In this document: positions 1 to 64,000 of the stretch, piece after piece
How the letters are laid out: the number at the start of each line of letters is the position of its first letter
Position numbering within the stretch: position 1 is the stretch's first letter
DNA from: an uncultured virus (IMG/VR IMGVR_UViG_3300020404_001964)
Taxonomy: Duplodnaviria > Heunggongvirae > Uroviricota > Caudoviricetes
DNA: 64,000 bases
IMG/VR virus record: IMGVR_UViG_3300020404_001964
Span: 62,001 to 126,000 of that record
Reading direction: 5' to 3' (one strand)
Notes under the pieces: generated by a model
Seen by the model: the letters and a program-made list of their open reading frames with translations, nothing else
What the model was told of the DNA's origin: nothing
The model's database searches: none
Program-made: the position numbers and the translations under genes

Positions 1-378
1 AACAGATTGATAGTCTTCTCCACGAGCAAAGTAAACCCATTTTAATTCATCACCTAATACACCGTTGTTGGCATCCGCATTTGAAATATGTCCTTCGATA
101 CATTTGTAAATTAAACCACCAACTTTTACTAGTTCACCAATTTTGTAAAAAGTAGAAGGTGCCCAATCGCCGGTCCAACTTTGACCGTCCATCATTTGTA
201 CCCATCTTGGAATTGTGTTGTTTAAGTCGTTATAAAAGTTTGTATCAGAAGTGTGTACTTCAACACAAACAAAAACTTTCGCACCGTATCTTAATACGTC
301 ATCTTTTACATAAAGAGTGTTGGCTGACCAATCACCTCTCCATCTAAATCTTATCCTATCTATTCGAAAATCTGCCAT
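1..378 (-). CDS. Virion structural protein with CBM5/12 (ChtBD3)-like W/Y repeats; runs off the window start
   Basis: Not in ORF track. Hand translation from ATG at 378: MADFRIDRIRFRWRGDWSANTLYVKDDVLRYGAKVFVC...WTGDWAPSTFYKIGELVKVGGLIYKC, open to base 1. TAAATA at 396-401. Confidence 0.8.
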   Translation of the reverse strand, partial: MADFRIDRIRFRWRGDWSANTLYVKDDVLRYGAKVFVCVEVHTSDTNFYNDLNNTIPRWVQMMDGQSWTGDWAPSTFYKIGELVKVGGLIYKCIEGHISNADANNGVLGDELKWVYFARGEDYQSV

Positions 379-405
379 TGATTAATTCCTATATGTATTT
401 ATTTC

Positions 406-780
406 CTAACTACTATAAGGTTCCACATATCCTACATATGTGTGAGCCTCGTTAACTTTTAATACTAATTCTCCTTCTTTGTTCACGTAATAAAACAGGT
501 TTCTTCCGTCCCATTTATACTGTTCGTATACTAAATTTGGATAAGTTTTTCTATGTTGTTGATCTCTGCCTTCAAAGAAATCTTCACCTCTACTCCAATT
601 ATTGTAATTTTCATCAATATTTCCTGGTCTATTCAATTGTACACCATCTTCTAGTCTTAATAAATCTGATTTCACCATGTATAATTCGCCGGCATCTGTT
701 CTACGCAAACCATAGAAATATCTATTGTTTGCCAGTGTTTTCTGTAATTCGTCTATGCCTACGCCAAATACTTGTGCCAT
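406..780 (-). CDS. Conserved phage hypothetical (probable virion protein), paralogue of 2095..2556
   Basis: Shares RYFYGLRRTD, EGRD..H....PNL.YEQ..WD and YY.N.EGELV with 2095..2556. Confidence 0.7.
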   Translation of the reverse strand: MAQVFGVGIDELQKTLANNRYFYGLRRTDAGELYMVKSDLLRLEDGVQLNRPGNIDENYNNWSRGEDFFEGRDQQHRKTYPNLVYEQYKWDGRNLFYYVNKEGELVLKVNEAHTYVGYVEPYSS

Positions 781-783
781 TTA

Positions 784-2076
784 TTAACTCACTATGTTGA
801 TTGTGTTACCCATACCAGAATGAATTGTACATTGATAATACAATGTGCTTGGTGCATCCATTGGTACTGTGAATAATTGTGTTCCGTTTTTACTACCACT
901 TACGCCTGATGTGTATGCTGAACCACCATTAGAAACTCTAATTTCAAATGGGTGACTAGCACCAGTGTTGTTCACAAACACATAAGTGTGTCCTCTCATC
1001 AAGTATAATACTGGATCATTTGTAGTAGTTGGAAATCCTGGACCACTAAATGTGTAGTCTGATGAACCATTTGAACTAATGCTCCATCTCATTGTTGGGC
1101 CGTTTTGTTTTACCCAACCTGAGCCATCATAGTACAACACATCACCTTGTGCTGGACTAGAAACTGTTACATCTGATAGATCGTTAAGAGCACTTGCTCC
1201 GCCACCTGCGTCAACAACAAATTCTAATGCTGTACCACCTGCGTTTACTTTAACAAATCTTCCACCTACACCTGTTAGTGTTGAAGGAGTGTCTGATAAA
1301 TCTGTGAACGCCGCTGGAATAGTTGGCTTGTTGTTCAAGTTGTTGTAGTTTAAGAAGTATGTACTATCTAAACCATCTAATGTTCCAGCATCAGCGGCTC
1401 CGCCACCTGCTGTTGAATCATCTCCAGGTACCCATTTTGTACCATTCCATTTTAAAACTTGTCCTGAACTTGGAGCAGATGTTGTTGTATCAACGTCTGA
1501 TAATTTGTCAATTGAAAATGCCGCAACAATTTCTAAACCATCGCTTGTGCCGTTCACTTGTAAAAAGCCACCTGCTAGTCCGCTGTATGATGCTGGAGTA
1601 TCTGTTAAGCCAAGGAAATTAGTTACACCTGAGCCACCGCCACCACCACCGCCGGCTTGTACATCACCTGGTTTCCAAGTTTGTGCACCTGAATCATAAA
1701 TTAATGCTTGTCCGTTCGTTGGTGTTGCTGTTAAGTCAACATCTGAAAACATTCCGATAGATTTATTCGCATCTGCTAGTTTTACCCAAGCACCTGCGTG
1801 AGCGTAGTAGGAGGCATTCTCACCGTGTACATGAGCAAACATTCCATGATACGTTCCTGCATCTGGTAATTCTGCTAGAGTGTTATATAAAAAAGTTATT
1901 TTGTTTGCACCTGTGGCAGTAATCAAATTATTATTGACAACTGTCAAAGTTGTGCCATTTCCAAGAGCCGTATACAACTCCTCGAAATTGTTATTCATTT
2001 TTCCACCAGCAGTCCTTAACGAGTCACCTTGACCGTCATTTGGAATAATACCAGTGTTTATAAGTTGTCGTGTCAT
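784..2076 (-). CDS. Tail fibre/baseplate-attached protein with T4 gp9/gp10-like N-terminus and C-terminal cupredoxin-like domain
   Basis: N-term INTGIIPNDGQGDSLRTAGGKMNNNFEELY; repeated LSDV..T.P..GQ.L.(W/Y)DG..W units; C-term SHPF...LYYQCTIHSGMG. Confidence 0.75.
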   Translation of the reverse strand: MTRQLINTGIIPNDGQGDSLRTAGGKMNNNFEELYTALGNGTTLTVVNNNLITATGANKITFLYNTLAELPDAGTYHGMFAHVHGENASYYAHAGAWVKLADANKSIGMFSDVDLTATPTNGQALIYDSGAQTWKPGDVQAGGGGGGGSGVTNFLGLTDTPASYSGLAGGFLQVNGTSDGLEIVAAFSIDKLSDVDTTTSAPSSGQVLKWNGTKWVPGDDSTAGGGAADAGTLDGLDSTYFLNYNNLNNKPTIPAAFTDLSDTPSTLTGVGGRFVKVNAGGTALEFVVDAGGGASALNDLSDVTVSSPAQGDVLYYDGSGWVKQNGPTMRWSISSNGSSDYTFSGPGFPTTTNDPVLYLMRGHTYVFVNNTGASHPFEIRVSNGGSAYTSGVSGSKNGTQLFTVPMDAPSTLYYQCTIHSGMGNTINIVS

Positions 2077-2094
2077 TCGTTTTTTCCTCCTACT

Positions 2095-2556
2095 TTATCC
2101 TCTATCGAATGTTATTTCATTACTATCCATTAAGTAATTTGTTTTATCCAATGTAAACACAGTTGTTTCTACTATTACAGATTCATCAGTTTGTGGATAT
2201 GTTATTTCTCCATCACCAACGTTACTGTTTATTCTTACAACTAGTTCGCCTTCTGAATTAATATAATAATTTAGATTAACATCGTCCCATCTAAATTGTT
2301 CGTATCTTAAATTTGGAAAAGGTTTAGCGTGGTTCAAATCTCTTCCTTCGTAAAAATCATAACCTTGATCAAAATCTTTAAAGTTGTCATCTATGTTTCC
2401 TGGATTGTTAATTGACACAGGATCGTTTGCAGACAATTGGTCAACTTTACCTATGAATAAAGTTCCTTCGTCTGTTCTTCGTAATCCATAAAAGTATCTG
2501 TCTTTGATACCATTTGCTAGATATACGCCAGTATCCTGTCCAACTGTATTTGACAT
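2095..2556 (-). CDS. Conserved phage hypothetical, paralogue of 406..780
   Basis: Motif identity with 406..780; tight operon packing. Confidence 0.7.
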   Translation of the reverse strand: MSNTVGQDTGVYLANGIKDRYFYGLRRTDEGTLFIGKVDQLSANDPVSINNPGNIDDNFKDFDQGYDFYEGRDLNHAKPFPNLRYEQFRWDDVNLNYYINSEGELVVRINSNVGDGEITYPQTDESVIVETTVFTLDKTNYLMDSNEITFDRG

Positions 2557-2557
2557 C

Positions 2558-2890
2558 TTATGTTATCTCCACGTAACTTAACACACAATCTAATGAGTCG
2601 TTAATATTACATTTTACGTTTAAACTGTTTTGACTTGCTACAATTAATTTTTCTCCTGAGTTTAACACACGTAAACTAGAGTTTGGTGCAATCAAAACAT
2701 CTTTTACTATAAATCCTGTAACTGAGTCTGGAGTTGCTGTAAGTGTCACACTTGCTTCAACAACTGATTCTGTCAAGTTTGCTAAAACCATTCCAATGAT
2801 TGTTGTGTATGATCCTGGTGCGGCTTCGTATACAGCCGTAGTTACAGTTCCTATACTTTTTGTTACAGAGTTTCTAAAATTTGTTGCCAT
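2558..2890 (-). CDS. Small beta-rich virion/tail-fibre-associated protein, paralogue of 10806..11132
   Basis: 110 aa ending VLSYVEIT versus VVSYLEV in the paralogue; shared EK.(I/V)(V/L) motif. Confidence 0.65.
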   Translation of the reverse strand: MATNFRNSVTKSIGTVTTAVYEAAPGSYTTIIGMVLANLTESVVEASVTLTATPDSVTGFIVKDVLIAPNSSLRVLNSGEKLIVASQNSLNVKCNINDSLDCVLSYVEIT

Positions 2891-2897
2891 ATTTTTC

Positions 2898-5800
2898 CTA
2901 TCCCATAAACAGTGCGTATTCCACTGCTATTTCTGTTGCGTCAATAATACTTACAGCACCTGATGAACCTGCGATTGAACCCCATTGGTTCCCATCATAT
3001 AATTCAACACGTTGATCTGCGGTGTTGTAACGTATCATACCTGTTACAGGTGTAATCGGTCTGTTTGCTGTTGTTCCCACTGGAAGCACAAAACCGCCCG
3101 AGTCTGACACATCAATATACCCCGTTCCAGTTGTTTTTAACACAATCGGACTAGATATAATATTAGTTATCGCATTTCCCTCAAATTTGTAGTCTTCAAT
3201 TCTAATGCTACCATTTCCTTGAGCATTTAGGATTAAATCTTGGTCAGTTCCAGTGGTTGTAAGGGTATTTCCACTGATTGTTATATCGTCAACCTGTAAT
3301 GATGTGACATCAAATCTAGTTGGGTTCACATTTGCTACCAAAACTCCGCCAGCATAAAATCTTAATGTGTCATCATCTGCGCCTGGTGTAGCCTCAGCAG
3401 TGATGTATGTGTCTTTATCTAAGTCATAAACACCAGATAAAGCCAACCAGTTCGTTCCGTTATATCCTTCAAACACTGAATCATCAGTGTTATATCTCAT
3501 CATACCTGCTGTAGGTGAGCCTGGTCTTTGAGCACTTGTTCCTGTTGGAATTCTTACTGAACCAGTCCCGTCAACTCTGAACACACCTGAAGCAGGATTA
3601 ACAATGAAGTCTCCTGTATCATTTGTCATTGTGTCACCAGACACTGTAAAGTTTTCAACTCTCACAGAACCTGTGCCACTTGCTCTTAAATCTAAATCAG
3701 CATTTGTGTTGTTAGATGTAATTACATTATTAGTAATATTAATACTGTCAATTTGTGCTTCATTGGCAAAAATTGTATTCCATCTTTTTGTTGCTGAACC
3801 AACATTGTAAGTGTTATCTTGGGCAGGAATAATGTCTGAACCTATACCTGCTGTTATGTTGATTGAATCTGTTGTCTCATCACCAATAGTAACATTACCA
3901 CCAATAGTGATGTCACCAGTGATATCTAAATTTCCTGTTATGTTTACATCATCTACAAAATTAATTTGATTGTTAAATGAATCTAAATTTAAATCTCCAG
4001 AAGTTGTTGTAATTGTATTTCCAGAAATTTGTACATTTCCTGTTTCAACTTTGTCACCTGCTATTACTGTAACATTAGGTCCTGATGTAAATGTCAATGC
4101 TTGATCCACATCAATGTTCAATGAAGCAGATGTAAAGTTTACTTCACCTGTGTCTTGATTAACATGGAATTGATCACCAACTCTAAAATCACCTTTGTGG
4201 TCAACTGATGAATAGAAAATTTTAGCACCATTTGATGTTACAACTTCATTGGCTTGAATCACTGTTGTTGCATCGTTGTCTACTTCATAATCATTTCCAA
4301 TGTAAGCAAAGTTGTGTGAAATCAAATACATTTTTACACCAACACCATCACCTACTGCACCAAATGTTCCGTAGATTGATGCTGATGCTATTGCTCTAAC
4401 TTCTGCTCCAAAGTCTGTATAATCTACAAGTGTAAAGTTTGTTGCTGTTGCGCCTGTTGAAAATCTAATATCTTGAAGAGCAATGTTTGTATCTAAAATT
4501 GTAGTTGATAGATTTTGTCCATTAAATCTACTTACTAATACTGTGCTGTTATTTCCAATTGCTTCAGTTGTTGGAGGAGTAAAGTTTCCTGAACGTATTG
4601 CTGAACCTTTGTAAATTATAAAATCATCTATGTTTCCAATAAATCCATTGTTGGCATCATAATTGTTACCCATTACAAGTGGTTTAGCCGCACCTAAATC
4701 ATTAGCAACAGTAGCCGATCCAACATTTTGTCCTGCAACATACATTGTTACAGTGTTACTGCTTCTTACTAATGAGAAGTGTGTCCAAGTGTTTAAGTTA
4801 AAGCCTTGACTTCCTATTATAACATCAGCACCGTTAACATAAAGTTTAGGTCCGTTGTTTGTCATATACAACATCAATGAATACTCTATCGATGTGTTGT
4901 TTCTAAAATCAAACACTGTTGTTGATTGAAGTGTTGTTGGGTATGCCCAAAATTCTATTGTAAAATCTCCTGTGCCAAATCCAAAGTCTGCTGTCGTTCC
5001 TATTGACGCACTGTCTCCTACACCATCAAGAAGTAAACTTGATTGTCCAAATTTGTAAACAGATGTATCTAATTTAGCATCACCGTTGGCTGTAATTTGT
5101 TTTCCTGTTGTTTCTGGTGGCATAGCAAATCCAGTAGATTTACCATCAATAATTATTTTGCCATTGTCTACAGATTCAACTGTTCCAGATGCTAGTTGTG
5201 TTACTCCATCTGTGTCATAATAAGATATTACGTGTCCTGCCGCTACAGGTGTGCCTGAAAAACCTGAAACTTTTAATTGTGTTTTACCATCTTCAGCCAA
5301 ACCAGTTGTGCCGTCAACAGCATAGATACTTCTTGCCGCAAAATAAGTGAAAGAGTTTAACCATTCTATTCTAACACCGTTTGTAAGTGTGATCGCATCT
5401 ACACCTGGTGTAATAAATGTTGCGTTTTGAAACAAACAACTTGCTTCGTTAGAAGCAGGCGTTGCCACTGAACCATCTAGTAAAGCACCTTTACCAGCAT
5501 CACCAGAACCAAATCCTCTTGGATCTAGTGCTGTTGTAACTGAACCTTGTGTAATTACTGTAATATTTCTAATGTAAGGTGATCTTGATGTAACTTGAAA
5601 ACCAGTCGAATCATCTGCACCTGTTGAATTAAATCTAAATGCGTGTCCTGTGTTTGCAGAACTGTTGTAATAAAAACCTGTTATAGTTAAATCTTCAATT
5701 GTTGTTTCGCCATTTAATATAAAAGCGTCATTTGTGTTTGTTAAAGCACTTGGTTGAATTTTTACTGCTCTTAGTCCATCACCTCTAATACTAACTCCTG

Positions 5801-6629
5801 TTGGAATAGTTAATGGAAAATCTTCTGTGTAGGTGCCTGGATAAATGTATACATGGTCTCCAGCAATAGCCACTGATAAGGCTTGTTCAATTGTAGCATA
5901 CGGATCATTTTGGTGTGTTCCTGATTTTGAATCATCACCGTTTGTTGCCACATATATTACTTTTCCTGGACGTGCTGTTAAGTTTAGTCCTTGTACTGTA
6001 ATGTTTCCTGACAGTGCCAAGTTATCCACAGTCAAGTTGTTGGCATATGCTTCGTTCCAACGTTTTGCCGCTGTACCTAATTTGTATGTGTTTGATTGAT
6101 CAGGTATAATGTCAGATGTAATATCAGCATTGATTGTGATTGAATCTGTATCATTATCACCAATAGTGATGTTACCGTCTGCTCTAATATTTCCTGTTGC
6201 GTGAATATTTCCTTGTACTTCTGTGTCACCTATAATGTCTACAACACCAGTTCCACTTGTAACAATTTCAAAATTTTGATTGGTATCTGTGGCTTCTATT
6301 CTGTTGTTTCTGATTATAAGGTCATCGACGTGAATTTCGTTGTTGTAGATTATGCCATCTACTGCGTTAAAATTTAATTGAGACTGTGTTGTTGAAATTG
6401 TGTTACCTGTAAGTGTGATATTTCCTACATCTACTTGTCCAGTAACTTCAGCATTTGTTGTACGTGCTGTTCCATTTACATCTAAGGGGTATGCCGGAGT
6501 AGCGGTCTTAACACCAATCCTATTGTTATTAACATCAATGTATAACAAGTTTGTCTCGAAAGCCAAATCTGCGCCATTACGCAGTAAGTTGGACTTCAAG
6601 AGTTGACCTGATATTCGACCTACAGCCAT
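2898..6629 (-). CDS. Tail fibre/spike with beta-helix (pectin-lyase-like) core and inserted LamG/concanavalin-like domain
   Basis: Start re-assigned to ATG at 6629 (AAGGAG RBS; MAVGRISG matches the paralogue's MAVTNVGRISG). IYVATNGDD...PYATIEQAL beta-helix cap; FGTGDFTIEFW...WTHFSLVR...GFIGNIDD LamG motifs; C-term GTTANRP...GMIRYNT. Confidence 0.8.
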   Translation of the reverse strand: MAVGRISGQLLKSNLLRNGADLAFETNLLYIDVNNNRIGVKTATPAYPLDVNGTARTTNAEVTGQVDVGNITLTGNTISTTQSQLNFNAVDGIIYNNEIHVDDLIIRNNRIEATDTNQNFEIVTSGTGVVDIIGDTEVQGNIHATGNIRADGNITIGDNDTDSITINADITSDIIPDQSNTYKLGTAAKRWNEAYANNLTVDNLALSGNITVQGLNLTARPGKVIYVATNGDDSKSGTHQNDPYATIEQALSVAIAGDHVYIYPGTYTEDFPLTIPTGVSIRGDGLRAVKIQPSALTNTNDAFILNGETTIEDLTITGFYYNSSANTGHAFRFNSTGADDSTGFQVTSRSPYIRNITVITQGSVTTALDPRGFGSGDAGKGALLDGSVATPASNEASCLFQNATFITPGVDAITLTNGVRIEWLNSFTYFAARSIYAVDGTTGLAEDGKTQLKVSGFSGTPVAAGHVISYYDTDGVTQLASGTVESVDNGKIIIDGKSTGFAMPPETTGKQITANGDAKLDTSVYKFGQSSLLLDGVGDSASIGTTADFGFGTGDFTIEFWAYPTTLQSTTVFDFRNNTSIEYSLMLYMTNNGPKLYVNGADVIIGSQGFNLNTWTHFSLVRSSNTVTMYVAGQNVGSATVANDLGAAKPLVMGNNYDANNGFIGNIDDFIIYKGSAIRSGNFTPPTTEAIGNNSTVLVSRFNGQNLSTTILDTNIALQDIRFSTGATATNFTLVDYTDFGAEVRAIASASIYGTFGAVGDGVGVKMYLISHNFAYIGNDYEVDNDATTVIQANEVVTSNGAKIFYSSVDHKGDFRVGDQFHVNQDTGEVNFTSASLNIDVDQALTFTSGPNVTVIAGDKVETGNVQISGNTITTTSGDLNLDSFNNQINFVDDVNITGNLDITGDITIGGNVTIGDETTDSINITAGIGSDIIPAQDNTYNVGSATKRWNTIFANEAQIDSINITNNVITSNNTNADLDLRASGTGSVRVENFTVSGDTMTNDTGDFIVNPASGVFRVDGTGSVRIPTGTSAQRPGSPTAGMMRYNTDDSVFEGYNGTNWLALSGVYDLDKDTYITAEATPGADDDTLRFYAGGVLVANVNPTRFDVTSLQVDDITISGNTLTTTGTDQDLILNAQGNGSIRIEDYKFEGNAITNIISSPIVLKTTGTGYIDVSDSGGFVLPVGTTANRPITPVTGMIRYNTADQRVELYDGNQWGSIAGSSGAVSIIDATEIAVEYALFMG

Positions 6630-6750
6630 TGTTTCTCCTTTTACAGCACGGGGATCTTGTCCCACCAACCCTTGTTTTCACCCTACGTTATTCATAGGTT
6701 CTTCGCCGGTTGTACCACGGTTTGTCCTGCTGGACCTGGTCTGATCCTGC
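6630..6750 (-). promoter_or_regulatory. Structured ~120-nt 5' leader of the tail-fibre gene
   Basis: Lies between TAAATA (6759-6764) and the RBS; GC-rich; several hand-found helices (see findings). Confidence 0.6.
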
Positions 6751-6805
6751 ATTAATATTATTTATCGGTATTTCGGTATTATATTGTGTACAAGGTTAAT
6801 TTATA

Positions 6806-9800
6806 CTAGTTTAATATGAGGTTGTAAACCACGTTGAGATCTTGAGCAATTTCGTCTGTTACTGTGACTGATTGTACACCAATTGAAGAAACCCAACCAT
6901 CAACTGCTCCAGCATACACTTCTAAAAGACCACTGTCTGAGTTCCACCATATTGCTCCTAATCTTGGAGTTGTGGCATCTCTTTGTACACCTGTTCCAAA
7001 TGGTCCTACATAACCATTTGTTGAGTCAAATGTTACTGTTCTATTTTGTTTTACACCTGTACCAGTAAAAGTGATATCTGCGTCTACCACACTGTTTTCA
7101 ATAACACCGCCAGATACTGATAGATTAGCAGTGTCTAGTAAAACTTTACCTGTGCCATTTGCTGTAAATCCTGCTTGAGGATTTGAAGCAGTACCCACTG
7201 TAACTGTGTTGCCATCTATAGCAAATTGATCCTGACTTGAAAACCTATTAACAATTAAATTTCCAGCACCATCTATTTCACCAATAGAAGTGTTATCTGC
7301 GTAAAAAGTAAATTTATTATTGCTTAAATCTATGTAAGTGTCTCGGTCACCATCTTTGATTCCATTTAGTGCTATTTTACCTGTTGAAAATAATTCAAAT
7401 TCATTTATACTTGAATCAAATCTTACAGCATTTCCTTGATTAGGATTTTGTGCTGACGTGCCTGATGGTAGCAATATATGACTTGTTGTGTCTATAATTG
7501 TGCTTGTTGCTCCACCACTAAATGCTACATCTCCTTGTTCTGAAGTTACTGTTGTTTTAAAACCAATATCTTCTAAATTAACTTTACCTGTGCCATTTGC
7601 TCTTAATTCTAATTGTGAATTTGTGTCTGTAGTTTGTATTATGTTGTTATGAATATCAATGTTATCTAATGCGATTCTTGATGAATTAGTTGATTTCCAA
7701 TTCTTTGTTTGTGAACCAATGTTGCTTTGAGTGTTGTTCGTTGGTAATAAATCTTGTTCAAACTCCATAGCAAAATCAACAGTGTCACCTGCTTCATTTC
7801 CAAAATTTATTCCTGATCCGCCAATTGTAGCATTACCTGTAACATCTACATTAGGCATTAAAACATTTGAATTTAAATTTATATTATTTGATCCAACAGC
7901 ACTTATTGTAAATCCATTGTTTAAAGTTTGAATTTTATTATCTTTAATTCTAAAATTAGGTACATCTATTTTAGTAGCATCAACAAGAGTTTGTTTACCT
8001 TGTACACCAATTGTTAATGTTGAAGCACCAAGGTCACCTTCATTTACTGCTATTGATGTTGTACCTTTTGCTAGGTCCACAATAAAATTATCACCAACTC
8101 TAAAATCTCCGCCTTGGTCTTGACTAACAAAATGAACTTTAGCATTATTTGTTGTTACAACTTCATTTGCTTGATCAATGCTGTCTACATCATTTTCTAC
8201 ATTTTTTCCTGCACCAACATAAGCAAAGTTATGACTTATCAAATATGCTAAACAACCATTACCGTCTGCTACAACACCTTGATTACCATAAACTGTGGCA
8301 CTAGCAATTACTCTTGCTTCGTTCATTGTGCCTTCTGTTACAGCATTGGCAGTAGCACTTTTGAATGTGTGTGCTGATGTGTTGCTGGATATACCAACAT
8401 TACAAGTAATAGACGTTGCGGTTGTGTCTGTAATTGTAATCTTTTTTCCTGAATAAGGATCTGTTGCTCTTGGGTAAGTGTGATCTGTTTGATGATTGTC
8501 CATAGCACACGTGAAAGTCAAACTGTTATTTGCGATAGTGATTGTTTCACCAACTCTCATCGAGTGATTGCCAACGGTCAAACTCATTACACCAGTCGCA
8601 GGATTATAACTTCCTCCTGTTGGCGTGTATTGATTTAACGAGTGTTCTAAATACAAACCTCTGTTTGCGAAGTACGTAAAGCAATCTATAAATTCTATTC
8701 TTGATCCATTTTTAACTGTAACAGCATCTGCGCCTGGAGTGATAAATGTTACACCATTGAAAAGCATACTTGCTCTTGGAGATGCTGTATCTAAAACATT
8801 TCCATCTACTAAAGCACCTCTACCTGCGTCACCTGAATCAAATCCTCTTGGGTCAGTGGCTGTACGATTGTCGCCTTGAGTAACAACTGAAACGTTTTGT
8901 ATATAAGGTGACTTGGTAACTATACCGGCGTTAGGAGCAAATCTAAATCCATAACCTCTGTCTAGACTAGCACTATAATGGAAATTTTTAATTGTTAAAT
9001 CAGTTACAGAAGAACCATCATTCATTAAAAATGCATCTTGATATCTTCCTGGAACATTTGGTTTAATTGTTACTGAACGGATACCTGCACCTTTTACTGT
9101 TACGTTTGCTGGTACTTCTAAAGGAAATTGTTCTATATAAGTTCCTGGTAAAATATGTAATTGATGTGGTCCTGCTGTGCTTTCTTCAATGTATTGAAGT
9201 GCATGACGTATTGTTCCAAATGCGAAGTTAGGGTGATTACCTGCTAGGTTATCAGTTCCATTTGTACTTACATACCATTTGTTTTCAATACCTAAGTTTA
9301 CTCTTACACCTGCTAAAGAAATAGTATTATCAACAACAATATCATTTAAACCAGTCATGGAACCAACATGAACATCGCCCCAACGTTGTGAAGTTGAACC
9401 AATATTATAAGTGCCTGTGACATCAGGAATTAAATCTGATTCTATATCGCCTTTGAAACTTAAAGTATCTTCTGGACCATCACCACCTATAAAAATATTT
9501 CCGTCAAAAGAAATATCTCCAGTAGCATGAATACTTCCTGTTGTATTAAGGTCTGATGGAATTATTACTTTACCTGTTCCCGGTCCTGGTGCAATTTCAA
9601 TATTTTGACCGTTGTATGCTCTTATACCACTGTTTGTAAATGCTAAATTTCCTGTACGTAATTCAGTCATTTGGAATTTTGTAGTGGCATTCATATTGAT
9701 TGGACCAGTAAATGTTGAGAATGTACTGGTTAAACCATCAATTTCTAAGTTTCCAAATGATGCGGAGTTTGTGGCAATTAAATCGCCTGTGTATCTAGCA

Positions 9801-9967
9801 TTACCATTAACTTGAAAATCTCTTGTAGGAGCATCACTTTTTACACCTATTCTGCCGTTAGTGTGTCCGATGTATAAAAGATCCGTTTCAAAAGCCAAAT
9901 CAGATGTTCTTGTAAGATTTGCTTTTAATAATGGTCCTGATATTCTACCTACATTGGTTACAGCCAT
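6806..9967 (-). CDS. Tail fibre/spike with beta-helix core, paralogue of 2898..6629
   Basis: GRISGPLLKANL..DLAFETDLLY, WYVSTNGTD, SPYIQNVSV, DPRGFDSGDAGRGAL and LISHNFAY shared with the paralogue. Confidence 0.8.
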   Translation of the reverse strand: MAVTNVGRISGPLLKANLTRTSDLAFETDLLYIGHTNGRIGVKSDAPTRDFQVNGNARYTGDLIATNSASFGNLEIDGLTSTFSTFTGPINMNATTKFQMTELRTGNLAFTNSGIRAYNGQNIEIAPGPGTGKVIIPSDLNTTGSIHATGDISFDGNIFIGGDGPEDTLSFKGDIESDLIPDVTGTYNIGSTSQRWGDVHVGSMTGLNDIVVDNTISLAGVRVNLGIENKWYVSTNGTDNLAGNHPNFAFGTIRHALQYIEESTAGPHQLHILPGTYIEQFPLEVPANVTVKGAGIRSVTIKPNVPGRYQDAFLMNDGSSVTDLTIKNFHYSASLDRGYGFRFAPNAGIVTKSPYIQNVSVVTQGDNRTATDPRGFDSGDAGRGALVDGNVLDTASPRASMLFNGVTFITPGADAVTVKNGSRIEFIDCFTYFANRGLYLEHSLNQYTPTGGSYNPATGVMSLTVGNHSMRVGETITIANNSLTFTCAMDNHQTDHTYPRATDPYSGKKITITDTTATSITCNVGISSNTSAHTFKSATANAVTEGTMNEARVIASATVYGNQGVVADGNGCLAYLISHNFAYVGAGKNVENDVDSIDQANEVVTTNNAKVHFVSQDQGGDFRVGDNFIVDLAKGTTSIAVNEGDLGASTLTIGVQGKQTLVDATKIDVPNFRIKDNKIQTLNNGFTISAVGSNNINLNSNVLMPNVDVTGNATIGGSGINFGNEAGDTVDFAMEFEQDLLPTNNTQSNIGSQTKNWKSTNSSRIALDNIDIHNNIIQTTDTNSQLELRANGTGKVNLEDIGFKTTVTSEQGDVAFSGGATSTIIDTTSHILLPSGTSAQNPNQGNAVRFDSSINEFELFSTGKIALNGIKDGDRDTYIDLSNNKFTFYADNTSIGEIDGAGNLIVNRFSSQDQFAIDGNTVTVGTASNPQAGFTANGTGKVLLDTANLSVSGGVIENSVVDADITFTGTGVKQNRTVTFDSTNGYVGPFGTGVQRDATTPRLGAIWWNSDSGLLEVYAGAVDGWVSSIGVQSVTVTDEIAQDLNVVYNLILN

Positions 9968-10008
9968 AGTGCTCCTTTTTTAGTATTTATTGAAATTTGG
10001 TAAAGGTA

Positions 10009-10806
10009 TTATTTGTCAAAGTTGTGTAAAACAGTGACTGGTTTACCTGTTGGAACTGCTGTTCCAAATGTAATATATTGTCCTGCTGGGTAAGATAATC
10101 CTGTTACAGAACTTTTTCCATCCATGTTGAATGTGTTTCCACCACCATTGTTTGCTTCTGTGTTCAACAATGTAGTCACGCTCAAATATTGTGGAGTAAC
10201 TGCTGACACTGTGTACGTGCCGTCATTTGTTGCTGAACCTGAAACTACCACAGTTTGTCCAACATGATAACCTTTTGACTGCCAATCAATCAAAGCAGTG
10301 TTGCCACTGATAAAAGCACCAACTCCTGTAGAATTGTAATTTGCGACAGCACTTATAATATTGCTGTTTACATCACATGGATTTTGTGTTAAAGTGTAGT
10401 TTGTGTTTGGAATTTGTAAAACGTTTTCAACCATTACTAAAATATTTTCTGGTGAAGTTGGATAACCTAAACCTGATCCAAATCCATCATTTAATCCTCC
10501 AAAGTTTACTTCTACATCATCACCATTACTTAAATTTTGTACAACAATATTTTGTGCTTCAGATAATCTAAACTGTTTCCAAACAGGTGCACCACCACCT
10601 AATGATTCATAAACTTCTAGTTGTCTTAATGTTGTGTTGAATCTTAATTGTCCTTCTGTTGGTGATCCAGGACGTTGTGCTTGAGTTCCTTTAGGAACTA
10701 AAAAAGCACCTGTAGATTGTGCTTCAATTTCTTCATACTGAGTGTAAATTAAACCTTTACCTCGTAGGAGTCTTCTATTTGTTGATTGACGTTTTAAATA
10801 TCTCAT
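10009..10806 (-). CDS. Virion structural protein (fibre-associated)
   Basis: PKGTQAQRP..P.EGQLRFNT motif shared with neighbouring fibre proteins. Confidence 0.65.
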   Translation of the reverse strand: MRYLKRQSTNRRLLRGKGLIYTQYEEIEAQSTGAFLVPKGTQAQRPGSPTEGQLRFNTTLRQLEVYESLGGGAPVWKQFRLSEAQNIVVQNLSNGDDVEVNFGGLNDGFGSGLGYPTSPENILVMVENVLQIPNTNYTLTQNPCDVNSNIISAVANYNSTGVGAFISGNTALIDWQSKGYHVGQTVVVSGSATNDGTYTVSAVTPQYLSVTTLLNTEANNGGGNTFNMDGKSSVTGLSYPAGQYITFGTAVPTGKPVTVLHNFDK

Positions 10807-11132
10807 TACACCTCCAAGTAACTAACCACAACTGAAATATTGTTATTACCTGATTGAGCAACTCTGATAAAGTCTCCAGCACCCAACACTATTTTTTCTG
10901 TATCTAGTGTAAAAGTTTCTGCTCCAGGAAGTAATGCGTTGTTAACTATCATTGATGCATTTGAACTGTAAGAACCTGTAACAGCGTACAATGTGAAGTT
11001 ACTGTCTTCACTGCCATCTGAGGCTTCTGGTCCAACGTTTGTGATCAATATAGATGTAACAGCATAACTTTTGCCTGCAGGTACTGTAAGAACGTCTACT
11101 GTTCCGTTTACTTCTGAGTTTGTTATTGCCAT
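10806..11132 (-). CDS. Small beta-rich virion protein, paralogue of 2558..2890
   Basis: AAGGAG RBS; similarity to 2558..2890. Confidence 0.65.
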   Translation of the reverse strand: MAITNSEVNGTVDVLTVPAGKSYAVTSILITNVGPEASDGSEDSNFTLYAVTGSYSSNASMIVNNALLPGAETFTLDTEKIVLGAGDFIRVAQSGNNNISVVVSYLEV

Positions 11133-11142
11133 CGTTTCTCCT

Positions 11143-12156
11143 TTAAAAAATTAATCCAAAAAGCAGTGCTCTGTTCTTGCTGATCACTTCTCCTCTTGTA
11201 TCGTTTGTATTTACAAAATATAATCCTGTATCTCCACCAGATGGTGATTTAGCATACAATTTAACGCCATTGGCGTCATATAACGGGTCTACAGCAGGAT
11301 CCTGCACACTTGGTCTATTGTTGATAACGAACGAGTCATTTGCCCTTACTGAACCCGTACCCGGTGCTACCAATTCTAAATCTTGATTTGAATTTAATCC
11401 ACTGATTGTGTCACCTTCAATTCTTATGTTAGCAATATCTGTTGTTTGTTGGTATAATTCAAATCTTGTAGGTTCCCATAATCCTAATAATGTTCCATCA
11501 ATAGTAACTTCTATTTTAGATGTGTTACCAGATACACTGTTGTCTGTTATTTTTACTTCTGTGTCATCTTGAACTATTCTAGGAAATGCCGCACCAATTA
11601 CAACAGCATTAATTTCATCATCAACATATTTTTTATTTGGAATATCGTTGTCATCGTTCATTCTGCTGATGTAGTTTGCTGGAGCAATACTGCCACCTAA
11701 TCTCAAAGTGCCTGTTCCACCTGGTTCAAAATAAATTGCGTTTGTGTTGTTTATGTTGGCAACTCTTAATGCTAAAATGTCATTTCCATCTGTTGATGAA
11801 ACTTTGAAAGAACCATATCCTGGACCTTGTAGTCCTGGTCCTTGTGAAACTGTTTGTGTGCTTGGATTGTTCCATGCTATTGATTCGTCATAAATTATTT
11901 GTACGTTTGCGTATGTACCTCTATCGATACTTACACCTGCTGTGCCTTCACCAACACCTGCACCTGCTTCATTCTTGTTTAAAAGAATATTGTTATCTTC
12001 GATTTCTAAGTTTGTTGTGTTGACAGTGGTTGTGTTTCCTTCAACTCTTAAATCACCTGTGATATGAGTTAAAGCAGAATCTAATGTAATTTCATTACTG
12101 GTATCTGCTACCTTAATTTTGTAATCACCTGTTTCTATATAAACTGTTTTTGCCAT
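11143..12156 (-). CDS. Tail-fibre-like structural protein
   Basis: GDLRVEGNTTTVNTTNLEIEDNNILLN shaft motif (also in 56472..58679); PNKKYVD motif. Confidence 0.7.
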   Translation of the reverse strand: MAKTVYIETGDYKIKVADTSNEITLDSALTHITGDLRVEGNTTTVNTTNLEIEDNNILLNKNEAGAGVGEGTAGVSIDRGTYANVQIIYDESIAWNNPSTQTVSQGPGLQGPGYGSFKVSSTDGNDILALRVANINNTNAIYFEPGGTGTLRLGGSIAPANYISRMNDDNDIPNKKYVDDEINAVVIGAAFPRIVQDDTEVKITDNSVSGNTSKIEVTIDGTLLGLWEPTRFELYQQTTDIANIRIEGDTISGLNSNQDLELVAPGTGSVRANDSFVINNRPSVQDPAVDPLYDANGVKLYAKSPSGGDTGLYFVNTNDTRGEVISKNRALLFGLIF

Positions 12157-12168
12157 AGTTTTTTATAA

Positions 12169-12194
12169 TTTAGGGAGTGTTGCCACTCCCTAAA
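12169..12194. other. Perfect 11-bp intergenic hairpin (GCAA tetraloop on - strand)
   Basis: TTTAGGGAGTG-ttgc-CACTCCCTAAA; no U-tract downstream on the coding strand, so possibly an mRNA stabiliser or weak terminator. Confidence 0.6.
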
Positions 12195-12206
12195 CTGTAT
12201 TTTATA

Positions 12207-12665
12207 TTATGCGTCATCTGTGAAGTCGTCGTCGTCTGAGTTAGCAACGTCGTCATCACCCGCTTCTTCAACTTTTACTTTACCAGCACTAGCCGCCGCA
12301 AAATCCCATGCGAGTTTTTGTCCGTCTAATGCGTTTGATCCAGTATTGCTTGGTTTAGCAACTGTCAAAGTACGTCCTGAAATTTTGCTTACGCCGTAAG
12401 TTTCATTGTCAGAACCTTGTACTGATATTGTCATTTCGCCTGAAGTTAATGCCGCAGGTAATTTTCCAGATACCAATGTACAAGTGATTTCAGTGTCAGT
12501 GGCACCAGTTTCAGCAACTACGAATTTTTTAGATCCTTTTTGCCTTACGATAGTACCTTCAACAACTGATGAACCATTGTGAAAGTTGACTTTAATTTCA
12601 CTTGCCGCCGCAGTTGCACCGCCAGCCGCTGTTGTGAACAGTCTTTTGTTAAGTGGTCTTCCCAT
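12207..12665 (-). CDS. Late, probably virion, protein (MGRPLNKR N-terminus)
   Basis: Strong AGGAG RBS, TAAATA promoter at 12772-12777, acidic C-terminal tail. Confidence 0.7.
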   Translation of the reverse strand: MGRPLNKRLFTTAAGGATAAASEIKVNFHNGSSVVEGTIVRQKGSKKFVVAETGATDTEITCTLVSGKLPAALTSGEMTISVQGSDNETYGVSKISGRTLTVAKPSNTGSNALDGQKLAWDFAAASAGKVKVEEAGDDDVANSDDDDFTDDA

Positions 12666-12770
12666 TTGTTTTCTCCTATTTTAGAAGTCCAATCCGGGTT
12701 CTATCCGGTACGCAGTGGGTTATTACTGCATAAGACTTTGACATTATGCCAAAGTTCGTTTGAACTAAAG
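12666..12770 (-). promoter_or_regulatory. Structured 5' leader (three-way junction plus competing hairpins)
   Basis: Hand-found helices with G-U pairs on the - strand between late promoter and RBS (see findings). Confidence 0.6.
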
Positions 12771-12774
12771 GTAT

Positions 12775-13047
12775 TTATCGTTTGCTGAGTGATGCCAATA
12801 GTTCTACTTTTGAGAATTTTTTTGCTAGATTTATTGCTTCTAACAGCACTTTATTGGCTTCTTCTAGGTATCTGTCTTTTTTGGTTCTACGGTAATCAAC
12901 TAAAATATTAGTGTATTCATCATACATTTTATTCATGGAGTTTTCCAGTTTCTTTATGTCATTGATGAATATACCATGATTTTTCTTCCATATTTGAAGT
13001 CTATCCATGTATTCTTTAAATTCTATCAGTATCTTTTCGTGTTCCAT
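12775..13047 (-). CDS. Hypothetical helical protein
   Basis: 90-aa ORF coupled (TAATG) to the hemB-like gene. Confidence 0.6.
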   Translation of the reverse strand: MEHEKILIEFKEYMDRLQIWKKNHGIFINDIKKLENSMNKMYDEYTNILVDYRRTKKDRYLEEANKVLLEAINLAKKFSKVELLASLSKR

Positions 13048-13847
13048 TAAATTTTCCCAATTATATCTCTTGCTCCGTATGTGACTAAAAATTTAGCACC
13101 TGCTTTGCGATACACTTTAGCAATTTCTATTTGATGCTCTACAGTGGGCAATCCTAGATATTCATCACTCACTTGATACAATCCTACTGGATTATATGTA
13201 CTGATGGATATCATGCCTAAATCATTCAAACTGTGCTGTGCTGGTTTAAGTAGGAGATAATCTGCTTTTTGACTTCTAAATTTATTTGCTGTGGCAATCA
13301 TTCCTGAATCACCATTGATAGGCAACTGATATGTTCTTTCAGTTGTTGGTGTGCTGTCTGCTAAATTTCTAAATGAACTGTAAAACACACTTCTATATTT
13401 TACATACGCCATTACTTCACAGTCGGTTTCTGCTTTTAAATTCTGCACTGTGTTGTCTCCCATGTCTGATGGAGCCAATATGTCTGCACCTGCTGATTCT
13501 AATTTCTTACCCAAGTTGATTAACAGTGCTTCACTGGTGTCTGGTTTGTCCATCACTCTACAATGACCATCTGGCAAAGTAGAACACAAACAAACATCTA
13601 CAATCAATTGTATTTTTGGAAATTGTTTTTTAATTTTGGCTACCATCTCTGCTTGGTAGTTCCAATCAGGAGTCCATGTTTTTTCTTCTGGTTTAATAAA
13701 CAGTAAGAAACTGTCTACACCTTTGTCTATGTCTTTTTGAATTACATCAAAGATAAAAGTTTGTGACCAACTACTATTGGCTACGCCTAATTCAGCCGTT
13801 TCTGTTCTACCTGATTGGTTCAAAAACAATGGCTGAATTAGGTCCAT
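13047..13847 (-). CDS. hemB: Delta-aminolevulinic acid dehydratase (porphobilinogen synthase), shortened
   Basis: DVCLCSTLPDGHC Zn triad, GADILAPSDM, VMAYVKY.S.FYSSFR (first Lys), LLLKPA (Schiff-base Lys), YQVSDEY, AGA..LVTY. Confidence 0.9.
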   Translation of the reverse strand: MDLIQPLFLNQSGRTETAELGVANSSWSQTFIFDVIQKDIDKGVDSFLLFIKPEEKTWTPDWNYQAEMVAKIKKQFPKIQLIVDVCLCSTLPDGHCRVMDKPDTSEALLINLGKKLESAGADILAPSDMGDNTVQNLKAETDCEVMAYVKYRSVFYSSFRNLADSTPTTERTYQLPINGDSGMIATANKFRSQKADYLLLKPAQHSLNDLGMISISTYNPVGLYQVSDEYLGLPTVEHQIEIAKVYRKAGAKFLVTYGARDIIGKI

Positions 13848-13852
13848 GAAGT

Positions 13853-14059
13853 TTATTTGCCTTTTGCGTTAGGTAGTGCTTCACACTGTTCTGCTGATGC
13901 AGGTAAGCCTGTGTTCTTATCATATAACCAAACGTAAGAGTAACTGACACTTTCGTCTTTTACCATACATTTTTTTCCAAAAGAAACTTTTGGATTTTTT
14001 GGAATTGAACAAGCAGATACTATGAACAACGTTGCTAATATTAATGCTATTTTTTTCAT
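13853..14059 (-). CDS. Small lipoprotein
   Basis: MKKIALILATLFIVSA-C signal peptide and lipobox; AAGGA RBS. Confidence 0.75.
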   Translation of the reverse strand: MKKIALILATLFIVSACSIPKNPKVSFGKKCMVKDESVSYSYVWLYDKNTGLPASAEQCEALPNAKGK

Positions 14060-14087
14060 TTGTTTCCTTGTTAGAGTTTTCGTAATA

Positions 14088-14116
14088 ATTATAACAGATT
14101 TTGGTTAATCTGTCAA
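14088..14116 (-). promoter_or_regulatory. Perfect sigma70 promoter TTGACA-N17-TATAAT with internal inverted repeat
   Basis: On - strand: TTGACA gattaaccaaaatctgt TATAAT. Confidence 0.85.
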
Positions 14117-14135
14117 GTCTGATAAAAAAGTCAAT

Positions 14136-14159
14136 AAAAAAGGGGGCCGAAGCCCCCTT
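14136..14159 (-). terminator. Rho-independent terminator after the major capsid gene
   Basis: AAGGGGGC-TTCG-GCCCCCTT followed by a T-run on the - strand (C-UUCG-G loop). Confidence 0.9.
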
Positions 14160-14182
14160 CAATATATCGTTCAAGTTACGGA

Positions 14183-15361
14183 TTAACTGAAAGATGTGTT
14201 AGACACACCAATAGTCTCAACGTAATCTGCCGCGTTACCTAGTGATGAAGCAGTATTGTTTAACTCAACATAACCATATCTAGTCATGAAAGAAACAACT
14301 GGTTCAAACGTACCTGGATCAAGTACAACACCAGAAGACATTAACGGAATGTATGGGCAATAGAATGCCGCCGCATCTGCTTCTGATGAACCTTTGTAAC
14401 CTACTAATACGTCTGTATCATCAGCCGCATATGTATCTACGTAGATTTTCATCGCACTGTTTAAAGTTCCAACCATTTTTTGGTTAGTTGGTGCTTCAAA
14501 CGTTCCTTCAGTTGTTCTTGCGAACGCTGAAGTTGTTGCTGACTGAAGTACTGTTAATGCTAATGGTGAAACCACTGCAAAATTACCAGCACCACGTCTT
14601 GTGTTTTGTGCGATTTTGTTCGCCGCTCTGTTTATAACAACAGCCAAAGCCGCGTGTTCATCACCTACGAATGTTGCCGTACCTGATACTGCCGCTTGGT
14701 TGTATGTTCCAGATGATTGAGCACCTGCTAAAGTTCTTAATGAAGTGATGATCTCTTGGTCGATTTCAGCAGTAATTTCTTGTGCTAATGCCGCCATGAT
14801 TTCAGCCTCTACATCAATACCTTGTTGTGCTTGAGCATCTTGAGCAGATTCAAATGTCCATCTTGCTTGTAACTTACGTGATTTTGCTTCAACCGTTTGT
14901 TTCAAGATTTGGATTGACATTGCTCTACCACCAGTACCCTCTTTAGCCGCTGTCGCGTCACCAAGACCACCTGTGCCGTCACCTGAATAGGCTTGACCTA
15001 TTTTGAACGGAGATAGAGCCTCATCGCCTGCTGTTACATCATTTGCTGTACCAGTCGCGTTGTTTGTCTCTGCGTATCTTACTCTTAATGTGTGGATTTG
15101 ACCAACTGGGCCAGTCATTGGTTGAACTCCAACCAATTCGTTAGCGATCACAGTAGGCATAACCCTTCTGATCACCGGTAGGATCACTCTGTTTAAAGTA
15201 GCAACGTTACCAGCCGATGTAGCACCTGCTGTTGCCGCCTCAGCCAAATACGCTTTCGTATTTTCTAAAGTAGCCGCCATAACTGCTTTTTTATTTCCAG
15301 TTAAGCCTTCTAATAACGCACTCTTTGTGTCCTGCCAGCGAGTTTCTGTTAGTTCTGACAT
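14183..15361 (-). CDS. gp23: Major capsid protein (T4 gp23-like)
   Basis: IRRVMPTVIANELVGVQPMTGPVGQIHTLR, VEAKSRKLQARWT, EITAEIDQEI, AFYCPYIPL, TRYG. Start moved to ATG 15361 after AAGGAG. Confidence 0.95.
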   Translation of the reverse strand: MSELTETRWQDTKSALLEGLTGNKKAVMAATLENTKAYLAEAATAGATSAGNVATLNRVILPVIRRVMPTVIANELVGVQPMTGPVGQIHTLRVRYAETNNATGTANDVTAGDEALSPFKIGQAYSGDGTGGLGDATAAKEGTGGRAMSIQILKQTVEAKSRKLQARWTFESAQDAQAQQGIDVEAEIMAALAQEITAEIDQEIITSLRTLAGAQSSGTYNQAAVSGTATFVGDEHAALAVVINRAANKIAQNTRRGAGNFAVVSPLALTVLQSATTSAFARTTEGTFEAPTNQKMVGTLNSAMKIYVDTYAADDTDVLVGYKGSSEADAAAFYCPYIPLMSSGVVLDPGTFEPVVSFMTRYGYVELNNTASSLGNAADYVETIGVSNTSFS

Positions 15362-15377
15362 TGTTTTTTTCTCCTTT

Positions 15378-16466
15378 TTATATACCCGCCAGTCTTCTAA
15401 TGTCAACAATGTTACTGTTGAACTGACTGCCGTTTACAATGTTTGTTTGTTTATCGCCTGTTACTTCTGTGCCTTCATTTATAGCCTGTTTTTTCGCTGG
15501 AGTCCTACCGTTTAGTACGGACGGAATGTACTTTTCGAATTGCTTTCGTAAAGCACCCGTCTGCACACTCTCCAGTAAGTTGTTCATTATTTCTTTTTGT
15601 TCAGTGTTCAATGGAGTTACTAACTCATTGATTACTTTTTCTCTCTCAGCCGCTTCTTTGATTGTAACAATTTCTTTTTCTTTTGCTTCAATCTGCTTTT
15701 TGTTCTCTTCGGCTGTCTTCTTCGCTTCTTCCGCCTGTAGTTTCGCCATGTCCACTACTTTTAGAAGTTTGGCTGTTTCACCTTTTTCGTTCAAGAATGA
15801 TTGTGTGTATTCTTGTGCGTAAGATTCAAACAGTCTGCGACCAAAGTCATTTTTGCGAGCCGCTTCAATGTCATCTTTTAATGAACTAATCTCTTTTTGT
15901 AGAGTTTTGCCCACTACTTCTGACACTTTACTAGCACCTTTTTTCACAAAGTTATTTCTAACTTTTTCAAAATGTGCCTTCGCTTCTCTGATAAGACGTA
16001 CTTTTGTCTCAGCAACGTCTTGTTTGTCTTTTTGAAACTCTGCGATTTCTTTAGATAGAGCATCAACTACGAATTCCTCAAGTTTCTGGAAGTTTTCTGC
16101 CATAACTTTTTGGTCTGCGTGTAATTCAGCAACTTCACCTTTAAGTTGTTCAAAAACAAACGACTTTAATTTGTCTGAGTGTTCACGGATTTGAGTAGCA
16201 TACTTAACTTTTTCTTCTGCTAATTGCTTCTTGTCTTCTGCGAACTCTGCCATTTCTGCTTCTATTCTTTCAGATACCATTTTGTCAACAGCGTCTGTTA
16301 AAGTTGCTTTGTCGTGTTCATACTTCTCAGCAAACTCTGAACGAAGTTCAGCAGTGGCAGAAAGTTTGTTTTCTTCAACCTTCTGGTTCCATGCTTGTTC
16401 GATTTCTGCTCTGATCTCTTCCGAAATTGCGTTGTTTTCAAAAAGTGATTTCAGTGCTTCTAACAT
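15378..16466 (-). CDS. gp22: Prohead core/scaffolding protein (gp22-like)
   Basis: Long E/K-rich coiled coil between protease and capsid genes. Confidence 0.75.
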   Translation of the reverse strand: MLEALKSLFENNAISEEIRAEIEQAWNQKVEENKLSATAELRSEFAEKYEHDKATLTDAVDKMVSERIEAEMAEFAEDKKQLAEEKVKYATQIREHSDKLKSFVFEQLKGEVAELHADQKVMAENFQKLEEFVVDALSKEIAEFQKDKQDVAETKVRLIREAKAHFEKVRNNFVKKGASKVSEVVGKTLQKEISSLKDDIEAARKNDFGRRLFESYAQEYTQSFLNEKGETAKLLKVVDMAKLQAEEAKKTAEENKKQIEAKEKEIVTIKEAAEREKVINELVTPLNTEQKEIMNNLLESVQTGALRKQFEKYIPSVLNGRTPAKKQAINEGTEVTGDKQTNIVNGSQFNSNIVDIRRLAGI

Positions 16467-16476
16467 TTATTTTCTC

Positions 16477-17100
16477 CTATTTAGATTGGAGTTTTCCAAT
16501 TATGTTTATTAGTTGTTCTTTTAAGTATTTTTGTGCCTTTGTGTCCCTTGCTGTATTAAATGCTTTTAAACCACCTTTTGCGTTCATTAGATGTTCGTAG
16601 ATTGGCTCTGGATATGCTCCAGGCGCCGATGGTTGTGCTACGATATCTACTGTGATGATTTCAAAATCTGATACTTCACCGGATCCGTCTTCTTTAACAT
16701 TGCCCGAACCCCTAGATGAAACACCAAGTTTAACTCCGCTTTCCAGCATTGTTTTAACAAGTTGTCCCATCGGGGTTGGTAATACTTTTAATTTTCCGTA
16801 TCCGTTCGGTCCGTCCATCCACATTTCATTTACCATGTGGCTTACACGGTCTAGGTTAATATTAAGGCCTTCAGGATGATCAACTTCGCCGAGAACACTG
16901 TATCCACCAGTGACTTGATCGTTAAGTGTGCTGACAGCCCTTTGGATTTCGTTAACAGGATACACTCTTTGGTTGGCGTTTTTAACACCTCCCTGAATGC
17001 AGATTCCCTTCATGTAAAGGGATTTACCGTTGTGTTCGTCCTTAGTCTCAACGACTATGCCTGCTTGGTCGAAAGTAAGCGTCTCACGTAATGATAACAT
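16477..17100 (-). CDS. gp21: Prohead protease (gp21-like)
   Basis: KNANQRVYP, GEVDHP, LGVSSRGSG, VDIVAQPSAPGA. Confidence 0.92.
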   Translation of the reverse strand: MLSLRETLTFDQAGIVVETKDEHNGKSLYMKGICIQGGVKNANQRVYPVNEIQRAVSTLNDQVTGGYSVLGEVDHPEGLNINLDRVSHMVNEMWMDGPNGYGKLKVLPTPMGQLVKTMLESGVKLGVSSRGSGNVKEDGSGEVSDFEIITVDIVAQPSAPGAYPEPIYEHLMNAKGGLKAFNTARDTKAQKYLKEQLINIIGKLQSK

Positions 17101-17122
17101 CCGTTTTCCTTATACTACCTTA

Positions 17123-18136
17123 TTAACTGCCCATTGTAGACTTTTTAGCAGAACCGTCGTCATCTGCTTTAGTCTGAGCCTTTGGTGCCGCAGATTGCTT
17201 CACTTTAGCGCCTGGTACATTAATGTTACCTGCGTTATCTTCTTTACTCGCTGGTGTTGAAGAACCTTTTTCTTCTCCGCCTTTTGCGATGTTTGAAGAT
17301 GTACCGCCCATATCATTTTTGCCAGCAACTGGTGATTTAGTTGAATCTGAACCATCTGTATGCGTTACGCCTACTTTGTTCACATATTCTCTAATTTCTT
17401 CACTTGCTGTTTTTGGCTCTGCCGTTTCTACTGCTGGTTGTTCACCAAGTTCAGGAGCAACTTCTACAGTTTCTCCCTCTGCTGATTGATCTACAACTGC
17501 TTCTTCTTCTTTGTCGCCGTTGTCTTCAGCGTCGTCGCCATGATCTTCTGCGTCGTCACCGTCTTCCTTGTCATGCATCATTTTTTCAAATTCTGCTTTA
17601 AGGTCATCAATAGCATCTTCTAGGTCAACTACTCTGTCTTCGATTTCTTCTTCACCTTTTTCAGAGTCGTCGCCGTTATCCATATCACCTGCTGGTGCTT
17701 CAATGTCGCCAACCATATCGTCAGTTGCGTCACCGCCTGCTTCAACTGGTGCTACTGCTGTTTGTTCTACATCTAATAAAGATTCATCAGTTGCTTCTTC
17801 ATCTTTTGACTCTTCTTCTTTAGTTTCTTCTTCTTTAGATTCGTCTTTTGATGCTTCTTCTACTGCTTCATCTTCTTTTGACTCTTCTGAAGTTTTTTCT
17901 TCTACTTTTTCGTCTTCTTTTTTGTCTTCTTTAGACGCTTCTGTAGTCTCTTCTTCTTTTGAGTCTTCTTTTGAAGTTTCTTCTACTTCGATATCTTTGA
18001 TATCATCTTCTAAAAGACCTTCATATATTGATCTTGATTTCTCCACAACGATATCATGGAAAATCTCTTCTGCCGCTGTTCTATCGTCAGCGACTAGTTT
18101 TTCAAGCATTTGCTCGAATTTGCTTTTATCTGACAT
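17123..18136 (-). CDS. Highly acidic prohead core/internal scaffold-like protein
   Basis: D/E-rich with repeated EE.SK(E/D) units; head-gene cluster; TAAATA at 18180-18185. Confidence 0.7.
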   Translation of the reverse strand: MSDKSKFEQMLEKLVADDRTAAEEIFHDIVVEKSRSIYEGLLEDDIKDIEVEETSKEDSKEEETTEASKEDKKEDEKVEEKTSEESKEDEAVEEASKDESKEEETKEEESKDEEATDESLLDVEQTAVAPVEAGGDATDDMVGDIEAPAGDMDNGDDSEKGEEEIEDRVVDLEDAIDDLKAEFEKMMHDKEDGDDAEDHGDDAEDNGDKEEEAVVDQSAEGETVEVAPELGEQPAVETAEPKTASEEIREYVNKVGVTHTDGSDSTKSPVAGKNDMGGTSSNIAKGGEEKGSSTPASKEDNAGNINVPGAKVKQSAAPKAQTKADDDGSAKKSTMGS

Positions 18137-18244
18137 TGTTTTTCTCCTATTAACGTTTTATGATAAGACTGTCATGTATTATTTAACCGATAGGTAAAAA
18201 AATAGGTAGATAATGGGCCGATATTGACCCGTTTGACGCCGATT

Positions 18245-18832
18245 TTAAAGATGATAGCGTCTTTTGAACTCTTGTACAGTGATTTCACTGTAATTTGTAA
18301 ACTTCTTAAGGTCTTTAGCCTCAAAAACATCAGTGCCTTCCGGCACTACTCGTATATATCTCTTCAAGGAGTTCTTCTGTAGGATAATGCTGGTTTGTCT
18401 ATTCCAATTGCCATGGTACGTTGCTGTGTCTGAATTCTTTTTGTAGTTGGGTGTGTCACCATATATGTTGTTTAACTTGCCTTCCATGGTGCCTGTGAAG
18501 TCAAATCCCAACAAAAAGAATGTTTGATGCATATGTTTAGATGCTAACCACAGTGCTGTGGGTCCAGATGACCAGCCTAGACTGGGTTCGAAGAAATTTA
18601 AGCCTTTATACTTTTTATATGCTCTATTTGGATTCGTCCAAACAGGCATTTTCAACTGGGCACCTGCCATACATATCTCATTAACCATCTTGGCATCCAC
18701 TGCCACAAGGTAATCTGGTGTGAAAGTTCTATACACCGCATTGCAGGCGTATATTTTTCCATGTTGTTTTAAAGGTTCTAAAGGTATTGGCTTGCGACTG
18801 AGACCATTGCCTAATACAAAAGCAACAGTCAT
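18245..18832 (-). CDS. Rossmann-like protein of the DUF115/MptE-like or sialyltransferase-like group
   Basis: FVLGNGLSR, YACNAVYR..PDYLVAVD, SSGPTAL, LLGFD motifs. Confidence 0.6.
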   Translation of the reverse strand: MTVAFVLGNGLSRKPIPLEPLKQHGKIYACNAVYRTFTPDYLVAVDAKMVNEICMAGAQLKMPVWTNPNRAYKKYKGLNFFEPSLGWSSGPTALWLASKHMHQTFFLLGFDFTGTMEGKLNNIYGDTPNYKKNSDTATYHGNWNRQTSIILQKNSLKRYIRVVPEGTDVFEAKDLKKFTNYSEITVQEFKRRYHL

Positions 18833-18835
18833 TTA

Positions 18836-19075
18836 TTACATTTCCGGTTGATTAGCGGCACCGTACATCTGTCTCACAAATTCTAACTCTTTTTGTTGTT
18901 CGTCTTTGTGAAATTCACCGGCTTTTCTTGCTTTGTTGATCTGTTTTAATGATAATCTTGTTTTACGTGTGTCATCTAAACTCATGATTGACTGATCTTC
19001 AGTAGCATCATATTGCTTCTGTTCGCCAGGCTCAGTTGTTATTTGATCGTAATAAAAAAGTTCACGTAGTATCAT
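18836..19075 (-). CDS. Small head-cluster protein
   Basis: 79 aa, DTRKTRLSLKQINK; directly after the portal gene. Confidence 0.65.
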   Translation of the reverse strand: MILRELFYYDQITTEPGEQKQYDATEDQSIMSLDDTRKTRLSLKQINKARKAGEFHKDEQQKELEFVRQMYGAANQPEM

Positions 19076-19087
19076 AAAATTATTTAT

Positions 19088-20812
19088 CTAGGCGCCCGGA
19101 GTTGGAGTACCGCCACCTGCTGGTGGATCTCCTGCTGGTGATGGAGCACCTTCTTCACCTGGAGCAGTTGCTGGTGCTTCTGGTTCTGCCGCATCTAAGT
19201 CTGCTTGAATACCTGCTGTGCTTACACCAGCACTTCTTAATTCAGTTGCTGATGTTGTAGGTTTAGATTTGACTGAAGCATCGTTTTCTTCTCTCCACAT
19301 TCTTTCGTTTTCTGCCATCTCTTCTGGAGTTAATCCTAAGAATCTTGATAGAGCATAACGTTTGCTTACAAATGGCACTGTTGCTATTTGTGTGTATGTA
19401 GAAATTCTATTGTTATCCACCTCTGCTTGTCTGTAAGAAGCAAAGTTCATTGGTGGTTGGAACTTGATATCAAACATTGCTGTGTCAATGTTAACACCTT
19501 TTTCTAAAAGATAACGTTTAAACTCTTGATTGAATTCATCTGATACTAAATTTTGTAGTCTTTCACAGTATTTGTTGAATCTTAATTCTTGAATGTATGC
19601 TGTTCCTACTCTACCATCATTGTAATTGCTTTGTGAATCGTCTGCGCCTGTTGGCAAATATGAACTAGGAATACGTAAACCTCTTAATAGTTTGTTTGTA
19701 AAGTATTTTAGGTCATCAATCTCACCTAAGTTAGTACCACCTGGCAGTGTTTCTACTTTAGAACCTCTACCTTCTGCTGTTTGTGGGAAGAAATAATCTT
19801 CATTGATTGATAATGGATTGTACGCAGAGTCTACAACGTTTTGTCCACCACCTGTTGATGAAGGAATACGTCTTTGGTGTATCTCTGTTTTAACTCTTTC
19901 AACGAACTGCATAGCCAAATGCGATGGCATATTACCTACGTCAATGTAAAACACTCTACGTTCTGGTGCTCTTTGTACTCTGTAAATTATAATTGCGTCT
20001 TCTAGTAATTCTTTTTGTTTGTAAACTTTGAAAATGCTTTCTAATAATGAATTACCAAACGGAAAGTTGTTGTCCAGTCCTTCTGATAAACTTAAATGCA
20101 CCATGTGATCGGCATCAACAGCAATTTCTCTTGTTCCTGTTGCGAATCTTGTTCCTGGAGAGTCTTGATAGTTTGCTCCAACCATGCCTCTTACTCCACC
20201 TGTTAAATATCCTGAACCACCGCCAGTAACATTACCAGTTGTTTGATATGGAGTTGTTGCTACAAGATTTTTGAAGTTGAAATTTATATCTCTTACAACA
20301 TATTGTTCAGGTGTTTTACCTGTGCTTTCGTTTACAATGATTTTAGAAACTTTTGCTGGATCAACATGAAACATTTTTTTAGTTTCAGGATCTCTAATAA
20401 AGAAAGCATCACCATATTTGAATACATTACGCATAATTTTAAACACACGTTTGCTGAAATCGTTCATCTTGCACCATTGATGCAGATATTGTTCTATAAT
20501 TTGTATTTCTGTGTTTGTTGCTTTCTGATTATATTCAAATTTGAACGGTGTGTTGTTTTGTGTGTTGTTCTGTGTGCAGAACTCTGCTAGAATATCTAAT
20601 GCGGCATTTACTTCTGAGTCTAAATCCATCACATTGTATTGACCATAACGTTCAATTCTGTTTGGAGCACCACTGTACACATCAGGTAGATATGATGAAT
20701 AGTTTGTTTTGGCAGGGCCTGCCTTGCCACCAGGAGCGCCACCCAATGGTGAATTCATTCCACCCATGCCATCTGATAAAGGCACTTCTGTAAAATATTT
20801 TTTCCAACTCAT
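19088..20812 (-). CDS. gp20: Portal vertex protein (gp20-like)
   Basis: LLEDAIIIYRVQRAPERRVFYIDVGNMP, EDYFFP, GSKVETLPGGTNLGEIDD.KYF. Confidence 0.95.
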   Translation of the reverse strand: MSWKKYFTEVPLSDGMGGMNSPLGGAPGGKAGPAKTNYSSYLPDVYSGAPNRIERYGQYNVMDLDSEVNAALDILAEFCTQNNTQNNTPFKFEYNQKATNTEIQIIEQYLHQWCKMNDFSKRVFKIMRNVFKYGDAFFIRDPETKKMFHVDPAKVSKIIVNESTGKTPEQYVVRDINFNFKNLVATTPYQTTGNVTGGGSGYLTGGVRGMVGANYQDSPGTRFATGTREIAVDADHMVHLSLSEGLDNNFPFGNSLLESIFKVYKQKELLEDAIIIYRVQRAPERRVFYIDVGNMPSHLAMQFVERVKTEIHQRRIPSSTGGGQNVVDSAYNPLSINEDYFFPQTAEGRGSKVETLPGGTNLGEIDDLKYFTNKLLRGLRIPSSYLPTGADDSQSNYNDGRVGTAYIQELRFNKYCERLQNLVSDEFNQEFKRYLLEKGVNIDTAMFDIKFQPPMNFASYRQAEVDNNRISTYTQIATVPFVSKRYALSRFLGLTPEEMAENERMWREENDASVKSKPTTSATELRSAGVSTAGIQADLDAAEPEAPATAPGEEGAPSPAGDPPAGGGTPTPGA

Positions 20813-22971
20813 TATCCGAAATTCTCCGCTGTTTCTGTTGTTGCTTGAGAAGTAATTCTAGTGTAACGATTGTTATCAGTCATCGCCATTAAAATTTGTT
20901 CCATCGTGTTATTTAACTGATCCAACTTGTCTCCTGTCGCTGATGCGGTTGTTGTCATTGTGCCCGTCATACCGCCTCGTAAATTTGTCATTGCATTTCC
21001 TAAGTTCTCTAAACTGTTAGCATACATATCTATTTTCGATTTGTCAAGTTCATCTAGTGTTTTATTGAGGTTTTTGGCAAAATTTTCTGAGCCTCCACCA
21101 AAAATCTTACCTACAAAGCCTGTAATCGCACCTGCGGCACTTCCTGCCCCCATTGCCGCCATAGCACCTGACAGTGCCAAAGTACCTTTGGCTACTTGTA
21201 TTAAATTACCGCCATCTACTTCTGAAAATCCTTGTAAACCACTGCTAAACTTCTCTAATGCTCCTCCCATTAAGAAAGTTGCCGCGGCTAAACCTGCTCC
21301 AATTGCCGTGATTGCTAATCCTAAATTCGCCGCACCTAATAGAGTCGCCGGATTTGCCATTGCTGTCAAACCACTTGCTAATCCTTTTAGTCCGCCACCC
21401 ATGCCGGCTAACATTCCGCCGCCACCAGCACCAGTTTTTCCTAAAACATTTTTTGCCGCACCGCCACCGCCGCCACCTGTTAGGTAACTTGCCGCTCCAC
21501 CAACTACTGCTTTACCTGTTTTGACTGCGCCGATTGCCGCCAATGCCGTCGCCGCACCTACTGCCGCAGTTGCTATTGCTCCGAATGCCGCTTTACCTTC
21601 TGCTGATAATCCATCAAACCATTCATTAAATTTTGTTCCTAAATTATCAAGAGTCTCTCCTAAAGGTGTTACAAAATCTGCTATGAAACCTAACACGGCA
21701 TCAGTCATTTGTTGGAACGGAACCATTAATTTTTGAAATGACGAACGTAATTTTTCGCTGGCTTGATCAAATTGTTTAGCACCTTTAGTATTTTCCGCTC
21801 TTGCTTTTTGTTCTGCTATGATATCACTTGTACTTTGTCCTAAGAATTTTCTAAACTTAACAGAATCTGCCGCAATGTTGAAGAATTCATTGCCCACGCC
21901 TAACTGAGTGGCAATTAATCTTTTCTGACTTTCGTCCATGTTAGCAATGTTTTCACCATTACGTGCCAATGCTTGAATAAACATATCACTTGCACCTGGA
22001 ACACCATCTCTTAATGCCGCAACTGCTTCACGCACTCCGTCTACAGCAAATATACCAACTTGTTCTCCGCCTTCTGGGAATCCTTTTGCCAACAATCCTG
22101 TCACAGCATTAACCATTTCAGGAGCCGCCGCTTTGACCCTTACCATGGTTGCTTCTATTTCATCGTTTGAAATTAAACGTAACTCTCTGGCATCTGCCAC
22201 TGCTTGAAGTTCTGCTTTGACTTGATCTCTTTGTAAACCTGTCAATCTTGATAACTGGTCTAATCTCAATAGATACTCTTGCGAGCCTGCCACCAACTGT
22301 GAATTACTCATTGATTGTGATCTACCTAAACTGGTTTGTAAGTCTAGATAATCAGCAAAGCCTTCTGTGATGTCTTCCATAGAAAATCCAAGACCTGTGA
22401 TTTGTCTTCTGAAATCACTCTGCAGAATTTCTGCTATTATTGAATTAAATCTTCTAGCACCCGATGCCGCGTCACCGCCGAAACCAGCAAGTGATGTGTT
22501 AGCACTCATCAATGCCTGCGCCAACCTTGTCATGTCTATGCCGGCATCACCTGCTATACGTCTGAAGTCACTTACAGTTTGAGTTGTGTTGGCACCTATC
22601 TCTGCCAAGTTTCTAAATGTGTCAACGTTTTCAAATACTCTTGCCGCTAGGTCGGCTGTGAATTGTAAGATTACTTTGTTTAAACCTGTGGTGCTGTATG
22701 CCAGTTGATTAAATCCACCAACTAATCCATTTGCTCCATTAGATAGCGATTCAAAGCCGGCTCCTGCCGCACCTAAAACTTTTTTGAATACAACGACTGA
22801 TTTGCTGGTTTTCTTAGTTTCTTCTGTGAACTCACGTTGAGCACTACTTCCGCCACCGCCTCCACTGCCACTAGAACCACCTAAAGCCTGTAGAATTTTT
22901 TTGGCAGTATCTTCGCTGGCTATTCCGCCTTTTCCTATTGCGTCTTGTAATAAATCTTCAATTTGTGCCAT
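20812..22971 (-). CDS. Probable tail tape-measure protein
   Basis: 719 aa helical A/G-rich protein with hydrophobic stretches; next to gp26-like chaperone. Confidence 0.7.
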   Translation of the reverse strand: MAQIEDLLQDAIGKGGIASEDTAKKILQALGGSSGSGGGGGSSAQREFTEETKKTSKSVVVFKKVLGAAGAGFESLSNGANGLVGGFNQLAYSTTGLNKVILQFTADLAARVFENVDTFRNLAEIGANTTQTVSDFRRIAGDAGIDMTRLAQALMSANTSLAGFGGDAASGARRFNSIIAEILQSDFRRQITGLGFSMEDITEGFADYLDLQTSLGRSQSMSNSQLVAGSQEYLLRLDQLSRLTGLQRDQVKAELQAVADARELRLISNDEIEATMVRVKAAAPEMVNAVTGLLAKGFPEGGEQVGIFAVDGVREAVAALRDGVPGASDMFIQALARNGENIANMDESQKRLIATQLGVGNEFFNIAADSVKFRKFLGQSTSDIIAEQKARAENTKGAKQFDQASEKLRSSFQKLMVPFQQMTDAVLGFIADFVTPLGETLDNLGTKFNEWFDGLSAEGKAAFGAIATAAVGAATALAAIGAVKTGKAVVGGAASYLTGGGGGGAAKNVLGKTGAGGGGMLAGMGGGLKGLASGLTAMANPATLLGAANLGLAITAIGAGLAAATFLMGGALEKFSSGLQGFSEVDGGNLIQVAKGTLALSGAMAAMGAGSAAGAITGFVGKIFGGGSENFAKNLNKTLDELDKSKIDMYANSLENLGNAMTNLRGGMTGTMTTTASATGDKLDQLNNTMEQILMAMTDNNRYTRITSQATTETAENFG

Positions 22972-23090
22972 TATGCGATACCAAAATCCTTGTTACTTGT
23001 ATTTAATGCCAATCATTAAGTACGCATTTAATATGCCATACTAAATATTAGCAGTTTAAAAATTAATTAACAATATTTATTGGAGATTGA

Positions 23091-23957
23091 ATGTCACAAG
23101 AACAAATAGGTACAAATAGTAATCCACTTAAAAAGTATTACAGACAACCCAAACAGTTTGTAAAATTACCAAGCGGATATAAATTCTATCCAGAAGGATC
23201 TATACAAGTTCCTGAATCAGGTGAAGTTGCTGTGTACCCTATGACAGCAAAAGATGAAATGCTGTTGAAAACTCCAGACGCATTATTAAACGGCGAAGCC
23301 ACAGTATCAGTAATTCAAAGTTGTATACCCGCAATTCAGAATGCTTGGGTAATGCCTTCAATAGATTGTGATGCCGCATTGATGACAATAAGAATGGCAA
23401 CATATGGCAACAAGATGACTGTGCCAATCACAGTGCCAGGCACTAAAATTAAAAAAGATTTAGTGTTGGATTTACAAGAAAGTTTATCCACAATATTGTC
23501 AGCACAATACAATGACACGTTCTTTTATCAAAACATGGAAGTAAAAACAAAACCATTAACATACAAAGAATTTACAGAGAGTGCGATACAAACTTTTGAA
23601 CAACAAAGAATTCAAAAAATTGTGGATGACACTAAAATGAACGATGAAGAAAAAATTCGACAGTTTCAAATCACTTTTAAAAAATTAACAGAATTAAGTG
23701 TGGGCATGGTTGCTAACACAATAGCATCAATCACAGTGGATGGTGAGACTGTAACAGATGCCAAACAGATAAAAGAGTTTTTGGAAAACACAGGCAAAGA
23801 ATTTTTCAGTTCCATCATGGAACATCTAGAAAAAAATAGAGAAGCATTCCAATTGAAGCCTCAAAAAATACAATCTTCTGAAGAAGAAGTAAAAGAGGGA
23901 GCACCTGCTGAATATAACATTCCAGTTGCTTTTGATTCCGCAAATTTTTTCGTATAA
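23091..23957 (+). CDS. gp26: Baseplate hub assembly/tail chaperone (gp26-like)
   Basis: NPLKKYYRQP...VKLPS, VYPMTAKDE, IR.ATYG; ends NFFV. Confidence 0.8.
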   Translation: MSQEQIGTNSNPLKKYYRQPKQFVKLPSGYKFYPEGSIQVPESGEVAVYPMTAKDEMLLKTPDALLNGEATVSVIQSCIPAIQNAWVMPSIDCDAALMTIRMATYGNKMTVPITVPGTKIKKDLVLDLQESLSTILSAQYNDTFFYQNMEVKTKPLTYKEFTESAIQTFEQQRIQKIVDDTKMNDEEKIRQFQITFKKLTELSVGMVANTIASITVDGETVTDAKQIKEFLENTGKEFFSSIMEHLEKNREAFQLKPQKIQSSEEEVKEGAPAEYNIPVAFDSANFFV

Positions 23958-24004
23958 AGATAGCAACACTCGACACATCTGAGATCCTGAAACTTTCCAC
24001 AGAA

Positions 24005-24181
24005 ATGGAAAATGAAATAAAAAACTTCAAAGCAGACTTGTTTAAATTGGCATGGTTTATGCGTGGCGGACTATCATTGGATGATATGTTTGCTACTTGC
24101 CATGAAGACAGAGAAGTTATGGGCGGTGTTATAAAAGACAATTTAGACACTGCAAAAAAGACCGGACAACCGTTTTTTTAA
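24005..24181 (+). CDS. gp51-like small hub-assembly protein; probably also the -1 frameshift extension of the gp26-like gene
   Basis: Not in ORF track (58 aa): MENEIKNFKADLFKLAWFMRGGLSLDDMFATCHEDREVMGGVIKDNLDTAKKTGQPFF; frame open back to the slippery site at 23942. Confidence 0.75.
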   Translation: MENEIKNFKADLFKLAWFMRGGLSLDDMFATCHEDREVMGGVIKDNLDTAKKTGQPFF

Positions 24182-24285
24182 TACAAGGTACTATATATAA
24201 AGTATAGAAAATATCAGCACACACGGTGTCTAGAACCAAATAGCAACATTTAATCAATCACACTGCACTTCTAAATAAATCACAT

Positions 24286-24855
24286 ATGCAAGTCTACACA
24301 CAAATTGTACGACCCCAGGAGTTGGATGAGGATGACCTGTGGATTCCTTGTCTTACCACAGCCACCGTTAAACACTCACCTGCTGAAAAACAACCTTTGA
24401 TTGTCACACACATCGAAGCAATCAATCATTACGAACACAGTCTTACAAAACTGTTGGAACAGAAGGTGTTTGCTGTGGGGTCAAAGACATATGACCGACT
24501 TGTAGAGGTTGGCTTCCACCAAGATAATATTCATTGGCGACACAGAGCGGACGAGTTAAGATTGCGTGCCAAAAACATAGGCCCAATGACTTGGCTCCAC
24601 GGAGACAAGTACGCCAGAGATTTTGGCGCCATACCAGAAGTCACAGCAATTCAAACCTACGAATCAAAACCAGATGCCACAGCCATCAAACAGATATTGA
24701 AACTGGAACCAGATGTAATTCATGTGTATTCAGATGCTGTATTGAAAGAGTTGGAGATTAGAAACTGGAGTCACACCAAGTTGAAACACGTTGCGTCCGC
24801 GGAACCTGATAATTCTGTTTGGTTAGATTGTGAATCGTTTGATCCTAATGTTTAA
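24286..24855 (+). CDS. hemD: Uroporphyrinogen-III synthase-like protein, compact
   Basis: VRP near N-term, WIPCL, IVTHIEAI (FTS.NAV-like), VFAVGSKT..RL...GF, IQTYES, DVIHVYS..V. Confidence 0.7.
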   Translation: MQVYTQIVRPQELDEDDLWIPCLTTATVKHSPAEKQPLIVTHIEAINHYEHSLTKLLEQKVFAVGSKTYDRLVEVGFHQDNIHWRHRADELRLRAKNIGPMTWLHGDKYARDFGAIPEVTAIQTYESKPDATAIKQILKLEPDVIHVYSDAVLKELEIRNWSHTKLKHVASAEPDNSVWLDCESFDPNV

Positions 24856-25240
24856 GAACGACTAGCGTCGTTCTGCTTTTCGCTTACGCTCAAGCATTAA
24901 AGCAATTACATAACGAAGTTATGTGTCGCATCATGCAGACAGTTGATCCATACTTCACCCAGTAACGGGAAAAGTATGAAGCCATCATGCGAGACTAGCC
25001 TGCCATTTTGTGAAAGGAACTTTTGTACGGAAGCGGTGACCCGCCAACTCCCTATTCCAGACTTCATTAGTCACGGGCAACTGACCCACCCTTCACAAAC
25101 AAAGTGAGCAGTTGTGATGTTGTATCTTTTTCACAGAGCATCTTCTTTTGTGCCTTTAGTTAGCACTCGACTTGCAACTCAGGATTCACCATTGTGTTTC
25201 AAACGCACTTCCTGGATCTACGATCAATTTGGTTGCTATG
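24855..25240 (-). ncRNA. Candidate large structured non-coding RNA (unassigned family)
   Basis: ORF-free, ~45% GC by hand count over 24901-25200, about ten helices, G-U pairs favour the - strand. Confidence 0.6.
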
Positions 25241-25672
25241 TTAAGCCTTGTTGTAATTTTTAAGTTCTTCTTTAAGGATTTTGGAACCACCAACTCTCAC
25301 ATTGATAATGCCATTGTAGTAATCATCGGATTCTAATACTCGCCTTTCGAACTGTTCTCGAGCCTCGAGATAACTCATTACGCCTCTAGTGTTACAGATG
25401 TATAATATTTCCCTAGTAAATTTGTCTTCGCCTAATTGTGCCACGTCAGCAAGTAAATGATCTGAAGAACCCCAATAGTCCTTCCAGTCCGATTCAACCT
25501 TGCTTCTACGTTTGTTTATCCTGCCCTTGAGAGGCGGACGTGTCTTCTTGAATTTTGCTAATTTTTTGCCCACATACCGTTTACCGTTGGTTGTGTTTGT
25601 GATGAGATACACAAATCCTTCGCAGTCTTCTGGTAGTGAGTCTATTGTTTTACCTTGATAAGTCCATGGCAT
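25241..25672 (-). CDS. GIY-YIG-like (Seg-type) endonuclease, catalytic domain only
   Basis: GFVYLITNTTNGKRYVGKK, YWGSS, FTREIL, LEAREQ, YYN. Confidence 0.8.
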   Translation of the reverse strand: MPWTYQGKTIDSLPEDCEGFVYLITNTTNGKRYVGKKLAKFKKTRPPLKGRINKRRSKVESDWKDYWGSSDHLLADVAQLGEDKFTREILYICNTRGVMSYLEAREQFERRVLESDDYYNGIINVRVGGSKILKEELKNYNKA

Positions 25673-25689
25673 ATGGACATACTTACTGA

Positions 25690-25908
25690 TTATTTTTTCC
25701 GCTCTTGCTGTTTTTGGATCTTGGACACTTTATATTGTGCTTCAAGTTCTTTACGTCTTTGACGTGCCAAAATTCTAATTTCCGCTAGTGCCTTTCTAGC
25801 GGCTACTTTGGTAGCGAGGCTTCGCCTCTCAGCAAACAACTCGTTTGCCTTGAAATAAGCCATGTACGCCTTGGTCAGTTTATCGTGAGTATCATCTTGA
25901 ATGGTCAT
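25690..25908 (-). CDS. Small basic protein, histone H1-like Hc1 type
   Basis: Likely start ATG 25908 overlapping the gp46 end; AARKALAEIRILARQRRKE resembles the Hc1 RARKA..E......RKE pattern. Confidence 0.55.
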   Translation of the reverse strand: MTIQDDTHDKLTKAYMAYFKANELFAERRSLATKVAARKALAEIRILARQRRKELEAQYKVSKIQKQQERKK

Positions 25909-27676
25909 AAGTTTCCACGTCATTAGCATATGCTGTAAAGCCGTTCTCTTTCACAACTTTCAACACATTGTTAACACGTCCCATTAATTCATCTTTGTGC
26001 GATATCAAGAATATATTTTTGCCTGCTTCTCTGCTCATTTTCTTCAAGATTGCCAAACTGCTTTCTACACCTGCTGAATCCATTCCTGAATCTATTAATT
26101 CATCTAAGAACAACAAGTTGATGTTTTGATACAAGTTTTCCCATACATCTCTAAATGCGAAACTTAATCCTAATATCAATCTGTTACGTTCTCCTCTACT
26201 TAAATTATCAAAATCTAGTTCTTGTCCCAGTTGAGTGATCTCCACACTTAAATCATTTTTAAATGTGACCAAGTGTGGAAGACCCAATTGATCCAAGTAG
26301 TGAGTTAACCTGTTGTTCAAGAAGGTTAAGTTTTGATCAATTATTTTTTTCCTTATGAAGGAATCTTTGTTTGTAAGCAGTTTGTATAAAAACTCTTGGT
26401 GCTCTTTCAGTTTCTGTAGAGTGTTTGCTGTGTCCCAATTTATTTCTTGTACTGCTTGATTCTTTAATTCATCTATTTGATCTAGATATGGATTTGCTTC
26501 TTCTTTTTTGTTTTTGAGTGCTGTGTTGATTGATTCCACATACTGTCTGTGATCATATGCTTCTTTTAGTGTGTCATAATAAGTGTTTGGTCTTTGATCC
26601 AAATCCCCAACTGCTTCAATATCTTTTGTTGTTTGTTCCAGTTGTTCACTTAATTCCATTACATAACTGTTGGATTCACCATATTCCATTTCTAATTTTT
26701 TCTGCATTTCTTCAATTTTATCTTGCGGTAAGTCTTGTCCACAAGCATAACAAGTGGCTTTGTGATTTAATTTTTCTAAATCTTTGTGTAATTTTTTTGC
26801 TGTTTTGTCTGCTTGTTCTATTGTGCTTTCCAAACTTGCTCTATCTTTTTGTAATTGTCTTAATACATCATTAAGTTTTGTCCAATCTTCAAGTTTTTGA
26901 TGTGCTTCTAATTCAGCATCAATGTCTACACTTTGTAATTCTTTTAAATTATTTTCTAATTTTTCAATATCTGTTTTGTTTTGATTGTGCCAAGCACTGC
27001 TTTTATTAGTTAAACTGTGAATTGTTTCTTCTACTTTCTCATTACTAATTTTTAAACCTTCTAATCTTGCTGTCTCAAGTGCTATATCTTCTTTTGAACG
27101 TTTAATATGTGTCTTTAAGATGTCTGCTTTCTCAGACAACAGTTGAATTCCTAATAGTTGTTCAATTATTTCCTGTTGTTCATTGTTGTGTAAACTTAAA
27201 AAAGGTTGCGTGTATGTGTTGAGTGCCACAATGTGTTTAAACATTTTTGGATTCATTCCAATCATTCTGTTCAAGTCTTCTTGTGTTTTACGTGAATCTC
27301 CTTGACTGACATCTGAAAGTTCTTGTTCTTGTTCGTCAATGTAATATTTCATTACATTTGGTTTTCTACCACGTTCTACTCTGTAGTTTACTCCATCTTT
27401 TTCAAATGCTATTGTGACCAACATTGATTTGCTGTTGGTTTTATTCACAAGATTGTCTTTACGAATTTTTGTTAGTGCTTCACCATATAGTGCGTAACAC
27501 AATGCGTTGACTATGGTTGTTTTACCTGTACCATTACGTGAACCTGCGTCATCACCGCCCATGTCCAAGTTTTCACCTAGTACCAGTGTTAACAGTTTTT
27601 GTTGAAAGTCTATAGCCTGGGTTTGATTACCCACACTCATAAAATTTTTTACCGTAAGTGTTTTAATCAGTATCAT
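25892..27676 (-). CDS. gp46: Recombination endonuclease ATPase subunit (gp46/Rad50/SbcC)
   Basis: KNFMSVGN, Walker A NGTGKT, zinc hook CYAC, signature LSRGE, LFLDE, ISH. Confidence 0.95.
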   Translation of the reverse strand: MILIKTLTVKNFMSVGNQTQAIDFQQKLLTLVLGENLDMGGDDAGSRNGTGKTTIVNALCYALYGEALTKIRKDNLVNKTNSKSMLVTIAFEKDGVNYRVERGRKPNVMKYYIDEQEQELSDVSQGDSRKTQEDLNRMIGMNPKMFKHIVALNTYTQPFLSLHNNEQQEIIEQLLGIQLLSEKADILKTHIKRSKEDIALETARLEGLKISNEKVEETIHSLTNKSSAWHNQNKTDIEKLENNLKELQSVDIDAELEAHQKLEDWTKLNDVLRQLQKDRASLESTIEQADKTAKKLHKDLEKLNHKATCYACGQDLPQDKIEEMQKKLEMEYGESNSYVMELSEQLEQTTKDIEAVGDLDQRPNTYYDTLKEAYDHRQYVESINTALKNKKEEANPYLDQIDELKNQAVQEINWDTANTLQKLKEHQEFLYKLLTNKDSFIRKKIIDQNLTFLNNRLTHYLDQLGLPHLVTFKNDLSVEITQLGQELDFDNLSRGERNRLILGLSFAFRDVWENLYQNINLLFLDELIDSGMDSAGVESSLAILKKMSREAGKNIFLISHKDELMGRVNNVLKVVKENGFTAYANDVETYDHSR

Positions 27677-28682
27677 TGTTTAGATCTCTAAATATTTTTA
27701 GCAAAACAGATTTATCATATGCATCAGATTCGATTGTTTCAATTTCTTTTGATACAATTTGATCAACACTTTCAAACTTGGTTATGTCTAGTTCTGTATT
27801 GATCTCTTCTTCTTTTTTGCTAGGAATTAAAGTAATTTCTCTACAATCATATTTTTTCATGAAAGTCTCTTTGATATAACTTGCTTCTTCAAAACTTATA
27901 TCAATATCTAGTGTAACTCTTAGATGCATTTTGCTTTTCATTATTTCATCTGTTTTGTCCAGCAATGTGCTTAATTTTACATTTCTATATTTAGGACAGT
28001 TGCCCCAATTGAAATACACAGGCTCTGTGCCATGTTCTAGTATCATCATACCACGCTCATCATCATCAACATCTGCGTAATTGTGCGGAAACGGATTACC
28101 TAAGTAATGAATATTATTTTTAACTTGTCTTTTATGAAAGTGACCAGAGAAAACATACTCTTGTTTTTTAAAGTCGCTTGGTCTTAATTCTCCTGTGTCT
28201 GGCATTTCTACCATAGCATTCATAAAGAAGTTAGGCAGTTCAAAATGACCAAACATATATTTGCATTCCATATTGCCAACTTTTTTCCATTCATTGCCTA
28301 TTAACCAAGGCACTAATATAGTGTCATCTATTTTTGTAATTTTATTAACCATTGTGATGCCTGGAATAAATCTTCCAAACTCTGTGGATTGAATGTCTCT
28401 GCTGTCTTTGTAATACAAATCGTGATTACCTGGAAAAAAATAAAAATTATCAAATGCTTTTCCTAATTTTTCCAAACATCTGATTGAAGCATCCATTGTG
28501 GTTATGTTTACACTGTTCCTGTTGTGATGCCAATCACCACAAAAGAGTCCTGTCTCACAACCATGTTTCTTTGCTAAATCTATATACCAATCTACAAATT
28601 CTTCACAATCATCGTTGTGTAATTTAGAGTTGGATTTTAATCCGAAATGTATATCGGTAAAAACTGCTAATTTCTTGAACAA
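27663..28682 (-). CDS. gp47: Recombination nuclease subunit (gp47/Mre11/SbcD)
   Basis: TDIHFG, GDWHH, GNHD, FGHFE, SGHFH; TTG start after AGGAG. Confidence 0.95.
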   Translation of the reverse strand: MFKKLAVFTDIHFGLKSNSKLHNDDCEEFVDWYIDLAKKHGCETGLFCGDWHHNRNSVNITTMDASIRCLEKLGKAFDNFYFFPGNHDLYYKDSRDIQSTEFGRFIPGITMVNKITKIDDTILVPWLIGNEWKKVGNMECKYMFGHFELPNFFMNAMVEMPDTGELRPSDFKKQEYVFSGHFHKRQVKNNIHYLGNPFPHNYADVDDDERGMMILEHGTEPVYFNWGNCPKYRNVKLSTLLDKTDEIMKSKMHLRVTLDIDISFEEASYIKETFMKKYDCREITLIPSKKEEEINTELDITKFESVDQIVSKEIETIESDAYDKSVLLKIFRDLNNDTD

Positions 28683-28703
28683 AATAATCTCCTACTTTTC
28701 TTT

Positions 28704-28732
28704 AGAATAACTGAAAATGTTAAATTTGTCAA
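28704..28732 (-). promoter_or_regulatory. sigma70-type promoter TTGACA-N17-TATTCT for the gp47-gp46 operon
   Basis: TTGACA aatttaacattttcagt TATTCT on - strand. Confidence 0.7.
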
Positions 28733-29584
28733 CTACTTTTTTGTTCGTTTACTGACTTTTGTTTTTGGAGCCGATTTTGTTGCAGGTTTTGGCGCACTGC
28801 TATCACCGGAAGTTTGTCTGGTCATACTCGGCATCATATTGTTAAGTTCTAAAATATCATCTCTAATGTTTTGATTTCTTTTTTCAATATTAATAATTCT
28901 CACAAATGAATTAGTCACTGCCGCTGTGTAATAAGCAAACGGATTGTTAGATTTACTTTCATCAAATTGTAAACCAATTTGTGCTAATTGTAAAATGGCC
29001 TGACCCTGCATTTCATCATTGTAAGTATAACCTCTCACGTTACCTCTTGTACCGTATCTTTCACACAATTTCATCCACATCTTTGCTAATTCGTTTGTGG
29101 CTCTGCCGGCATCTTTATTAAATTTACCGTTTTCCATTCCACCATCCCAATGACTTTTACCCACACAAACCAAGTTGCCTTTTTTATCATATTTCCAATG
29201 CTGGAAAGGAGGAAAGTTAACTTTTACTTTGCCATCAGCAACTGTTTTTGGATTCTTTTTTCTGCCAGGTTCGTCTGGGATATGCTCAAAAGTCATCACT
29301 CTAAAAACTACATCATCTTTATCTATTGACCTATAATCTATTTCGCAGTCACTTAATTTTGTTTTTGGGTCTACTTTTTTACGTTGTTCATACGTTTGTT
29401 GCGTAAGTTTTTTGGCTTTATTTCTTTTGGCTTGGGCCACAGTTCGTATGTTTATGGCATCCACATTGTTCACAATCAAATTGTATGTGCTGTAGGCTTC
29501 ATCCACAAAACTACAAAAAGTGCTTTTAGACTTGTGAATTTCGGCTAATAGGTCTCTGTTGTTAAGATAATTGACTTTTTTCAT
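28733..29584 (-). CDS. gp55: Late-transcription sigma factor (gp55-like)
   Basis: NYLNNRDLL, NVRGYTYNDEM, FDESKSNNPFAYYT...NSFVR.I..EK. Confidence 0.9.
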   Translation of the reverse strand: MKKVNYLNNRDLLAEIHKSKSTFCSFVDEAYSTYNLIVNNVDAINIRTVAQAKRNKAKKLTQQTYEQRKKVDPKTKLSDCEIDYRSIDKDDVVFRVMTFEHIPDEPGRKKNPKTVADGKVKVNFPPFQHWKYDKKGNLVCVGKSHWDGGMENGKFNKDAGRATNELAKMWMKLCERYGTRGNVRGYTYNDEMQGQAILQLAQIGLQFDESKSNNPFAYYTAAVTNSFVRIINIEKRNQNIRDDILELNNMMPSMTRQTSGDSSAPKPATKSAPKTKVSKRTKK

Positions 29585-29610
29585 TAATATTCCTTGTTAT
29601 ATATCTCTTC

Positions 29611-29639
29611 ATTATAAACTACTCAGTTAATTTTGTCAA
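29611..29639 (-). promoter_or_regulatory. Perfect sigma70 promoter TTGACA-N17-TATAAT for gp55
   Basis: TTGACA aaattaactgagtagtt TATAAT on - strand. Confidence 0.85.
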
Positions 29640-29645
29640 TAAATA
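29640..29645 (+). promoter_or_regulatory. Late promoter TAAATA, representative of a recurring motif
   Basis: Also upstream of genes at 396(-), 6759(-), 9984(-), 12772(-), 18180(-), 19081(-), 23000(-), 23042(+), 24272(+), 35111(+), 35585(+), 53806(+), 58685(+), 60177(+); matches the core of T4 TATAAATA. Confidence 0.8.
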
Positions 29646-29661
29646 AATGTAAGGACACAAA

Positions 29662-30582
29662 ATGAGCATAGATAAATTCAATAAAAACATATTAAAGAAC
29701 GTAGATAGTCTAAAAGACCTAGGGCAAGACATACAGAAAAATATGTCTGGATTTTTAGATACAAAAATTGATACCCTGGGCAAAACACTTGATACAGCAT
29801 CTTCCTTTGCTTTTGGAAAATTGAAAAGAATGAAAGGTGATTTGAAAAAAATCACTGACGGAGTGTTAAAATTTGATAAATCAATGCCTGCGATCACACT
29901 GAACACTTCAGGTAAATCATCTGGAGAAGAATTGGATTGGAGAGTTAGTTTGTCCATACCACAGCAAATTAAAGACATTATTCAAGACCAAAAAAGTTTA
30001 TTGGACCCACTTAAAGCCACAGGAAATAAATTGGTTTTTCCTTATACTCCAACGATTTTAGTAGGGCAATCAGCAAGTTGGAATCCAATGCAACCAGTAC
30101 ACACCAATTATCCATTTTATGCTTATGAAAATTCACGTGTGGATCAAATGACAATCACAGCACACTTCTATGTACAAAATGAAATAGAAGCAAGATACTG
30201 GGTAGCCGCTGTTCATTATCTAAGATCAATGACAAAAATGAGTTATGGACTATCACCTAATAAAGGTGCTCCACCACCAGTTGTACGTTTAAATGGATAC
30301 GGTGATTACACATTCAAAGATGTTCCTGTTATTATACAAAACTTTACATTTGACTTAAAAGAAGATGTTGACTACATCAGCACAAGATTAACAGCAGAAG
30401 AATCTGGAACAGCAGATGGACCATCATCAGTAACATCCAAAGGTGGCACTTATGCTTGGGCACCTACAGAAAGTTTATTAACTATTGGTGTTGTACCACA
30501 ATACAGCAGAACAAGACAAGCACAATTTGATCTTGCTGATTTTGTTAAAAACGGCGGCACAAAAGGAAGTGGATTTATTTAA
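29662..30582 (+). CDS. Baseplate tail-tube initiator (gp48/gp54-like)
   Basis: LVFPYTPTI, HTNY, LRSMTKM.YG, GAPPPVVRLNGYG, VPVII..F tube-fold motifs. Confidence 0.7.
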   Translation: MSIDKFNKNILKNVDSLKDLGQDIQKNMSGFLDTKIDTLGKTLDTASSFAFGKLKRMKGDLKKITDGVLKFDKSMPAITLNTSGKSSGEELDWRVSLSIPQQIKDIIQDQKSLLDPLKATGNKLVFPYTPTILVGQSASWNPMQPVHTNYPFYAYENSRVDQMTITAHFYVQNEIEARYWVAAVHYLRSMTKMSYGLSPNKGAPPPVVRLNGYGDYTFKDVPVIIQNFTFDLKEDVDYISTRLTAEESGTADGPSSVTSKGGTYAWAPTESLLTIGVVPQYSRTRQAQFDLADFVKNGGTKGSGFI

Positions 30583-30884
30583 TGGGATTCTTTACTAATT
30601 CAAGTCCATATGCGTCTACACAGATTGTTGATGATCAATATCTTGACACATTAACTATACGTCCAATTCCTGCACAACCAGATGATGTGTTGTACACAGT
30701 GGAACCACAATACAATCATAGACCAGACTTGTTGGCTTATGATCTTTACGGCAACGAAAAACTATGGTGGGTGTTTGCTCAACGCAACATGGATAAAATT
30801 TCAGATCCAGTGTATGATCTTATTCCTGGCTTAGAAATTTTTATTCCACAAGGACCTGCTCTTAGAGATACACTAGGAGTATAG
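30582..30884 (+). CDS. gp53: Baseplate wedge LysM-like protein (gp53-like)
   Basis: RPDLLAYDLYGNEKLWWVF...N. Confidence 0.8.
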   Translation: MGFFTNSSPYASTQIVDDQYLDTLTIRPIPAQPDDVLYTVEPQYNHRPDLLAYDLYGNEKLWWVFAQRNMDKISDPVYDLIPGLEIFIPQGPALRDTLGV

Positions 30885-30885
30885 T

Positions 30886-33357
30886 ATGTCGGCAATAAAG
30901 ACAAAGACCCTTAGTAAAAACAGTGCCATAAATGTTGTGGATGAAGTTGCTCTTAACAAATCATCAGTAGTAACAAACGGAACAAAATTTTCTAGCAGAA
31001 AAGAAATTAAAGCCGCACAAAAACTTACTAATAAAGACAAGGCTAAATTAAATGCCTTAGGCGTTGATACGGAAAAAAAAGAAAAGAAAAAACCCAATAT
31101 ACTAGTAAAAGAATTTATTAGAGAATTTATACCTAATCCTCTGCATGACTATGAATCATACAATGCTGTGTTCACACTAGCGGCATTGACACTGGAAGAA
31201 GTAAATTTTCCTAACATACTTTATAACAGAATGCCTCTGCATCCTATCGCACATTCCAGTGGAAAAGGAAAAATAGAAGAAGTCACTTTCTACAAACAGG
31301 CAGGAGTCAATCTTGAATACTTTATAGACAATGTTGAGGTAAAATCTTTCATTACACCCAATCCAAAAACTAAACACGTACAAAGATCAGAAATTTCTTT
31401 TACTGTAACGGAACCTTACAGTATTGGTTTATTTTTACAGACTATGGCGATACAAGCCGCCAAAGCATCAGACGATGGCAATGTTGAATTTACAAATGCA
31501 CCTTATGCCTTGATAATAGATTTTGTTGGCACTGATGTAAACGGCAAAATTTTTAGAAATAACAATCTTCGTAAAGTAATGCCTATTCAAATGACAAAAG
31601 CGGCTATAAGAGCCAGCCAGGCGGGTGCTGTGTATGATTGTGTTGGCGCACCTTGGGTAGAAACTCCAACAATGGATGTGAATAATGCTATCAACACTGA
31701 TATCACTCTGGCAGGAAAAACTGTTTACGAAATGATGCAGGTGGGTGATGACAGTTTGATGGGACAATTAAATTTTAAAGGAGCAGAACTAGACAAAAAA
31801 GCAAAAAAGAAAGAACAACTTGCCACAGTACCTGCAGATGATTATGTGATATATTTTCCTAAAAACTCTGAAATTGAATACACAGAAGCAGAGCGAAAAT
31901 TAGTTTTACAAGATAGAGCAACAACGGCTGACCAATATGGCACTGGTGAACAGGGTGATTATTTCTTTAACACTGTAAAAAGAGATAGAATTGTTGAAAC
32001 ACTGCTGGGAAAAAATATATCAGTTACTAATGAATACACTGGTACAAGCGGAGAAGGAATAAGAGTGGATCAAACTTCAGGTGAAGGGCCTAATGCTACT
32101 TTTTTAGGAAATGACATTGGAGCATCAAAAATGGCTATTAATGAAAACAACATGGCTATAATGGGTAAAAGATTTCCTGACTTTGAAGAAAAATACGATA
32201 AACGTAAAAAAACTTTCACGAGAGATGGTATTACTTTAGATTTAAAACAAATGACTTTAAGTTTTAAAAAAGGTACACGTATTACAGATATTATTGAAAC
32301 TGTGATACTGTTGAGCGAATATGCTAAAAATCTAACAAAAAATCCTGACGAAATGAAAAACAAAGAGCCAGGCAAACATCCTTGGTTTAGAATTAGAACC
32401 AAATGTTTTCAACTGCAGGATTCCTTTTTTAAAGCCAAAGCAAATAATCATCCTAGATTGAATGTGTTCAGCATTGTGCCTTATCAAGTGCCTGACACTA
32501 TATTTGACGATGATACATCAATGCCATCAGGTTATACAGTGATTAGACAAAACATTGTAAAAGGTTACAATTATCTGTACACTGGGTTAAACAAAGATGT
32601 ACTAGATTTTGATCTCACTTATAATTTTGCGTTTTTCAATAGTGCTCCTGCCAATTTGAAAAAAAGTTCAGCCACATCATCTGCTGGAGGTAACAAGAGC
32701 ATAGAAAAATCAGCAGTAGCAACAAGTGGACCAATATACACTATTACAGATTCTGAAAATAATAAACCAGGTCATCTAGCATCTAAAATCATAAAGGCTC
32801 AAGACCAAAAGACATCCAGTGAAGGTACAGAAAATGAAAGTGCAGAATTAAAAATTGCTAGAACGATGAATGATAGAATTATCAATGGTGGAACAACTGA
32901 TTTAATTCAGATGGATTTAACGATAATTGGTGATCCTTATTTCCTACCAGCAAGTGGAATGATGAATTCAGATGAACCTACAAGATTTTTTGTGGATCCT
33001 AGACCTTACATCACAACGTCTGCCAGTGATAAAAACAACGGTAACGGCAGAGGAGAAATTAACTATCAAGATACTGCTTGTTTTATAGAAATGAATTTTC
33101 AAACACCAATAGACTATCAACCTGGTACAGATAATTTAATGTTCCCTCAAGGTGGAGCGTACACTAACGGAGCAGGAGAAACAATTAGATTGGGTGAATT
33201 CAGCGGGATATTTCAAGTACAAACAATCACAAGCAGTTTTAGACAAAACATTTTTGAGCAAACATTGAGAATAAACAGACAGTCCAACATGACATTGGAT
33301 GCTACAGAAGGCTCAGGCAACAAGAAAAAAATTGTAAAGGACAATAGCAACAACTAA
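30886..33357 (+). CDS. Baseplate hub protein (gp27-like position)
   Basis: NPLHDYESYN, F.VTEPYS, YNYLYTGLN.DVLDF, LTIIGDP, FSG.FQV..I.S.F; lies between gp53 and gp5. Confidence 0.65.
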   Translation: MSAIKTKTLSKNSAINVVDEVALNKSSVVTNGTKFSSRKEIKAAQKLTNKDKAKLNALGVDTEKKEKKKPNILVKEFIREFIPNPLHDYESYNAVFTLAALTLEEVNFPNILYNRMPLHPIAHSSGKGKIEEVTFYKQAGVNLEYFIDNVEVKSFITPNPKTKHVQRSEISFTVTEPYSIGLFLQTMAIQAAKASDDGNVEFTNAPYALIIDFVGTDVNGKIFRNNNLRKVMPIQMTKAAIRASQAGAVYDCVGAPWVETPTMDVNNAINTDITLAGKTVYEMMQVGDDSLMGQLNFKGAELDKKAKKKEQLATVPADDYVIYFPKNSEIEYTEAERKLVLQDRATTADQYGTGEQGDYFFNTVKRDRIVETLLGKNISVTNEYTGTSGEGIRVDQTSGEGPNATFLGNDIGASKMAINENNMAIMGKRFPDFEEKYDKRKKTFTRDGITLDLKQMTLSFKKGTRITDIIETVILLSEYAKNLTKNPDEMKNKEPGKHPWFRIRTKCFQLQDSFFKAKANNHPRLNVFSIVPYQVPDTIFDDDTSMPSGYTVIRQNIVKGYNYLYTGLNKDVLDFDLTYNFAFFNSAPANLKKSSATSSAGGNKSIEKSAVATSGPIYTITDSENNKPGHLASKIIKAQDQKTSSEGTENESAELKIARTMNDRIINGGTTDLIQMDLTIIGDPYFLPASGMMNSDEPTRFFVDPRPYITTSASDKNNGNGRGEINYQDTACFIEMNFQTPIDYQPGTDNLMFPQGGAYTNGAGETIRLGEFSGIFQVQTITSSFRQNIFEQTLRINRQSNMTLDATEGSGNKKKIVKDNSNN

Positions 33358-34841
33358 TGGCAACAAATCAAAACACAAGAAAATCGCATAAAATAGATCC
33401 TAAATTAAATGCAGGACCTTTCGAAGCCATTGTGAGAAATGTGTTGGATCCCAAATACAGTGGAGCCATTGAAGTTGAATTGGTAAAAACATTGGAATCA
33501 GGCAATGCCGCAACAACTGGACAATTCATCACAGCAAAATATCTCAGTCCATTTTACGGCACAACCAATGTGGCAGGATTAACTAAAAACAAAGATCACA
33601 GAGACAGTCAACAGAGTTATGGTATGTGGTTTGTTCCACCTGATGTTGGCAACACTGTAATGGTTATGTTCATAGAAGGCAATATCAATAGAGCATACTG
33701 GATTGGTTGTATTCCACAAGAATTAATGAATGTAATGATTCCAGGCTCAACACCTGCCATGTCAAACACAGACACAACAGATTCTGAACACCAAGAAGAT
33801 CCTGCTGACGCAGACATTAGAGGCAAAAAAATGCCTGTAGGCGAACACAACAAATTAAAATTTGCTGACCGTCCTGCGGACAAACCTTTAATGATTAAAA
33901 AACCTATCAACAGATTGTTCAAAGCAGTGTTGGATAATCAAGGCTTGATAGCAGATGAAACAAGAGGACTTACAACGTCTAGTGCTAGACGTGAAGTGCC
34001 TTCAAGTGTGTTTGGCATAAACACACCAGGACCTATTGACAAAGTGTTTACTTCAAATCAACCTGTAGCATCTGCTAGAACAGGTGGTACTTCATTTGTA
34101 ATGGATGATGGCGATGACAAGTTTATTAGAAAAGCAAAAGCCAAAGATGGGCCAATGGAATATGTGGATATTGAAACTAGCGAAGATGTTATTGAAGGAG
34201 AAAAGAACACTCCGCACAATGAATTGTTTAGAATAAGAACACGTACAGGACACCAAATACTATTACACAATTCAGAAGACCTTGTGTACATTGCTAACGC
34301 AAATGGCACAGCATGGATAGAAATGACTGCCAACGGTAAAATAGATTTTTATGCTGAAGACAGTGTTAGTGTTCACAGCAAAGGTGATTTCAATTTTAAA
34401 ACAGATAGAGATTTCAATCTAGAAGCAGGCAGAGACATAAATTTAAAAAGTGCCACAGTCAATCAAGAGTCTACAACACACAACTTGTTGACCACTGGAG
34501 CACAAACTGTGGAAGTTGGCGGTGCACAAACAATCACAGTTGGAGGAACTACCAATCATTATGCTGGTGGTAACATTAATTTAGACGTTGGAGGACTCAT
34601 AAATCTTTCTAGCGGAATAGCAGTGGCTACGCCGGTGGCGCCTTTAGCGGCTTGGAGCCTTCCAGGCGAAGCAAATCCAACTATCATGAAACGTGTACCG
34701 CAACATGAACCTTGGAGTCATCATGAAAATTTTGATCCAATGGCAGTGGCTTTAATTAAAACAGATAGAAGTGAACAGGAAAATATAGTTGTAGCAGAAC
34801 CAATTAATATTCCAGATACTTTTAAAAATGCGAGAACGTAA
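33357..34841 (+). CDS. gp5: Baseplate central spike (gp5/VgrG-like, no lysozyme domain seen)
   Basis: SYGMWFVPPDVG..V.V.F.EG....YWIG OB-fold; RTRTGHQ; beta-helix repeats QTVEVGG/QTITVGG. Confidence 0.8.
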   Translation: MATNQNTRKSHKIDPKLNAGPFEAIVRNVLDPKYSGAIEVELVKTLESGNAATTGQFITAKYLSPFYGTTNVAGLTKNKDHRDSQQSYGMWFVPPDVGNTVMVMFIEGNINRAYWIGCIPQELMNVMIPGSTPAMSNTDTTDSEHQEDPADADIRGKKMPVGEHNKLKFADRPADKPLMIKKPINRLFKAVLDNQGLIADETRGLTTSSARREVPSSVFGINTPGPIDKVFTSNQPVASARTGGTSFVMDDGDDKFIRKAKAKDGPMEYVDIETSEDVIEGEKNTPHNELFRIRTRTGHQILLHNSEDLVYIANANGTAWIEMTANGKIDFYAEDSVSVHSKGDFNFKTDRDFNLEAGRDINLKSATVNQESTTHNLLTTGAQTVEVGGAQTITVGGTTNHYAGGNINLDVGGLINLSSGIAVATPVAPLAAWSLPGEANPTIMKRVPQHEPWSHHENFDPMAVALIKTDRSEQENIVVAEPINIPDTFKNART

Positions 34842-35113
34842 TGCCAGGAGTTAGTAGAGTAACAGTAGACACAGCAGTAGGTACAATAGTTGGTAATCTA
34901 GCACCAAAAGTTATTGTCGAAGGAGTTCCTATTGTTGTAAAAGGAGCGGCAGTTGAACCTCACGCACCTTGTCCTATACCACCACACTGTGATGCTGTAA
35001 TGGACGGGTCTAGTGCTAAAGTAAAAGCAAACGCAATATTCATATGTAGGGAAGGAGATGCGGCAACTTGTGGTCACACCGCTACTGGTAGTGGCAAAGT
35101 ATTTGCTGGTTAA
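34841..35113 (+). CDS. PAAR-domain spike tip protein (gp5.4-like)
   Basis: PH...PPH, GS..V..N...I.REGD..TCGH.ATGS..VFAG. Confidence 0.85.
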   Translation: MPGVSRVTVDTAVGTIVGNLAPKVIVEGVPIVVKGAAVEPHAPCPIPPHCDAVMDGSSAKVKANAIFICREGDAATCGHTATGSGKVFAG

Positions 35114-35121
35114 ATATCATT

Positions 35122-35562
35122 ATGGCACAGAAAAAATTATATAAAGAAGTTACAGTAAAATCGGCTCAAACAGCACAAACTCCTGCTACTCAAAGAATGT
35201 ACAGAGGAATCAGCACTGTCAACCCAGACAACACAACTTTTTCTCTAAATGACATTGGATTGATCAAACAAGATTTATTGAATCATTTCCACATTTCACA
35301 AGGAGAAAAATTAGAAAATCCAGAATTTGGCACAATCATTTGGGACGTGATACATGATCCATTAACACCTGATCTAGAAGAAGCAATTAAAGAAGATATT
35401 CTTAAGATTATTGAGACAGATCCAAGAATTAAAGCGGATTCAGTGATTGTAACACCATTTGAATCAGGCTTACAAATAGAAGTTGAACTAACTTATGTCA
35501 AATATAATGTCTCAGAGAAACTTAGACTAACGTTTGACGAAAATAATGGATTACTGAATTAA
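35122..35562 (+). CDS. gp25: Baseplate wedge subunit (gp25-like)
   Basis: GEKLENPEFGT.IW...DP, DPRI. Confidence 0.85.
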   Translation: MAQKKLYKEVTVKSAQTAQTPATQRMYRGISTVNPDNTTFSLNDIGLIKQDLLNHFHISQGEKLENPEFGTIIWDVIHDPLTPDLEEAIKEDILKIIETDPRIKADSVIVTPFESGLQIEVELTYVKYNVSEKLRLTFDENNGLLN

Positions 35563-35611
35563 ATGCCCACTTTATACAAACAAATAAATAATGCTATAAC
35601 AAAGGAAACCA

Positions 35612-38600
35612 ATGTCATCCACAGATAGACAAAACAGATTATTGTTGGCAGAAGACTGGAAAAGAGTATACCAGTCTTATAAAAATGCGGAATTTAAAAG
35701 TTACGACTTTGACACTATCCGTAGAACAATGATTCAATACATTAGACAAAATTATCCAGAAGATTTCAATGATTATATTGAATCTTCAGAGTACCTAGCA
35801 TTGATAGATTTGGTTGCTTACCTAGGTCAAAATTTGGCATTCAGAACAGATTTAAATGCTAGAGAAAATTTTTTAGAAACAGCAGACAGAAGAGAATCAA
35901 TTTTGCGTTTAGCAAGACTGATCAGTTACAATCCAACACGTAATCAAGCCGCAAATGGTTTATTGAAAATAGTAGGAATCAGTACAACTGAAAATATTGT
36001 AGACAGTAATAACTTAAACCTAAGTGGTCAAACAGTAACTTGGAATGATTCAGGTAACACTAATTGGTACGAACAGTTTATAAAAATTTTAAATGCTTCA
36101 TTGGCTGAAAATGAAAAGTTTGGCAATCCAGTGAAATCTGAAAACATAGATGCTATTCCAACTAATCAATACAGAATTAATGCTAACAGTTTAGATGTTC
36201 CAGTTTATGCTTTTGACAAAACTGTAAATGGACAAAATTTACCTTTTGAAATTGTTTCAACATCTTTTAACGATGGTGCTATTGTTGAAGAAGCACCTTT
36301 AACAGGCAGAAAGTTTAGTATGTTGTATAGAGATGATGGCAAAGGTGCTAGTAGTAACAACACAGGATTTTTCGCACACTTTAGACAAGGAGTTCTTGAT
36401 AATGGTGATTTTAACATAGATGTTCCTTCAAACAATCAATCAGTAGCAATAGAATCTAGCAATATCAATAATACTGACGTTTGGTTATACACACTTGATA
36501 CTGACACTGGATTAGAAGATACATTGTGGACTAAAGTTGATTCAGTCACTGGTAACAACGTGATATACAACTCAACAGAAAAAAATATAAGAAATATTTA
36601 CACAGTATTAAGTGGTGCTGATGATTCAATCAGTTTAAAGTTTGCTGATGGTATATTTGGAAATTTACCGCAAGGTAATTTTAAAGTTTATTACAGAAGA
36701 AGTAAAAATCAAAATATAAGAATTACTCCTGCTGATATGCAGAACATACAAGTAGATGTTCAATATGTATCAAGTAACAACCAAGTAGAAGTTTTAACAT
36801 TTACACTTGGTTTACAATACACAGTTGACAACGCAACGTCATCAGAAACTAACGACAATATTAGATTGAATGCTCCTGCAACTTATTATACTCAAAACAG
36901 AATGATTACAGGTGAAGATTATAATGTTGCTCCACTTGGAACTAATCAAGAAATTATTAAAGTAAAAGCAACAAATAGAACTGCGAGTGGAATATCAAGA
37001 TATTATGATTTAATTGATGCTACAGGCAAATACAGTAACACAAATGTATTTGGTGCAGACGGTGTAATATACAAAGAAGAAACAGAAAATTTAGATACTT
37101 TTAGTTTTGCAACACAAACTGATATAGAAGGTGTAATTGTAAATCAATTGGAACCTTTATTGTCTAAACAACAAACAAGAAACTTTTACATAGAAAAATT
37201 TCCAAAAGTAATTTTAACAGATTTTGTTCCAGTATGGCAACAAGTTACAAATGCTACAAATGAATCAACAGGGAAATTTATAGATGCTGTAAATGTTATT
37301 GATTATCAAGTAGGTTCTTTTACAGCCAGTCAATTAAAATACATAGAGCCAGGTGCTATGGTAAAATTTGTGGCACCAACTGGTTTTCATTTTATGCCAG
37401 ACAATAGTTTAATGGCAGGACCAGGTGACCACCCAGGTGCTAAAGACTATATTTGGACTTCAGTTGTGAGTGTATTCAATGATGGAGTGTCAAACACATC
37501 CACAGGCGAAGGTGCTGTTAAGTTTAATGATGTTATACCTACAAGTGCTGTTGCTAGTGAAATTTTACCTAAATTTTCAAAACAATTTTCAGATGATGTA
37601 AAAACATTAATTATAGATCAGGCTTTTGCTTATAATAATTTTGGAATACGTTACGATGTTCAAACTAGAAAATGGAATGTAATTGATGAAAACAATTTAA
37701 ATGTTTTTGGCACTTTCAGTGTTGGTAAAACAGGTGACGAATCAAATCAGCAATTAGATGCTAGTTGGTTAATCAAGTGTGTAAACAATGGTGCTACATA
37801 TACAATTACATTTAGAGGATTACGTTATGTGTTTGAAAGTAAAAAAGAAGTAAGATTCTTTTATGATAGTGCTGACAGAAACTTCAATGCTAAAACTGGA
37901 GCAACAATTCAAGATAAAATTTCAGTATTATCAATTAATACAAAACCAGACAGCAATAATGCGTTTAACAATGATATAAATTTTGCTATTTCAACAGAAT
38001 ACAGAACACAAAACGGTTATGTTGACAGTGCTAAAATTGAATTAACACAATTTGATTCTGACCAAGACGGCATAGTTGACAATCCAAATGCTTTTGACCT
38101 TGTTGTTGATCCTAGCACAAATGCATCAACAAAATACATTTTTCAAAAACTTGTGAAAAATACAGATGGCACAGAAAGATATCAATATTGTGATGCTACA
38201 GAAGAATTCATTTACACTAGACAAACGTCTGTAGGCGCTATTGGAGATTATCCAAATGGTTCTATTGTGTATCTAATAGACAGCGACAGTTTCAAACAAG
38301 TTAATACAACAACGAACACAACAACTGATGTAACCAATTATGTTGCTCATGTTGGTAGAGACAAAGTTAAGTTTCAATATGTACACACAGTGGACGGTAA
38401 CACAAGACTTGACCCAAGTTCATCTAATATAATTGATATGTACATACTAACAAGAACTTATGACATTAATTTTAGATTGTGGTTGGCAGGTGTAACAGCA
38501 ACGAAACCATTGTTACCAAGCAATGATTCATTGTACACAAACTTTAACACTCCGTTAGCAAAAATTAAATCAATAAGTGATACAATAGTGTATCATCCAG

Positions 38601-39136
38601 TAAAATACAAAATATTATTTGGGTCACAAGCAGATACAAGTTTACAAGCAACATTTAAAATTGTTAAAAACACAGAGCAAGTCACAAACGATAGTGATGT
38701 GAAAAGTAGAATTATAACAGCAATCAATCAATTCTTTGCTTTAGAAAATTGGGAATTCGGAGATACTTTCTACTTTACAGAATTAAGCACATATGTGATG
38801 AATGAATTAGCACCTGACCTAGCAACTTTCGTTATTGTACCTAAAGAAGGTTCTAAAGCATTTGGTAGTTTATTTGAAGTAAAATCTGAAAATGATGAAA
38901 TTTTTATCAGCGGAGCAAAAGTTTCTGATGTTGAAATTATAGATGCTGTAACAGCCTCAAAATTAAAAGCAGATGGTAACATAACAACAAGTTCATCAAC
39001 AACCAGCACATTAAGTGGCACATTGCCTACTAGTTCAAGTTCAAGTCCAAGTTACAGCGGAAGTTCAAGTTCAAGTTCCAGTGGAAGTTCAAGTGGAAGT
39101 TCAAGCGGAGGCTCTAGTGGAGGAAGTGGATATTAA
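35612..39136 (+). CDS. gp6: Baseplate wedge subunit (gp6-like)
   Basis: DFDTIR, FNDYIESSE..ALID..AY, ENFLETA.RRES..RLA, FADG.FG..P, QNRMITGEDY. Confidence 0.85.
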   Translation: MSSTDRQNRLLLAEDWKRVYQSYKNAEFKSYDFDTIRRTMIQYIRQNYPEDFNDYIESSEYLALIDLVAYLGQNLAFRTDLNARENFLETADRRESILRLARLISYNPTRNQAANGLLKIVGISTTENIVDSNNLNLSGQTVTWNDSGNTNWYEQFIKILNASLAENEKFGNPVKSENIDAIPTNQYRINANSLDVPVYAFDKTVNGQNLPFEIVSTSFNDGAIVEEAPLTGRKFSMLYRDDGKGASSNNTGFFAHFRQGVLDNGDFNIDVPSNNQSVAIESSNINNTDVWLYTLDTDTGLEDTLWTKVDSVTGNNVIYNSTEKNIRNIYTVLSGADDSISLKFADGIFGNLPQGNFKVYYRRSKNQNIRITPADMQNIQVDVQYVSSNNQVEVLTFTLGLQYTVDNATSSETNDNIRLNAPATYYTQNRMITGEDYNVAPLGTNQEIIKVKATNRTASGISRYYDLIDATGKYSNTNVFGADGVIYKEETENLDTFSFATQTDIEGVIVNQLEPLLSKQQTRNFYIEKFPKVILTDFVPVWQQVTNATNESTGKFIDAVNVIDYQVGSFTASQLKYIEPGAMVKFVAPTGFHFMPDNSLMAGPGDHPGAKDYIWTSVVSVFNDGVSNTSTGEGAVKFNDVIPTSAVASEILPKFSKQFSDDVKTLIIDQAFAYNNFGIRYDVQTRKWNVIDENNLNVFGTFSVGKTGDESNQQLDASWLIKCVNNGATYTITFRGLRYVFESKKEVRFFYDSADRNFNAKTGATIQDKISVLSINTKPDSNNAFNNDINFAISTEYRTQNGYVDSAKIELTQFDSDQDGIVDNPNAFDLVVDPSTNASTKYIFQKLVKNTDGTERYQYCDATEEFIYTRQTSVGAIGDYPNGSIVYLIDSDSFKQVNTTTNTTTDVTNYVAHVGRDKVKFQYVHTVDGNTRLDPSSSNIIDMYILTRTYDINFRLWLAGVTATKPLLPSNDSLYTNFNTPLAKIKSISDTIVYHPVKYKILFGSQADTSLQATFKIVKNTEQVTNDSDVKSRIITAINQFFALENWEFGDTFYFTELSTYVMNELAPDLATFVIVPKEGSKAFGSLFEVKSENDEIFISGAKVSDVEIIDAVTASKLKADGNITTSSSTTSTLSGTLPTSSSSSPSYSGSSSSSSSGSSSGSSSGGSSGGSGY
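39032..39130 (+). repeat. Degenerate AGTTCA/AGTGGA tandem repeat encoding a Ser/Gly tail of the gp6-like protein
   Basis: agttcaagttcaagtcca...aagttcaagttcaagttccagtggaagttcaagtggaagttcaagc. Confidence 0.7.
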
Positions 39137-42100
39137 TGGCATACGACAACAATCAGAAAGATTTCAGTTTGCCTTCAGGCAAAGACAGCGGTAAAAGAGA
39201 ATCTTCAGAATTTTTACCTAAATATTTTAGAACACCAGTCAACCAAAAATTTCTACACAGCACACTTGATCAATTAATATCTCAAGGAACATTAGAAAAA
39301 TTAAATGCTTATTATGGACGTAAGATTACGGACGCCTACAAAGCATCTGATTTGTATGTGCCTGAAGTTGATGCAGACAGAGAAAATTATAAGTTTGAAC
39401 CTAGTGTTGTACAACAAGATGATTTAGGTAATGTAAATTTCTATTCTGATTATATAGATTTTGTTAACCAAGTTAAAAATTTTAACGGTGATGTAACCAA
39501 TCACAGTGTATTGAACGCCCAAGAATATTATGCTTGGTCTCCTAGAATTGATTGGGACAAATTTGTTAATTACAGAGAATATTTTTGGATGCCATACGGT
39601 GCTTCTGCTGTTACAATCACAGGACAACAAAGAAATGTTGTTAGCACATACACAGTAACAAAGTCTGATCAAACAGACAACTACGCATACATTTTCACGC
39701 CAGATGGATTAACAGCAAATCCAACACTTAAATTATACAAAGGCCAAACATACAAGTTTGATATTAATGCTGAAGGTTTACCTTTTGTTATTAGAACACA
39801 AAGAATATTAGACGCATCATATAATGTTACTGACGGAATAGATGTACAAAGTGTAGAAAAAGGAATAATGACTTTTCAAGTCAAAGATTCAGCACCTGAA
39901 AAACTTTACTATGGAAGTGATAATGATATTAATGCTTGGGGACTGATACAAATATATGCTATTGAAGAAAACTCTAGCATTGATGTTGCTAATGAAATAA
40001 TTGGCAAAAAAAATTACACAACGGCTGACGGCGTAGAACTTTCTAACGGTATGAAAATAAATTTTGCCGGAACAGTGACACCTAGTCAGTATGCGGAAAA
40101 AGACTATTTTGTTGAAGGAGTTGGCGAAGCAATTCAATTAATAGATACACAAGAACTAGAAGTTAAAAGTGCTTTTACAGATGTTACTCCGATTCCATTT
40201 GATTCACAAAACTTTGATACAGTAGGATTTGGTACTGCTACTTCTTATGCTGTTGATAAAGACTACATTGTAATCAATAGATCATCTCCAGATAGAAACC
40301 CATGGGCAAGACACAACAGATGGATTCATAAATCTGTAATAGAAGCAAGTGCTAAAGCAAATGGTCAAACAGCCAATATTGATCAAGCCACTAGAGCAAG
40401 ACGTCCTATTATTGAATTTGAAGCAGGTATAAAATTATATAACTTTGGTTTTAAAGCAAAAACAAACATTGACTTAATTGACACAGTAACCACTGATGCG
40501 ATGAGTGACGTAGAAGGTTCACAAGGTTTTTACATTGATGGCATTGCTTTGACTAACGGAATGAATGTCATCTTTTCTGCTGATACAGATCCATTAGTAA
40601 AAGACAAAATTTTTGAAGTTAAATTTATTGATTTTACAGAAGGAACTACCACTACTAAACAAATCAGTTTGGTTGAAGTTACAGGTGGTTCACCAGTTGA
40701 AGGTGATACAGTTTTAACCACAGACGGAAAAAAGAACCAAGGTAAATGGTATTGGTACACAGGCACTACTTGGAAAGTTGGGCAAGAAAAAACAGCAGTC
40801 AACCAGACACCTTTGTTTGATTTATTTGACGACAATGGAGTAAGTTTCACTGATTCAATATTGTATCCTAATAGTTCATTTTTAGGAAATAAAATTTTCA
40901 CTTATGTTGAAGGCACGGGAACAGCAGACACAGAATTAGGTTTTCCTTTAACATATTCAAATGTTGAAAATATAGGTGATATAGTATTTGATTTTAATCT
41001 ATTAAATGAAAATTACACATATCAGTCACAAAATTTAAGTGGAACTCTTAATTCAGAAACAGCATTTTTAAAAAAATATGATGCCACAGGAAATTTTAAA
41101 ACTGTAAACGGTTGGACAAAAGCACCAACAGACAGTTTTCAAAAAGTTAATAGACAGTATGTTGCTACATCAAGTCTAATGAATAACTTCGCTATTGATG
41201 TATACAATCAAAGTGGCGACTTAAATGATTTAACAGCAAATGTTTTTGTAAACAATGTTAAAAAGATTGAAAATACAGATTGGTCTTTTCTAAGAATAGA
41301 TGGCATTGCTTATATTAATTTTACAAAAGACTTAAATGTTGATGATGTTGTTGTAATTAGAACAAACAGTGCTACACCAAAAAATGCTAATGGTCATTAT
41401 GAATTCCCAACAAATTTACAGTCTAATCCATTAAATGCTAAAACAACAAAATTTACTGTGGGTCAAGTTACGGACCATGTCAAATCAATAACAAATGAAC
41501 TTGTAGATATTGAAGGTGTAACTCCAGGAGTAAGCAACCTAAGAGATTTTCCAAATGCTTCAGCATATGGTAGAAAGTTTTTACAACACAGTGGCCCTAT
41601 GCCTTTGGCATCATTCTTGTTAGATAACAGACAAGTTGATTTAATTAATTCTATTTCTACTAGCCAGTATGATTATTTTAAATTCAAAAGAACATTTATT
41701 AAAGCAATGGATGACTTGGGTTTTGATGGAACGCCTAGCCAGACTGTTGATAAAATTTTAAGTAAAATTAATAAAGATAATAACAACAATTTACCTTACT
41801 TCAAAACAGACATGATGGGTATAGGTGCTTTTAAAACAACTACACATACTATATTAGATTTAGATAATAAATTTTTTGCTTTATCATCTAGTTTTAATTT
41901 AACAACATTGTCTACAAAAGCAGTGTACGTGTACCACAATGGTACGCAACTAACACATGATATTGATTATGTGTTTTCAGATGGCTTTGTACAAATTACA
42001 AAAACTGTGGCACTTGATGACACAATAGTAATAAACGAATTTGAAACAACAAATGGAACACATATTCCTGCTACTCCTACAAAACTAGGATTGTATCCGA

Positions 42101-45100
42101 AATATGCTCCTAAGAAATATTTAGATACAACAGCAGTAACTCCATTAAATGTGCTTCAAGGTCATGACGGTAGTGTTATGGTTGCTTTTAACGATTTCAG
42201 AGATGATGTAATCTTAGAAATGGAAAAAAGAATTTTTAACAATATTAAATGTACATACGATGAAGAATTATTTGAAATTAAATCATTTATTCCTAGAGCG
42301 TACTCAAAAAATAAATTCACTTTAGAATCAATCAACAAAACTTTATTAGGAGATTTCAACGAGTGGTTAACATTTATAGGTAACGAAGATTACACAGCAA
42401 ACACTTATTGGGCAGAAGATAACAGTCTTACTTGGAATTACAGCAATATGGTGTCTCCTAATGACACAAATATATTAGGTTTCTGGAGAGGTGTGTATAA
42501 TCATGCTTATGATACTGACAGACCAAATATAACTCCATGGGAGATGTTGGGTTACACAATTGAACCTAGTTGGTGGTCATCAGTGTATGGGCCAGCACCT
42601 TACACAAAAGACAATTTAATTTTATGGCAAGACCTTGAAAAAGGTATTGTGAGAGAGCCTAATAAAAAAATTGTTGTAAAAGAAAACTATAAAAGACCAG
42701 GATTAGCAAGTCATATACCAGTAGACAGCGAAGGAAACATAAGAAGTCCATTTGACAGTGCTTATGCCAGAGGGGCAGTTTTACAACTGACAAAACAAAA
42801 ATTTAAATTTGGGGATCACTCTCCAATAGAGAATACATGGAGAAGAAGTGTTCATTATCCATTTGCTCTTTTAAAAAGTTACATTTTACACCAACCTTGT
42901 AAAGCAATAGGCATAGGTTTAGATACAAGTCGTGTAGGCAGAAATGCTAGTGGTCAAATTGTATACAATTCAGCCACTGCTGTAAGACCTACTGATATTG
43001 TGTGGCCAAGCAGTATAAATGACGAAACAGAAATTTTAACATCAGGACTTTTAAATTACGTTTATGAAACAGTGGAAGATTCACAAACTACAAATTATAC
43101 AGATTACAAAGAACAATTTGCTGGTATTCAAACACAGGTTGGTTTTAAAATAAGAGGCTTCAGTAATAAAGACAAATTTAAATTATTATTGGATAGCAAA
43201 ACACCTTTAAATTCATCAACGTTATTTGTACCAGAAGAAAACTACAAACTGATTTACAATGTTTCTACGCCAGTAGATATTTTAACATACAGTGGTTTAA
43301 TCATAGAAAAACAGCAAACAGGTTTTGCTATCAAAGGTTATGACAAAAATGATCCATACATTAGATATCATATGCCATTTGAACAAGCCAGTGATCCAAC
43401 AGTAAATGTAGGTGGAGTTAGTGCCGCATTTGTTAAATGGGACGCAAACAAAAGATATGATAGCGGTTCTTATGTAAAATATGAAGATAATTTTTATGCT
43501 ACAGATGAAACACACTTATCAACTGAAACATTTGACAGTTCTAAATTTATAAAAATAGTTGAACTTCCTACTGAAGGTGGAGCATCAGCAATTTTAAGAA
43601 AAAGTTTTGTAACAGATAAAGTTATTTCTGCTCCTTATGGCACAGTAATTGATAATATTCAAACAGTAGTGGATATAATTTTAGGTTACGAATCATATCT
43701 AAAATCACAAGGTTTTGAATTTGACCAATTTGATTCACAAAGTTTATTGGTTGCCAATTGGCAATTAAGTGCTAAAGAGTTTTTATTTTGGACAACACAA
43801 AACTGGGATGAAGGCGCTGTAATAAGTTTAAGTCCAGCCAGCAAAAAATTAGTTGTAAATTCAAAATTTGCTACAACAGACAATGTGATAGAAAACAGTT
43901 ACTCTTACGGAGTATTGAAAGAAGACGGAAACACTTTAGATAGAATCAATTTAAGAATTGTACGTAAGTCAAATACATTTGAATTGTTAACAAAAAATAC
44001 AATCAATGGAATATATTTTGCTAAAGTGCCGCTAGTTCAAAAAGAACACGTTTGTTTACTTGACAATACAACAGCATTTAGTGATTTAATTTACGACCCA
44101 GCAAGTGGTTACAAACAAGATAGAATTAAAATGTTGGGTTACCTAACAGAGTGGGATGGTAGTTTAAACATTCCAGGTTTTGTTTTTGATGAAGCAAAAG
44201 TAAAATCTTGGCAACCATACACAGACTACGCAATGAGTGATGTAGTAAAACACAAACAGTTTTATTATACAGCAAATTCAAAATTAAAAGGCACTGCTGA
44301 ATTTGATAGTAATAATTGGCGTAAATTAGATGGCAAGCCAGATAGCAATCTGCTTTCTAACTTTGATTATCAAACAAATCAATTTGGCGACTTCTATGAT
44401 TTAGACACAGATAATTTTGATAGACAACAACAAAAACTTGCTCAACATTTAATTGGTTATCAACCAAGACAGTATTTGAGCAATATAATAAACGACGATG
44501 TAAGTCAGTATAAATTTTATCAAGGATTTATAAGAGAAAAAGGCACAGCAAATGCTTTGAACAAATTGTTTGATGCACTAGCAAGTGCTGATAAAGAAAG
44601 TTTAGACTTTTTTGAAGAGTGGGCAATCCGTAAAGGTCAATATGGTGCTGTAGATACTTTTGACGAAATAGAATACAAACTGGATGAATCGAAAGTAAGA
44701 TTAAATCCACAACCTATTCTATTAACTGATGATCAACCTGTTGCCACAGATTTAGTTTATAGAATACAATCAGGACAGACATATATTGCTCCAAATGGTT
44801 ACACACATAAACCGTTTCCTGTTATGTATGATCAAAACACATATATCAAAACTGCAGGTCCTGTACATCCAATTGATATTACTTTAACTTTAGCAGATTA
44901 TGATGACTTATTAACTACGTCAAGTCTATCAACATTACAGGAAAATCAATATGTATGGATTGGAAACAATCAAGGAACGTGGAGTGTCTTGAAATATACT
45001 AACACAGATCAACAGATTACATCTGTGATAAAAGATGGTAGCACAATTACTGTAAACACACTTACAACTGCTAATATGCAGGCAGGTGAAATTTTTGTTG

Positions 45101-48100
45101 TAAATGCGAATGGAACAGATTATGTATTAAAATGTTCTTCTGTGAATTTAACATCTATTGTATGTGAAGACAAAGAAGGATTTGTTTCAATTGATCCTGC
45201 TACGGGCATTATTAAAAGATTTACTGAATCTAGATTAAGTTCTATAAATGATATTAACACAACTATAAATGTCAAAGGATTGAAGGACAACGAAAAATTC
45301 TGGATTGATCAATCAGATGATGGCACATGGAAAATTGTAAACAACAAATTTGTTTTCAAGAAACACAATGAATTAAGCACAACTACAGAATCTGGAGATT
45401 CAAGTTTTGGAACAGTAATTGCGGCTAACAAACAAAACACAACAGTGTTGGTAAGCCAACCAACAGATGGTGATGGCAAGATATATGTTTTCAACAGAGG
45501 TTTTGAAAGTGGCACATTAGTTTTAAAACAAATTATAGAAGCACCAACTACTGATCCATTAATAAACTTAGATATATTTGGACCTAACAGTAGTTTTGGT
45601 AAAGGAGTAGATATTTCGCCAGATGGAAAATTTGTGTTAGTAGGTGCTCCTACTGCCGACAATCTTCAAACAGAATACAAAGGCGTATTCAATCCAACTT
45701 CAAACTACAATGTTGGAAATATTGTTCAATACAAACAACAATTATGGAGAGCAGTAAATCAAATAGAAGGGGCAGTAGCACAAGACTTATTTTCAACATT
45801 TGATTCAAGTGCATTTTATAAAGAAAATGTAGGTTTTCAAACAACTAATCTTTTAATTGGTGACAGTATTTTCTTGAACAAGACAACTGATCACTTGCTA
45901 ATTAGAGCATCTGCTGATCAATATTCAGCAACTAAAATAGGCGACAGATTAATTTTAAATTATTTAGATTTCAGTTCAGAATATCCTTTAGATAGAAGCA
46001 ATTATTCTAAAGCACCTAATCAACCGTTTGGAGGAGTTTCAAGTCCAACTATAAAAGACAATGTCTTTAGTGGAACAGACGTACCAATTCAAGAAAAAAT
46101 TGATGAAATATTAGAAATTTCTAACACACTTGTAGACCCAGCAGTTGGACAAACTGTAATTACAGGCACAGCAGAAGGAACAGTTGCGTACATAAGAAAA
46201 GTTGCGTCTAAGTCATTGATATACTTAAAAGATGTGAGCGGTGTATTTGAAGCAAGTGCAACATTATTTTTAGATTTACAACCAGTGGGAGATTACACAA
46301 GAGTAAATTCAGAAGATTACAACTACTTAGGCGGATGGTGGAAAGTAGCCGTTGGTGCCAATGTAAGCACAAACGCAGGCTCCGACATATCAACAAGTGT
46401 TGTTGTAAGAGACATAAAAGTACAAAATGAAGTTAGAGACACCAATTCATTTTTCAGTTCTTTGGAACAACCTATAGTGCCAATCACTCCACAAACACCT
46501 TTAGTGAAAGCACAATTTGGTGTTGGTTCTCATTACGAAACTTACAAAATTAATCCTGCCAACAATACGTGGGAAGTAAGTGGTCAAAATATTTTAAGCA
46601 ACAAATGGTTTGTGAGAACAGGTTATGACATTGCTCATGACAGTACTTTAAATACAAGTAATTCAAGTAATAACATAAGTGTATATTTCAACAATGTTGA
46701 TTCGAGTGCTTATGATTTTTCTGACCTAAGTATTAGTGCTTCTGACACAAATGGTTTGAAAGAAGTTGTAGACGTTTGGGAAGGATATGTTGATGTAGAT
46801 TCGCAACCAGATAATAATGCTAATTATTATTTTCCAGAAGCAGGCGTACACCAAATATACGATCCAAGCACACAGGCACAGGCTGACGTAACTTTTGTAC
46901 AATTTATTGCTTTAGAAAAAATAAGAATTTACTTTAACAATTCAAACGGCAAACAATTTAGTTTAGGTTCTGATGCTGGAGTATCATCTACATTAACAAG
47001 ACTAGGTGGTGGCGTAAACAGAAGCCTAGGATCAATTGAGCAAACAGTTCAATCAGGTCCAGCAGATGGAGATATTTTAGTTTTTAATCATACACAAAAC
47101 ATTTCAGTAACTGGAAATCAAAATTTTTACGCAGTAAATGATATTGAATATTGGATTTGGGACGAGTTTGAAAATGTTCCAGGTATAAGTCAAAGTGCAA
47201 ATATTCCTAGCAGTCAAAATAAAGACTATGTACAAGTTTACAATATTCCAGTTGGCGAAGGTGTACAAAGCGGATTAACTAATCAAGGTGCATTTTTAGT
47301 TTATAAGAAAAATACTGATGGAATATTTGAATACAATTCAGCATACACAGTACCAGACACACAAAGTGGTTTAAGATTAGGAAACAGAATACAAATACGT
47401 GAAGTGGCAGATACAACTGTGGCATTTATAGGTGCTGAAGGAGATGGATCAAGTAATTTACCAGGTAAAGTTTACTTTATAAAATATAGTGCTACTAAAA
47501 ATTGGTGGTTAGGCATAGATGAAAAATACATGGGTCTATTTGATGATCAAGCAGATTACATTAAAGATGAATTAGTTGTATACAATAATCAATTGTACAA
47601 AGCCAGCACAAACATAAGTGCAGGTGCATTTCAAACAAGTTTATGGCAACTACAAGACACACATACAGATGTATTAGGATATGTGCCTAACGATAGTGGC
47701 ATAGAATTACAAGGCGACTCAACATTAGACCAAAGCAATTTAATACGTTTTGCTAAAACATTTGATGTTGATACAAATGGTGTAAATCTAGTTGTTACAA
47801 ATGAATATGGCGATGATAGACAAAATGTCGTTGTGTACAGAAACACAGATGGGCATTACACTTACAAACAGACTATTACACCATTAGATGATTCTACACC
47901 AATTATAAACTTTGGTGCTGATATCAGCATATCTGGAGACGGTGAATTAATTGCTATTGGATCACCACTGAAAGATTTGACAGAAATTGACATGGGTGTT
48001 GTCAATGTATACAAAAAAGTAAACAATGACTCTGGACAATATGTATTAAATCAAACATTAGTAAGTCCAAGCATGGAAACTTCAGAACAGTTTGGGTCAA

Positions 48101-51100
48101 CATTATCATTTAGCGGTGATACTTTAGCAGTAACATCATTTAAAGGCGATCAACAAGTTGATGACGGTTCGACAGTGTTTGATACTAGACATGATGTTGG
48201 TTCAGTACACATATTTGAAAAATTTGAAAACACTTTATTGTACGCAGAAAAATTCAGTTATGATGAAACATTCACAGAGTTTGGAACAAACTTACTAGTA
48301 AACAATAATCACGTTTACATTGGATTACCTAAATTACAATTGGCTGGAAAAGAAAAGGGCACAGTCGTTAACTTTAGAAAATCTCCAGAACAAAACAACT
48401 GGACAAGTTTACATCAAAGTGTTGGAGGAGTAGCACAACCAGATTTATCTAAAGTACAAGGAATATTCTTATACAGTAAATCAAAAAACAAATTATTAAC
48501 TAGATTAGATTTTGTTGATCCAATAACTGGAAAAATTCCTGGACCAGCAGAAGCGGAAATTAGTTACAAAACAAACTATGACCCAGCAGTATACAACAAT
48601 GATTCAGCAGTAGGAACAGTAGATAAAACAAATCACTGGGATGAAAGTCAAGTTGGTAAATTATGGTGGAATATAAGCAAAGCGAAATACTACTATCCTT
48701 ATTTGGACAATATTATTTTTAACAATTCATATTGGAACAAATTATTTGTTGGTGCTAGTATAGATGTACATGAATGGAGTGAATCTTCATACACACCTAC
48801 ACAATACAATGCTATTAGTCAATCAGAAGATGGCTCTGCACTGGGTATAACGGGAACAGTAGAAAACACAACCAACTTTGTTACGAAAAGAATTTATGAC
48901 AAAGTTGCAGGCAAGTTTAATAATAGATATTATTACTGGGTAAAAAGTAAAACAACTACTCCAGAAATAGAAAATAGATTATTAAGTGCGAATGCAGTTG
49001 AAAAATTGATCAAAGATCCTCGTGGACAAGGATACAAATACGTTTCAGTATTCGGCGAGAACAAATTTGCTATTGTAAATTGCGACTCTTTTATTGAAGC
49101 AAATGATACTGTGATTAATTTTAGAATAAACAATGTAGATTCTAACAATAACGTTCACAAAGAATATGCTTTAATAACAGAAGGCAGTGCTACAAGCACA
49201 TTACCGAAAGATATAGAAACTGTATGGTTCAACAGTTTAATTGGATATGATGCTCAGTCTAATCAGATCCCTGATCCAAATTTAAGTGACAAATTAAAAT
49301 ATGGAACACTTCAAAACCCAAGACAAAGTTGGTTTGCAGACAAACAAGAAGCATTAAAACAAGTAATTGAAAGAGTTAACACTTCATTGAAAACAAATTT
49401 AATTGTTGATGAAGTAGATTTAAGCAATTTAATACAATCTGATCCTGCTCCATTAATTAATTCAGGTCTGTTTGATACTACAATCGATACAGAACAAGAA
49501 TTAGATTTTGTAGGAATTGGTTCAGTCAAACCTGCGTTTCTAAATATAACAATTACAGATGGAAAAATTTCAAATGTAGTTGTCACAGATGCAGGTAAAG
49601 GATATAAATCTATTCCAACTGTTAAAATTAAAAGTCTTACAGGTGAAGGTGCATTAATAGGCTTAACAATTGATACAAATGGATCAATTAACAGTGCTAA
49701 AGTATTGAAATCAGGGAAAAATTACAGCAACAATGCTACTATTGAAGTACGTCCATTTAGTGTGTTAGTAAACAATGACAGCACAGTCGATGGTAAATGG
49801 GCAATATATGGATATGTTACAGGTGATGGTTGGCAAAAAACTAAAATACAATCATTCAATGTGAACTTGTATTGGGAGTATGCTGATTGGTATGCTACAA
49901 ACTATAATTCATACACTGCAATAGACCATGTGATATCTCAAAGTTATCTAATTAACTCTTTAGAAGACAGCATAGGACAAATTGTTAAAATTGAAAACAT
50001 TGGTTCAGGCGGATGGTTACTACTTGAGAAAATTGATGATCAAGCAGATGTTGATTACACTGTAAATTACAAAACTATTGGTAGACAAAATGGAACGATA
50101 CAGTTTTCAGATAAACTTTACGTGTACAGTGGAAATGTTGGATTTGATTCCAACAGTTTTGACATTCAATTGTATGATAGACAGCCTATACAAGAAACAA
50201 GAGTTGTATTAGAAACAATTAGAGACAAAATATTTGTTGAAGAATTAGCAATAGAATATAATAAACTTTATTTCTCTAGTATTCAATATGCTTTATCTGA
50301 AAATAAACTTAATGACTTTGTGTTCAAAACAAGTTTTGTTAAGGCACAACACAATGTTGGTCAATTAGAACAAAAAATTACATTTAAAAATGACAATCTA
50401 TCTAATTATGAAGATTATGTTCAAGAAATTAAACCATACAAATCTAAAATTAGAGAGTATGTAAGTTCATATGAAAAATTAGAACCAACAAATTCTGTAA
50501 TAACTGATTTTGACTATCCACCAAGATATGTTAATGGAATAATTACACCATCAAAAGTTACTATTAACAATGATCAACTTGTAGGTGCTGATGGCATTAC
50601 AACTTATCCAGATAAAAATTGGAAAGATAACATTGGATTCAAAATTACTGGCATTAATATAGCAGATGGTGGCACAGCATACACAAATCCACCTGCTGTT
50701 GAAATAACAGGCGGTGGTGGTTCAGGTGCTAAAGCCACAGCATACATTAAAAATGGAGTTGTATATAGAATTAATGTTACAGCAGGCGGTTCAGGTTACA
50801 TATCATCACCAACAATTATTTTAAGTGGTTCTACAACTGGTGTACAAGCAAAAGCAAGTGCAGTGTTAGGCGAAAGTTTAACAAAAACAAGTCATATAGG
50901 AATCAAATTTGACAGAAATACTGGTGATTCTTTTATTACAAACCTTAACAGAACAGAAACGTTTACAGGCAACAACAGCCAAATTAAATTTAAATTAAAA
51001 TGGCCTATGGATGTAAGAACAAACACAATCAGTATACTTGTGGCAGGCAAAAAACAATTGAAAAGCACATTTACATATGGCAATGAAACAGATAACACAA

Positions 51101-53808
51101 AAACTTACACAAGACAAACAGGTTTCATACAATTTAATTTACCGCCAGCAAATTTATCTAGTGTTTCTATCAGTTACAAAATAAATGAAGACGTTTTAAA
51201 CACTGCTGATAGGTTTGAATTGTATCAACCAACTGCTGGAATGCCAGGCAAGGAACTTGCTCAGGTAATAGACGGAATAGATTATGGTGGAGTTGAAGTA
51301 CGAAGTATTGGACTTGAAGATACTGTAGGTTGGGGTAATGAACCTTATATGCAGGGTGAATGGGATACCTTTGATGAAACTTATGAAGACCAAGAATTTT
51401 ATTTAGATGGCAGTACTCTTACATTAAATCTTTCTAAACCATTAGAACAAGGTGTTGAATATCATGTGTATCACAAAATGTACCTTGGCAAAGATAATCT
51501 TGGCAAAGATAAATGGGCTAGAATAAAAAGAATGGATGATCCAAACTTTGGCACAGGAAATCCTGTTACAAATACAAATGCTGTGATGGCATCACTACAA
51601 GGTGACGGAAGCACTAACACTGTAGACGTCAGTGCTATAGAAACAGGAGATAAAGACGAAATAATTGTTAGAAAATCTACAAGTGATGGCGCTTACTTGC
51701 CAGATCCAAATGCAGTTGACACACTTGTAAAAGGTGGAGATTTAGCATACTCAACAGCACAAGGTATAAATGCTGAAGACATAAACATAGATGGTGATGG
51801 ATTTGTAACAGAAACATCTGCTAAAGGTCCAGAAGAATTTGTACCAGGACAAGTTTTAGACACATTAGACATTCAAGTGTATGACAGAGGACAAAACACA
51901 GGCAGTAAAATTAATAGTTACAATTATTTAGGTGACGGAGCAACAACACAGTTTAGTTTCGTTGATGCGCCACAAAGCAATACTGCTATATTCTTAAGTG
52001 TTGATAATATTTTATATAATTCAAATCAATACACAGTTGATTACCAGGATAAATTTATCGAAATAACACCAGCGCCTACTACTGGAGCAAAAATTAATTT
52101 TATTACAATGGGAAACAACGGTGAGGCAATACTTGACACTGATACATTTAAAGGTGATGGTAGCACAGTTGAATTTGTAACAAGAGCCAAATTTACACAA
52201 GGCAATATACAAACTTTTGTGCGTGTAGATGGTGAAGAATCCGCATACACTGTGATAGAAACAGATTCATCTTATGCTGTTCCTAATAGAGTAGCAATAA
52301 GATTTAACACTGCTCCAACATCAAACAGTTACATAAACATTGTGGTGTATGCTAGTGCTTCACAATCATTTAGCGAAGTTACACAAGACATATTCACAGG
52401 TGATGGAAGTACAACAACTTATCAAATGAACCAAACTCCGTTCAGTCAAAAACCATTTACTAACAATGTAATTGTAAAAGTTGGTAATGACGTGTTAAGA
52501 AGCGGATTCCATAGAAAATTCACAGTTAGCACATTGAGAGAATATGAATTTAAAAATTGGCAAGTGCTTCCAGGATTAATAAATGCTTCTGATGTAAGAG
52601 CATTCTTAAACAAAACAGAATTAACTTCAGCAGAATACAGATGGAATCCAGGAACTTCAAGTGTTACACTTACGTCAGGTGTAGGAGAGATTGGTGATAT
52701 ATTAGATGTGTACATTGAAAATGGAGAATACAGTGTGAGTGATACAGGATTAATTACTTTTACTTCTGCTCCAGCACAATCAAGCACAATTACTGCTTAC
52801 CAGTTCAGTAAACATGACGTACAAGACATAGATAGAACACAATATGATGTCGTGGCAAAATTAACTGTTACTGTGAACACAGATGATTATTTCCAATACA
52901 ATCAATTGACTAGCGGTGTTGTAAAATTAAACCGTCCGGCAGTTGATGCTCAATATGTTTGGGTATGTTTAAATGGCGAGTGGTTAGCACCTAGCATAGA
53001 CTACACTGTGTCTAACAATCAAATGTTCTTAAAAATAAGCAGAACACTATCGCAGAATGATGAAATAGATGTAATACACTTTACAGCACCTTCATTCATA
53101 GGAAAATTTGCGTACAGACAATTTAAAGATTTGATGAACAGAACACACTTCAAACGTTTAGGTAATGACAGACAATACACTTTAGCAGAAAATTTAAGTT
53201 GGAATGATAAAGAAATTACATTAATTGATGCCACAGGCATCACAGAACCTAGTGTTGCTTCGCAACTTCCAGGTATAGTGTTTATTGATTCTGAAAGAAT
53301 TGAATACTACAAAAAAGATGGCAACAAACTTCAACAGTTGAGACGTGGAACATTTGGTACTGGTATAGCAGAAATACATCATGCCAACACAGATGTTCAC
53401 GATCAGAGTGCGTTCCAAAATGTACCATACAAAGATAATTTCATATCTGAAACGTATACAGGTGCTGATGTGGTAAACAATACATTAAACATTGGCTTTA
53501 CACCTAAAACAGCAAATGAATTTGAATTATTTGTAGGTGGCAAAAGATTGAGAAAAAATAGTATTAGTGTGTATGATCCTGCACTAGGACAAGATAGTCC
53601 TGAAGCAGATAGCACTGTGCCTGCTGAATTCAGTGTTACAGGCACAACTGCGGTGATAACATTTACTAACACACCAGCCGAAAATGCCCAAATTTTGCTG
53701 GTTAGAAAACAAGGTAAAATATGGCAAACAGGAACAGATCCACTGAGTCAGACAGAAAATGACATCGCAAGATTCATACGTCAAAAAGAAGTGGCTGTGC
53801 CGCAATAA
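39136..53808 (+). CDS. Giant 4890-aa baseplate/virion protein (gp7-like position)
   Basis: Uninterrupted ORF coupled to gp6; CBM-like W..Y..G..V.Y units, FG-GAP-like repeats, GG.GY.S.P repeats, F.GDGST repeats. Confidence 0.8.
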   Translation: MAYDNNQKDFSLPSGKDSGKRESSEFLPKYFRTPVNQKFLHSTLDQLISQGTLEKLNAYYGRKITDAYKASDLYVPEVDADRENYKFEPSVVQQDDLGNVNFYSDYIDFVNQVKNFNGDVTNHSVLNAQEYYAWSPRIDWDKFVNYREYFWMPYGASAVTITGQQRNVVSTYTVTKSDQTDNYAYIFTPDGLTANPTLKLYKGQTYKFDINAEGLPFVIRTQRILDASYNVTDGIDVQSVEKGIMTFQVKDSAPEKLYYGSDNDINAWGLIQIYAIEENSSIDVANEIIGKKNYTTADGVELSNGMKINFAGTVTPSQYAEKDYFVEGVGEAIQLIDTQELEVKSAFTDVTPIPFDSQNFDTVGFGTATSYAVDKDYIVINRSSPDRNPWARHNRWIHKSVIEASAKANGQTANIDQATRARRPIIEFEAGIKLYNFGFKAKTNIDLIDTVTTDAMSDVEGSQGFYIDGIALTNGMNVIFSADTDPLVKDKIFEVKFIDFTEGTTTTKQISLVEVTGGSPVEGDTVLTTDGKKNQGKWYWYTGTTWKVGQEKTAVNQTPLFDLFDDNGVSFTDSILYPNSSFLGNKIFTYVEGTGTADTELGFPLTYSNVENIGDIVFDFNLLNENYTYQSQNLSGTLNSETAFLKKYDATGNFKTVNGWTKAPTDSFQKVNRQYVATSSLMNNFAIDVYNQSGDLNDLTANVFVNNVKKIENTDWSFLRIDGIAYINFTKDLNVDDVVVIRTNSATPKNANGHYEFPTNLQSNPLNAKTTKFTVGQVTDHVKSITNELVDIEGVTPGVSNLRDFPNASAYGRKFLQHSGPMPLASFLLDNRQVDLINSISTSQYDYFKFKRTFIKAMDDLGFDGTPSQTVDKILSKINKDNNNNLPYFKTDMMGIGAFKTTTHTILDLDNKFFALSSSFNLTTLSTKAVYVYHNGTQLTHDIDYVFSDGFVQITKTVALDDTIVINEFETTNGTHIPATPTKLGLYPKYAPKKYLDTTAVTPLNVLQGHDGSVMVAFNDFRDDVILEMEKRIFNNIKCTYDEELFEIKSFIPRAYSKNKFTLESINKTLLGDFNEWLTFIGNEDYTANTYWAEDNSLTWNYSNMVSPNDTNILGFWRGVYNHAYDTDRPNITPWEMLGYTIEPSWWSSVYGPAPYTKDNLILWQDLEKGIVREPNKKIVVKENYKRPGLASHIPVDSEGNIRSPFDSAYARGAVLQLTKQKFKFGDHSPIENTWRRSVHYPFALLKSYILHQPCKAIGIGLDTSRVGRNASGQIVYNSATAVRPTDIVWPSSINDETEILTSGLLNYVYETVEDSQTTNYTDYKEQFAGIQTQVGFKIRGFSNKDKFKLLLDSKTPLNSSTLFVPEENYKLIYNVSTPVDILTYSGLIIEKQQTGFAIKGYDKNDPYIRYHMPFEQASDPTVNVGGVSAAFVKWDANKRYDSGSYVKYEDNFYATDETHLSTETFDSSKFIKIVELPTEGGASAILRKSFVTDKVISAPYGTVIDNIQTVVDIILGYESYLKSQGFEFDQFDSQSLLVANWQLSAKEFLFWTTQNWDEGAVISLSPASKKLVVNSKFATTDNVIENSYSYGVLKEDGNTLDRINLRIVRKSNTFELLTKNTINGIYFAKVPLVQKEHVCLLDNTTAFSDLIYDPASGYKQDRIKMLGYLTEWDGSLNIPGFVFDEAKVKSWQPYTDYAMSDVVKHKQFYYTANSKLKGTAEFDSNNWRKLDGKPDSNLLSNFDYQTNQFGDFYDLDTDNFDRQQQKLAQHLIGYQPRQYLSNIINDDVSQYKFYQGFIREKGTANALNKLFDALASADKESLDFFEEWAIRKGQYGAVDTFDEIEYKLDESKVRLNPQPILLTDDQPVATDLVYRIQSGQTYIAPNGYTHKPFPVMYDQNTYIKTAGPVHPIDITLTLADYDDLLTTSSLSTLQENQYVWIGNNQGTWSVLKYTNTDQQITSVIKDGSTITVNTLTTANMQAGEIFVVNANGTDYVLKCSSVNLTSIVCEDKEGFVSIDPATGIIKRFTESRLSSINDINTTINVKGLKDNEKFWIDQSDDGTWKIVNNKFVFKKHNELSTTTESGDSSFGTVIAANKQNTTVLVSQPTDGDGKIYVFNRGFESGTLVLKQIIEAPTTDPLINLDIFGPNSSFGKGVDISPDGKFVLVGAPTADNLQTEYKGVFNPTSNYNVGNIVQYKQQLWRAVNQIEGAVAQDLFSTFDSSAFYKENVGFQTTNLLIGDSIFLNKTTDHLLIRASADQYSATKIGDRLILNYLDFSSEYPLDRSNYSKAPNQPFGGVSSPTIKDNVFSGTDVPIQEKIDEILEISNTLVDPAVGQTVITGTAEGTVAYIRKVASKSLIYLKDVSGVFEASATLFLDLQPVGDYTRVNSEDYNYLGGWWKVAVGANVSTNAGSDISTSVVVRDIKVQNEVRDTNSFFSSLEQPIVPITPQTPLVKAQFGVGSHYETYKINPANNTWEVSGQNILSNKWFVRTGYDIAHDSTLNTSNSSNNISVYFNNVDSSAYDFSDLSISASDTNGLKEVVDVWEGYVDVDSQPDNNANYYFPEAGVHQIYDPSTQAQADVTFVQFIALEKIRIYFNNSNGKQFSLGSDAGVSSTLTRLGGGVNRSLGSIEQTVQSGPADGDILVFNHTQNISVTGNQNFYAVNDIEYWIWDEFENVPGISQSANIPSSQNKDYVQVYNIPVGEGVQSGLTNQGAFLVYKKNTDGIFEYNSAYTVPDTQSGLRLGNRIQIREVADTTVAFIGAEGDGSSNLPGKVYFIKYSATKNWWLGIDEKYMGLFDDQADYIKDELVVYNNQLYKASTNISAGAFQTSLWQLQDTHTDVLGYVPNDSGIELQGDSTLDQSNLIRFAKTFDVDTNGVNLVVTNEYGDDRQNVVVYRNTDGHYTYKQTITPLDDSTPIINFGADISISGDGELIAIGSPLKDLTEIDMGVVNVYKKVNNDSGQYVLNQTLVSPSMETSEQFGSTLSFSGDTLAVTSFKGDQQVDDGSTVFDTRHDVGSVHIFEKFENTLLYAEKFSYDETFTEFGTNLLVNNNHVYIGLPKLQLAGKEKGTVVNFRKSPEQNNWTSLHQSVGGVAQPDLSKVQGIFLYSKSKNKLLTRLDFVDPITGKIPGPAEAEISYKTNYDPAVYNNDSAVGTVDKTNHWDESQVGKLWWNISKAKYYYPYLDNIIFNNSYWNKLFVGASIDVHEWSESSYTPTQYNAISQSEDGSALGITGTVENTTNFVTKRIYDKVAGKFNNRYYYWVKSKTTTPEIENRLLSANAVEKLIKDPRGQGYKYVSVFGENKFAIVNCDSFIEANDTVINFRINNVDSNNNVHKEYALITEGSATSTLPKDIETVWFNSLIGYDAQSNQIPDPNLSDKLKYGTLQNPRQSWFADKQEALKQVIERVNTSLKTNLIVDEVDLSNLIQSDPAPLINSGLFDTTIDTEQELDFVGIGSVKPAFLNITITDGKISNVVVTDAGKGYKSIPTVKIKSLTGEGALIGLTIDTNGSINSAKVLKSGKNYSNNATIEVRPFSVLVNNDSTVDGKWAIYGYVTGDGWQKTKIQSFNVNLYWEYADWYATNYNSYTAIDHVISQSYLINSLEDSIGQIVKIENIGSGGWLLLEKIDDQADVDYTVNYKTIGRQNGTIQFSDKLYVYSGNVGFDSNSFDIQLYDRQPIQETRVVLETIRDKIFVEELAIEYNKLYFSSIQYALSENKLNDFVFKTSFVKAQHNVGQLEQKITFKNDNLSNYEDYVQEIKPYKSKIREYVSSYEKLEPTNSVITDFDYPPRYVNGIITPSKVTINNDQLVGADGITTYPDKNWKDNIGFKITGINIADGGTAYTNPPAVEITGGGGSGAKATAYIKNGVVYRINVTAGGSGYISSPTIILSGSTTGVQAKASAVLGESLTKTSHIGIKFDRNTGDSFITNLNRTETFTGNNSQIKFKLKWPMDVRTNTISILVAGKKQLKSTFTYGNETDNTKTYTRQTGFIQFNLPPANLSSVSISYKINEDVLNTADRFELYQPTAGMPGKELAQVIDGIDYGGVEVRSIGLEDTVGWGNEPYMQGEWDTFDETYEDQEFYLDGSTLTLNLSKPLEQGVEYHVYHKMYLGKDNLGKDKWARIKRMDDPNFGTGNPVTNTNAVMASLQGDGSTNTVDVSAIETGDKDEIIVRKSTSDGAYLPDPNAVDTLVKGGDLAYSTAQGINAEDINIDGDGFVTETSAKGPEEFVPGQVLDTLDIQVYDRGQNTGSKINSYNYLGDGATTQFSFVDAPQSNTAIFLSVDNILYNSNQYTVDYQDKFIEITPAPTTGAKINFITMGNNGEAILDTDTFKGDGSTVEFVTRAKFTQGNIQTFVRVDGEESAYTVIETDSSYAVPNRVAIRFNTAPTSNSYINIVVYASASQSFSEVTQDIFTGDGSTTTYQMNQTPFSQKPFTNNVIVKVGNDVLRSGFHRKFTVSTLREYEFKNWQVLPGLINASDVRAFLNKTELTSAEYRWNPGTSSVTLTSGVGEIGDILDVYIENGEYSVSDTGLITFTSAPAQSSTITAYQFSKHDVQDIDRTQYDVVAKLTVTVNTDDYFQYNQLTSGVVKLNRPAVDAQYVWVCLNGEWLAPSIDYTVSNNQMFLKISRTLSQNDEIDVIHFTAPSFIGKFAYRQFKDLMNRTHFKRLGNDRQYTLAENLSWNDKEITLIDATGITEPSVASQLPGIVFIDSERIEYYKKDGNKLQQLRRGTFGTGIAEIHHANTDVHDQSAFQNVPYKDNFISETYTGADVVNNTLNIGFTPKTANEFELFVGGKRLRKNSISVYDPALGQDSPEADSTVPAEFSVTGTTAVITFTNTPAENAQILLVRKQGKIWQTGTDPLSQTENDIARFIRQKEVAVPQ

Positions 53809-53832
53809 ATACAATGGTAGAACGGAGCAAAA

Positions 53833-54444
53833 ATGAGCAAAATTAAAGAGAATAGTGGTGTATTGATACAAGGACATATTAAAATCCACGATCCAGAATC
53901 AGACAAGGTTTTTGTTGATAAACGCAACGCAATTCATTATGAAAATATGAGTGTTGCTTTAGCAGAAAGTGTTGCCAATCAAGGTCAAGGTTTCATAAAT
54001 TCAATGTCTTTTGGTAATGGTGGAACAAGCGTTGACCCAACAGGAATTATTACATACCTTACTCCAAACAGTACAGGTACAAATGCTACACTTTACAATC
54101 AAACTTACACAAAAATTGTTGATGATAGATCAGTATCAAACCTAGATCCACAAAGAAACAAAATAGAAACAAGACACATTAACGGAACAAACTATACAGA
54201 TGTTGTTGTTACTTGTCTTTTAGATTATGGTGAACCAAATGGACAGGACGCTGTTGATGGCGCAAGTGCATCAGACAGTCTTTATGTATTTGATGAATTA
54301 GGATTAGTGAGTTATGCACCATCAGGCGCAGGCAAACTTTTAACACACGTAATTTTCCATCCTGTACAAAAAAGTTTAAACAGATTAATACAGATTGATT
54401 ACACAGTCAGAGTTCAAAGTTTGACAGGTTTTAACGAAGGGTAA
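53833..54444 (+). CDS. Baseplate structural protein
   Basis: GHIKI.D, NAIHYENMS, FGNGGT, FDELGL, HVIFHPVQKS.NR.I.I.YT; late promoter at 53806. Confidence 0.7.
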   Translation: MSKIKENSGVLIQGHIKIHDPESDKVFVDKRNAIHYENMSVALAESVANQGQGFINSMSFGNGGTSVDPTGIITYLTPNSTGTNATLYNQTYTKIVDDRSVSNLDPQRNKIETRHINGTNYTDVVVTCLLDYGEPNGQDAVDGASASDSLYVFDELGLVSYAPSGAGKLLTHVIFHPVQKSLNRLIQIDYTVRVQSLTGFNEG

Positions 54445-54447
54445 TAA

Positions 54448-56472
54448 ATGGCATACATTATAAGTTTTACGGATGCTGTAAACAAAGGCACTATTACGAT
54501 AGAAGACAACACGGTTAACAACGAAACCAGTGTTAATTTTCCAGGTAAAAATACAACGTCATATGGAACAGTAATATCTGAAAACTTTTTACATTTATTA
54601 GAAAATTTTGCTAACAGTTCAGCACCACTGAGACCGATTGAAGGTCAACTTTGGTTTGATACTTCTGCTGGAGTTAATCAACTAAAAGTTTATGATGGAG
54701 CAAACTGGGTAGCGTCAGGTGGATTGAAAAAAGCAATTAACCAACCAAGTGCGTCTGAAAGTATTTCAGGTGACTTATGGGTAGACACAAATGCTCAACA
54801 ATTATATTTGTTCACAGGTTCAGGTTGGGTACTAATTGGTCCACAATACAGTCAAGGTTTAAAAACTGGAGCAACTCCAGAAACTATTATCGGCACAGAC
54901 GATTTATCATACAGCATTGTAAAATTAGAAGTTGAAGCACAAACAGTTGCCATTATTTCAAAAAATTCATTCACACCTAAAATTACTATTCCAGGATTTT
55001 CAGCATTAAATCCAGGAGTAAATTTAAGTTCAACAAATTTTGGTTCTGATGTAAACAAACTTTATGGAACATCTGAAAAAGCAGAATCATTAGTTGTTGG
55101 TAACACAACAGTTGCCGCAGGAAACTTTTTAAGATCAGACACAACATCATTAACGGATTTTCCAATTAAAGTTAAAACAGATGATGGTATAGAAGTAGGT
55201 GCCGCTGGAACATTTAAAATGTTTGTGGAAAATCAAGCAGGTATAATTCAATTAGGAACACAAGATGAAGAAATAGATTTTAGATTGAACAGTGGTGGTT
55301 CAGTATCAACTGTGATGAGAATAAGTTCACAACAGCAAGTTGGTATTAATAAAACAAATCCAAATGAAGCATTAGACGTAACAGGAAATATTTTATCATC
55401 TGGATCAATCACAAGTAACAGCACAGCACCTTCAACTAATATTGGATCAGGCGCTTTAGTATCCAAAGGTGGATTAGGTGTTGCTCAAGATGTAAATGTT
55501 GGTGGAGCAGGTACGTTTGCTGGCAACATAACAGCACAATCAATTTTGCCAACACAAGATATTACTTTTGACATTGGTTCTAATACAAAAAGATACAACA
55601 CTGTATACGCAAATAATTTAAACGCAGGAACTATTGTAGGAAATGTTACAGGTACTGCTAGTAGTACTGATGAAGCAAACAAATTATCTTCTGCTTCTAC
55701 ATTTAGAATGACCGGTGATGTTACAGCAACTGATGTATCTTTCCAAGGAGACGAAGGAACACCAAGAACATTTAACACAACAATAAGCAATTCGTTTATT
55801 GGCAATCAAACACTTACAACAACAAGTCAAGTGAGTGATGAAATTATTTTAAACAGAACAACAGGCACTACTGGAATATTTAAAACAACAGTTGGCACAA
55901 TTACAGGTGCTATACCAACTCCACCTGTTGCGTCAATAATGGCTTTTGCTGGAGCAACTGCTCCAACAGATTGGTTATTCTGTGATGGTGCTGAAGTCCA
56001 GAGATCAGTGTACAATCAATTGTTTCAAGCAATAGGAACGCAATATGGAACACCAAGCAGTTCTTCAGTATTTAAATTACCAGACTTACGAGGTAGATTT
56101 GCTTTAGGTAAAGATAACATGAGCAATCCAGGTTTAGGACAAGGTTCAGCAGACAGAGTGACTTCTCCAGTAGCAGATGGTTTAGGTTTAGGTGCTGGTG
56201 ACGAGAAGAAAATAATAGCAAAAGAAAATTTACCAGATCACGAACACGATTTAAGAGCAAACAATGGAGATCAATTCTTTGCTTCAAGAAATATAGCAGG
56301 TGCTTCTACAGATCCAGAAGTAACTACAACAAGTGGTCCAGATTTATCTAACAGTGCTGGTGCTCAACAATTACCTAACTCAGGTGGAATTGATGGCACA
56401 ATAGGACAAGCAATGGATGTAATGAATCCATACCTAACATTAAATCACATAATTTATACTGGAGGAGCATAA
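54448..56472 (+). CDS. Short tail fibre with tail-collar domain
   Basis: PVASIMAFAG..AP.DWL.CDG....Y..LF..IG..YG....FKLPDLRGRF collar; HEH motif; MNPYL.L..II. Confidence 0.85.
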   Translation: MAYIISFTDAVNKGTITIEDNTVNNETSVNFPGKNTTSYGTVISENFLHLLENFANSSAPLRPIEGQLWFDTSAGVNQLKVYDGANWVASGGLKKAINQPSASESISGDLWVDTNAQQLYLFTGSGWVLIGPQYSQGLKTGATPETIIGTDDLSYSIVKLEVEAQTVAIISKNSFTPKITIPGFSALNPGVNLSSTNFGSDVNKLYGTSEKAESLVVGNTTVAAGNFLRSDTTSLTDFPIKVKTDDGIEVGAAGTFKMFVENQAGIIQLGTQDEEIDFRLNSGGSVSTVMRISSQQQVGINKTNPNEALDVTGNILSSGSITSNSTAPSTNIGSGALVSKGGLGVAQDVNVGGAGTFAGNITAQSILPTQDITFDIGSNTKRYNTVYANNLNAGTIVGNVTGTASSTDEANKLSSASTFRMTGDVTATDVSFQGDEGTPRTFNTTISNSFIGNQTLTTTSQVSDEIILNRTTGTTGIFKTTVGTITGAIPTPPVASIMAFAGATAPTDWLFCDGAEVQRSVYNQLFQAIGTQYGTPSSSSVFKLPDLRGRFALGKDNMSNPGLGQGSADRVTSPVADGLGLGAGDEKKIIAKENLPDHEHDLRANNGDQFFASRNIAGASTDPEVTTTSGPDLSNSAGAQQLPNSGGIDGTIGQAMDVMNPYLTLNHIIYTGGA

Positions 56473-58679
56473 TGAGTTATAGATTGAATAAAACTGATGG
56501 CAGTTTACTTGTAGATCTAGTTGATGGTCAATTAGACACAACTTCCAGTGACTTAACATTAATAGGCAGAAACTATTCTGGCTTTGGTGAAGTATTAAAT
56601 GAAAACTTCATTCAATTATTAGAAAATTTTGCTAACGCATCTGCTCCTATAAATCCAATTAGAGGACAACTTTGGTTTGACACAGCAGAAAATAGATTAA
56701 AAGTTTACAACGGTTCAGCATTTACTTCATCTGGTGGAACAACAGTTGCTGAAAATCAACCAAACATGGTTGCAGGCGATCTTTGGATTGACAGCACAAA
56801 AAGTCAATTATATTTCTTTGATGGCGTAAGATTACAATTAGTTGGTCCTGAATATTCAACAGCACAAGGCACATCAGGTCACCAAGTAGCAAGTGTATTA
56901 GACACACAAAATATTACACAAACAGTTGTGAAAATGTTTGTAGGTGGAAATCTTGTTGGAGTACACTCAAATGCAACATTTACTCCAGTTTCAACTGCTA
57001 GAATTCAAGAATTAGTTACTACTGCTAATCCAACAGGAAGTTTAGTAAAAGGTTTCAATGCAGTTGGCACAGATTACAAATATGCTGGAACTTCAACTAT
57101 TGCTGAATCTTTAATAGATGGTAATGGTGTTGTGAGAACAGCAGACCAATATCTTGTAGCAGACAGCGATGATTTAACAACAGGTGCATTAACAATACAA
57201 AATAATGCTGGTTTGACGATTGGATTAAATCAAAATACAAAATTACAATTTAGCAATAATGCTTTCCAAATAGCGAATCAATTATCAAATCAAGATGTTG
57301 AAATTACAGTAAGAACACCTGCTGAAGTTTCAGCATTCAAAATTGACACTTCTACATCATCAGTTGGAATTTACAAAGCGATTCCAACAGCAACACTCGA
57401 TGTTGGTGGAAATGTAAACATCGATGGAGATTTAACTGTTGGCGGAACAACTACATCTGTTGATACAGTAAATCTTAGAGTAGAAGATAAAAACATTGAA
57501 CTTAATATTACAGGAGCAGGCGTAACAACAAATGATGCTGGAGCAGATGGTGGTGGTATAACTTTAAAATCTGCTGACGGTGATAAAACATTTGCTTGGT
57601 CAAATGGTACAGATGCTTGGACTAGTTCTGAATATATAGATTTTGCTGTAGGTAGAGGTATAAAAATTAATACAAATACAGTGTTACTTGAAGACACACT
57701 AGGCGGTTCAGTTGTTAATTCATCATTAACATCAGTAGGTACATTGGCAAATTTAGATGTAGATGATGTAAACATAAATGGTTCTACTATTACAAGTCAA
57801 AATGCTCAGTCATTAAAATTAAGTTCAGACACAGCCGCAATTGAAGTTTTAAGTAACAAAAGAATTACAGGAGTTGGCACACCAATCAATGCTTCAGATG
57901 TTGCTACAAAAGAATATGCAGATGGTTCTACAATTATTAGTTTACAATTAGATGTTTCTGGATTTACACAAAACTCTGTAGGAAACAATTATCTGAACGT
58001 GAGAGAAGTTTTAGAAACTCTTTATCCTGTTGCAGGATATGGTAGCGGTTCTGCAGAACCACCATTAGGTGTATTTGCTAACAGTGTGATTCCAGCAAGA
58101 ACTGATGGTGCTTTAGCAAGAGTATTAACAGTTGATTACGGTGCTGGTGGAGGTTTTAATATTCCAACTATTGATTTCTCAGGATTGAAAAACTTTACGC
58201 AAGTGGATCAAACAATTACTATTCAATCAAGAACAATAGCAAGTGTAACATTTGGTGCTCAGGATCCTAATTTAGGTACAACAACAAAAATTACAACAAC
58301 TGCTTCACATTTCTATGAAGGTGCTCAAGCAGTTGTAATATCAGGAACAACTGTGGTAAATGGTGTAACAGCAAATATAGATGGCAACTACACAATACAG
58401 GCGGCAGAATTTCCAGCAGAAACTCCAAACTATGTGAGTTTCACAATTGATTTAGACACATCTGCGGCAGGATGGCAAAGTGCCACGTGTACAGTTGGTA
58501 CAGTACAAAGAACTCCAACTGTGGGTGCGGCGAATAAACAAGTGGTTGAAGATGTATCCAATGCTTCAAATGTAACAGGAACGATAACATTTGCTCCTAC
58601 AAGAAAACTATTACAATTTGGTGTCAACGGCGGTAGTTGGACATTTGATAGAGAAATAACACTAACATTAACTTCGTAG
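56472..58679 (+). CDS. Tail fibre protein (paralogous N-terminus)
   Basis: G.NY.G.GE...ENF..LLENFA....P..PI.GQLWFDT shared with both neighbours. Confidence 0.8.
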   Translation: MSYRLNKTDGSLLVDLVDGQLDTTSSDLTLIGRNYSGFGEVLNENFIQLLENFANASAPINPIRGQLWFDTAENRLKVYNGSAFTSSGGTTVAENQPNMVAGDLWIDSTKSQLYFFDGVRLQLVGPEYSTAQGTSGHQVASVLDTQNITQTVVKMFVGGNLVGVHSNATFTPVSTARIQELVTTANPTGSLVKGFNAVGTDYKYAGTSTIAESLIDGNGVVRTADQYLVADSDDLTTGALTIQNNAGLTIGLNQNTKLQFSNNAFQIANQLSNQDVEITVRTPAEVSAFKIDTSTSSVGIYKAIPTATLDVGGNVNIDGDLTVGGTTTSVDTVNLRVEDKNIELNITGAGVTTNDAGADGGGITLKSADGDKTFAWSNGTDAWTSSEYIDFAVGRGIKINTNTVLLEDTLGGSVVNSSLTSVGTLANLDVDDVNINGSTITSQNAQSLKLSSDTAAIEVLSNKRITGVGTPINASDVATKEYADGSTIISLQLDVSGFTQNSVGNNYLNVREVLETLYPVAGYGSGSAEPPLGVFANSVIPARTDGALARVLTVDYGAGGGFNIPTIDFSGLKNFTQVDQTITIQSRTIASVTFGAQDPNLGTTTKITTTASHFYEGAQAVVISGTTVVNGVTANIDGNYTIQAAEFPAETPNYVSFTIDLDTSAAGWQSATCTVGTVQRTPTVGAANKQVVEDVSNASNVTGTITFAPTRKLLQFGVNGGSWTFDREITLTLTS

Positions 58680-58708
58680 GACGATAAATATAAGAAACAA
58701 AGGGATTT

Positions 58709-60187
58709 ATGGCATATATTGTTAACAAATTTGATGGAACACTGATAGCAACTGTAGAAGACGGTACTATTGATAATACAACTAATCTACGTTTTATAGG
58801 TAAAAACTATGCTGGTTACGGTGAAATTCAAAACGAAAACTTCTTACACCTATTAGAAAATTTTGCTAGTGGCACACAACCAACTCGTCCATTAGGTGGT
58901 CAGATATGGTTTGACACAAATTCAAGCAAATTAAAATTTTATGATGGAACAAAATTCAGAACAACAGGCGGTGCTGAAGTAGGTACTACTGCTCCAGCAG
59001 GTTTAACAACTGGTGACTTTTGGTGGGATTCAGCAAACAGTCAATTGTATGCTTGGGACGGCACAAGTTTTATTCTTGTAGGTCCACAAGGCACAGGAAG
59101 TACAGTAACACAATTTGTATCAAGACAAATCAAAGACAGTTTAAATGCCAACCAACAGATCATTGAAGGAAAAGTAAACAATGAAACTGTTTTAATTTTT
59201 AGTTCAACAGCATTCACAATAGGCACAGCAGATCCTTCAAACACAATTACAGGATTTGATGTTGTTAAAAAAGGTATTACATTAGTCAACACACAATCTA
59301 CAACAAACGGTGTAACAACAACTGACCACAGATATTGGGGAACAGCATCTAACTCAGATAGATTAGGTGGCTTCCTTGCTTCTGATTACATCAGATCAGG
59401 TTCAAGTGCTTTCTCTAGCATTGTAAGATTTGGAGATGTAGGTTTTACAGTTGGTGATTCAAATGATTTAAAAGTAGCAATAGAAAATGGATCTGAAGGA
59501 ATAATTGCCAATGAAATTGGAAACAAAATTACTTTAAAAGTAAATGACACAGGTTCAGTAAATGAGATTGCTTTTGTAAGTCCAGATGGAATTATACCTG
59601 GTACAGGAAATAAAAATTTAGGAATAGTAACAGACAAATGGTATGAAGTACACGCAAACTATTTTAAAGGTTTGGCTGACAGTGCTTCAGGTATTGAGTT
59701 TGGTGCACAAACTTATTTAGGTGCAACAACAGCCGTAAACAACACAGTGGCATTAAGAGATGGCACAGGAAAAGTTACAGCAAATACTTTTGACGGTGTG
59801 GCAACATCGGCTTCTTATGCTGACTTGGCTGAGATCTACACAACAGATAAAGAATACGAAGTTGGAACAGTAATGGCAATTGGCGGTGACGCAGAAACAA
59901 CAGCATTTTTTGATGGAGGTCCATTTGGTGGAAATGTTTTTGGTGTTATATCAGGCAGTCCAGGATTTTTGATGAACAAAGATGCTGAAGGACAAGCGAT
60001 TGCTTTTGTTGGTCGTGTGCCAGTTAAAGTTAAAGGCGCAGTTGAAAAAGGCGAAAAAGTTTATGCGATGGATTATGGTATCGCAACTACTACCAAAAAA
60101 GGACAATTGGTAGGTTTTGCTTTAGAAACAAATGCAGATGAATCCACAAAATTAGTAGAGGTAGCACTAAGGTTAATAAATAATTAG
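58709..60187 (+). CDS. Tail fibre protein with C-terminal intramolecular-chaperone (peptidase G2-like) domain
   Basis: Same N-terminal module; C-term YADLAEIY...GTVM.IGG...GVIS..P..LMN...GRVPVKV.G.V.KG. Confidence 0.75.
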   Translation: MAYIVNKFDGTLIATVEDGTIDNTTNLRFIGKNYAGYGEIQNENFLHLLENFASGTQPTRPLGGQIWFDTNSSKLKFYDGTKFRTTGGAEVGTTAPAGLTTGDFWWDSANSQLYAWDGTSFILVGPQGTGSTVTQFVSRQIKDSLNANQQIIEGKVNNETVLIFSSTAFTIGTADPSNTITGFDVVKKGITLVNTQSTTNGVTTTDHRYWGTASNSDRLGGFLASDYIRSGSSAFSSIVRFGDVGFTVGDSNDLKVAIENGSEGIIANEIGNKITLKVNDTGSVNEIAFVSPDGIIPGTGNKNLGIVTDKWYEVHANYFKGLADSASGIEFGAQTYLGATTAVNNTVALRDGTGKVTANTFDGVATSASYADLAEIYTTDKEYEVGTVMAIGGDAETTAFFDGGPFGGNVFGVISGSPGFLMNKDAEGQAIAFVGRVPVKVKGAVEKGEKVYAMDYGIATTTKKGQLVGFALETNADESTKLVEVALRLINN

Positions 60188-60202
60188 TAGGAATAGAATA
60201 CA

Positions 60203-61072
60203 ATGGCTTTAGTAACCGCAAACAGATTTAATACTCTTAGACAGCAAATAGATAATGTGTTAGGAAATGGTTCAGGTGATACTGGATATGGACAAACACT
60301 TATTACACAATCAGTTCAGGTAGGTGATTTAATCAATGCTACCAACATCAACAACGCATACGAAGATTTAAGAAAAGCATACAAACATCAAACAGGTGGA
60401 GATCCAGCGTCTAACTTAATTCAAATTGTTTCTCAAGGAGATTTGATTAAAGAAAATGATGGTGTTAATTACACAGGTTGGGATCAATACGAAGCATTGG
60501 CAACAACAGTTGGAACAAATAGATTAACAGTTGACTCTACACAACAATCAGTTGTACTTGCTAGTAGCAATCAAAGAGGTTCGTGGAATGGTACAATTAC
60601 ATTGAGAATCGAAGTTAACTTTACATCTGAAGATGCTAGAAGACATTATTTCAACGCAGGCGGTTATATTCAAATTTCATCGAGTACAACAGACAGCAGT
60701 TCAAAAGGAAATTCCTGGAACAATGTAATGGGCGGAAATTTAAAATTTGGTGCTCACGGAACTACTCACACAGGAAACGGATCAGTAACAGGATCTGGAA
60801 TAGGAAACTACGAACTAGACGGAACTTCTCAGAGACTATTATCAAACTTTGATGCAGGTGGTGGAGCATATTCTGCCAACGATTACTATGTGGATGTACA
60901 GCGAACAAGTGCCACACAAATTAGATTCACAATGAACTGGAGAGACCAAGCAGGCGGTAATCCAGATGAAAACATTTCGAATTTAAGAAGTTACATTTAC
61001 ACAGCAACAGCAATCACAGATGTAATTGGTACTGCACCAGGTGTTGTACGTGGTTCTGGCGATAATTTCTAA
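60203..61072 (+). CDS. Virion structural protein
   Basis: GYGQ..., ARRHYFNAGG; G/S/T/N-rich; late promoter at 60177. Confidence 0.65.
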   Translation: MALVTANRFNTLRQQIDNVLGNGSGDTGYGQTLITQSVQVGDLINATNINNAYEDLRKAYKHQTGGDPASNLIQIVSQGDLIKENDGVNYTGWDQYEALATTVGTNRLTVDSTQQSVVLASSNQRGSWNGTITLRIEVNFTSEDARRHYFNAGGYIQISSSTTDSSSKGNSWNNVMGGNLKFGAHGTTHTGNGSVTGSGIGNYELDGTSQRLLSNFDAGGGAYSANDYYVDVQRTSATQIRFTMNWRDQAGGNPDENISNLRSYIYTATAITDVIGTAPGVVRGSGDNF

Positions 61073-61080
61073 TCTATAAT

Positions 61081-61109
61081 TTGACTTATATCCAAAAATC
61101 AAGTATAAT
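61081..61109 (+). promoter_or_regulatory. sigma70 promoter TTGACT-N17-TATAAT
   Basis: TTGACT tatatccaaaaatcaag TATAAT, ending 12 nt before ATG 61122. Confidence 0.8.
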
Positions 61110-61121
61110 ATTCTTAATATT

Positions 61122-61457
61122 ATGGATGAATCCTTATCAAAATCTTTGGAATACGCAGAGCGTCTAAGAACGTTCAATAATCAATTAAAATTGTTGAAAG
61201 AGAAATGTCTTGAAAACAATATCTATTATACCGAAGGACATCAATTCACAATAGACCTTGCTCTTATAAATTACTGTCTCACGTATATCAATATCAAAAA
61301 AACAAATGAAGCAATATTTCTAGATGATTACAAACAACCTGTCAAAATTACAGATATTAAATCCTTTCATAGCGACATTACTGATTTGTATCAACGCAAT
61401 CTAAATCAATACCTTGTGGAATACAATCAATTAGTGAAAGACAAAGGTGAGATTTAA
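61122..61457 (+). CDS. Hypothetical protein
   Basis: 111-aa ORF heading the final operon. Confidence 0.7.
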   Translation: MDESLSKSLEYAERLRTFNNQLKLLKEKCLENNIYYTEGHQFTIDLALINYCLTYINIKKTNEAIFLDDYKQPVKITDIKSFHSDITDLYQRNLNQYLVEYNQLVKDKGEI

Positions 61458-61459
61458 TC

Positions 61460-62272
61460 ATGACCAAAGGGGTTTTGCTTTTTGCTCATAACAATAGCAC
61501 TGTGGATTATGTCAAACAGGCTAATTTTTGTGCAGGTCAGATTAAAAAACATCTTGATTTGCCAGTGTGTTTGATTACATCGGACAAATTCAACGAAGAT
61601 CATAATAATTTTAATCACGTCATTGTAGTAGAAAAACCAAACACAGATCAAACAAAAAGATTTTACAATGTTACAAACAGTTATGAGGATACATGGAACA
61701 ATACTTCAAGACCAGATGCTTATTCTTTAACTCCGTACGATGAAACCATTGTAATGGATACTGACTATATTGTGGCAAACAGCAACCTTAACAAAGTGTT
61801 TGAAAGCAAAGAAGATTTTTTAATCAACTACAAAGCACAACACGTAGACTTTGAATCTAGATACACAGAAGAAATGAAATATGTTAGTGATACAGGTATT
61901 GAAATGTGCTGGGCAACTGTATTTTATTTTAAGAAAACTGAAAGAACTAGAATTTTGTTTGATTTAATCAATCATATCAAAAAAGAATGGCAATTTTATA
62001 GATTCAAATATCAAATTGAAAATACAATTTATAGAAATGATTTTGCTTTTGCCATAGCAATTCACATGATTAATGATTTTGCTAAAACAAGTTGGCCCAA
62101 GCAATTGCCTAGCAAGTTGTTTTATACAACGGACAAAGATAGTGTAGACTCTTATCTTGATAATAAATGGAATTTTACATTAGAGCGAGGAGCAAAATGT
62201 CAGATTAAAGATATGAATATACACATAATGAACAAAATAGGATTGAATAAAATTATAGATCAATATGAATAG
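61460..62272 (+). CDS. GT-A fold glycosyltransferase-like protein (GT8-like)
   Basis: KGVLLFA, VCLIT, AYSLTPYDETIVMDTD (DxD), WATVFYFKK, RNDFAFAIA. Confidence 0.7.
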   Translation: MTKGVLLFAHNNSTVDYVKQANFCAGQIKKHLDLPVCLITSDKFNEDHNNFNHVIVVEKPNTDQTKRFYNVTNSYEDTWNNTSRPDAYSLTPYDETIVMDTDYIVANSNLNKVFESKEDFLINYKAQHVDFESRYTEEMKYVSDTGIEMCWATVFYFKKTERTRILFDLINHIKKEWQFYRFKYQIENTIYRNDFAFAIAIHMINDFAKTSWPKQLPSKLFYTTDKDSVDSYLDNKWNFTLERGAKCQIKDMNIHIMNKIGLNKIIDQYE

Positions 62273-63086
62273 AGGTTTTATATTATTTGTACAGCAGAAT
62301 GAAACTTGTGATTATTTAAAACAAGCAGTTGCCTGTAGTTTAAGCATAAAGAAATTTATGCCCAAAGAACAAATATGTTTAATGACAGATATCATTGTTC
62401 CTGAAAAATACAAGAAACATTTTGATCATATTCAAGACATACCAGGAGATGATCTCGCAGTTGACAGCGATTGGAAAGTTAATAACAGATGTAAAATTTA
62501 TAATAGCAGTCCATTTGATGAATCTATTGTGCTAGATGTGGATATGTTATTGTTAGAGAATATAGAGCATTGGTGGAAACAATTAAGCAATTATGAATTG
62601 TTTTACACAAACAAAGTTAAAACCTATAGAGATGAATGGGTAACAAATGATTATTATAGAAAAGTATTTGTGGACAATGACTTGCCAAATGTGTATTGTG
62701 GATTTCATTATTTTAAAAAATGTAAAAACAATGATGTGTTTTTTAAATTGTTAACAGATATTGTAGTGAACTATGAACAATACAGCAAACGTTTTACAAA
62801 AAATCGCACTCAATCTTGGTGCAGTATGGATGTTGCCACAGCAATAGCAATAAAATTATTAGGTATTCAGCATAAAGTTTTCAGCACACAGTCTAATTTG
62901 ACATTTACACATATGAAACCTAGAATACAAAACTATCAAAGTCAATTGAAATTATGGACGGAACAGATAGATTATAATCTTACACCACAAAATGAATTAT
63001 TTGTGGGAAACTTTAAACAAAAAGGAATATTTCATTATGTTGAGGATAATTTTTTAACAGATAAGATGTTGGAGCAACTACAATGA
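62265..63086 (+). CDS. GT-A fold glycosyltransferase-like protein, paralogue of the previous gene
   Basis: RGFILF, ICLMTD, SPFDESIVLDVDML (DxD), HYFKK, FTHMK, FHY. Confidence 0.7.
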   Translation: MNRGFILFVQQNETCDYLKQAVACSLSIKKFMPKEQICLMTDIIVPEKYKKHFDHIQDIPGDDLAVDSDWKVNNRCKIYNSSPFDESIVLDVDMLLLENIEHWWKQLSNYELFYTNKVKTYRDEWVTNDYYRKVFVDNDLPNVYCGFHYFKKCKNNDVFFKLLTDIVVNYEQYSKRFTKNRTQSWCSMDVATAIAIKLLGIQHKVFSTQSNLTFTHMKPRIQNYQSQLKLWTEQIDYNLTPQNELFVGNFKQKGIFHYVEDNFLTDKMLEQLQ

Positions 63087-63679
63087 AGATAAGACCGCCA
63101 CTAGAATTTGACGTAATACGTCCTAAAGTAAAACATTACTTTCATTTCGAGCCTGAAAGCGGAGATGTGTTTGGTTGTAGTGTACAGCAACAAGGACATA
63201 GTGTTGAAATTACAAAAGAACTAGCAGATGAAATACAAAAAGGTTCAAAACATTTAGCAGACTACAAGGTGACATTTAAAAATACAGGTTATGTTGTGGA
63301 ATCACGTTATGTAGTAGACAACAAACTGCCAACTGATATACAAACAGATAATCACACCAACAAAGTAGTCTATGAAATAGTAAAAAATGATAAAGATTCT
63401 TGTATTAGATTTAAACTTGATATGAAAAATAAAAAATGGAACGTCAGTATAGATGATGATTTAAAAAACATAATACAAACCACAGTAAAACAAGACAATT
63501 ATGTGTTTAAATTTTTTACTACACCACAACACAATACAAGTGTTGCTGATTATTCTTTCAATATAGATTTAAAACAGTTATGTGACACTGGTGATATTCA
63601 ACTTCAACACAAATCTAATGAAACACCCAGATTGTTTTGTAGAAAAATTTACAATTATTCATATGAGGTAGCACAATGA
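63083..63679 (+). CDS. Hypothetical protein
   Basis: 198-aa ORF with ATGA overlaps on both sides. Confidence 0.65.
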   Translation: MKIRPPLEFDVIRPKVKHYFHFEPESGDVFGCSVQQQGHSVEITKELADEIQKGSKHLADYKVTFKNTGYVVESRYVVDNKLPTDIQTDNHTNKVVYEIVKNDKDSCIRFKLDMKNKKWNVSIDDDLKNIIQTTVKQDNYVFKFFTTPQHNTSVADYSFNIDLKQLCDTGDIQLQHKSNETPRLFCRKIYNYSYEVAQ

Positions 63680-64000
63680 TTTTAAAAGTAGCAGACATGG
63701 ATTTTATATTTTTAAGTGTTGATGAACCTAATGCTGAAAAGAATTTTGCTGATTTAAAAAGAAAAATCCCATGGGCAAAACGTGTTCATGGTGTAAAAGG
63801 TTTTGACACAGCACATAAAAAGGCGGCAGAGGTATCTGAAACAGACAGATTTATCACAGTTGATGCCGACACCCAAGTACATAACAGTTTTTTAAATGTA
63901 ATGGTTGATTTAAATTCATTAGGATTAGACAACACATATCAATTAAGTTGGTGTGGACATATTGATCTTAATGGATTAAGATATGGTAACGGCAGTTTGA
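63676..64000 (+). CDS. Glycosyltransferase-like protein; runs off the window end
   Basis: Not in ORF track. Hand translation: MILKVADMDFIFLSVDEPNAEKNF...RVHGVKGFDTAHKKAA..S.TDRFITVDAD (DxD)...NGLRYGNG. Confidence 0.7.
   Translation, partial: MILKVADMDFIFLSVDEPNAEKNFADLKRKIPWAKRVHGVKGFDTAHKKAAEVSETDRFITVDADTQVHNSFLNVMVDLNSLGLDNTYQLSWCGHIDLNGLRYGNGSL

Follow-up and report, generated by a model that had tools for sequence, protein, structure and literature searches.

The window, the whole stretch of 64,000 nucleotides that we analysed, contains a site where transcription converges: a + strand gene (24286-24855) faces a − strand nuclease gene and the element that follows it, and the recombination genes gp46/gp47 lie beside the locus. 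The ORF-free stretch between the two genes, 24856-25240, is 385 nt long and, in line with the original prediction, is the longest in the window without an ORF of at least 60 aa (the runner-up has 137 nt). This gap is the most GC-rich part of its local neighbourhood, at 44.7% GC vs 35.6% for the whole window; the earlier hand count of 134 G or C among the 300 bases of 24901-25200 was exact on recount. Stops crowd all six frames of the gap, and a short ORF beginning in the first of two repeats (2-43 aa) shifts frame and is not retained across 38 sequences. The gap is non-coding. Its features, and those of the RNA predicted on its − strand, are given below; RNA position n is window position 25241-n, and the extent of the RNA (positions 1-385) follows sequence conservation.

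25241..25672, − strand: gene for a 143-aa SegE-type GIY-YIG nuclease (Pfam PF19835, E 6.5e-36)
24856..25240, − strand: whole conserved RNA element, 82-100% identical in 59 IMG/VR loci and matched in profile searches
25174..25236, − strand: P1 (25232-25236 with 25174-25178) around a variable 5′ domain; paired in 34/34 sequences having P1
within 25174..25236, − strand: variable 5′ domain inside P1, with hairpin GAUC/GAUC and stem CCAGGA/UCCUG
25150..25166, − strand: P2 hairpin with conserved loop; changes on both sides in 4/5 pairs
25116..25142, − strand: P3, inner P3a and the invariant GCUCUG.GAAAAAG..CAAC core; P3 100% paired
25078..25114, − strand: P4/P4a, a hairpin of 14 bp, three of them G-U; 93% paired
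25016..25058, − strand: three-way junction of P6 (25055-58 with 25016-19), P7/P7a (25029-52) and a vestigial P8 (25020-28)
24999..25015, − strand: P9, tentative, a short stem whose AUGG loop is invariant, from the MAFFT alignment
24983..24995, − strand: direct repeat r1, GUCUCGCAUGAUG on the RNA; its variable positions match r2 in 69/69 distinct rows
24949..24978, − strand: P11, a 12-bp hairpin between r1 and r2; 7/12 pairs with double-sided change
24929..24940, − strand: direct repeat r2, GUCUGCAUGAUG on the RNA, identical to r1 at the variable positions
24908..24924, − strand: P12 hairpin, UUC loop closed by C-G; 6/7 pairs with double-sided change
24875..24895, − strand: P13 hairpin, with a GCUU/AAGC stem, tandem G-A/A-G, a 2-bp stem and a GUAA loop
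24855..24874, + strand: hairpin with T-rich tail GCTTTTCGCT, terminator-like, at the end of the convergent gene 24286-24855

The folding energy of the single sequence makes by itself a weak case for a structured RNA: the comparison with shuffles proposed with the original prediction came out in favour of a fold, though only moderately (z = -2.77 for the − strand, -2.48 for the + strand). Stronger evidence comes from three covariance-model alignments (segments A, B and C), which together cover 64 pairs. Over these pairs 91-96% of cells are paired vs 72-83% in shuffled alignments, and 44 pairs carry double changes. By segment, pairing reaches 93.2% in A (72.1% shuffled, 37-43% slid), 95.9% in B (82.6% shuffled) and 91.2% in C (71.9% shuffled), with 20/27, 11/18 and 13/19 pairs doubly changed, respectively; since the structure guided the alignments and the sequences share ancestry, the shuffle figures are not probabilities. 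In a MAFFT alignment, made with no structure fitting, compensatory changes appear at 18 of 48 predicted pairs. Substitutions track base-pairing, not codon positions. Read as − strand RNA, the alignments hold 346 G-U cells vs 22 A-C cells, indicating that selection acts on one strand, as RNA, and bearing out the strand first proposed. Conservation, covariation and this asymmetry agree with the earlier view of a multi-domain structured RNA, and the comparison of relatives shows a predicted − strand fold of about 365-385 nt with at least 12 helices.

Most of the helices first picked out by eye are kept in relatives. P1 (GCAAC/GTTGC in the window) exchanges G-C for A-U in 3 sequences; P2 (GTGC/GCAC), P11 (CATACTT..CCC/GGG..AAGTATG) and P12 (the hairpin at 24908-24) have the double-sided changes listed above, as do P3 (GATG/CATC) in 3 of its 4 pairs and P4/P4a (CAACTG/CAGTTG with its inner 8-bp stem) in 13 of 14. 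P7a (GCGG..CCGC) is likewise supported. P13, originally drawn at 24874-96, retains its G-A and A-G in 31/34 sequences, and its inner C-G becomes U-A in 5. P6 is 100% paired with compensatory changes in 4/4 pairs, alternating G-C, A-U and U-A among relatives; P8, vestigial in the window RNA, is a hairpin of varying length in relatives; and P9 is paired in 27-33 of 38 sequences per position in the MAFFT alignment, where its register is ambiguous. The CAGGA/TCCTG stem inside P1 held in part, being invariant in close relatives, whereas in distant relatives other stems stand in place of those inside P1. Among the close relatives (n = 29), variation is limited to 3-6-nt linkers and loops. Two proposed pairings were lost: the outer pairs of the 9-of-10 helix TCGCATCATG/CATCATGCGA break uncompensated, its arms varying as direct repeats, and the pairing of 25068-74 with GACTA at 24993-97 disappears in relatives reading UCAUC. 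We also discarded a long-range GUUG/CAAC pairing from alifold, which competes with P1 and breaks in two relatives (L116 and L121), P5 (GACU/AGUC), which has no compensation in distant relatives, and a P7-like GACUA/UAGUC pairing, which close relatives do not keep. A CCG/UGG pseudoknot was dropped as well; its three core pairs are all invariant, and its fourth pair is broken in 7/38 sequences.

The hairpin at 24855-24874, originally assigned to the RNA, is confirmed as a hairpin but not as a part of the RNA alone. On the + strand it is GC-rich and followed by a T run, the pattern of an intrinsic terminator, and it is the sole terminator-like site within 24600-26000; it thus reads as the terminator of the + strand gene and is at the same time the 3′ end of the conserved block. 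Of the gap, a terminator accounts for the final 20 nt only.

Judged by database searches, the RNA fits no described family. Rfam 15, run over the whole window at the gathering threshold, returned only freshwater-2 (12663-12753) and nothing in the gap. With E up to 10, the scan that the original prediction had proposed gave four chance-level snoRNA or leader matches in 24600-25500 and otherwise left the gap without a match; three of the four lie in flanking sequence, and one, sno_ZL8 (25228-25305), overlaps just the last 13 bases of the element. ARAGORN found no tRNA or tmRNA gene in the window or in the 134-kb record; with Rfam also empty in the gap, the first impression that hallmarks of tRNA, tmRNA, RNase P and group II introns are absent stands. 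A group I intron was rejected separately, given no Intron_gpI match at E up to 10, no downstream exon on the − strand and a next gene that is convergent; an OMEGA guide RNA was rejected as well, there being no variable guide segment of ~16-20 nt at one end and the nuclease being GIY-YIG, not RuvC/HNH. The RNA had no blastn match in 50,697 phage records (E up to 10), and the motif of its class (class I) had none in 185,579 prokaryote genomes. GOLLD, ROOL, OLE, raiA and HEARO (the last named after a neighbouring endonuclease gene) are large ornate non-coding RNAs with many covarying helices and invariant junction nucleotides, found in phage or mobile contexts; the likeness of the window RNA to them is one of kind only, with no similarity in Rfam 15. 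Large, intricate RNAs of obscure role are rare, and each one solved has revealed new biology.

The nuclease matches the full 123-position model of PF19835, and GIY, YIG, Y22, Y33, G35, R55, E103 and N120 are invariant among 28 homologs, as expected for the catalytic domain of a Seg-type free-standing homing endonuclease. A C-terminal DNA-binding domain is absent, as the protein ends ~20 residues past the catalytic domain. Characterised Seg proteins have ~200-250 aa, and that this ORF stops at 143 aa right before the gap would suit a decayed longer gene, for instance the lost DNA-binding half of a Seg nuclease, with conservation reflecting recent common descent. The chance of this is negligible: covariation and the constant length of the nuclease refute it. 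The protein is untruncated, having 137-143 aa in 80/80 loci; every frame of the gap contains stops, its substitutions follow pairing rather than codon positions, and its conservation exceeds that of the adjoining coding DNA. The nucleotide conservation of the RNA equals or exceeds that of the flanking genes; at one locus (L063) the RNA is 89% identical, vs 81% for gp46 and 68% for p189.

The RNA and the nuclease gene are closely linked. The 59 loci noted above include some where the adjacent 189-aa protein is only 41-65% identical, and of 90 distinct relatives of the nuclease gene, 86 were followed by a match to the RNA profile. Exact-motif scans of IMG/VR gave at least 119 loci for the class of the window RNA and at least 120 for a sister class, making this a common RNA, and one better conserved than essential genes at its side; it occurs in uncultured T4-like jumbo phages of marine, estuarine and fresh waters. 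Among the matches listed, the nuclease gene is directly upstream on the same strand in 74/74 window-class loci whose upstream DNA spans 300 nt or more (45/119 lack the room), and in the sister class it is upstream in 63 and directly downstream in 3, while 1 locus lies at a contig end (53/120 lack the room). Adjacency among the matches listed is then 140/141 loci with room (74/74 + 66/67), in a sample where every locus was fetched via the nuclease or the RNA and alleles lacking both lie outside. The nuclease gene is thus a neighbour of an RNA gene, as SegB is.

In T4, segB lies within the tRNA cluster and is described as driving that cluster's preferred inheritance (PMC2330249); SegB homologs are described as enriched beside tRNA genes and as amplifying them (PMC13096335). 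As with segB of T4 and T6, the locus studied here has a free-standing GIY-YIG (Seg-type) gene directly beside a conserved phage RNA gene in a T4-like myovirus, the two travel together, and the nuclease gene can stand on either side. Unlike the segB cluster, the RNA is a multi-domain RNA of 370-560 nt, not a tRNA, and unlike SegB the predicted nuclease has no C-terminal DNA-binding domain and keeps a fixed genomic place. That place is after gp46 in nearly all relatives, unlike that of a sporadic homing gene; the nuclease is 71-89% identical where gp46 is 51-72% identical.

We lean towards a stand-alone RNA gene with a Seg-type homing nuclease beside it, in the manner of T4 segB and its tRNA cluster. 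The RNA would be a gene in its own right, because in three related loci it stands behind a terminator-like hairpin with the nuclease gene after it. At one related locus (L314) the RNA occupies part of a ~690-base region without ORFs, which comes after an ORF and a terminator-like hairpin and before a SegE_GIY-YIG ORF. In the phage of the window, the RNA would instead form the end of the nuclease transcript or have its own start within the nuclease gene. By analogy with segB, homing is a candidate activity of this nuclease: in mixed infections, a free-standing homing-type nuclease at the edge of the RNA gene would favour inheritance of the RNA gene and might also amplify it. The RNA might act in trans during infection. 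Seg nucleases, recently found to escort the tRNA genes of phages, would on this reading escort a new kind of RNA as well. Contigs from four RNA libraries (four studies) over 24200-25800, one of them 7.7 kb, cover the RNA and both flanking genes; because depth is similar over the flanking genes they reveal no RNA that is discrete or abundant; as assembled contigs they are strandless, carry no ends or level and may include DNA carry-over.

Adjacency in 140/141 loci with room, among the matches listed, is also what would be expected if the element acted in cis, as a 3′ UTR (5′ UTR in the three loci) of the nuclease mRNA that sets its stability or translation, for example keeping a dangerous nuclease low. 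The RNA begins at or within the nuclease stop codon, which adjoins the conserved RNA start CAUAGCAAC and in some relatives sits within that motif; no promoter-like site was found in the window between the nuclease gene and the RNA; and at L314 the last hairpin of the RNA stops a few bases before the nuclease start. However, 370-560 nt, at least 12 covarying helices and many invariant unpaired bases exceed the needs of known bacterial UTR elements, the sequence of the element is kept on either side of the nuclease gene, and cyanophage homologs of the nuclease manage without the RNA. We give an untranslated region a small but real chance.

Rather than an orphan, the window RNA is a class within a large family of modular build, whose members are linked to the Seg-type nuclease gene. 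RNAs of this family have 5′ domains that are exchangeable and a 3′ module that is universal, running in the order r1, P11, r2, P12, the G-A-motif hairpin P13 and an end hairpin. Three sister-class loci carry RF01718 (Polynucleobacter-1) as the 5′ domain (L101, 87.1 bits; L109, 62.2; L097, 59.4); their RNAs follow the same nuclease gene and share the 3′ module of the window RNA, with the profile alignment running from about profile position 175 onward. Polynucleobacter-1 is a 16-member candidate cis-regulator of Burkholderiales and fresh water (Weinberg et al. 2010, PMC2864571), and the paper does not assign the motif to any larger phage RNA; in L097, L101 and L109 the 141-nt motif is one domain of such an RNA. 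The window RNA, in contrast to the Polynucleobacter-1 loci, has a different 5′ half, and RF01718 was rejected as its identity for want of a match at E up to 10.

A strict linkage of RNA and nuclease, with a protein that consists of the catalytic domain only, could also mean that the 143-aa GIY-YIG domain relies on the RNA for guidance or as a scaffold, like IscB and TnpB with their omega RNAs. The insertion after the YIG motif is longer and more basic in the RNA-linked clade than in cyanophage homologs, and two identical repeats could seat two protein copies. A hypervariable stretch of guide length is absent, however, the close relatives varying in 3-6-nt linkers and loops only. Nucleases of equal length that are related to this one function in genomes that lack the RNA, and the protein does not need the RNA, because the cyanophage homologs are without it. 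A literature search found no RNA-guided GIY-YIG enzyme, and we know of none. We consider such a partnership quite improbable.

The arms of the supposed 9-of-10 helix are direct repeats that evolve in concert. r1 and r2, of 12-13 nt each and ~54-70 nt apart, are identical at three variable positions in 69/69 distinct rows, an identity that 0 of 2000 permutations reached, and the stretches between and after them are dissimilar. The repeat version is constant within a phage and differs between phages, with at least 12 versions. Ordinary RNA pairing does not account for this pattern; a complement of the repeat core was absent from the 560 nt after the nuclease gene, and further repeat copies in the window were at chance level. 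Most simply, r1 and r2 would be two sites for one sequence-specific partner, a protein or a nuclease.

Repeats evolving in concert recall iterons, and with gp46/gp47 adjoining, the element might work at the level of the DNA locus, giving rise to an origin-type primer RNA (like ColE1 RNA II) or presenting iteron-like repeats to a DNA-binding protein. We regard this as very improbable, since the excess of G-U over A-C cells reflects selection on one strand, as RNA, transcription at the site is convergent, not divergent, and an AT-rich unwinding element is absent, the gap being the GC-richest part of the locality. In type III toxin-antitoxin systems, direct RNA repeats of ToxI are all recognised by one sequence-specific endoribonuclease, and phages carry ToxI mimics (pseudo-ToxI). 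Unlike ToxI, the window RNA has just two short repeats (12-13 nt), and a ToxN-type gene is absent nearby. An extension of the homing picture, unlikely in our estimate, is that the 3′ module is an anti-defence decoy: r1 and r2 would serve one lineage-specific, sequence-specific factor that cuts out or clamps the P11 unit between them, and the Seg-type nuclease would, under pressure from defence systems, secure the inheritance or amplification of the RNA gene in the way that SegB serves tRNA genes. Candidates for the factor are the neighbouring GIY-YIG protein and a host endoribonuclease resembling type III toxins. In a bolder variant, the two identical strands would pair in parallel via like-with-like base pairs, which, if it holds, would force r1 and r2 to stay identical. 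The link to a minimal GIY-YIG protein, the modular build that absorbed an orphan Rfam motif, Polynucleobacter-1, and the twin repeats selected for identity offer three experimental handles on this RNA.

Some homologs of the nuclease have other neighbours. Melnitz phage has a nuclease homolog and the CAUAGCAAC..GUUG hairpin, with the large RNA absent. Downstream of the homolog, the three cyanophage and Stenotrophomonas phage loci examined have either small ORFs, a tRNA cluster preceded by a small ORF, or convergent ORFs; behind a cyanophage homolog lie four tRNA genes.

The 385-nt gap at 24856-25240, the longest ORF-free interval in the window as originally predicted (the runner-up is 137 nt), encodes on the - strand a folded RNA that belongs to a family linked to a GIY-YIG nuclease gene (RNA position n is window position 25241-n). 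The RNA sits between two convergent genes, in the following setting:

19088-20812, portal gp20 (PF07230, E 8.8e-113)
24286-24855, + strand, 189-aa protein with a weak match, below cut-off, to HemD (uroporphyrinogen-III synthase; HEM4; PF02602, E 4.9e-4)
24856-25240, - strand, the RNA
25241-25672, - strand, 143-aa protein matching the whole SegE_GIY-YIG domain (PF19835, E 6.5e-36)
25892-28682, gp46/gp47 (gp46 at 25892-27676)
28733-29584, late sigma factor gp55

The hand count of GC in the original prediction was exact, and the element has 44.7% GC vs 35.6% for the window. Rfam 15, the check it had proposed, gave no match in the element at the gathering score or with E up to 10, and ARAGORN, in keeping with the reported lack of tRNA and tmRNA hallmarks, detected neither there. 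Folding energy of the single sequence showed a modest gain over shuffles (z -2.77 for the - strand, -2.48 for the + strand).

We fetched relatives' loci via either flanking protein. The whole gap was matched at 82-100% identity in 59 loci (28 distinct sequences including the window), and the element was retained even where the 189-aa neighbour drops to 41-65% identity. An iterated sequence profile, applied to 90 distinct regions following the nuclease gene, recovered at least the 3' part in 86; of the other four, three show by eye sequence blocks of a sister class, which has another 5' half and a common 3' module, and one has an ORF instead. Segment by segment, the RNA equals or exceeds the surrounding coding genes in conservation: identities are 89% for the RNA, 84% for gp47, 81% for gp46 and 68% for the 189-aa protein in one relative (L063), and 88% for the nuclease, 84% for the RNA, 74% for gp46 and 62% for the 189-aa protein in another (L062). 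Stop codons occur in all six frames of 24856-25240, and the ORF starting in repeat r1 (see below) is not conserved, being 2-43 aa long with frame shifts among 38 sequences; that such a gap arose by gene decay is hardly credible.

An unfitted MAFFT alignment of 38 sequences showed compensatory changes at 18 of 48 alifold pairs, and helices such as P6 (helices are numbered P1-P13) alternate among G-C, A-U and U-A. Since the full RNA exceeds the length for one model, we built three covariance models with structures set by hand, and realigned distinct loci to each.

Pairing and covariation in the three segments; because the alignments are structure-fitted and made of related sequences, the shuffle figures cannot be read as probabilities.
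Segment A (P2, P3, P3a, P4/P4a), 46 distinct rows: paired 93.2%, shuffled 72.1%, slid 37-43%; double changes at 20/27 pairs; covariation score 0.533 observed vs 0.182 shuffled
Segment B (P6, P7, P7a, P8), 39 distinct rows: paired 95.9%, shuffled 82.6%, slid 50-60%; double changes at 11/18 pairs; covariation score 0.373 observed vs 0.145 shuffled
Segment C (P11, P12), 69 distinct rows: paired 91.2%, shuffled 71.9%, slid 36-42%; double changes at 13/19 pairs; covariation score 0.514 observed vs 0.185 shuffled

The slid controls and the unfitted alignment agree in direction with these results. P1 (RNA 5-9 with 63-67) is paired in 34/34 sequences, three of which have one G-C pair exchanged for A-U, and P13 retains a tandem G-A/A-G beside a 2-bp stem that switches from C-G to U-A. 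Over 64 pairs we tallied 346 G-U cells vs 22 A-C cells; the folded strand is therefore the - strand, that of the nuclease gene, as had been proposed from G-U closure.

One predicted helix did not survive: in the 9-of-10 pairing TCGCATCATG/CATCATGCGA the outer pairs break and no compensating changes restore them. Read on the RNA, the two arms of this pairing form direct repeats flanking P11 (r1 GUCUCGCAUGAUG, r2 GUCUGCAUGAUG), each 3-4 nt ahead of a hairpin. In the segment C alignment, r1 and r2 are identical at the three most variable positions in 69/69 distinct rows, vs 36.1, 57.8 and 61.5 rows expected under independence. Over nine variable positions they agree in 564 of 621 cells, where permutation gives 478 on average (sd 6); the observed agreement was reached in 0/2000 permutations. 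Their shared core has at least twelve versions among relatives, including ACAUGAU, GCAUGAU, ACAUGAA, ACAUAAA, AGAUAAU, ACAGGAA and ACAUCAA, and no Watson-Crick complement of it lies within 560 nt after the nuclease gene. Most simply, r1 and r2 are putative sites for one sequence-specific partner. That an RNA with these repeats, folded on the nuclease gene's strand, is an origin-type or origin-primer element is quite improbable.

The family is modular. In distant relatives the RNA is preserved beyond about profile position 55, and P1 encloses a different 5' domain; in other classes, 450-560 nt long, the entire 5' half is replaced and the 3' module (r1 to the end hairpin, through P11-P13) is retained. 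In three loci the replacement is the Rfam family Polynucleobacter-1, at 59-87 bits where the gathering score is 37. A 2010 paper (PMC2864571), the sole match of a full-text search on that name, described it as a candidate with 16 members, found in Burkholderiales and fresh water.

Scanning IMG/VR with a 31-nt RNA motif alone gave at least 119 loci. Among the matches listed, 45 lack room and 74 have 300 nt or more of DNA upstream; in every one of the 74 the nuclease gene immediately precedes the RNA, in the same orientation. A sister-class motif gave at least 120 loci; among the matches listed, the gene is upstream in 63, 53 lack room, one is at a contig end, and three have a SegE-type gene (50-55% identical) directly downstream of the RNA. 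The nuclease is 137-143 aa long in all 80 loci compared, and its GIY, YIG, Arg, Glu and Asn positions are conserved in 28 homologs. Its 71-89% amino-acid identity across relatives, vs 51-72% for the adjacent gp46, is consistent with very strong selection or with a nuclease-RNA module moving between phages.

The stop codon of the nuclease gene adjoins or overlaps the conserved RNA start CAUAGCAAC, the window has no promoter-like site between them, and the sole terminator-like site at the locus belongs to the convergent + strand gene. The RNA would be co-transcribed with the nuclease gene. This layout would suit a UTR controlling the nuclease, a reading we consider unlikely. In one locus (L314; r1 = r2 = ACAUAAAG) the order is an ORF, a terminator-like hairpin, about 690 ORF-free bases with the RNA, and then a SegE_GIY-YIG ORF; the RNA is therefore not merely one gene's tail.

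The nuclease also occurs without the RNA. Homologs at about 40-45% identity, mislabelled 'NAD synthetase', are common in cyanophages, one with four tRNA genes downstream, and the 3' module is absent from all cyanophage homolog loci checked. Among cultured phages a close homolog occurs only in Melnitz-type phages: Methylophilales phage Melnitz-1 (MZ577095, 29197-29637; 73% amino-acid identity) retains the CAUAGCAAC..GUUG hairpin immediately behind the stop codon and lacks the large RNA, with three small annotated ORFs downstream. A cofactor or guide for the nuclease, which the constant linkage might suggest, is an improbable role for the RNA. A 7.5-kb contig from a gammaproteobacterial single-cell genome has a 70% identical homolog, a tRNA-Thr about 1.9 kb downstream and no detected 3' module; it may hint at a host for relatives.

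The closest known arrangement is that of T4/T6 segB, which encodes a GIY-YIG homing nuclease, lies within the tRNA cluster and ensures inheritance of that region (PMC2330249). We therefore lean slightly towards reading the locus as an RNA gene with a Seg-type nuclease gene as its escort. The RNA would act in trans and the nuclease would have a homing role. SegB homologs are described as enriched beside tRNA genes and as driving tRNA-gene amplification under defence pressure (PMC13096335). Literature searches pairing GIY-YIG with structured or noncoding RNA yielded nothing about the present RNA.

Part of the stretch is present in sixteen RNA runs. For four runs, each from a different study, contigs match the RNA with 0-1 differences and also cover both flanking genes at similar depth; this establishes that the sequence occurs in RNA libraries, and no more.

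The source record of 134,280 nt is rated 37% complete, so the phage (size estimate roughly 360 kb) is probably a jumbo phage; the record holds no tRNA genes. Its gene content identifies it as a T4-like myovirus, and its gp20 shares no more than about 50% identity with the best-matching portals of cultured phages. Two contigs (335 kb and 153 kb) assigned to a Neomarinimicrobiota MAG, with the nuclease gene at 74% identity and the 3' module at 68.5 bits, are probably jumbo-phage contigs misplaced in a bacterial bin. The window also carries a freshwater-2 RNA (RF02980) at 12663-12753 (-) (74.8 bits, gathering score 49.9), in a 110-nt gap upstream of a 152-aa ORF (12207-12665) inside the structural gene block. 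A single 4890-aa ORF occupies 39136-53808 (+), preceded by one of 1174 aa; both are virion-type and unusually large for a T4-like phage.

Follow-up and report, generated by a model that had tools for sequence, protein, structure and literature searches.

The locus analysed here raises the question of whether a small nuclease gene and the structured element that follows it form one ribonucleoprotein system or are separate devices within a shared gene block. The window, a stretch of 64,000 nucleotides, derives from an uncultured marine jumbo phage (host replicon ~330-360 kb). The explanation preferred here, with a probability of roughly 0.45, is that a candidate resolvase and a proposed cis-acting origin lie side by side, each independent of the other, in a replication-recombination block that is conserved.

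Gene Order and Transcription

The minus strand carries gp47, gp46, a 72-aa basic ORF, a 143-aa GIY-YIG gene and then an element of ~385 nt (24855-25240). The genes and order of this minus-strand unit, with a sigma70-like site at its head, were confirmed as given in a preliminary description. The block comprises the following features.

29611..29639, minus strand: sigma70-type promoter-like site, 12/12, upstream of gp55 (promoter motif)
28733..29584, minus strand: gp55-like late sigma factor, 283 aa (PHROG 12791, E 9.5e-81)
28704..28732, minus strand: sigma70-type promoter-like site, 10/12, before gp47, TTGACA-17-TATTCT (promoter motif)
27663..28682, minus strand: gp47, Mre11/SbcD-like nuclease (PHROG 100, E 3.2e-61)
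25892..27676, minus strand: gp46, Rad50/SbcC-like ATPase (PHROG 77, E 1.2e-103)
25690..25908, minus strand: 72-aa basic protein; its resemblance to Hc1 is a lead only
25241..25672, minus strand: 143-aa SegE-family GIY-YIG nuclease, candidate branched-DNA resolvase (PF19835; PHROG 447)
25493..25561, minus strand: basic insert of the nuclease (residues 38-60), modelled as a beta-hairpin arm and present across the family
24286..24855, plus strand: convergent HemD-like gene bordering the element (Pfam HEM4, E 4.9e-4, below the cut-off)

The preliminary description started the unit at 28704-28732. The site is present; however, because a perfect sigma70 site (29639-29611) precedes gp55, the unit may begin one gene upstream, before gp55. 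The statement that no terminator precedes the element has one exception, a minus-strand terminator-like site inside gp47 (28030-28016), but such sites occur at chance level in the region (9 found vs 7.4 expected). The 72-aa protein had been called Hc1-like. No match to Hc1 (PF07432) was found by Pfam scanning of residues 3-72 at E up to 1, although its top ESM Atlas clusters (0.90-0.91) carry Hc1 on 18% and 10% of members. It is retained (59% identical) in locus L203 despite a nuclease swap.

The GIY-YIG Nuclease

The nuclease matches Pfam SegE_GIY-YIG (E 6.5e-36); the ‘NAD synthetase’ label of PHROG 447 is a mislabel for this GIY-YIG family. The GIY-YIG fold and key residues are present, with Y22, Y33, G35, Y66, E103 and N120 invariant in 96/96 homologues. 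As previously described, the protein has no long C-terminal DNA-binding domain (143 aa, modelled as a single domain plus one helix), and its very basic insert was found letter for letter. The insert is kept in 93 of 96 aligned homologues and, in the structure prediction suggested as a check, is modelled as an exposed basic beta-hairpin. The sequence alignment places Asp, not the usual Arg, before the conserved Trp in 83/96 homologues, and GIY-YIG catalysis therefore stays predicted. The catalytic Arg of I-TevI is R27; K37, conserved in 95/96 homologues, may substitute for the catalytic Arg here.

No solved homologue was found by sequence. Fold comparison of the model ranks the I-TevI catalytic domain first (Z 8.7, rmsd 2.6, 82 aligned), with further matches to PD-T4-3 (Z 7.3), T4 EndoII (Z 5.6), HIGLE (3.9) and Slx1 (Z 3.3). 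Modelling supports a symmetric homodimer formed through residues 121-129 (score 0.69 vs 0.00 for the best control, the score mark being attained by 20/30 solved pairs and 1/23 single chains), with 100% of contacts agreeing between runs and pLDDT of at least 89. T4 EndoII is also oligomeric, and a dimer alone therefore does not signify a resolvase.

The slot after gp55-gp47-gp46 is occupied by a RusA-like resolvase in the cultured jumbo relatives PA5oct and Phosso and by EndoVII in GAP32, followed in all three by a spacer of 0.8-1.5 kb, directly past which Phosso encodes RNase HI. The computational comparison demonstrates that nucleases interchange at this position. Judged within 1.5 kb of the RNA, the 127 loci in which the RNA was found have a GIY-YIG gene in 96 cases, a PD-(D/E)XK nuclease of PHROG 244 (‘RusA-like’) in 20, neither in 11 and both in 0. 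GIY-YIG and resolvase-annotated genes were also mutually exclusive across 5 + 5 genomes searched, most of them incomplete. The GIY-YIG fold is unrelated to the folds of the phage resolvases that share the slot (T4 EndoVII, RusA/Hjc-like PDDEXK_15), and the structural match to the GIY-YIG junction nucleases Slx1 and HIGLE is weak. On balance, the protein is somewhat more probably than otherwise a homodimeric, RNA-independent nuclease of branched DNA (Holliday junctions), that is, a predicted resolvase, which would fill the slot held by RusA-like or EndoVII enzymes in relatives and would grip DNA with its basic beta-hairpin. Counting against this are the I-TevI catalytic domain as closest fold and a score of just Z 3.3 for Slx1.

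Nuclease and RNA Are Separable

The preliminary description put forward the hypothesis that the basic insert of the GIY-YIG protein may bind the adjacent RNA, which would serve as scaffold or guide for cleavage in the manner of IscB and TnpB systems. Adjacency in this clade is indeed tight: an automatic test with loose criteria placed the element after the nuclease in 64 of 69 loci, inspection by eye added 3, and 2 lack it; the RNA usually starts at the nuclease stop codon; and one RNA contig covers the basic protein, the nuclease and the RNA (24988-25896), a contig by itself not proving a single transcript. These points and the exposed basic hairpin of the model favour the proposal. Against it, the suggested co-occurrence check found RNA without GIY-YIG in 31 of the 127 loci and in the complete 328-kb genome G007. 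One such locus, L203, has a gp46 82% identical to that of the window and the same boxes. Homologous proteins without the element are rare in the clade, but the complete phage Melnitz has the nuclease with the same basic insert and no twin boxes. Extra ORFs lie between nuclease and RNA in L083, L099, L107, L147 and L149, and nucleases 82-83% identical to the window’s accompany a very different RNA class. RNA similarity tracks gp46 (rho 0.43) and the nuclease (rho 0.40) equally well. As for the variable guide-like segment that was to be sought in the alignment, the sole short variable segment is an internal duplicated box, for which no complementary partner was found inside the RNA.

Since the enzyme is replaced by unrelated junction-cutting enzymes in relatives, nuclease and RNA look like neighbours. 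The guide-RNP reading is not supported, the element occurring apart from the nuclease as the preliminary description had itself named among the grounds for refutation; an RNA-scaffolded or RNA-guided nuclease is improbable. The transcription-primed origin, named in that description as an alternative, fits the anatomy better.

The Structured Element

The element consists of ~310 nt of pseudoknotted RNA at its 5' side and ~70 nt of DNA-type mini-hairpins at its 3' side, arranged as follows.

25143..25240, minus strand: variable 5' RNA domain, with the Polynucleobacter-1 motif in its place in some relatives (folding, Rfam scan)
25116..25142, minus strand: conserved A-rich hairpin, closing helix fully covarying (covariation)
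25079..25113, minus strand: long G-U-rich stem (covariation)
25016..25076, minus strand: double-pseudoknot core (25073-70 with 25040-37; 25058-57 with 25017-16; 25052-47 with 25034-29)
24983..24993, minus strand: box 1, CTC + GCATGATG (comparison of relatives)
24949..24978, minus strand: hairpin B, separating the two boxes and RNA-like in having G-U pairs and, among relatives, GNRA loops
24929..24939, minus strand: box 2, TCT + GCATGATG, matching box 1 in concert across relatives
24908..24924, plus strand: hairpin C, a DNA mini-hairpin of the template strand with a C(GAA)G loop
24874..24896, minus strand: hairpin D, GAGCG-TA-AGCGA, tandem G-A, single copy in G000, sharing the ColE1 downstream pattern
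24855..24874, minus strand: hairpin E, with C(GCTA)G in this element, which also resembles a terminator of the plus-strand gene converging on it

A structured RNA lies on the minus strand. In the alignment, 25 of 36 pairs have two-sided changes and 95.7% of cells are paired; covariation is 0.585 vs 0.07-0.11 when slid. G-U pairs number 235 vs 8 A-C, 91 of those G-U coming from two near-invariant pairs. The structured RNA reported beside the nuclease is real for the 5' ~310 nt, whereas the last ~70 nt resemble DNA hairpins. The first helix, placed ~4 nt past the nuclease stop codon, is present in the MFE fold of the element (-119.1 kcal/mol, z -3.0) and missing from the centroid. Marine RNA libraries contain the 5' part as contigs from which strand and level cannot be read. 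The twin boxes are identical to each other in each phage and differ in sequence between phages. Each of 4 long contigs, among them one near-identical pair, holds a single copy of the element.

Beyond box 2 the AT content is 0.71 vs 0.55 in the RNA, and C(GNA)G hairpins occur in 115/142 elements vs 5/137 RNA cores and 9/113 stretches farther downstream. They are strand-polarised. Immediately 3' of box 2, 55 of 111 hairpins carry the loop in antisense and 1 in sense; farther downstream, sense loops are found in 63 of 144 and antisense in 0. There is one per strand in fixed order, antisense preceding sense in 50/50. Their stems contain 967 Watson-Crick, 2 G-T and 1 A-C pairs. Among relatives the loop of hairpin E is C(GNA)G or C(TTTA)G; the hairpin has a U-rich tail on the plus strand. 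According to PMC13037366, C(GNA)G loops are much stabler as DNA than as RNA and are present at G4, RSF1010 ssiA and N4 sites. From their sequence, the 3' ~70 nt look like hairpins that work as DNA rather than RNA.

Comparison with Known Systems and the Proposed Origin Model

Two motifs described by Weinberg et al. 2010 (PMC2864571), Polynucleobacter-1 (RF01718) and Methylobacterium-1 (RF01712), bear on the element. A scan of 24 related loci gave Polynucleobacter-1 above its gathering score (37 bits) in 6 of them (L046, L050, L058, L226, L232, L248), where it lies at the 5' end, upstream of the shared core; it was not found above 37 bits in the window or G000. At ~140 nt it lacks the pseudoknot core, twin boxes and DNA hairpins, and the window’s element differs in its shorter 5' domain. 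Judged by these matches, the motif is the 5' part of the element in some relatives. PSSM2_218, which we take to be the reported neighbour gene of this motif, is a 45% identical homologue of the window’s nuclease. Methylobacterium-1 matches weakly (31.4 bits, cut-off 40) in L350, a Pseudomonas island version, spanning the anchor hairpin, long stem and CCG segment; G000, G002, G005 and G007 gave no match. The core covariance model did not detect the elements of PA5oct, GAP32, Phosso, Pseudomonas and Terasakiella, so their homology rests on position and architecture; PA5oct matched the anchor hairpin only (E 0.089).

ColE1 resembles the element in its long folded preprimer RNA followed by a same-strand GAGCG-N-AGCGA hairpin. 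ColE1 carries GAGCGTAGCGA on the primer-RNA strand ~140 nt past the origin (0.09 expected by chance), the origin position and the identity of GAGCGTAGCGA as primosome site being assumed here. Hairpin D shares the pattern and orientation of this ColE1 hairpin and is a candidate for the single-strand initiation hairpin that a ColE1-type origin has downstream on the displaced strand. ColE1 differs in having no sequence similarity to the element, whose concerted twin boxes and template-strand mini-hairpin are additional, and the phage replicon is that of a jumbo phage (~330-360 kb). T4, according to the review PMC3016281, has R-loop origins; oriF/oriG R-loops and oriE iterons offer a T4-like phage, a transcript followed by an AT-rich stretch and direct repeats, but R-loops there need no specific sequence, whereas the tertiary fold is strongly conserved here. 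OMEGA systems (IscB/TnpB-omegaRNA) likewise place a structured RNA of 300-400 nt right beside the gene of a small nuclease; here the fold is GIY-YIG, no guide-like segment was found, gene and RNA are separable, and the locus is core phage rather than an insertion sequence. OMEGA was rejected for the absent RuvC/HNH fold and the lack of obligate gene-RNA linkage, a Seg/I-TevI homing endonuclease for the absent C-terminal DNA-binding domain (143 aa, one domain plus one helix), and a retron msr-msd for the lack of an adjacent reverse transcriptase (no RVT_1 in G000, 37% complete).

A cis-acting, ColE1-like RNA-primed origin is tentatively proposed for the element, at slightly less than even odds. 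The transcript would fold into the pseudoknotted core and remain hybridised to the template around the twin boxes, where RNase H or a box-binding factor would trim it so that it primes synthesis of the leading strand. Opened AT-rich DNA beyond the boxes would expose the C(GNA)G mini-hairpins on each strand, and these could be signals for a primase/primosome or for helicase loading. Around the bacterial island versions no initiator gene is apparent. Several observations count against an origin: no GC-skew inflection occurs at the element in G000 or complete G007, where skew follows gene strand; C(GNA)G hairpins are missing from 27/142 elements, and the G007 element has none of at least 6 bp (four lie elsewhere in that genome); hairpin E could plausibly also serve to terminate the convergent gene; no PLSDB plasmid matches the two bacterial versions; and no such spacer as in PA5oct, Phosso and GAP32 follows gp46 in Atu_ph07 or SCTP-2.

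Alternative Explanations

For the protein alone, an EndoII-like enzyme degrading host DNA or a stripped homing endonuclease is the less likely identity, suggested by the three best fold matches and by the gene lying outside the gp46 block in P-SSM2 and Melnitz; the absence of any locus among the 127 that has both it and a resolvase-annotated gene in this position, the missing C-terminal domain and a family found in hundreds of cyanophages, not sporadically, all speak against it. For the element, an independent RNA with a structural, regulatory or catalytic role, exerted in trans or upon the mRNA that carries it, is possible though doubtful. The boxes would then be bound by a dimeric RNA-binding protein or be processed one after the other, and the hairpins at the 3' side would only end the two convergent transcripts. 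An elaborate core conserved past any obvious priming need, the RNA-like hairpin B, the plus-strand U-rich tail of hairpin E and the 5' part in marine RNA libraries agree with this. Strand-polarised C(GNA)G triloops without G-U pairs are, however, atypical of RNA terminators, such loops occur in only 2 of 61 G000 hairpins of at least 7 bp (both in the element), and the four annotated ncRNAs of PA5oct lie elsewhere (PMC7318152 Table 1).

Boxes and hairpins could instead form a site in the DNA at which concatemers are resolved, DNA is packaged or a site-specific nick is made; whichever resolvase occupies the slot would serve this site, and transcription would open it as cruciforms. In favour of this, the element usually has beside it a nuclease belonging to one of three folds, four-way junctions can form when perfect inverted repeats extrude, and serine resolvase genes lie near the bacterial versions. 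This reading is nevertheless improbable: the same box sequence is seen with either nuclease type, 11/127 loci have neither within 1.5 kb, the G007 terminal repeats are far from the element, and the RNA core is left unexplained.

Implications

Taken jointly, the neighbours may represent a widespread class of initiator-free RNA-primed origins, common to jumbo phages of marine and freshwater habitats and to bacterial islands integrated at tRNA genes, together with a family of dimeric GIY-YIG Holliday junction resolvases that had escaped recognition and also counts as a core gene of cyanophages. The origin class would have a pseudoknotted RNA, of which the two orphan Rfam motifs are fragments, setting or even cutting its own 3' end at concerted twin boxes, then strand-specific DNA mini-hairpins. 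This combination is unlikely to hold in full. A tempting RNA-guided-nuclease candidate, being unsupported, is now removed. The claims can be tested in phages available in culture that share this gene block (PA5oct/Paride, GAP32, Phosso) and in Pseudomonas islands. If true, they would explain what two RNA motifs do that have been on record since 2010 with no function assigned, locate a replication origin for a large group of related jumbo phages that are abundant but uncultured, and reassign as a junction resolvase a cyanophage core gene labelled ‘NAD synthetase’ or ‘homing endonuclease’.

Locus and gene order

The window comes from a 134-kb contig of an uncultured, T4-like phage, with a completeness estimate of 37%. 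Among cultured phages, its gp46 is closest to those of the jumbo phages Phosso, PA5oct/Paride and Atu_ph07, with identities of 44-48%. ORF and family matches bear out the gene order of the preliminary description, namely gp47, gp46, a small basic ORF and a GIY-YIG protein on the minus strand. The features of the locus are:

29639-29611 and 28732-28704, minus strand: promoter-like sites
minus strand, in this order: gp55, gp47, gp46, a 72-aa basic ORF and the 143-aa nuclease (25241-25672)
between the nuclease and the convergent HemD-like gene: a 386-nt gap, which holds the element (24855-25240, minus strand)
25116-25142: conserved A-rich anchor hairpin of the element
24983-24993 and 24929-24939: box 1 and box 2 of the element (twin boxes)

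The gap has a fold z of -3.0. An Rfam scan of the window gave no credible match on the element, and cultured phages searched for it with blastn yielded none either. The sole Rfam match in the window is a freshwater-2 RNA away from the element (12663-12753, minus strand, 74.8 bits). The HemD-like gene (24286-24855, plus strand) falls under the Pfam cut-off and is confined to close relatives.

Structure and variants of the RNA

The expectation of a structured RNA downstream of the nuclease has been borne out by comparative analysis. The RNA alignment comprises 48 non-redundant relatives from the 61 twin-box-positive loci among 68 representatives, with loci carrying long insertions or aligning poorly left out. 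Its helices were recovered by mutual information alone, without a folding model. Among them are two crossing helices, the pseudoknot at 25073-70/25040-37 and a further one at 25058-57/25017-16. In the resulting 36-pair structure 95.7% of cells are paired, 25 pairs show two-sided changes and covariation reaches 0.585 vs 0.07-0.11 with slid partners, a comparison that favours the structure because it is scored on the alignment it was derived from. G-U outnumbers A-C in the RNA pairs (235 vs 8), which fixes the RNA strand as minus. The RNA is real and lies on the minus strand.

At least three different 5' variants sit on one common core. Polynucleobacter-1 of Rfam is one of them, which two scans picked up in 3 of 14 and in 3 of 10 loci. 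The covariance model of the window's class also picks up L050, a locus of the Polynucleobacter type, and one of the two class B loci on which it was tried; covariance model R1, with just 6 pairs, missed distant elements. Within the RNA of four loci (L207, L213, L252 and L302), an insert of 70-80 nt separates the CCG segment from the G-rich hairpin. The region is present in marine RNA libraries as contigs, which show neither strand nor level. Two of these contigs, from one study, end near box 1 (X1 at 24998, X2 at 24988), X5 ends at 25027 and X4 continues through; the ends near box 1, seen in contigs alone, were not counted as evidence. No account of the complete element, or of the nuclease paired with an RNA, turned up in the literature searched, which takes in few subscription papers.

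The twin boxes

The twin boxes flank hairpin B at a spacing of 50-67 nt. A regular expression that leaves the two boxes free to differ gave 82 pairs, 77 of them identical and of ten hexamer types (17 more loci gave no call); in the RNA alignment, covariation by identity is seen at four positions of the boxes, at 96-100%. Pairing of box to box fails on inspection for the GCATAA, ACATAA and AGATAA types, and the top 70 mutual-information pairs include no third partner for the boxes within the RNA. Box identity is presumably enforced by a shared binding factor or by two successive docking steps. Across loci, box type does not track nuclease type. Matches to the twin-box pattern in L134, L140, L153 and L157 were judged chance, as were L267 and about 15 of 21 anchor matches in genome contigs (9 inspected).

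An ORF of 60-93 aa with a CxxC and histidines often lies between nuclease and RNA, immediately upstream of the latter (L083, L099, L111, L147, L149, L161); the one in L147 has no match in Pfam or PHROG. This small protein is a candidate for binding the boxes.

Linkage between nuclease and RNA

The preliminary description suggested that the nuclease may bind the adjoining RNA through its basic insert, with the RNA as scaffold or guide, and the co-occurrence expected of the two held in one direction only. From the protein side, 69 of 80 loci were scored (11 were too short) and the RNA follows the nuclease in 64, by a loose test that control stretches also pass in 8 of 65; three more show it by eye, and L077 and L080 are without it. 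From the RNA side, the nuclease is present at 52 of 79 anchor loci and, among twin-box loci, at 55 of 65, where chance matches account for 4 of the 10 misses. Profile searches of 127 RNA-found loci, duplicates included, gave GIY-YIG in 96, PD-(D/E)XK in 20, neither in 11 (L083 among them, its nuclease just past the 1.5-kb limit) and both in 0; the non-redundant split is 58, 13, 9 and 0 of 80. L203 shares the window's boxes, has a gp46 at 82% identity to the window's and carries a PD-(D/E)XK enzyme where the nuclease would be. RNA similarity correlates about equally with similarity of gp46 (rho 0.43) and of the nuclease (rho 0.40) over the 66 of 106 loci that have RNA, gp46 and nuclease, the pairs being non-independent.

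Linkage is thus tight from the protein side in this clade but loose from the RNA side, and the nuclease is separable. The complete 328-kb relative G007 has the RNA with PD-(D/E)XK and without PF19835, the nuclease's family, and the complete phage Melnitz carries a PF19835 protein, at 73% identity and with the insert, but without the twin-box pattern or PD-(D/E)XK. That nuclease and RNA form one particle is improbable.

The nuclease as a candidate resolvase

The nuclease belongs to PF19835/PHROG 447. The family is large, with 3401 representatives matched at E 0.001 or better and 772 cultured phage records. A sequence search of the PDB gave no match; the predicted model (pLDDT 96) has an I-TevI-like catalytic domain, with the basic insert, kept in 93 of 96 homologues, as a beta-hairpin. 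A symmetric dimer was modelled through the conserved strand at 121-129. It scores 0.69, the best control 0.00, with full contact agreement and pLDDT of at least 89; of solved pairs 20 of 30 reach the mark, and of single chains 1 of 23. PHROG 447, including PSSM2_218 of P-SSM2 (L326:4712-5149), is widely annotated "NAD synthetase"; its fold is GIY-YIG.

In cultured jumbo phages the slot after gp55-gp47-gp46 holds a RusA-like enzyme in PA5oct and Phosso, and EndoVII in GAP32 (PHROG 423, E 6.8e-33). Interchange with two resolvase families, together with the modelled dimer, suggests that the GIY-YIG nuclease is a resolvase. A spacer of 0.8-1.5 kb follows the slot enzyme in each of the three phages, and in Phosso RNase HI comes immediately after the spacer. 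By eye, all three spacers have a hairpin B-like stem, surrounded in GAP32 by a TCGTCAG direct repeat, and those of GAP32 and Phosso have C(GAA)G hairpins; the covariance model detects none of the three. Atu_ph07 and SCTP-2 have no spacer at that position. In PA5oct, where the spacer contains an anchor-like hairpin, four tiny annotated ORFs (L370:3481-4995) overlap that spacer; they may be mispredictions in non-coding DNA of the element.

Bacterial versions

Two low-GC islands of Pseudomonas, both adjoining purC, contain the anchor hairpin, stem, twin boxes and 3' hairpins, as does a Terasakiella contig of 7 kb that also encodes a serine resolvase. In L350 and L378 an integrase and a serine resolvase were confirmed, with a tRNA at the border. 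ORF inspection, with Pfam on 10 ORFs, found no such nuclease and no recognised initiator in the Pseudomonas and Terasakiella versions, and a sequence search of two bacterial versions against plasmids gave no match. L350 scores 31.4 bits on Methylobacterium-1; a weak match to the latter in Melnitz was rejected, lying inside a CDS. Two further element copies (L357, L361), each just after a tRNA, lie on phage-like contigs of one Acholeplasmataceae MAG, and the nuclease is absent from the DNA stretches examined.

The 3' hairpins and the function of the element

The 3' part of the element looks like DNA hairpins. Over 142 non-redundant elements, C(GNA)G hairpins occur in 115; of two control stretches, one has them in 5 of 137 and the other in 9 of 113. 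Of 111 first hairpins past box 2, 55 carry C(GNA)G on the template strand and 1 on the sense strand; of 144 hairpins further on, 63 carry it in sense and 0 in antisense. This strand order is never reversed (50/50). A GAGC..GCGA hairpin is found in 131 of 142 elements with a loose regular expression. A second 6-bp C(GAA)G hairpin, at about 16334-16348, is the only other one in the window's own contig. C(GNA)G mini-hairpins are reported to have a far higher stability in DNA than in RNA and to be present at initiation sites of G4, RSF1010 ssiA and N4 (PMC13037366).

Where C(GNA)G hairpins occur, their stems avoid G-U pairs. Speaking against the reading as DNA initiation hairpins, they are absent from 27 of 142 elements, the G007 element has none of 6 bp, and GC skew is uninformative on an origin. 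The main rival explanation for the element, a stand-alone RNA with terminators, is rather unlikely. For a retron, no reverse transcriptase was found in the window's contig (37% complete). A genome terminus at the element was also rejected; contigs end within 600 nt downstream in 15 of 80 cases vs 2 upstream, but the ends are scattered and are therefore read as assembly breaks. GC skew is uninformative on an origin.

The ColE1 record has a single GAGCGTAGCGA, located beyond the origin on the strand of the primer RNA; it compares with the element's GAGC..GCGA hairpin, and the ColE1 hairpin is a primosome site. R-loop origins in T4 offer a precedent within this phage group (PMC3016281). The favoured though tentative reading (probability about 0.45) makes the element an RNA-primed origin that would act in cis by ColE1 logic, its own transcript priming replication, beside an exchangeable putative resolvase.
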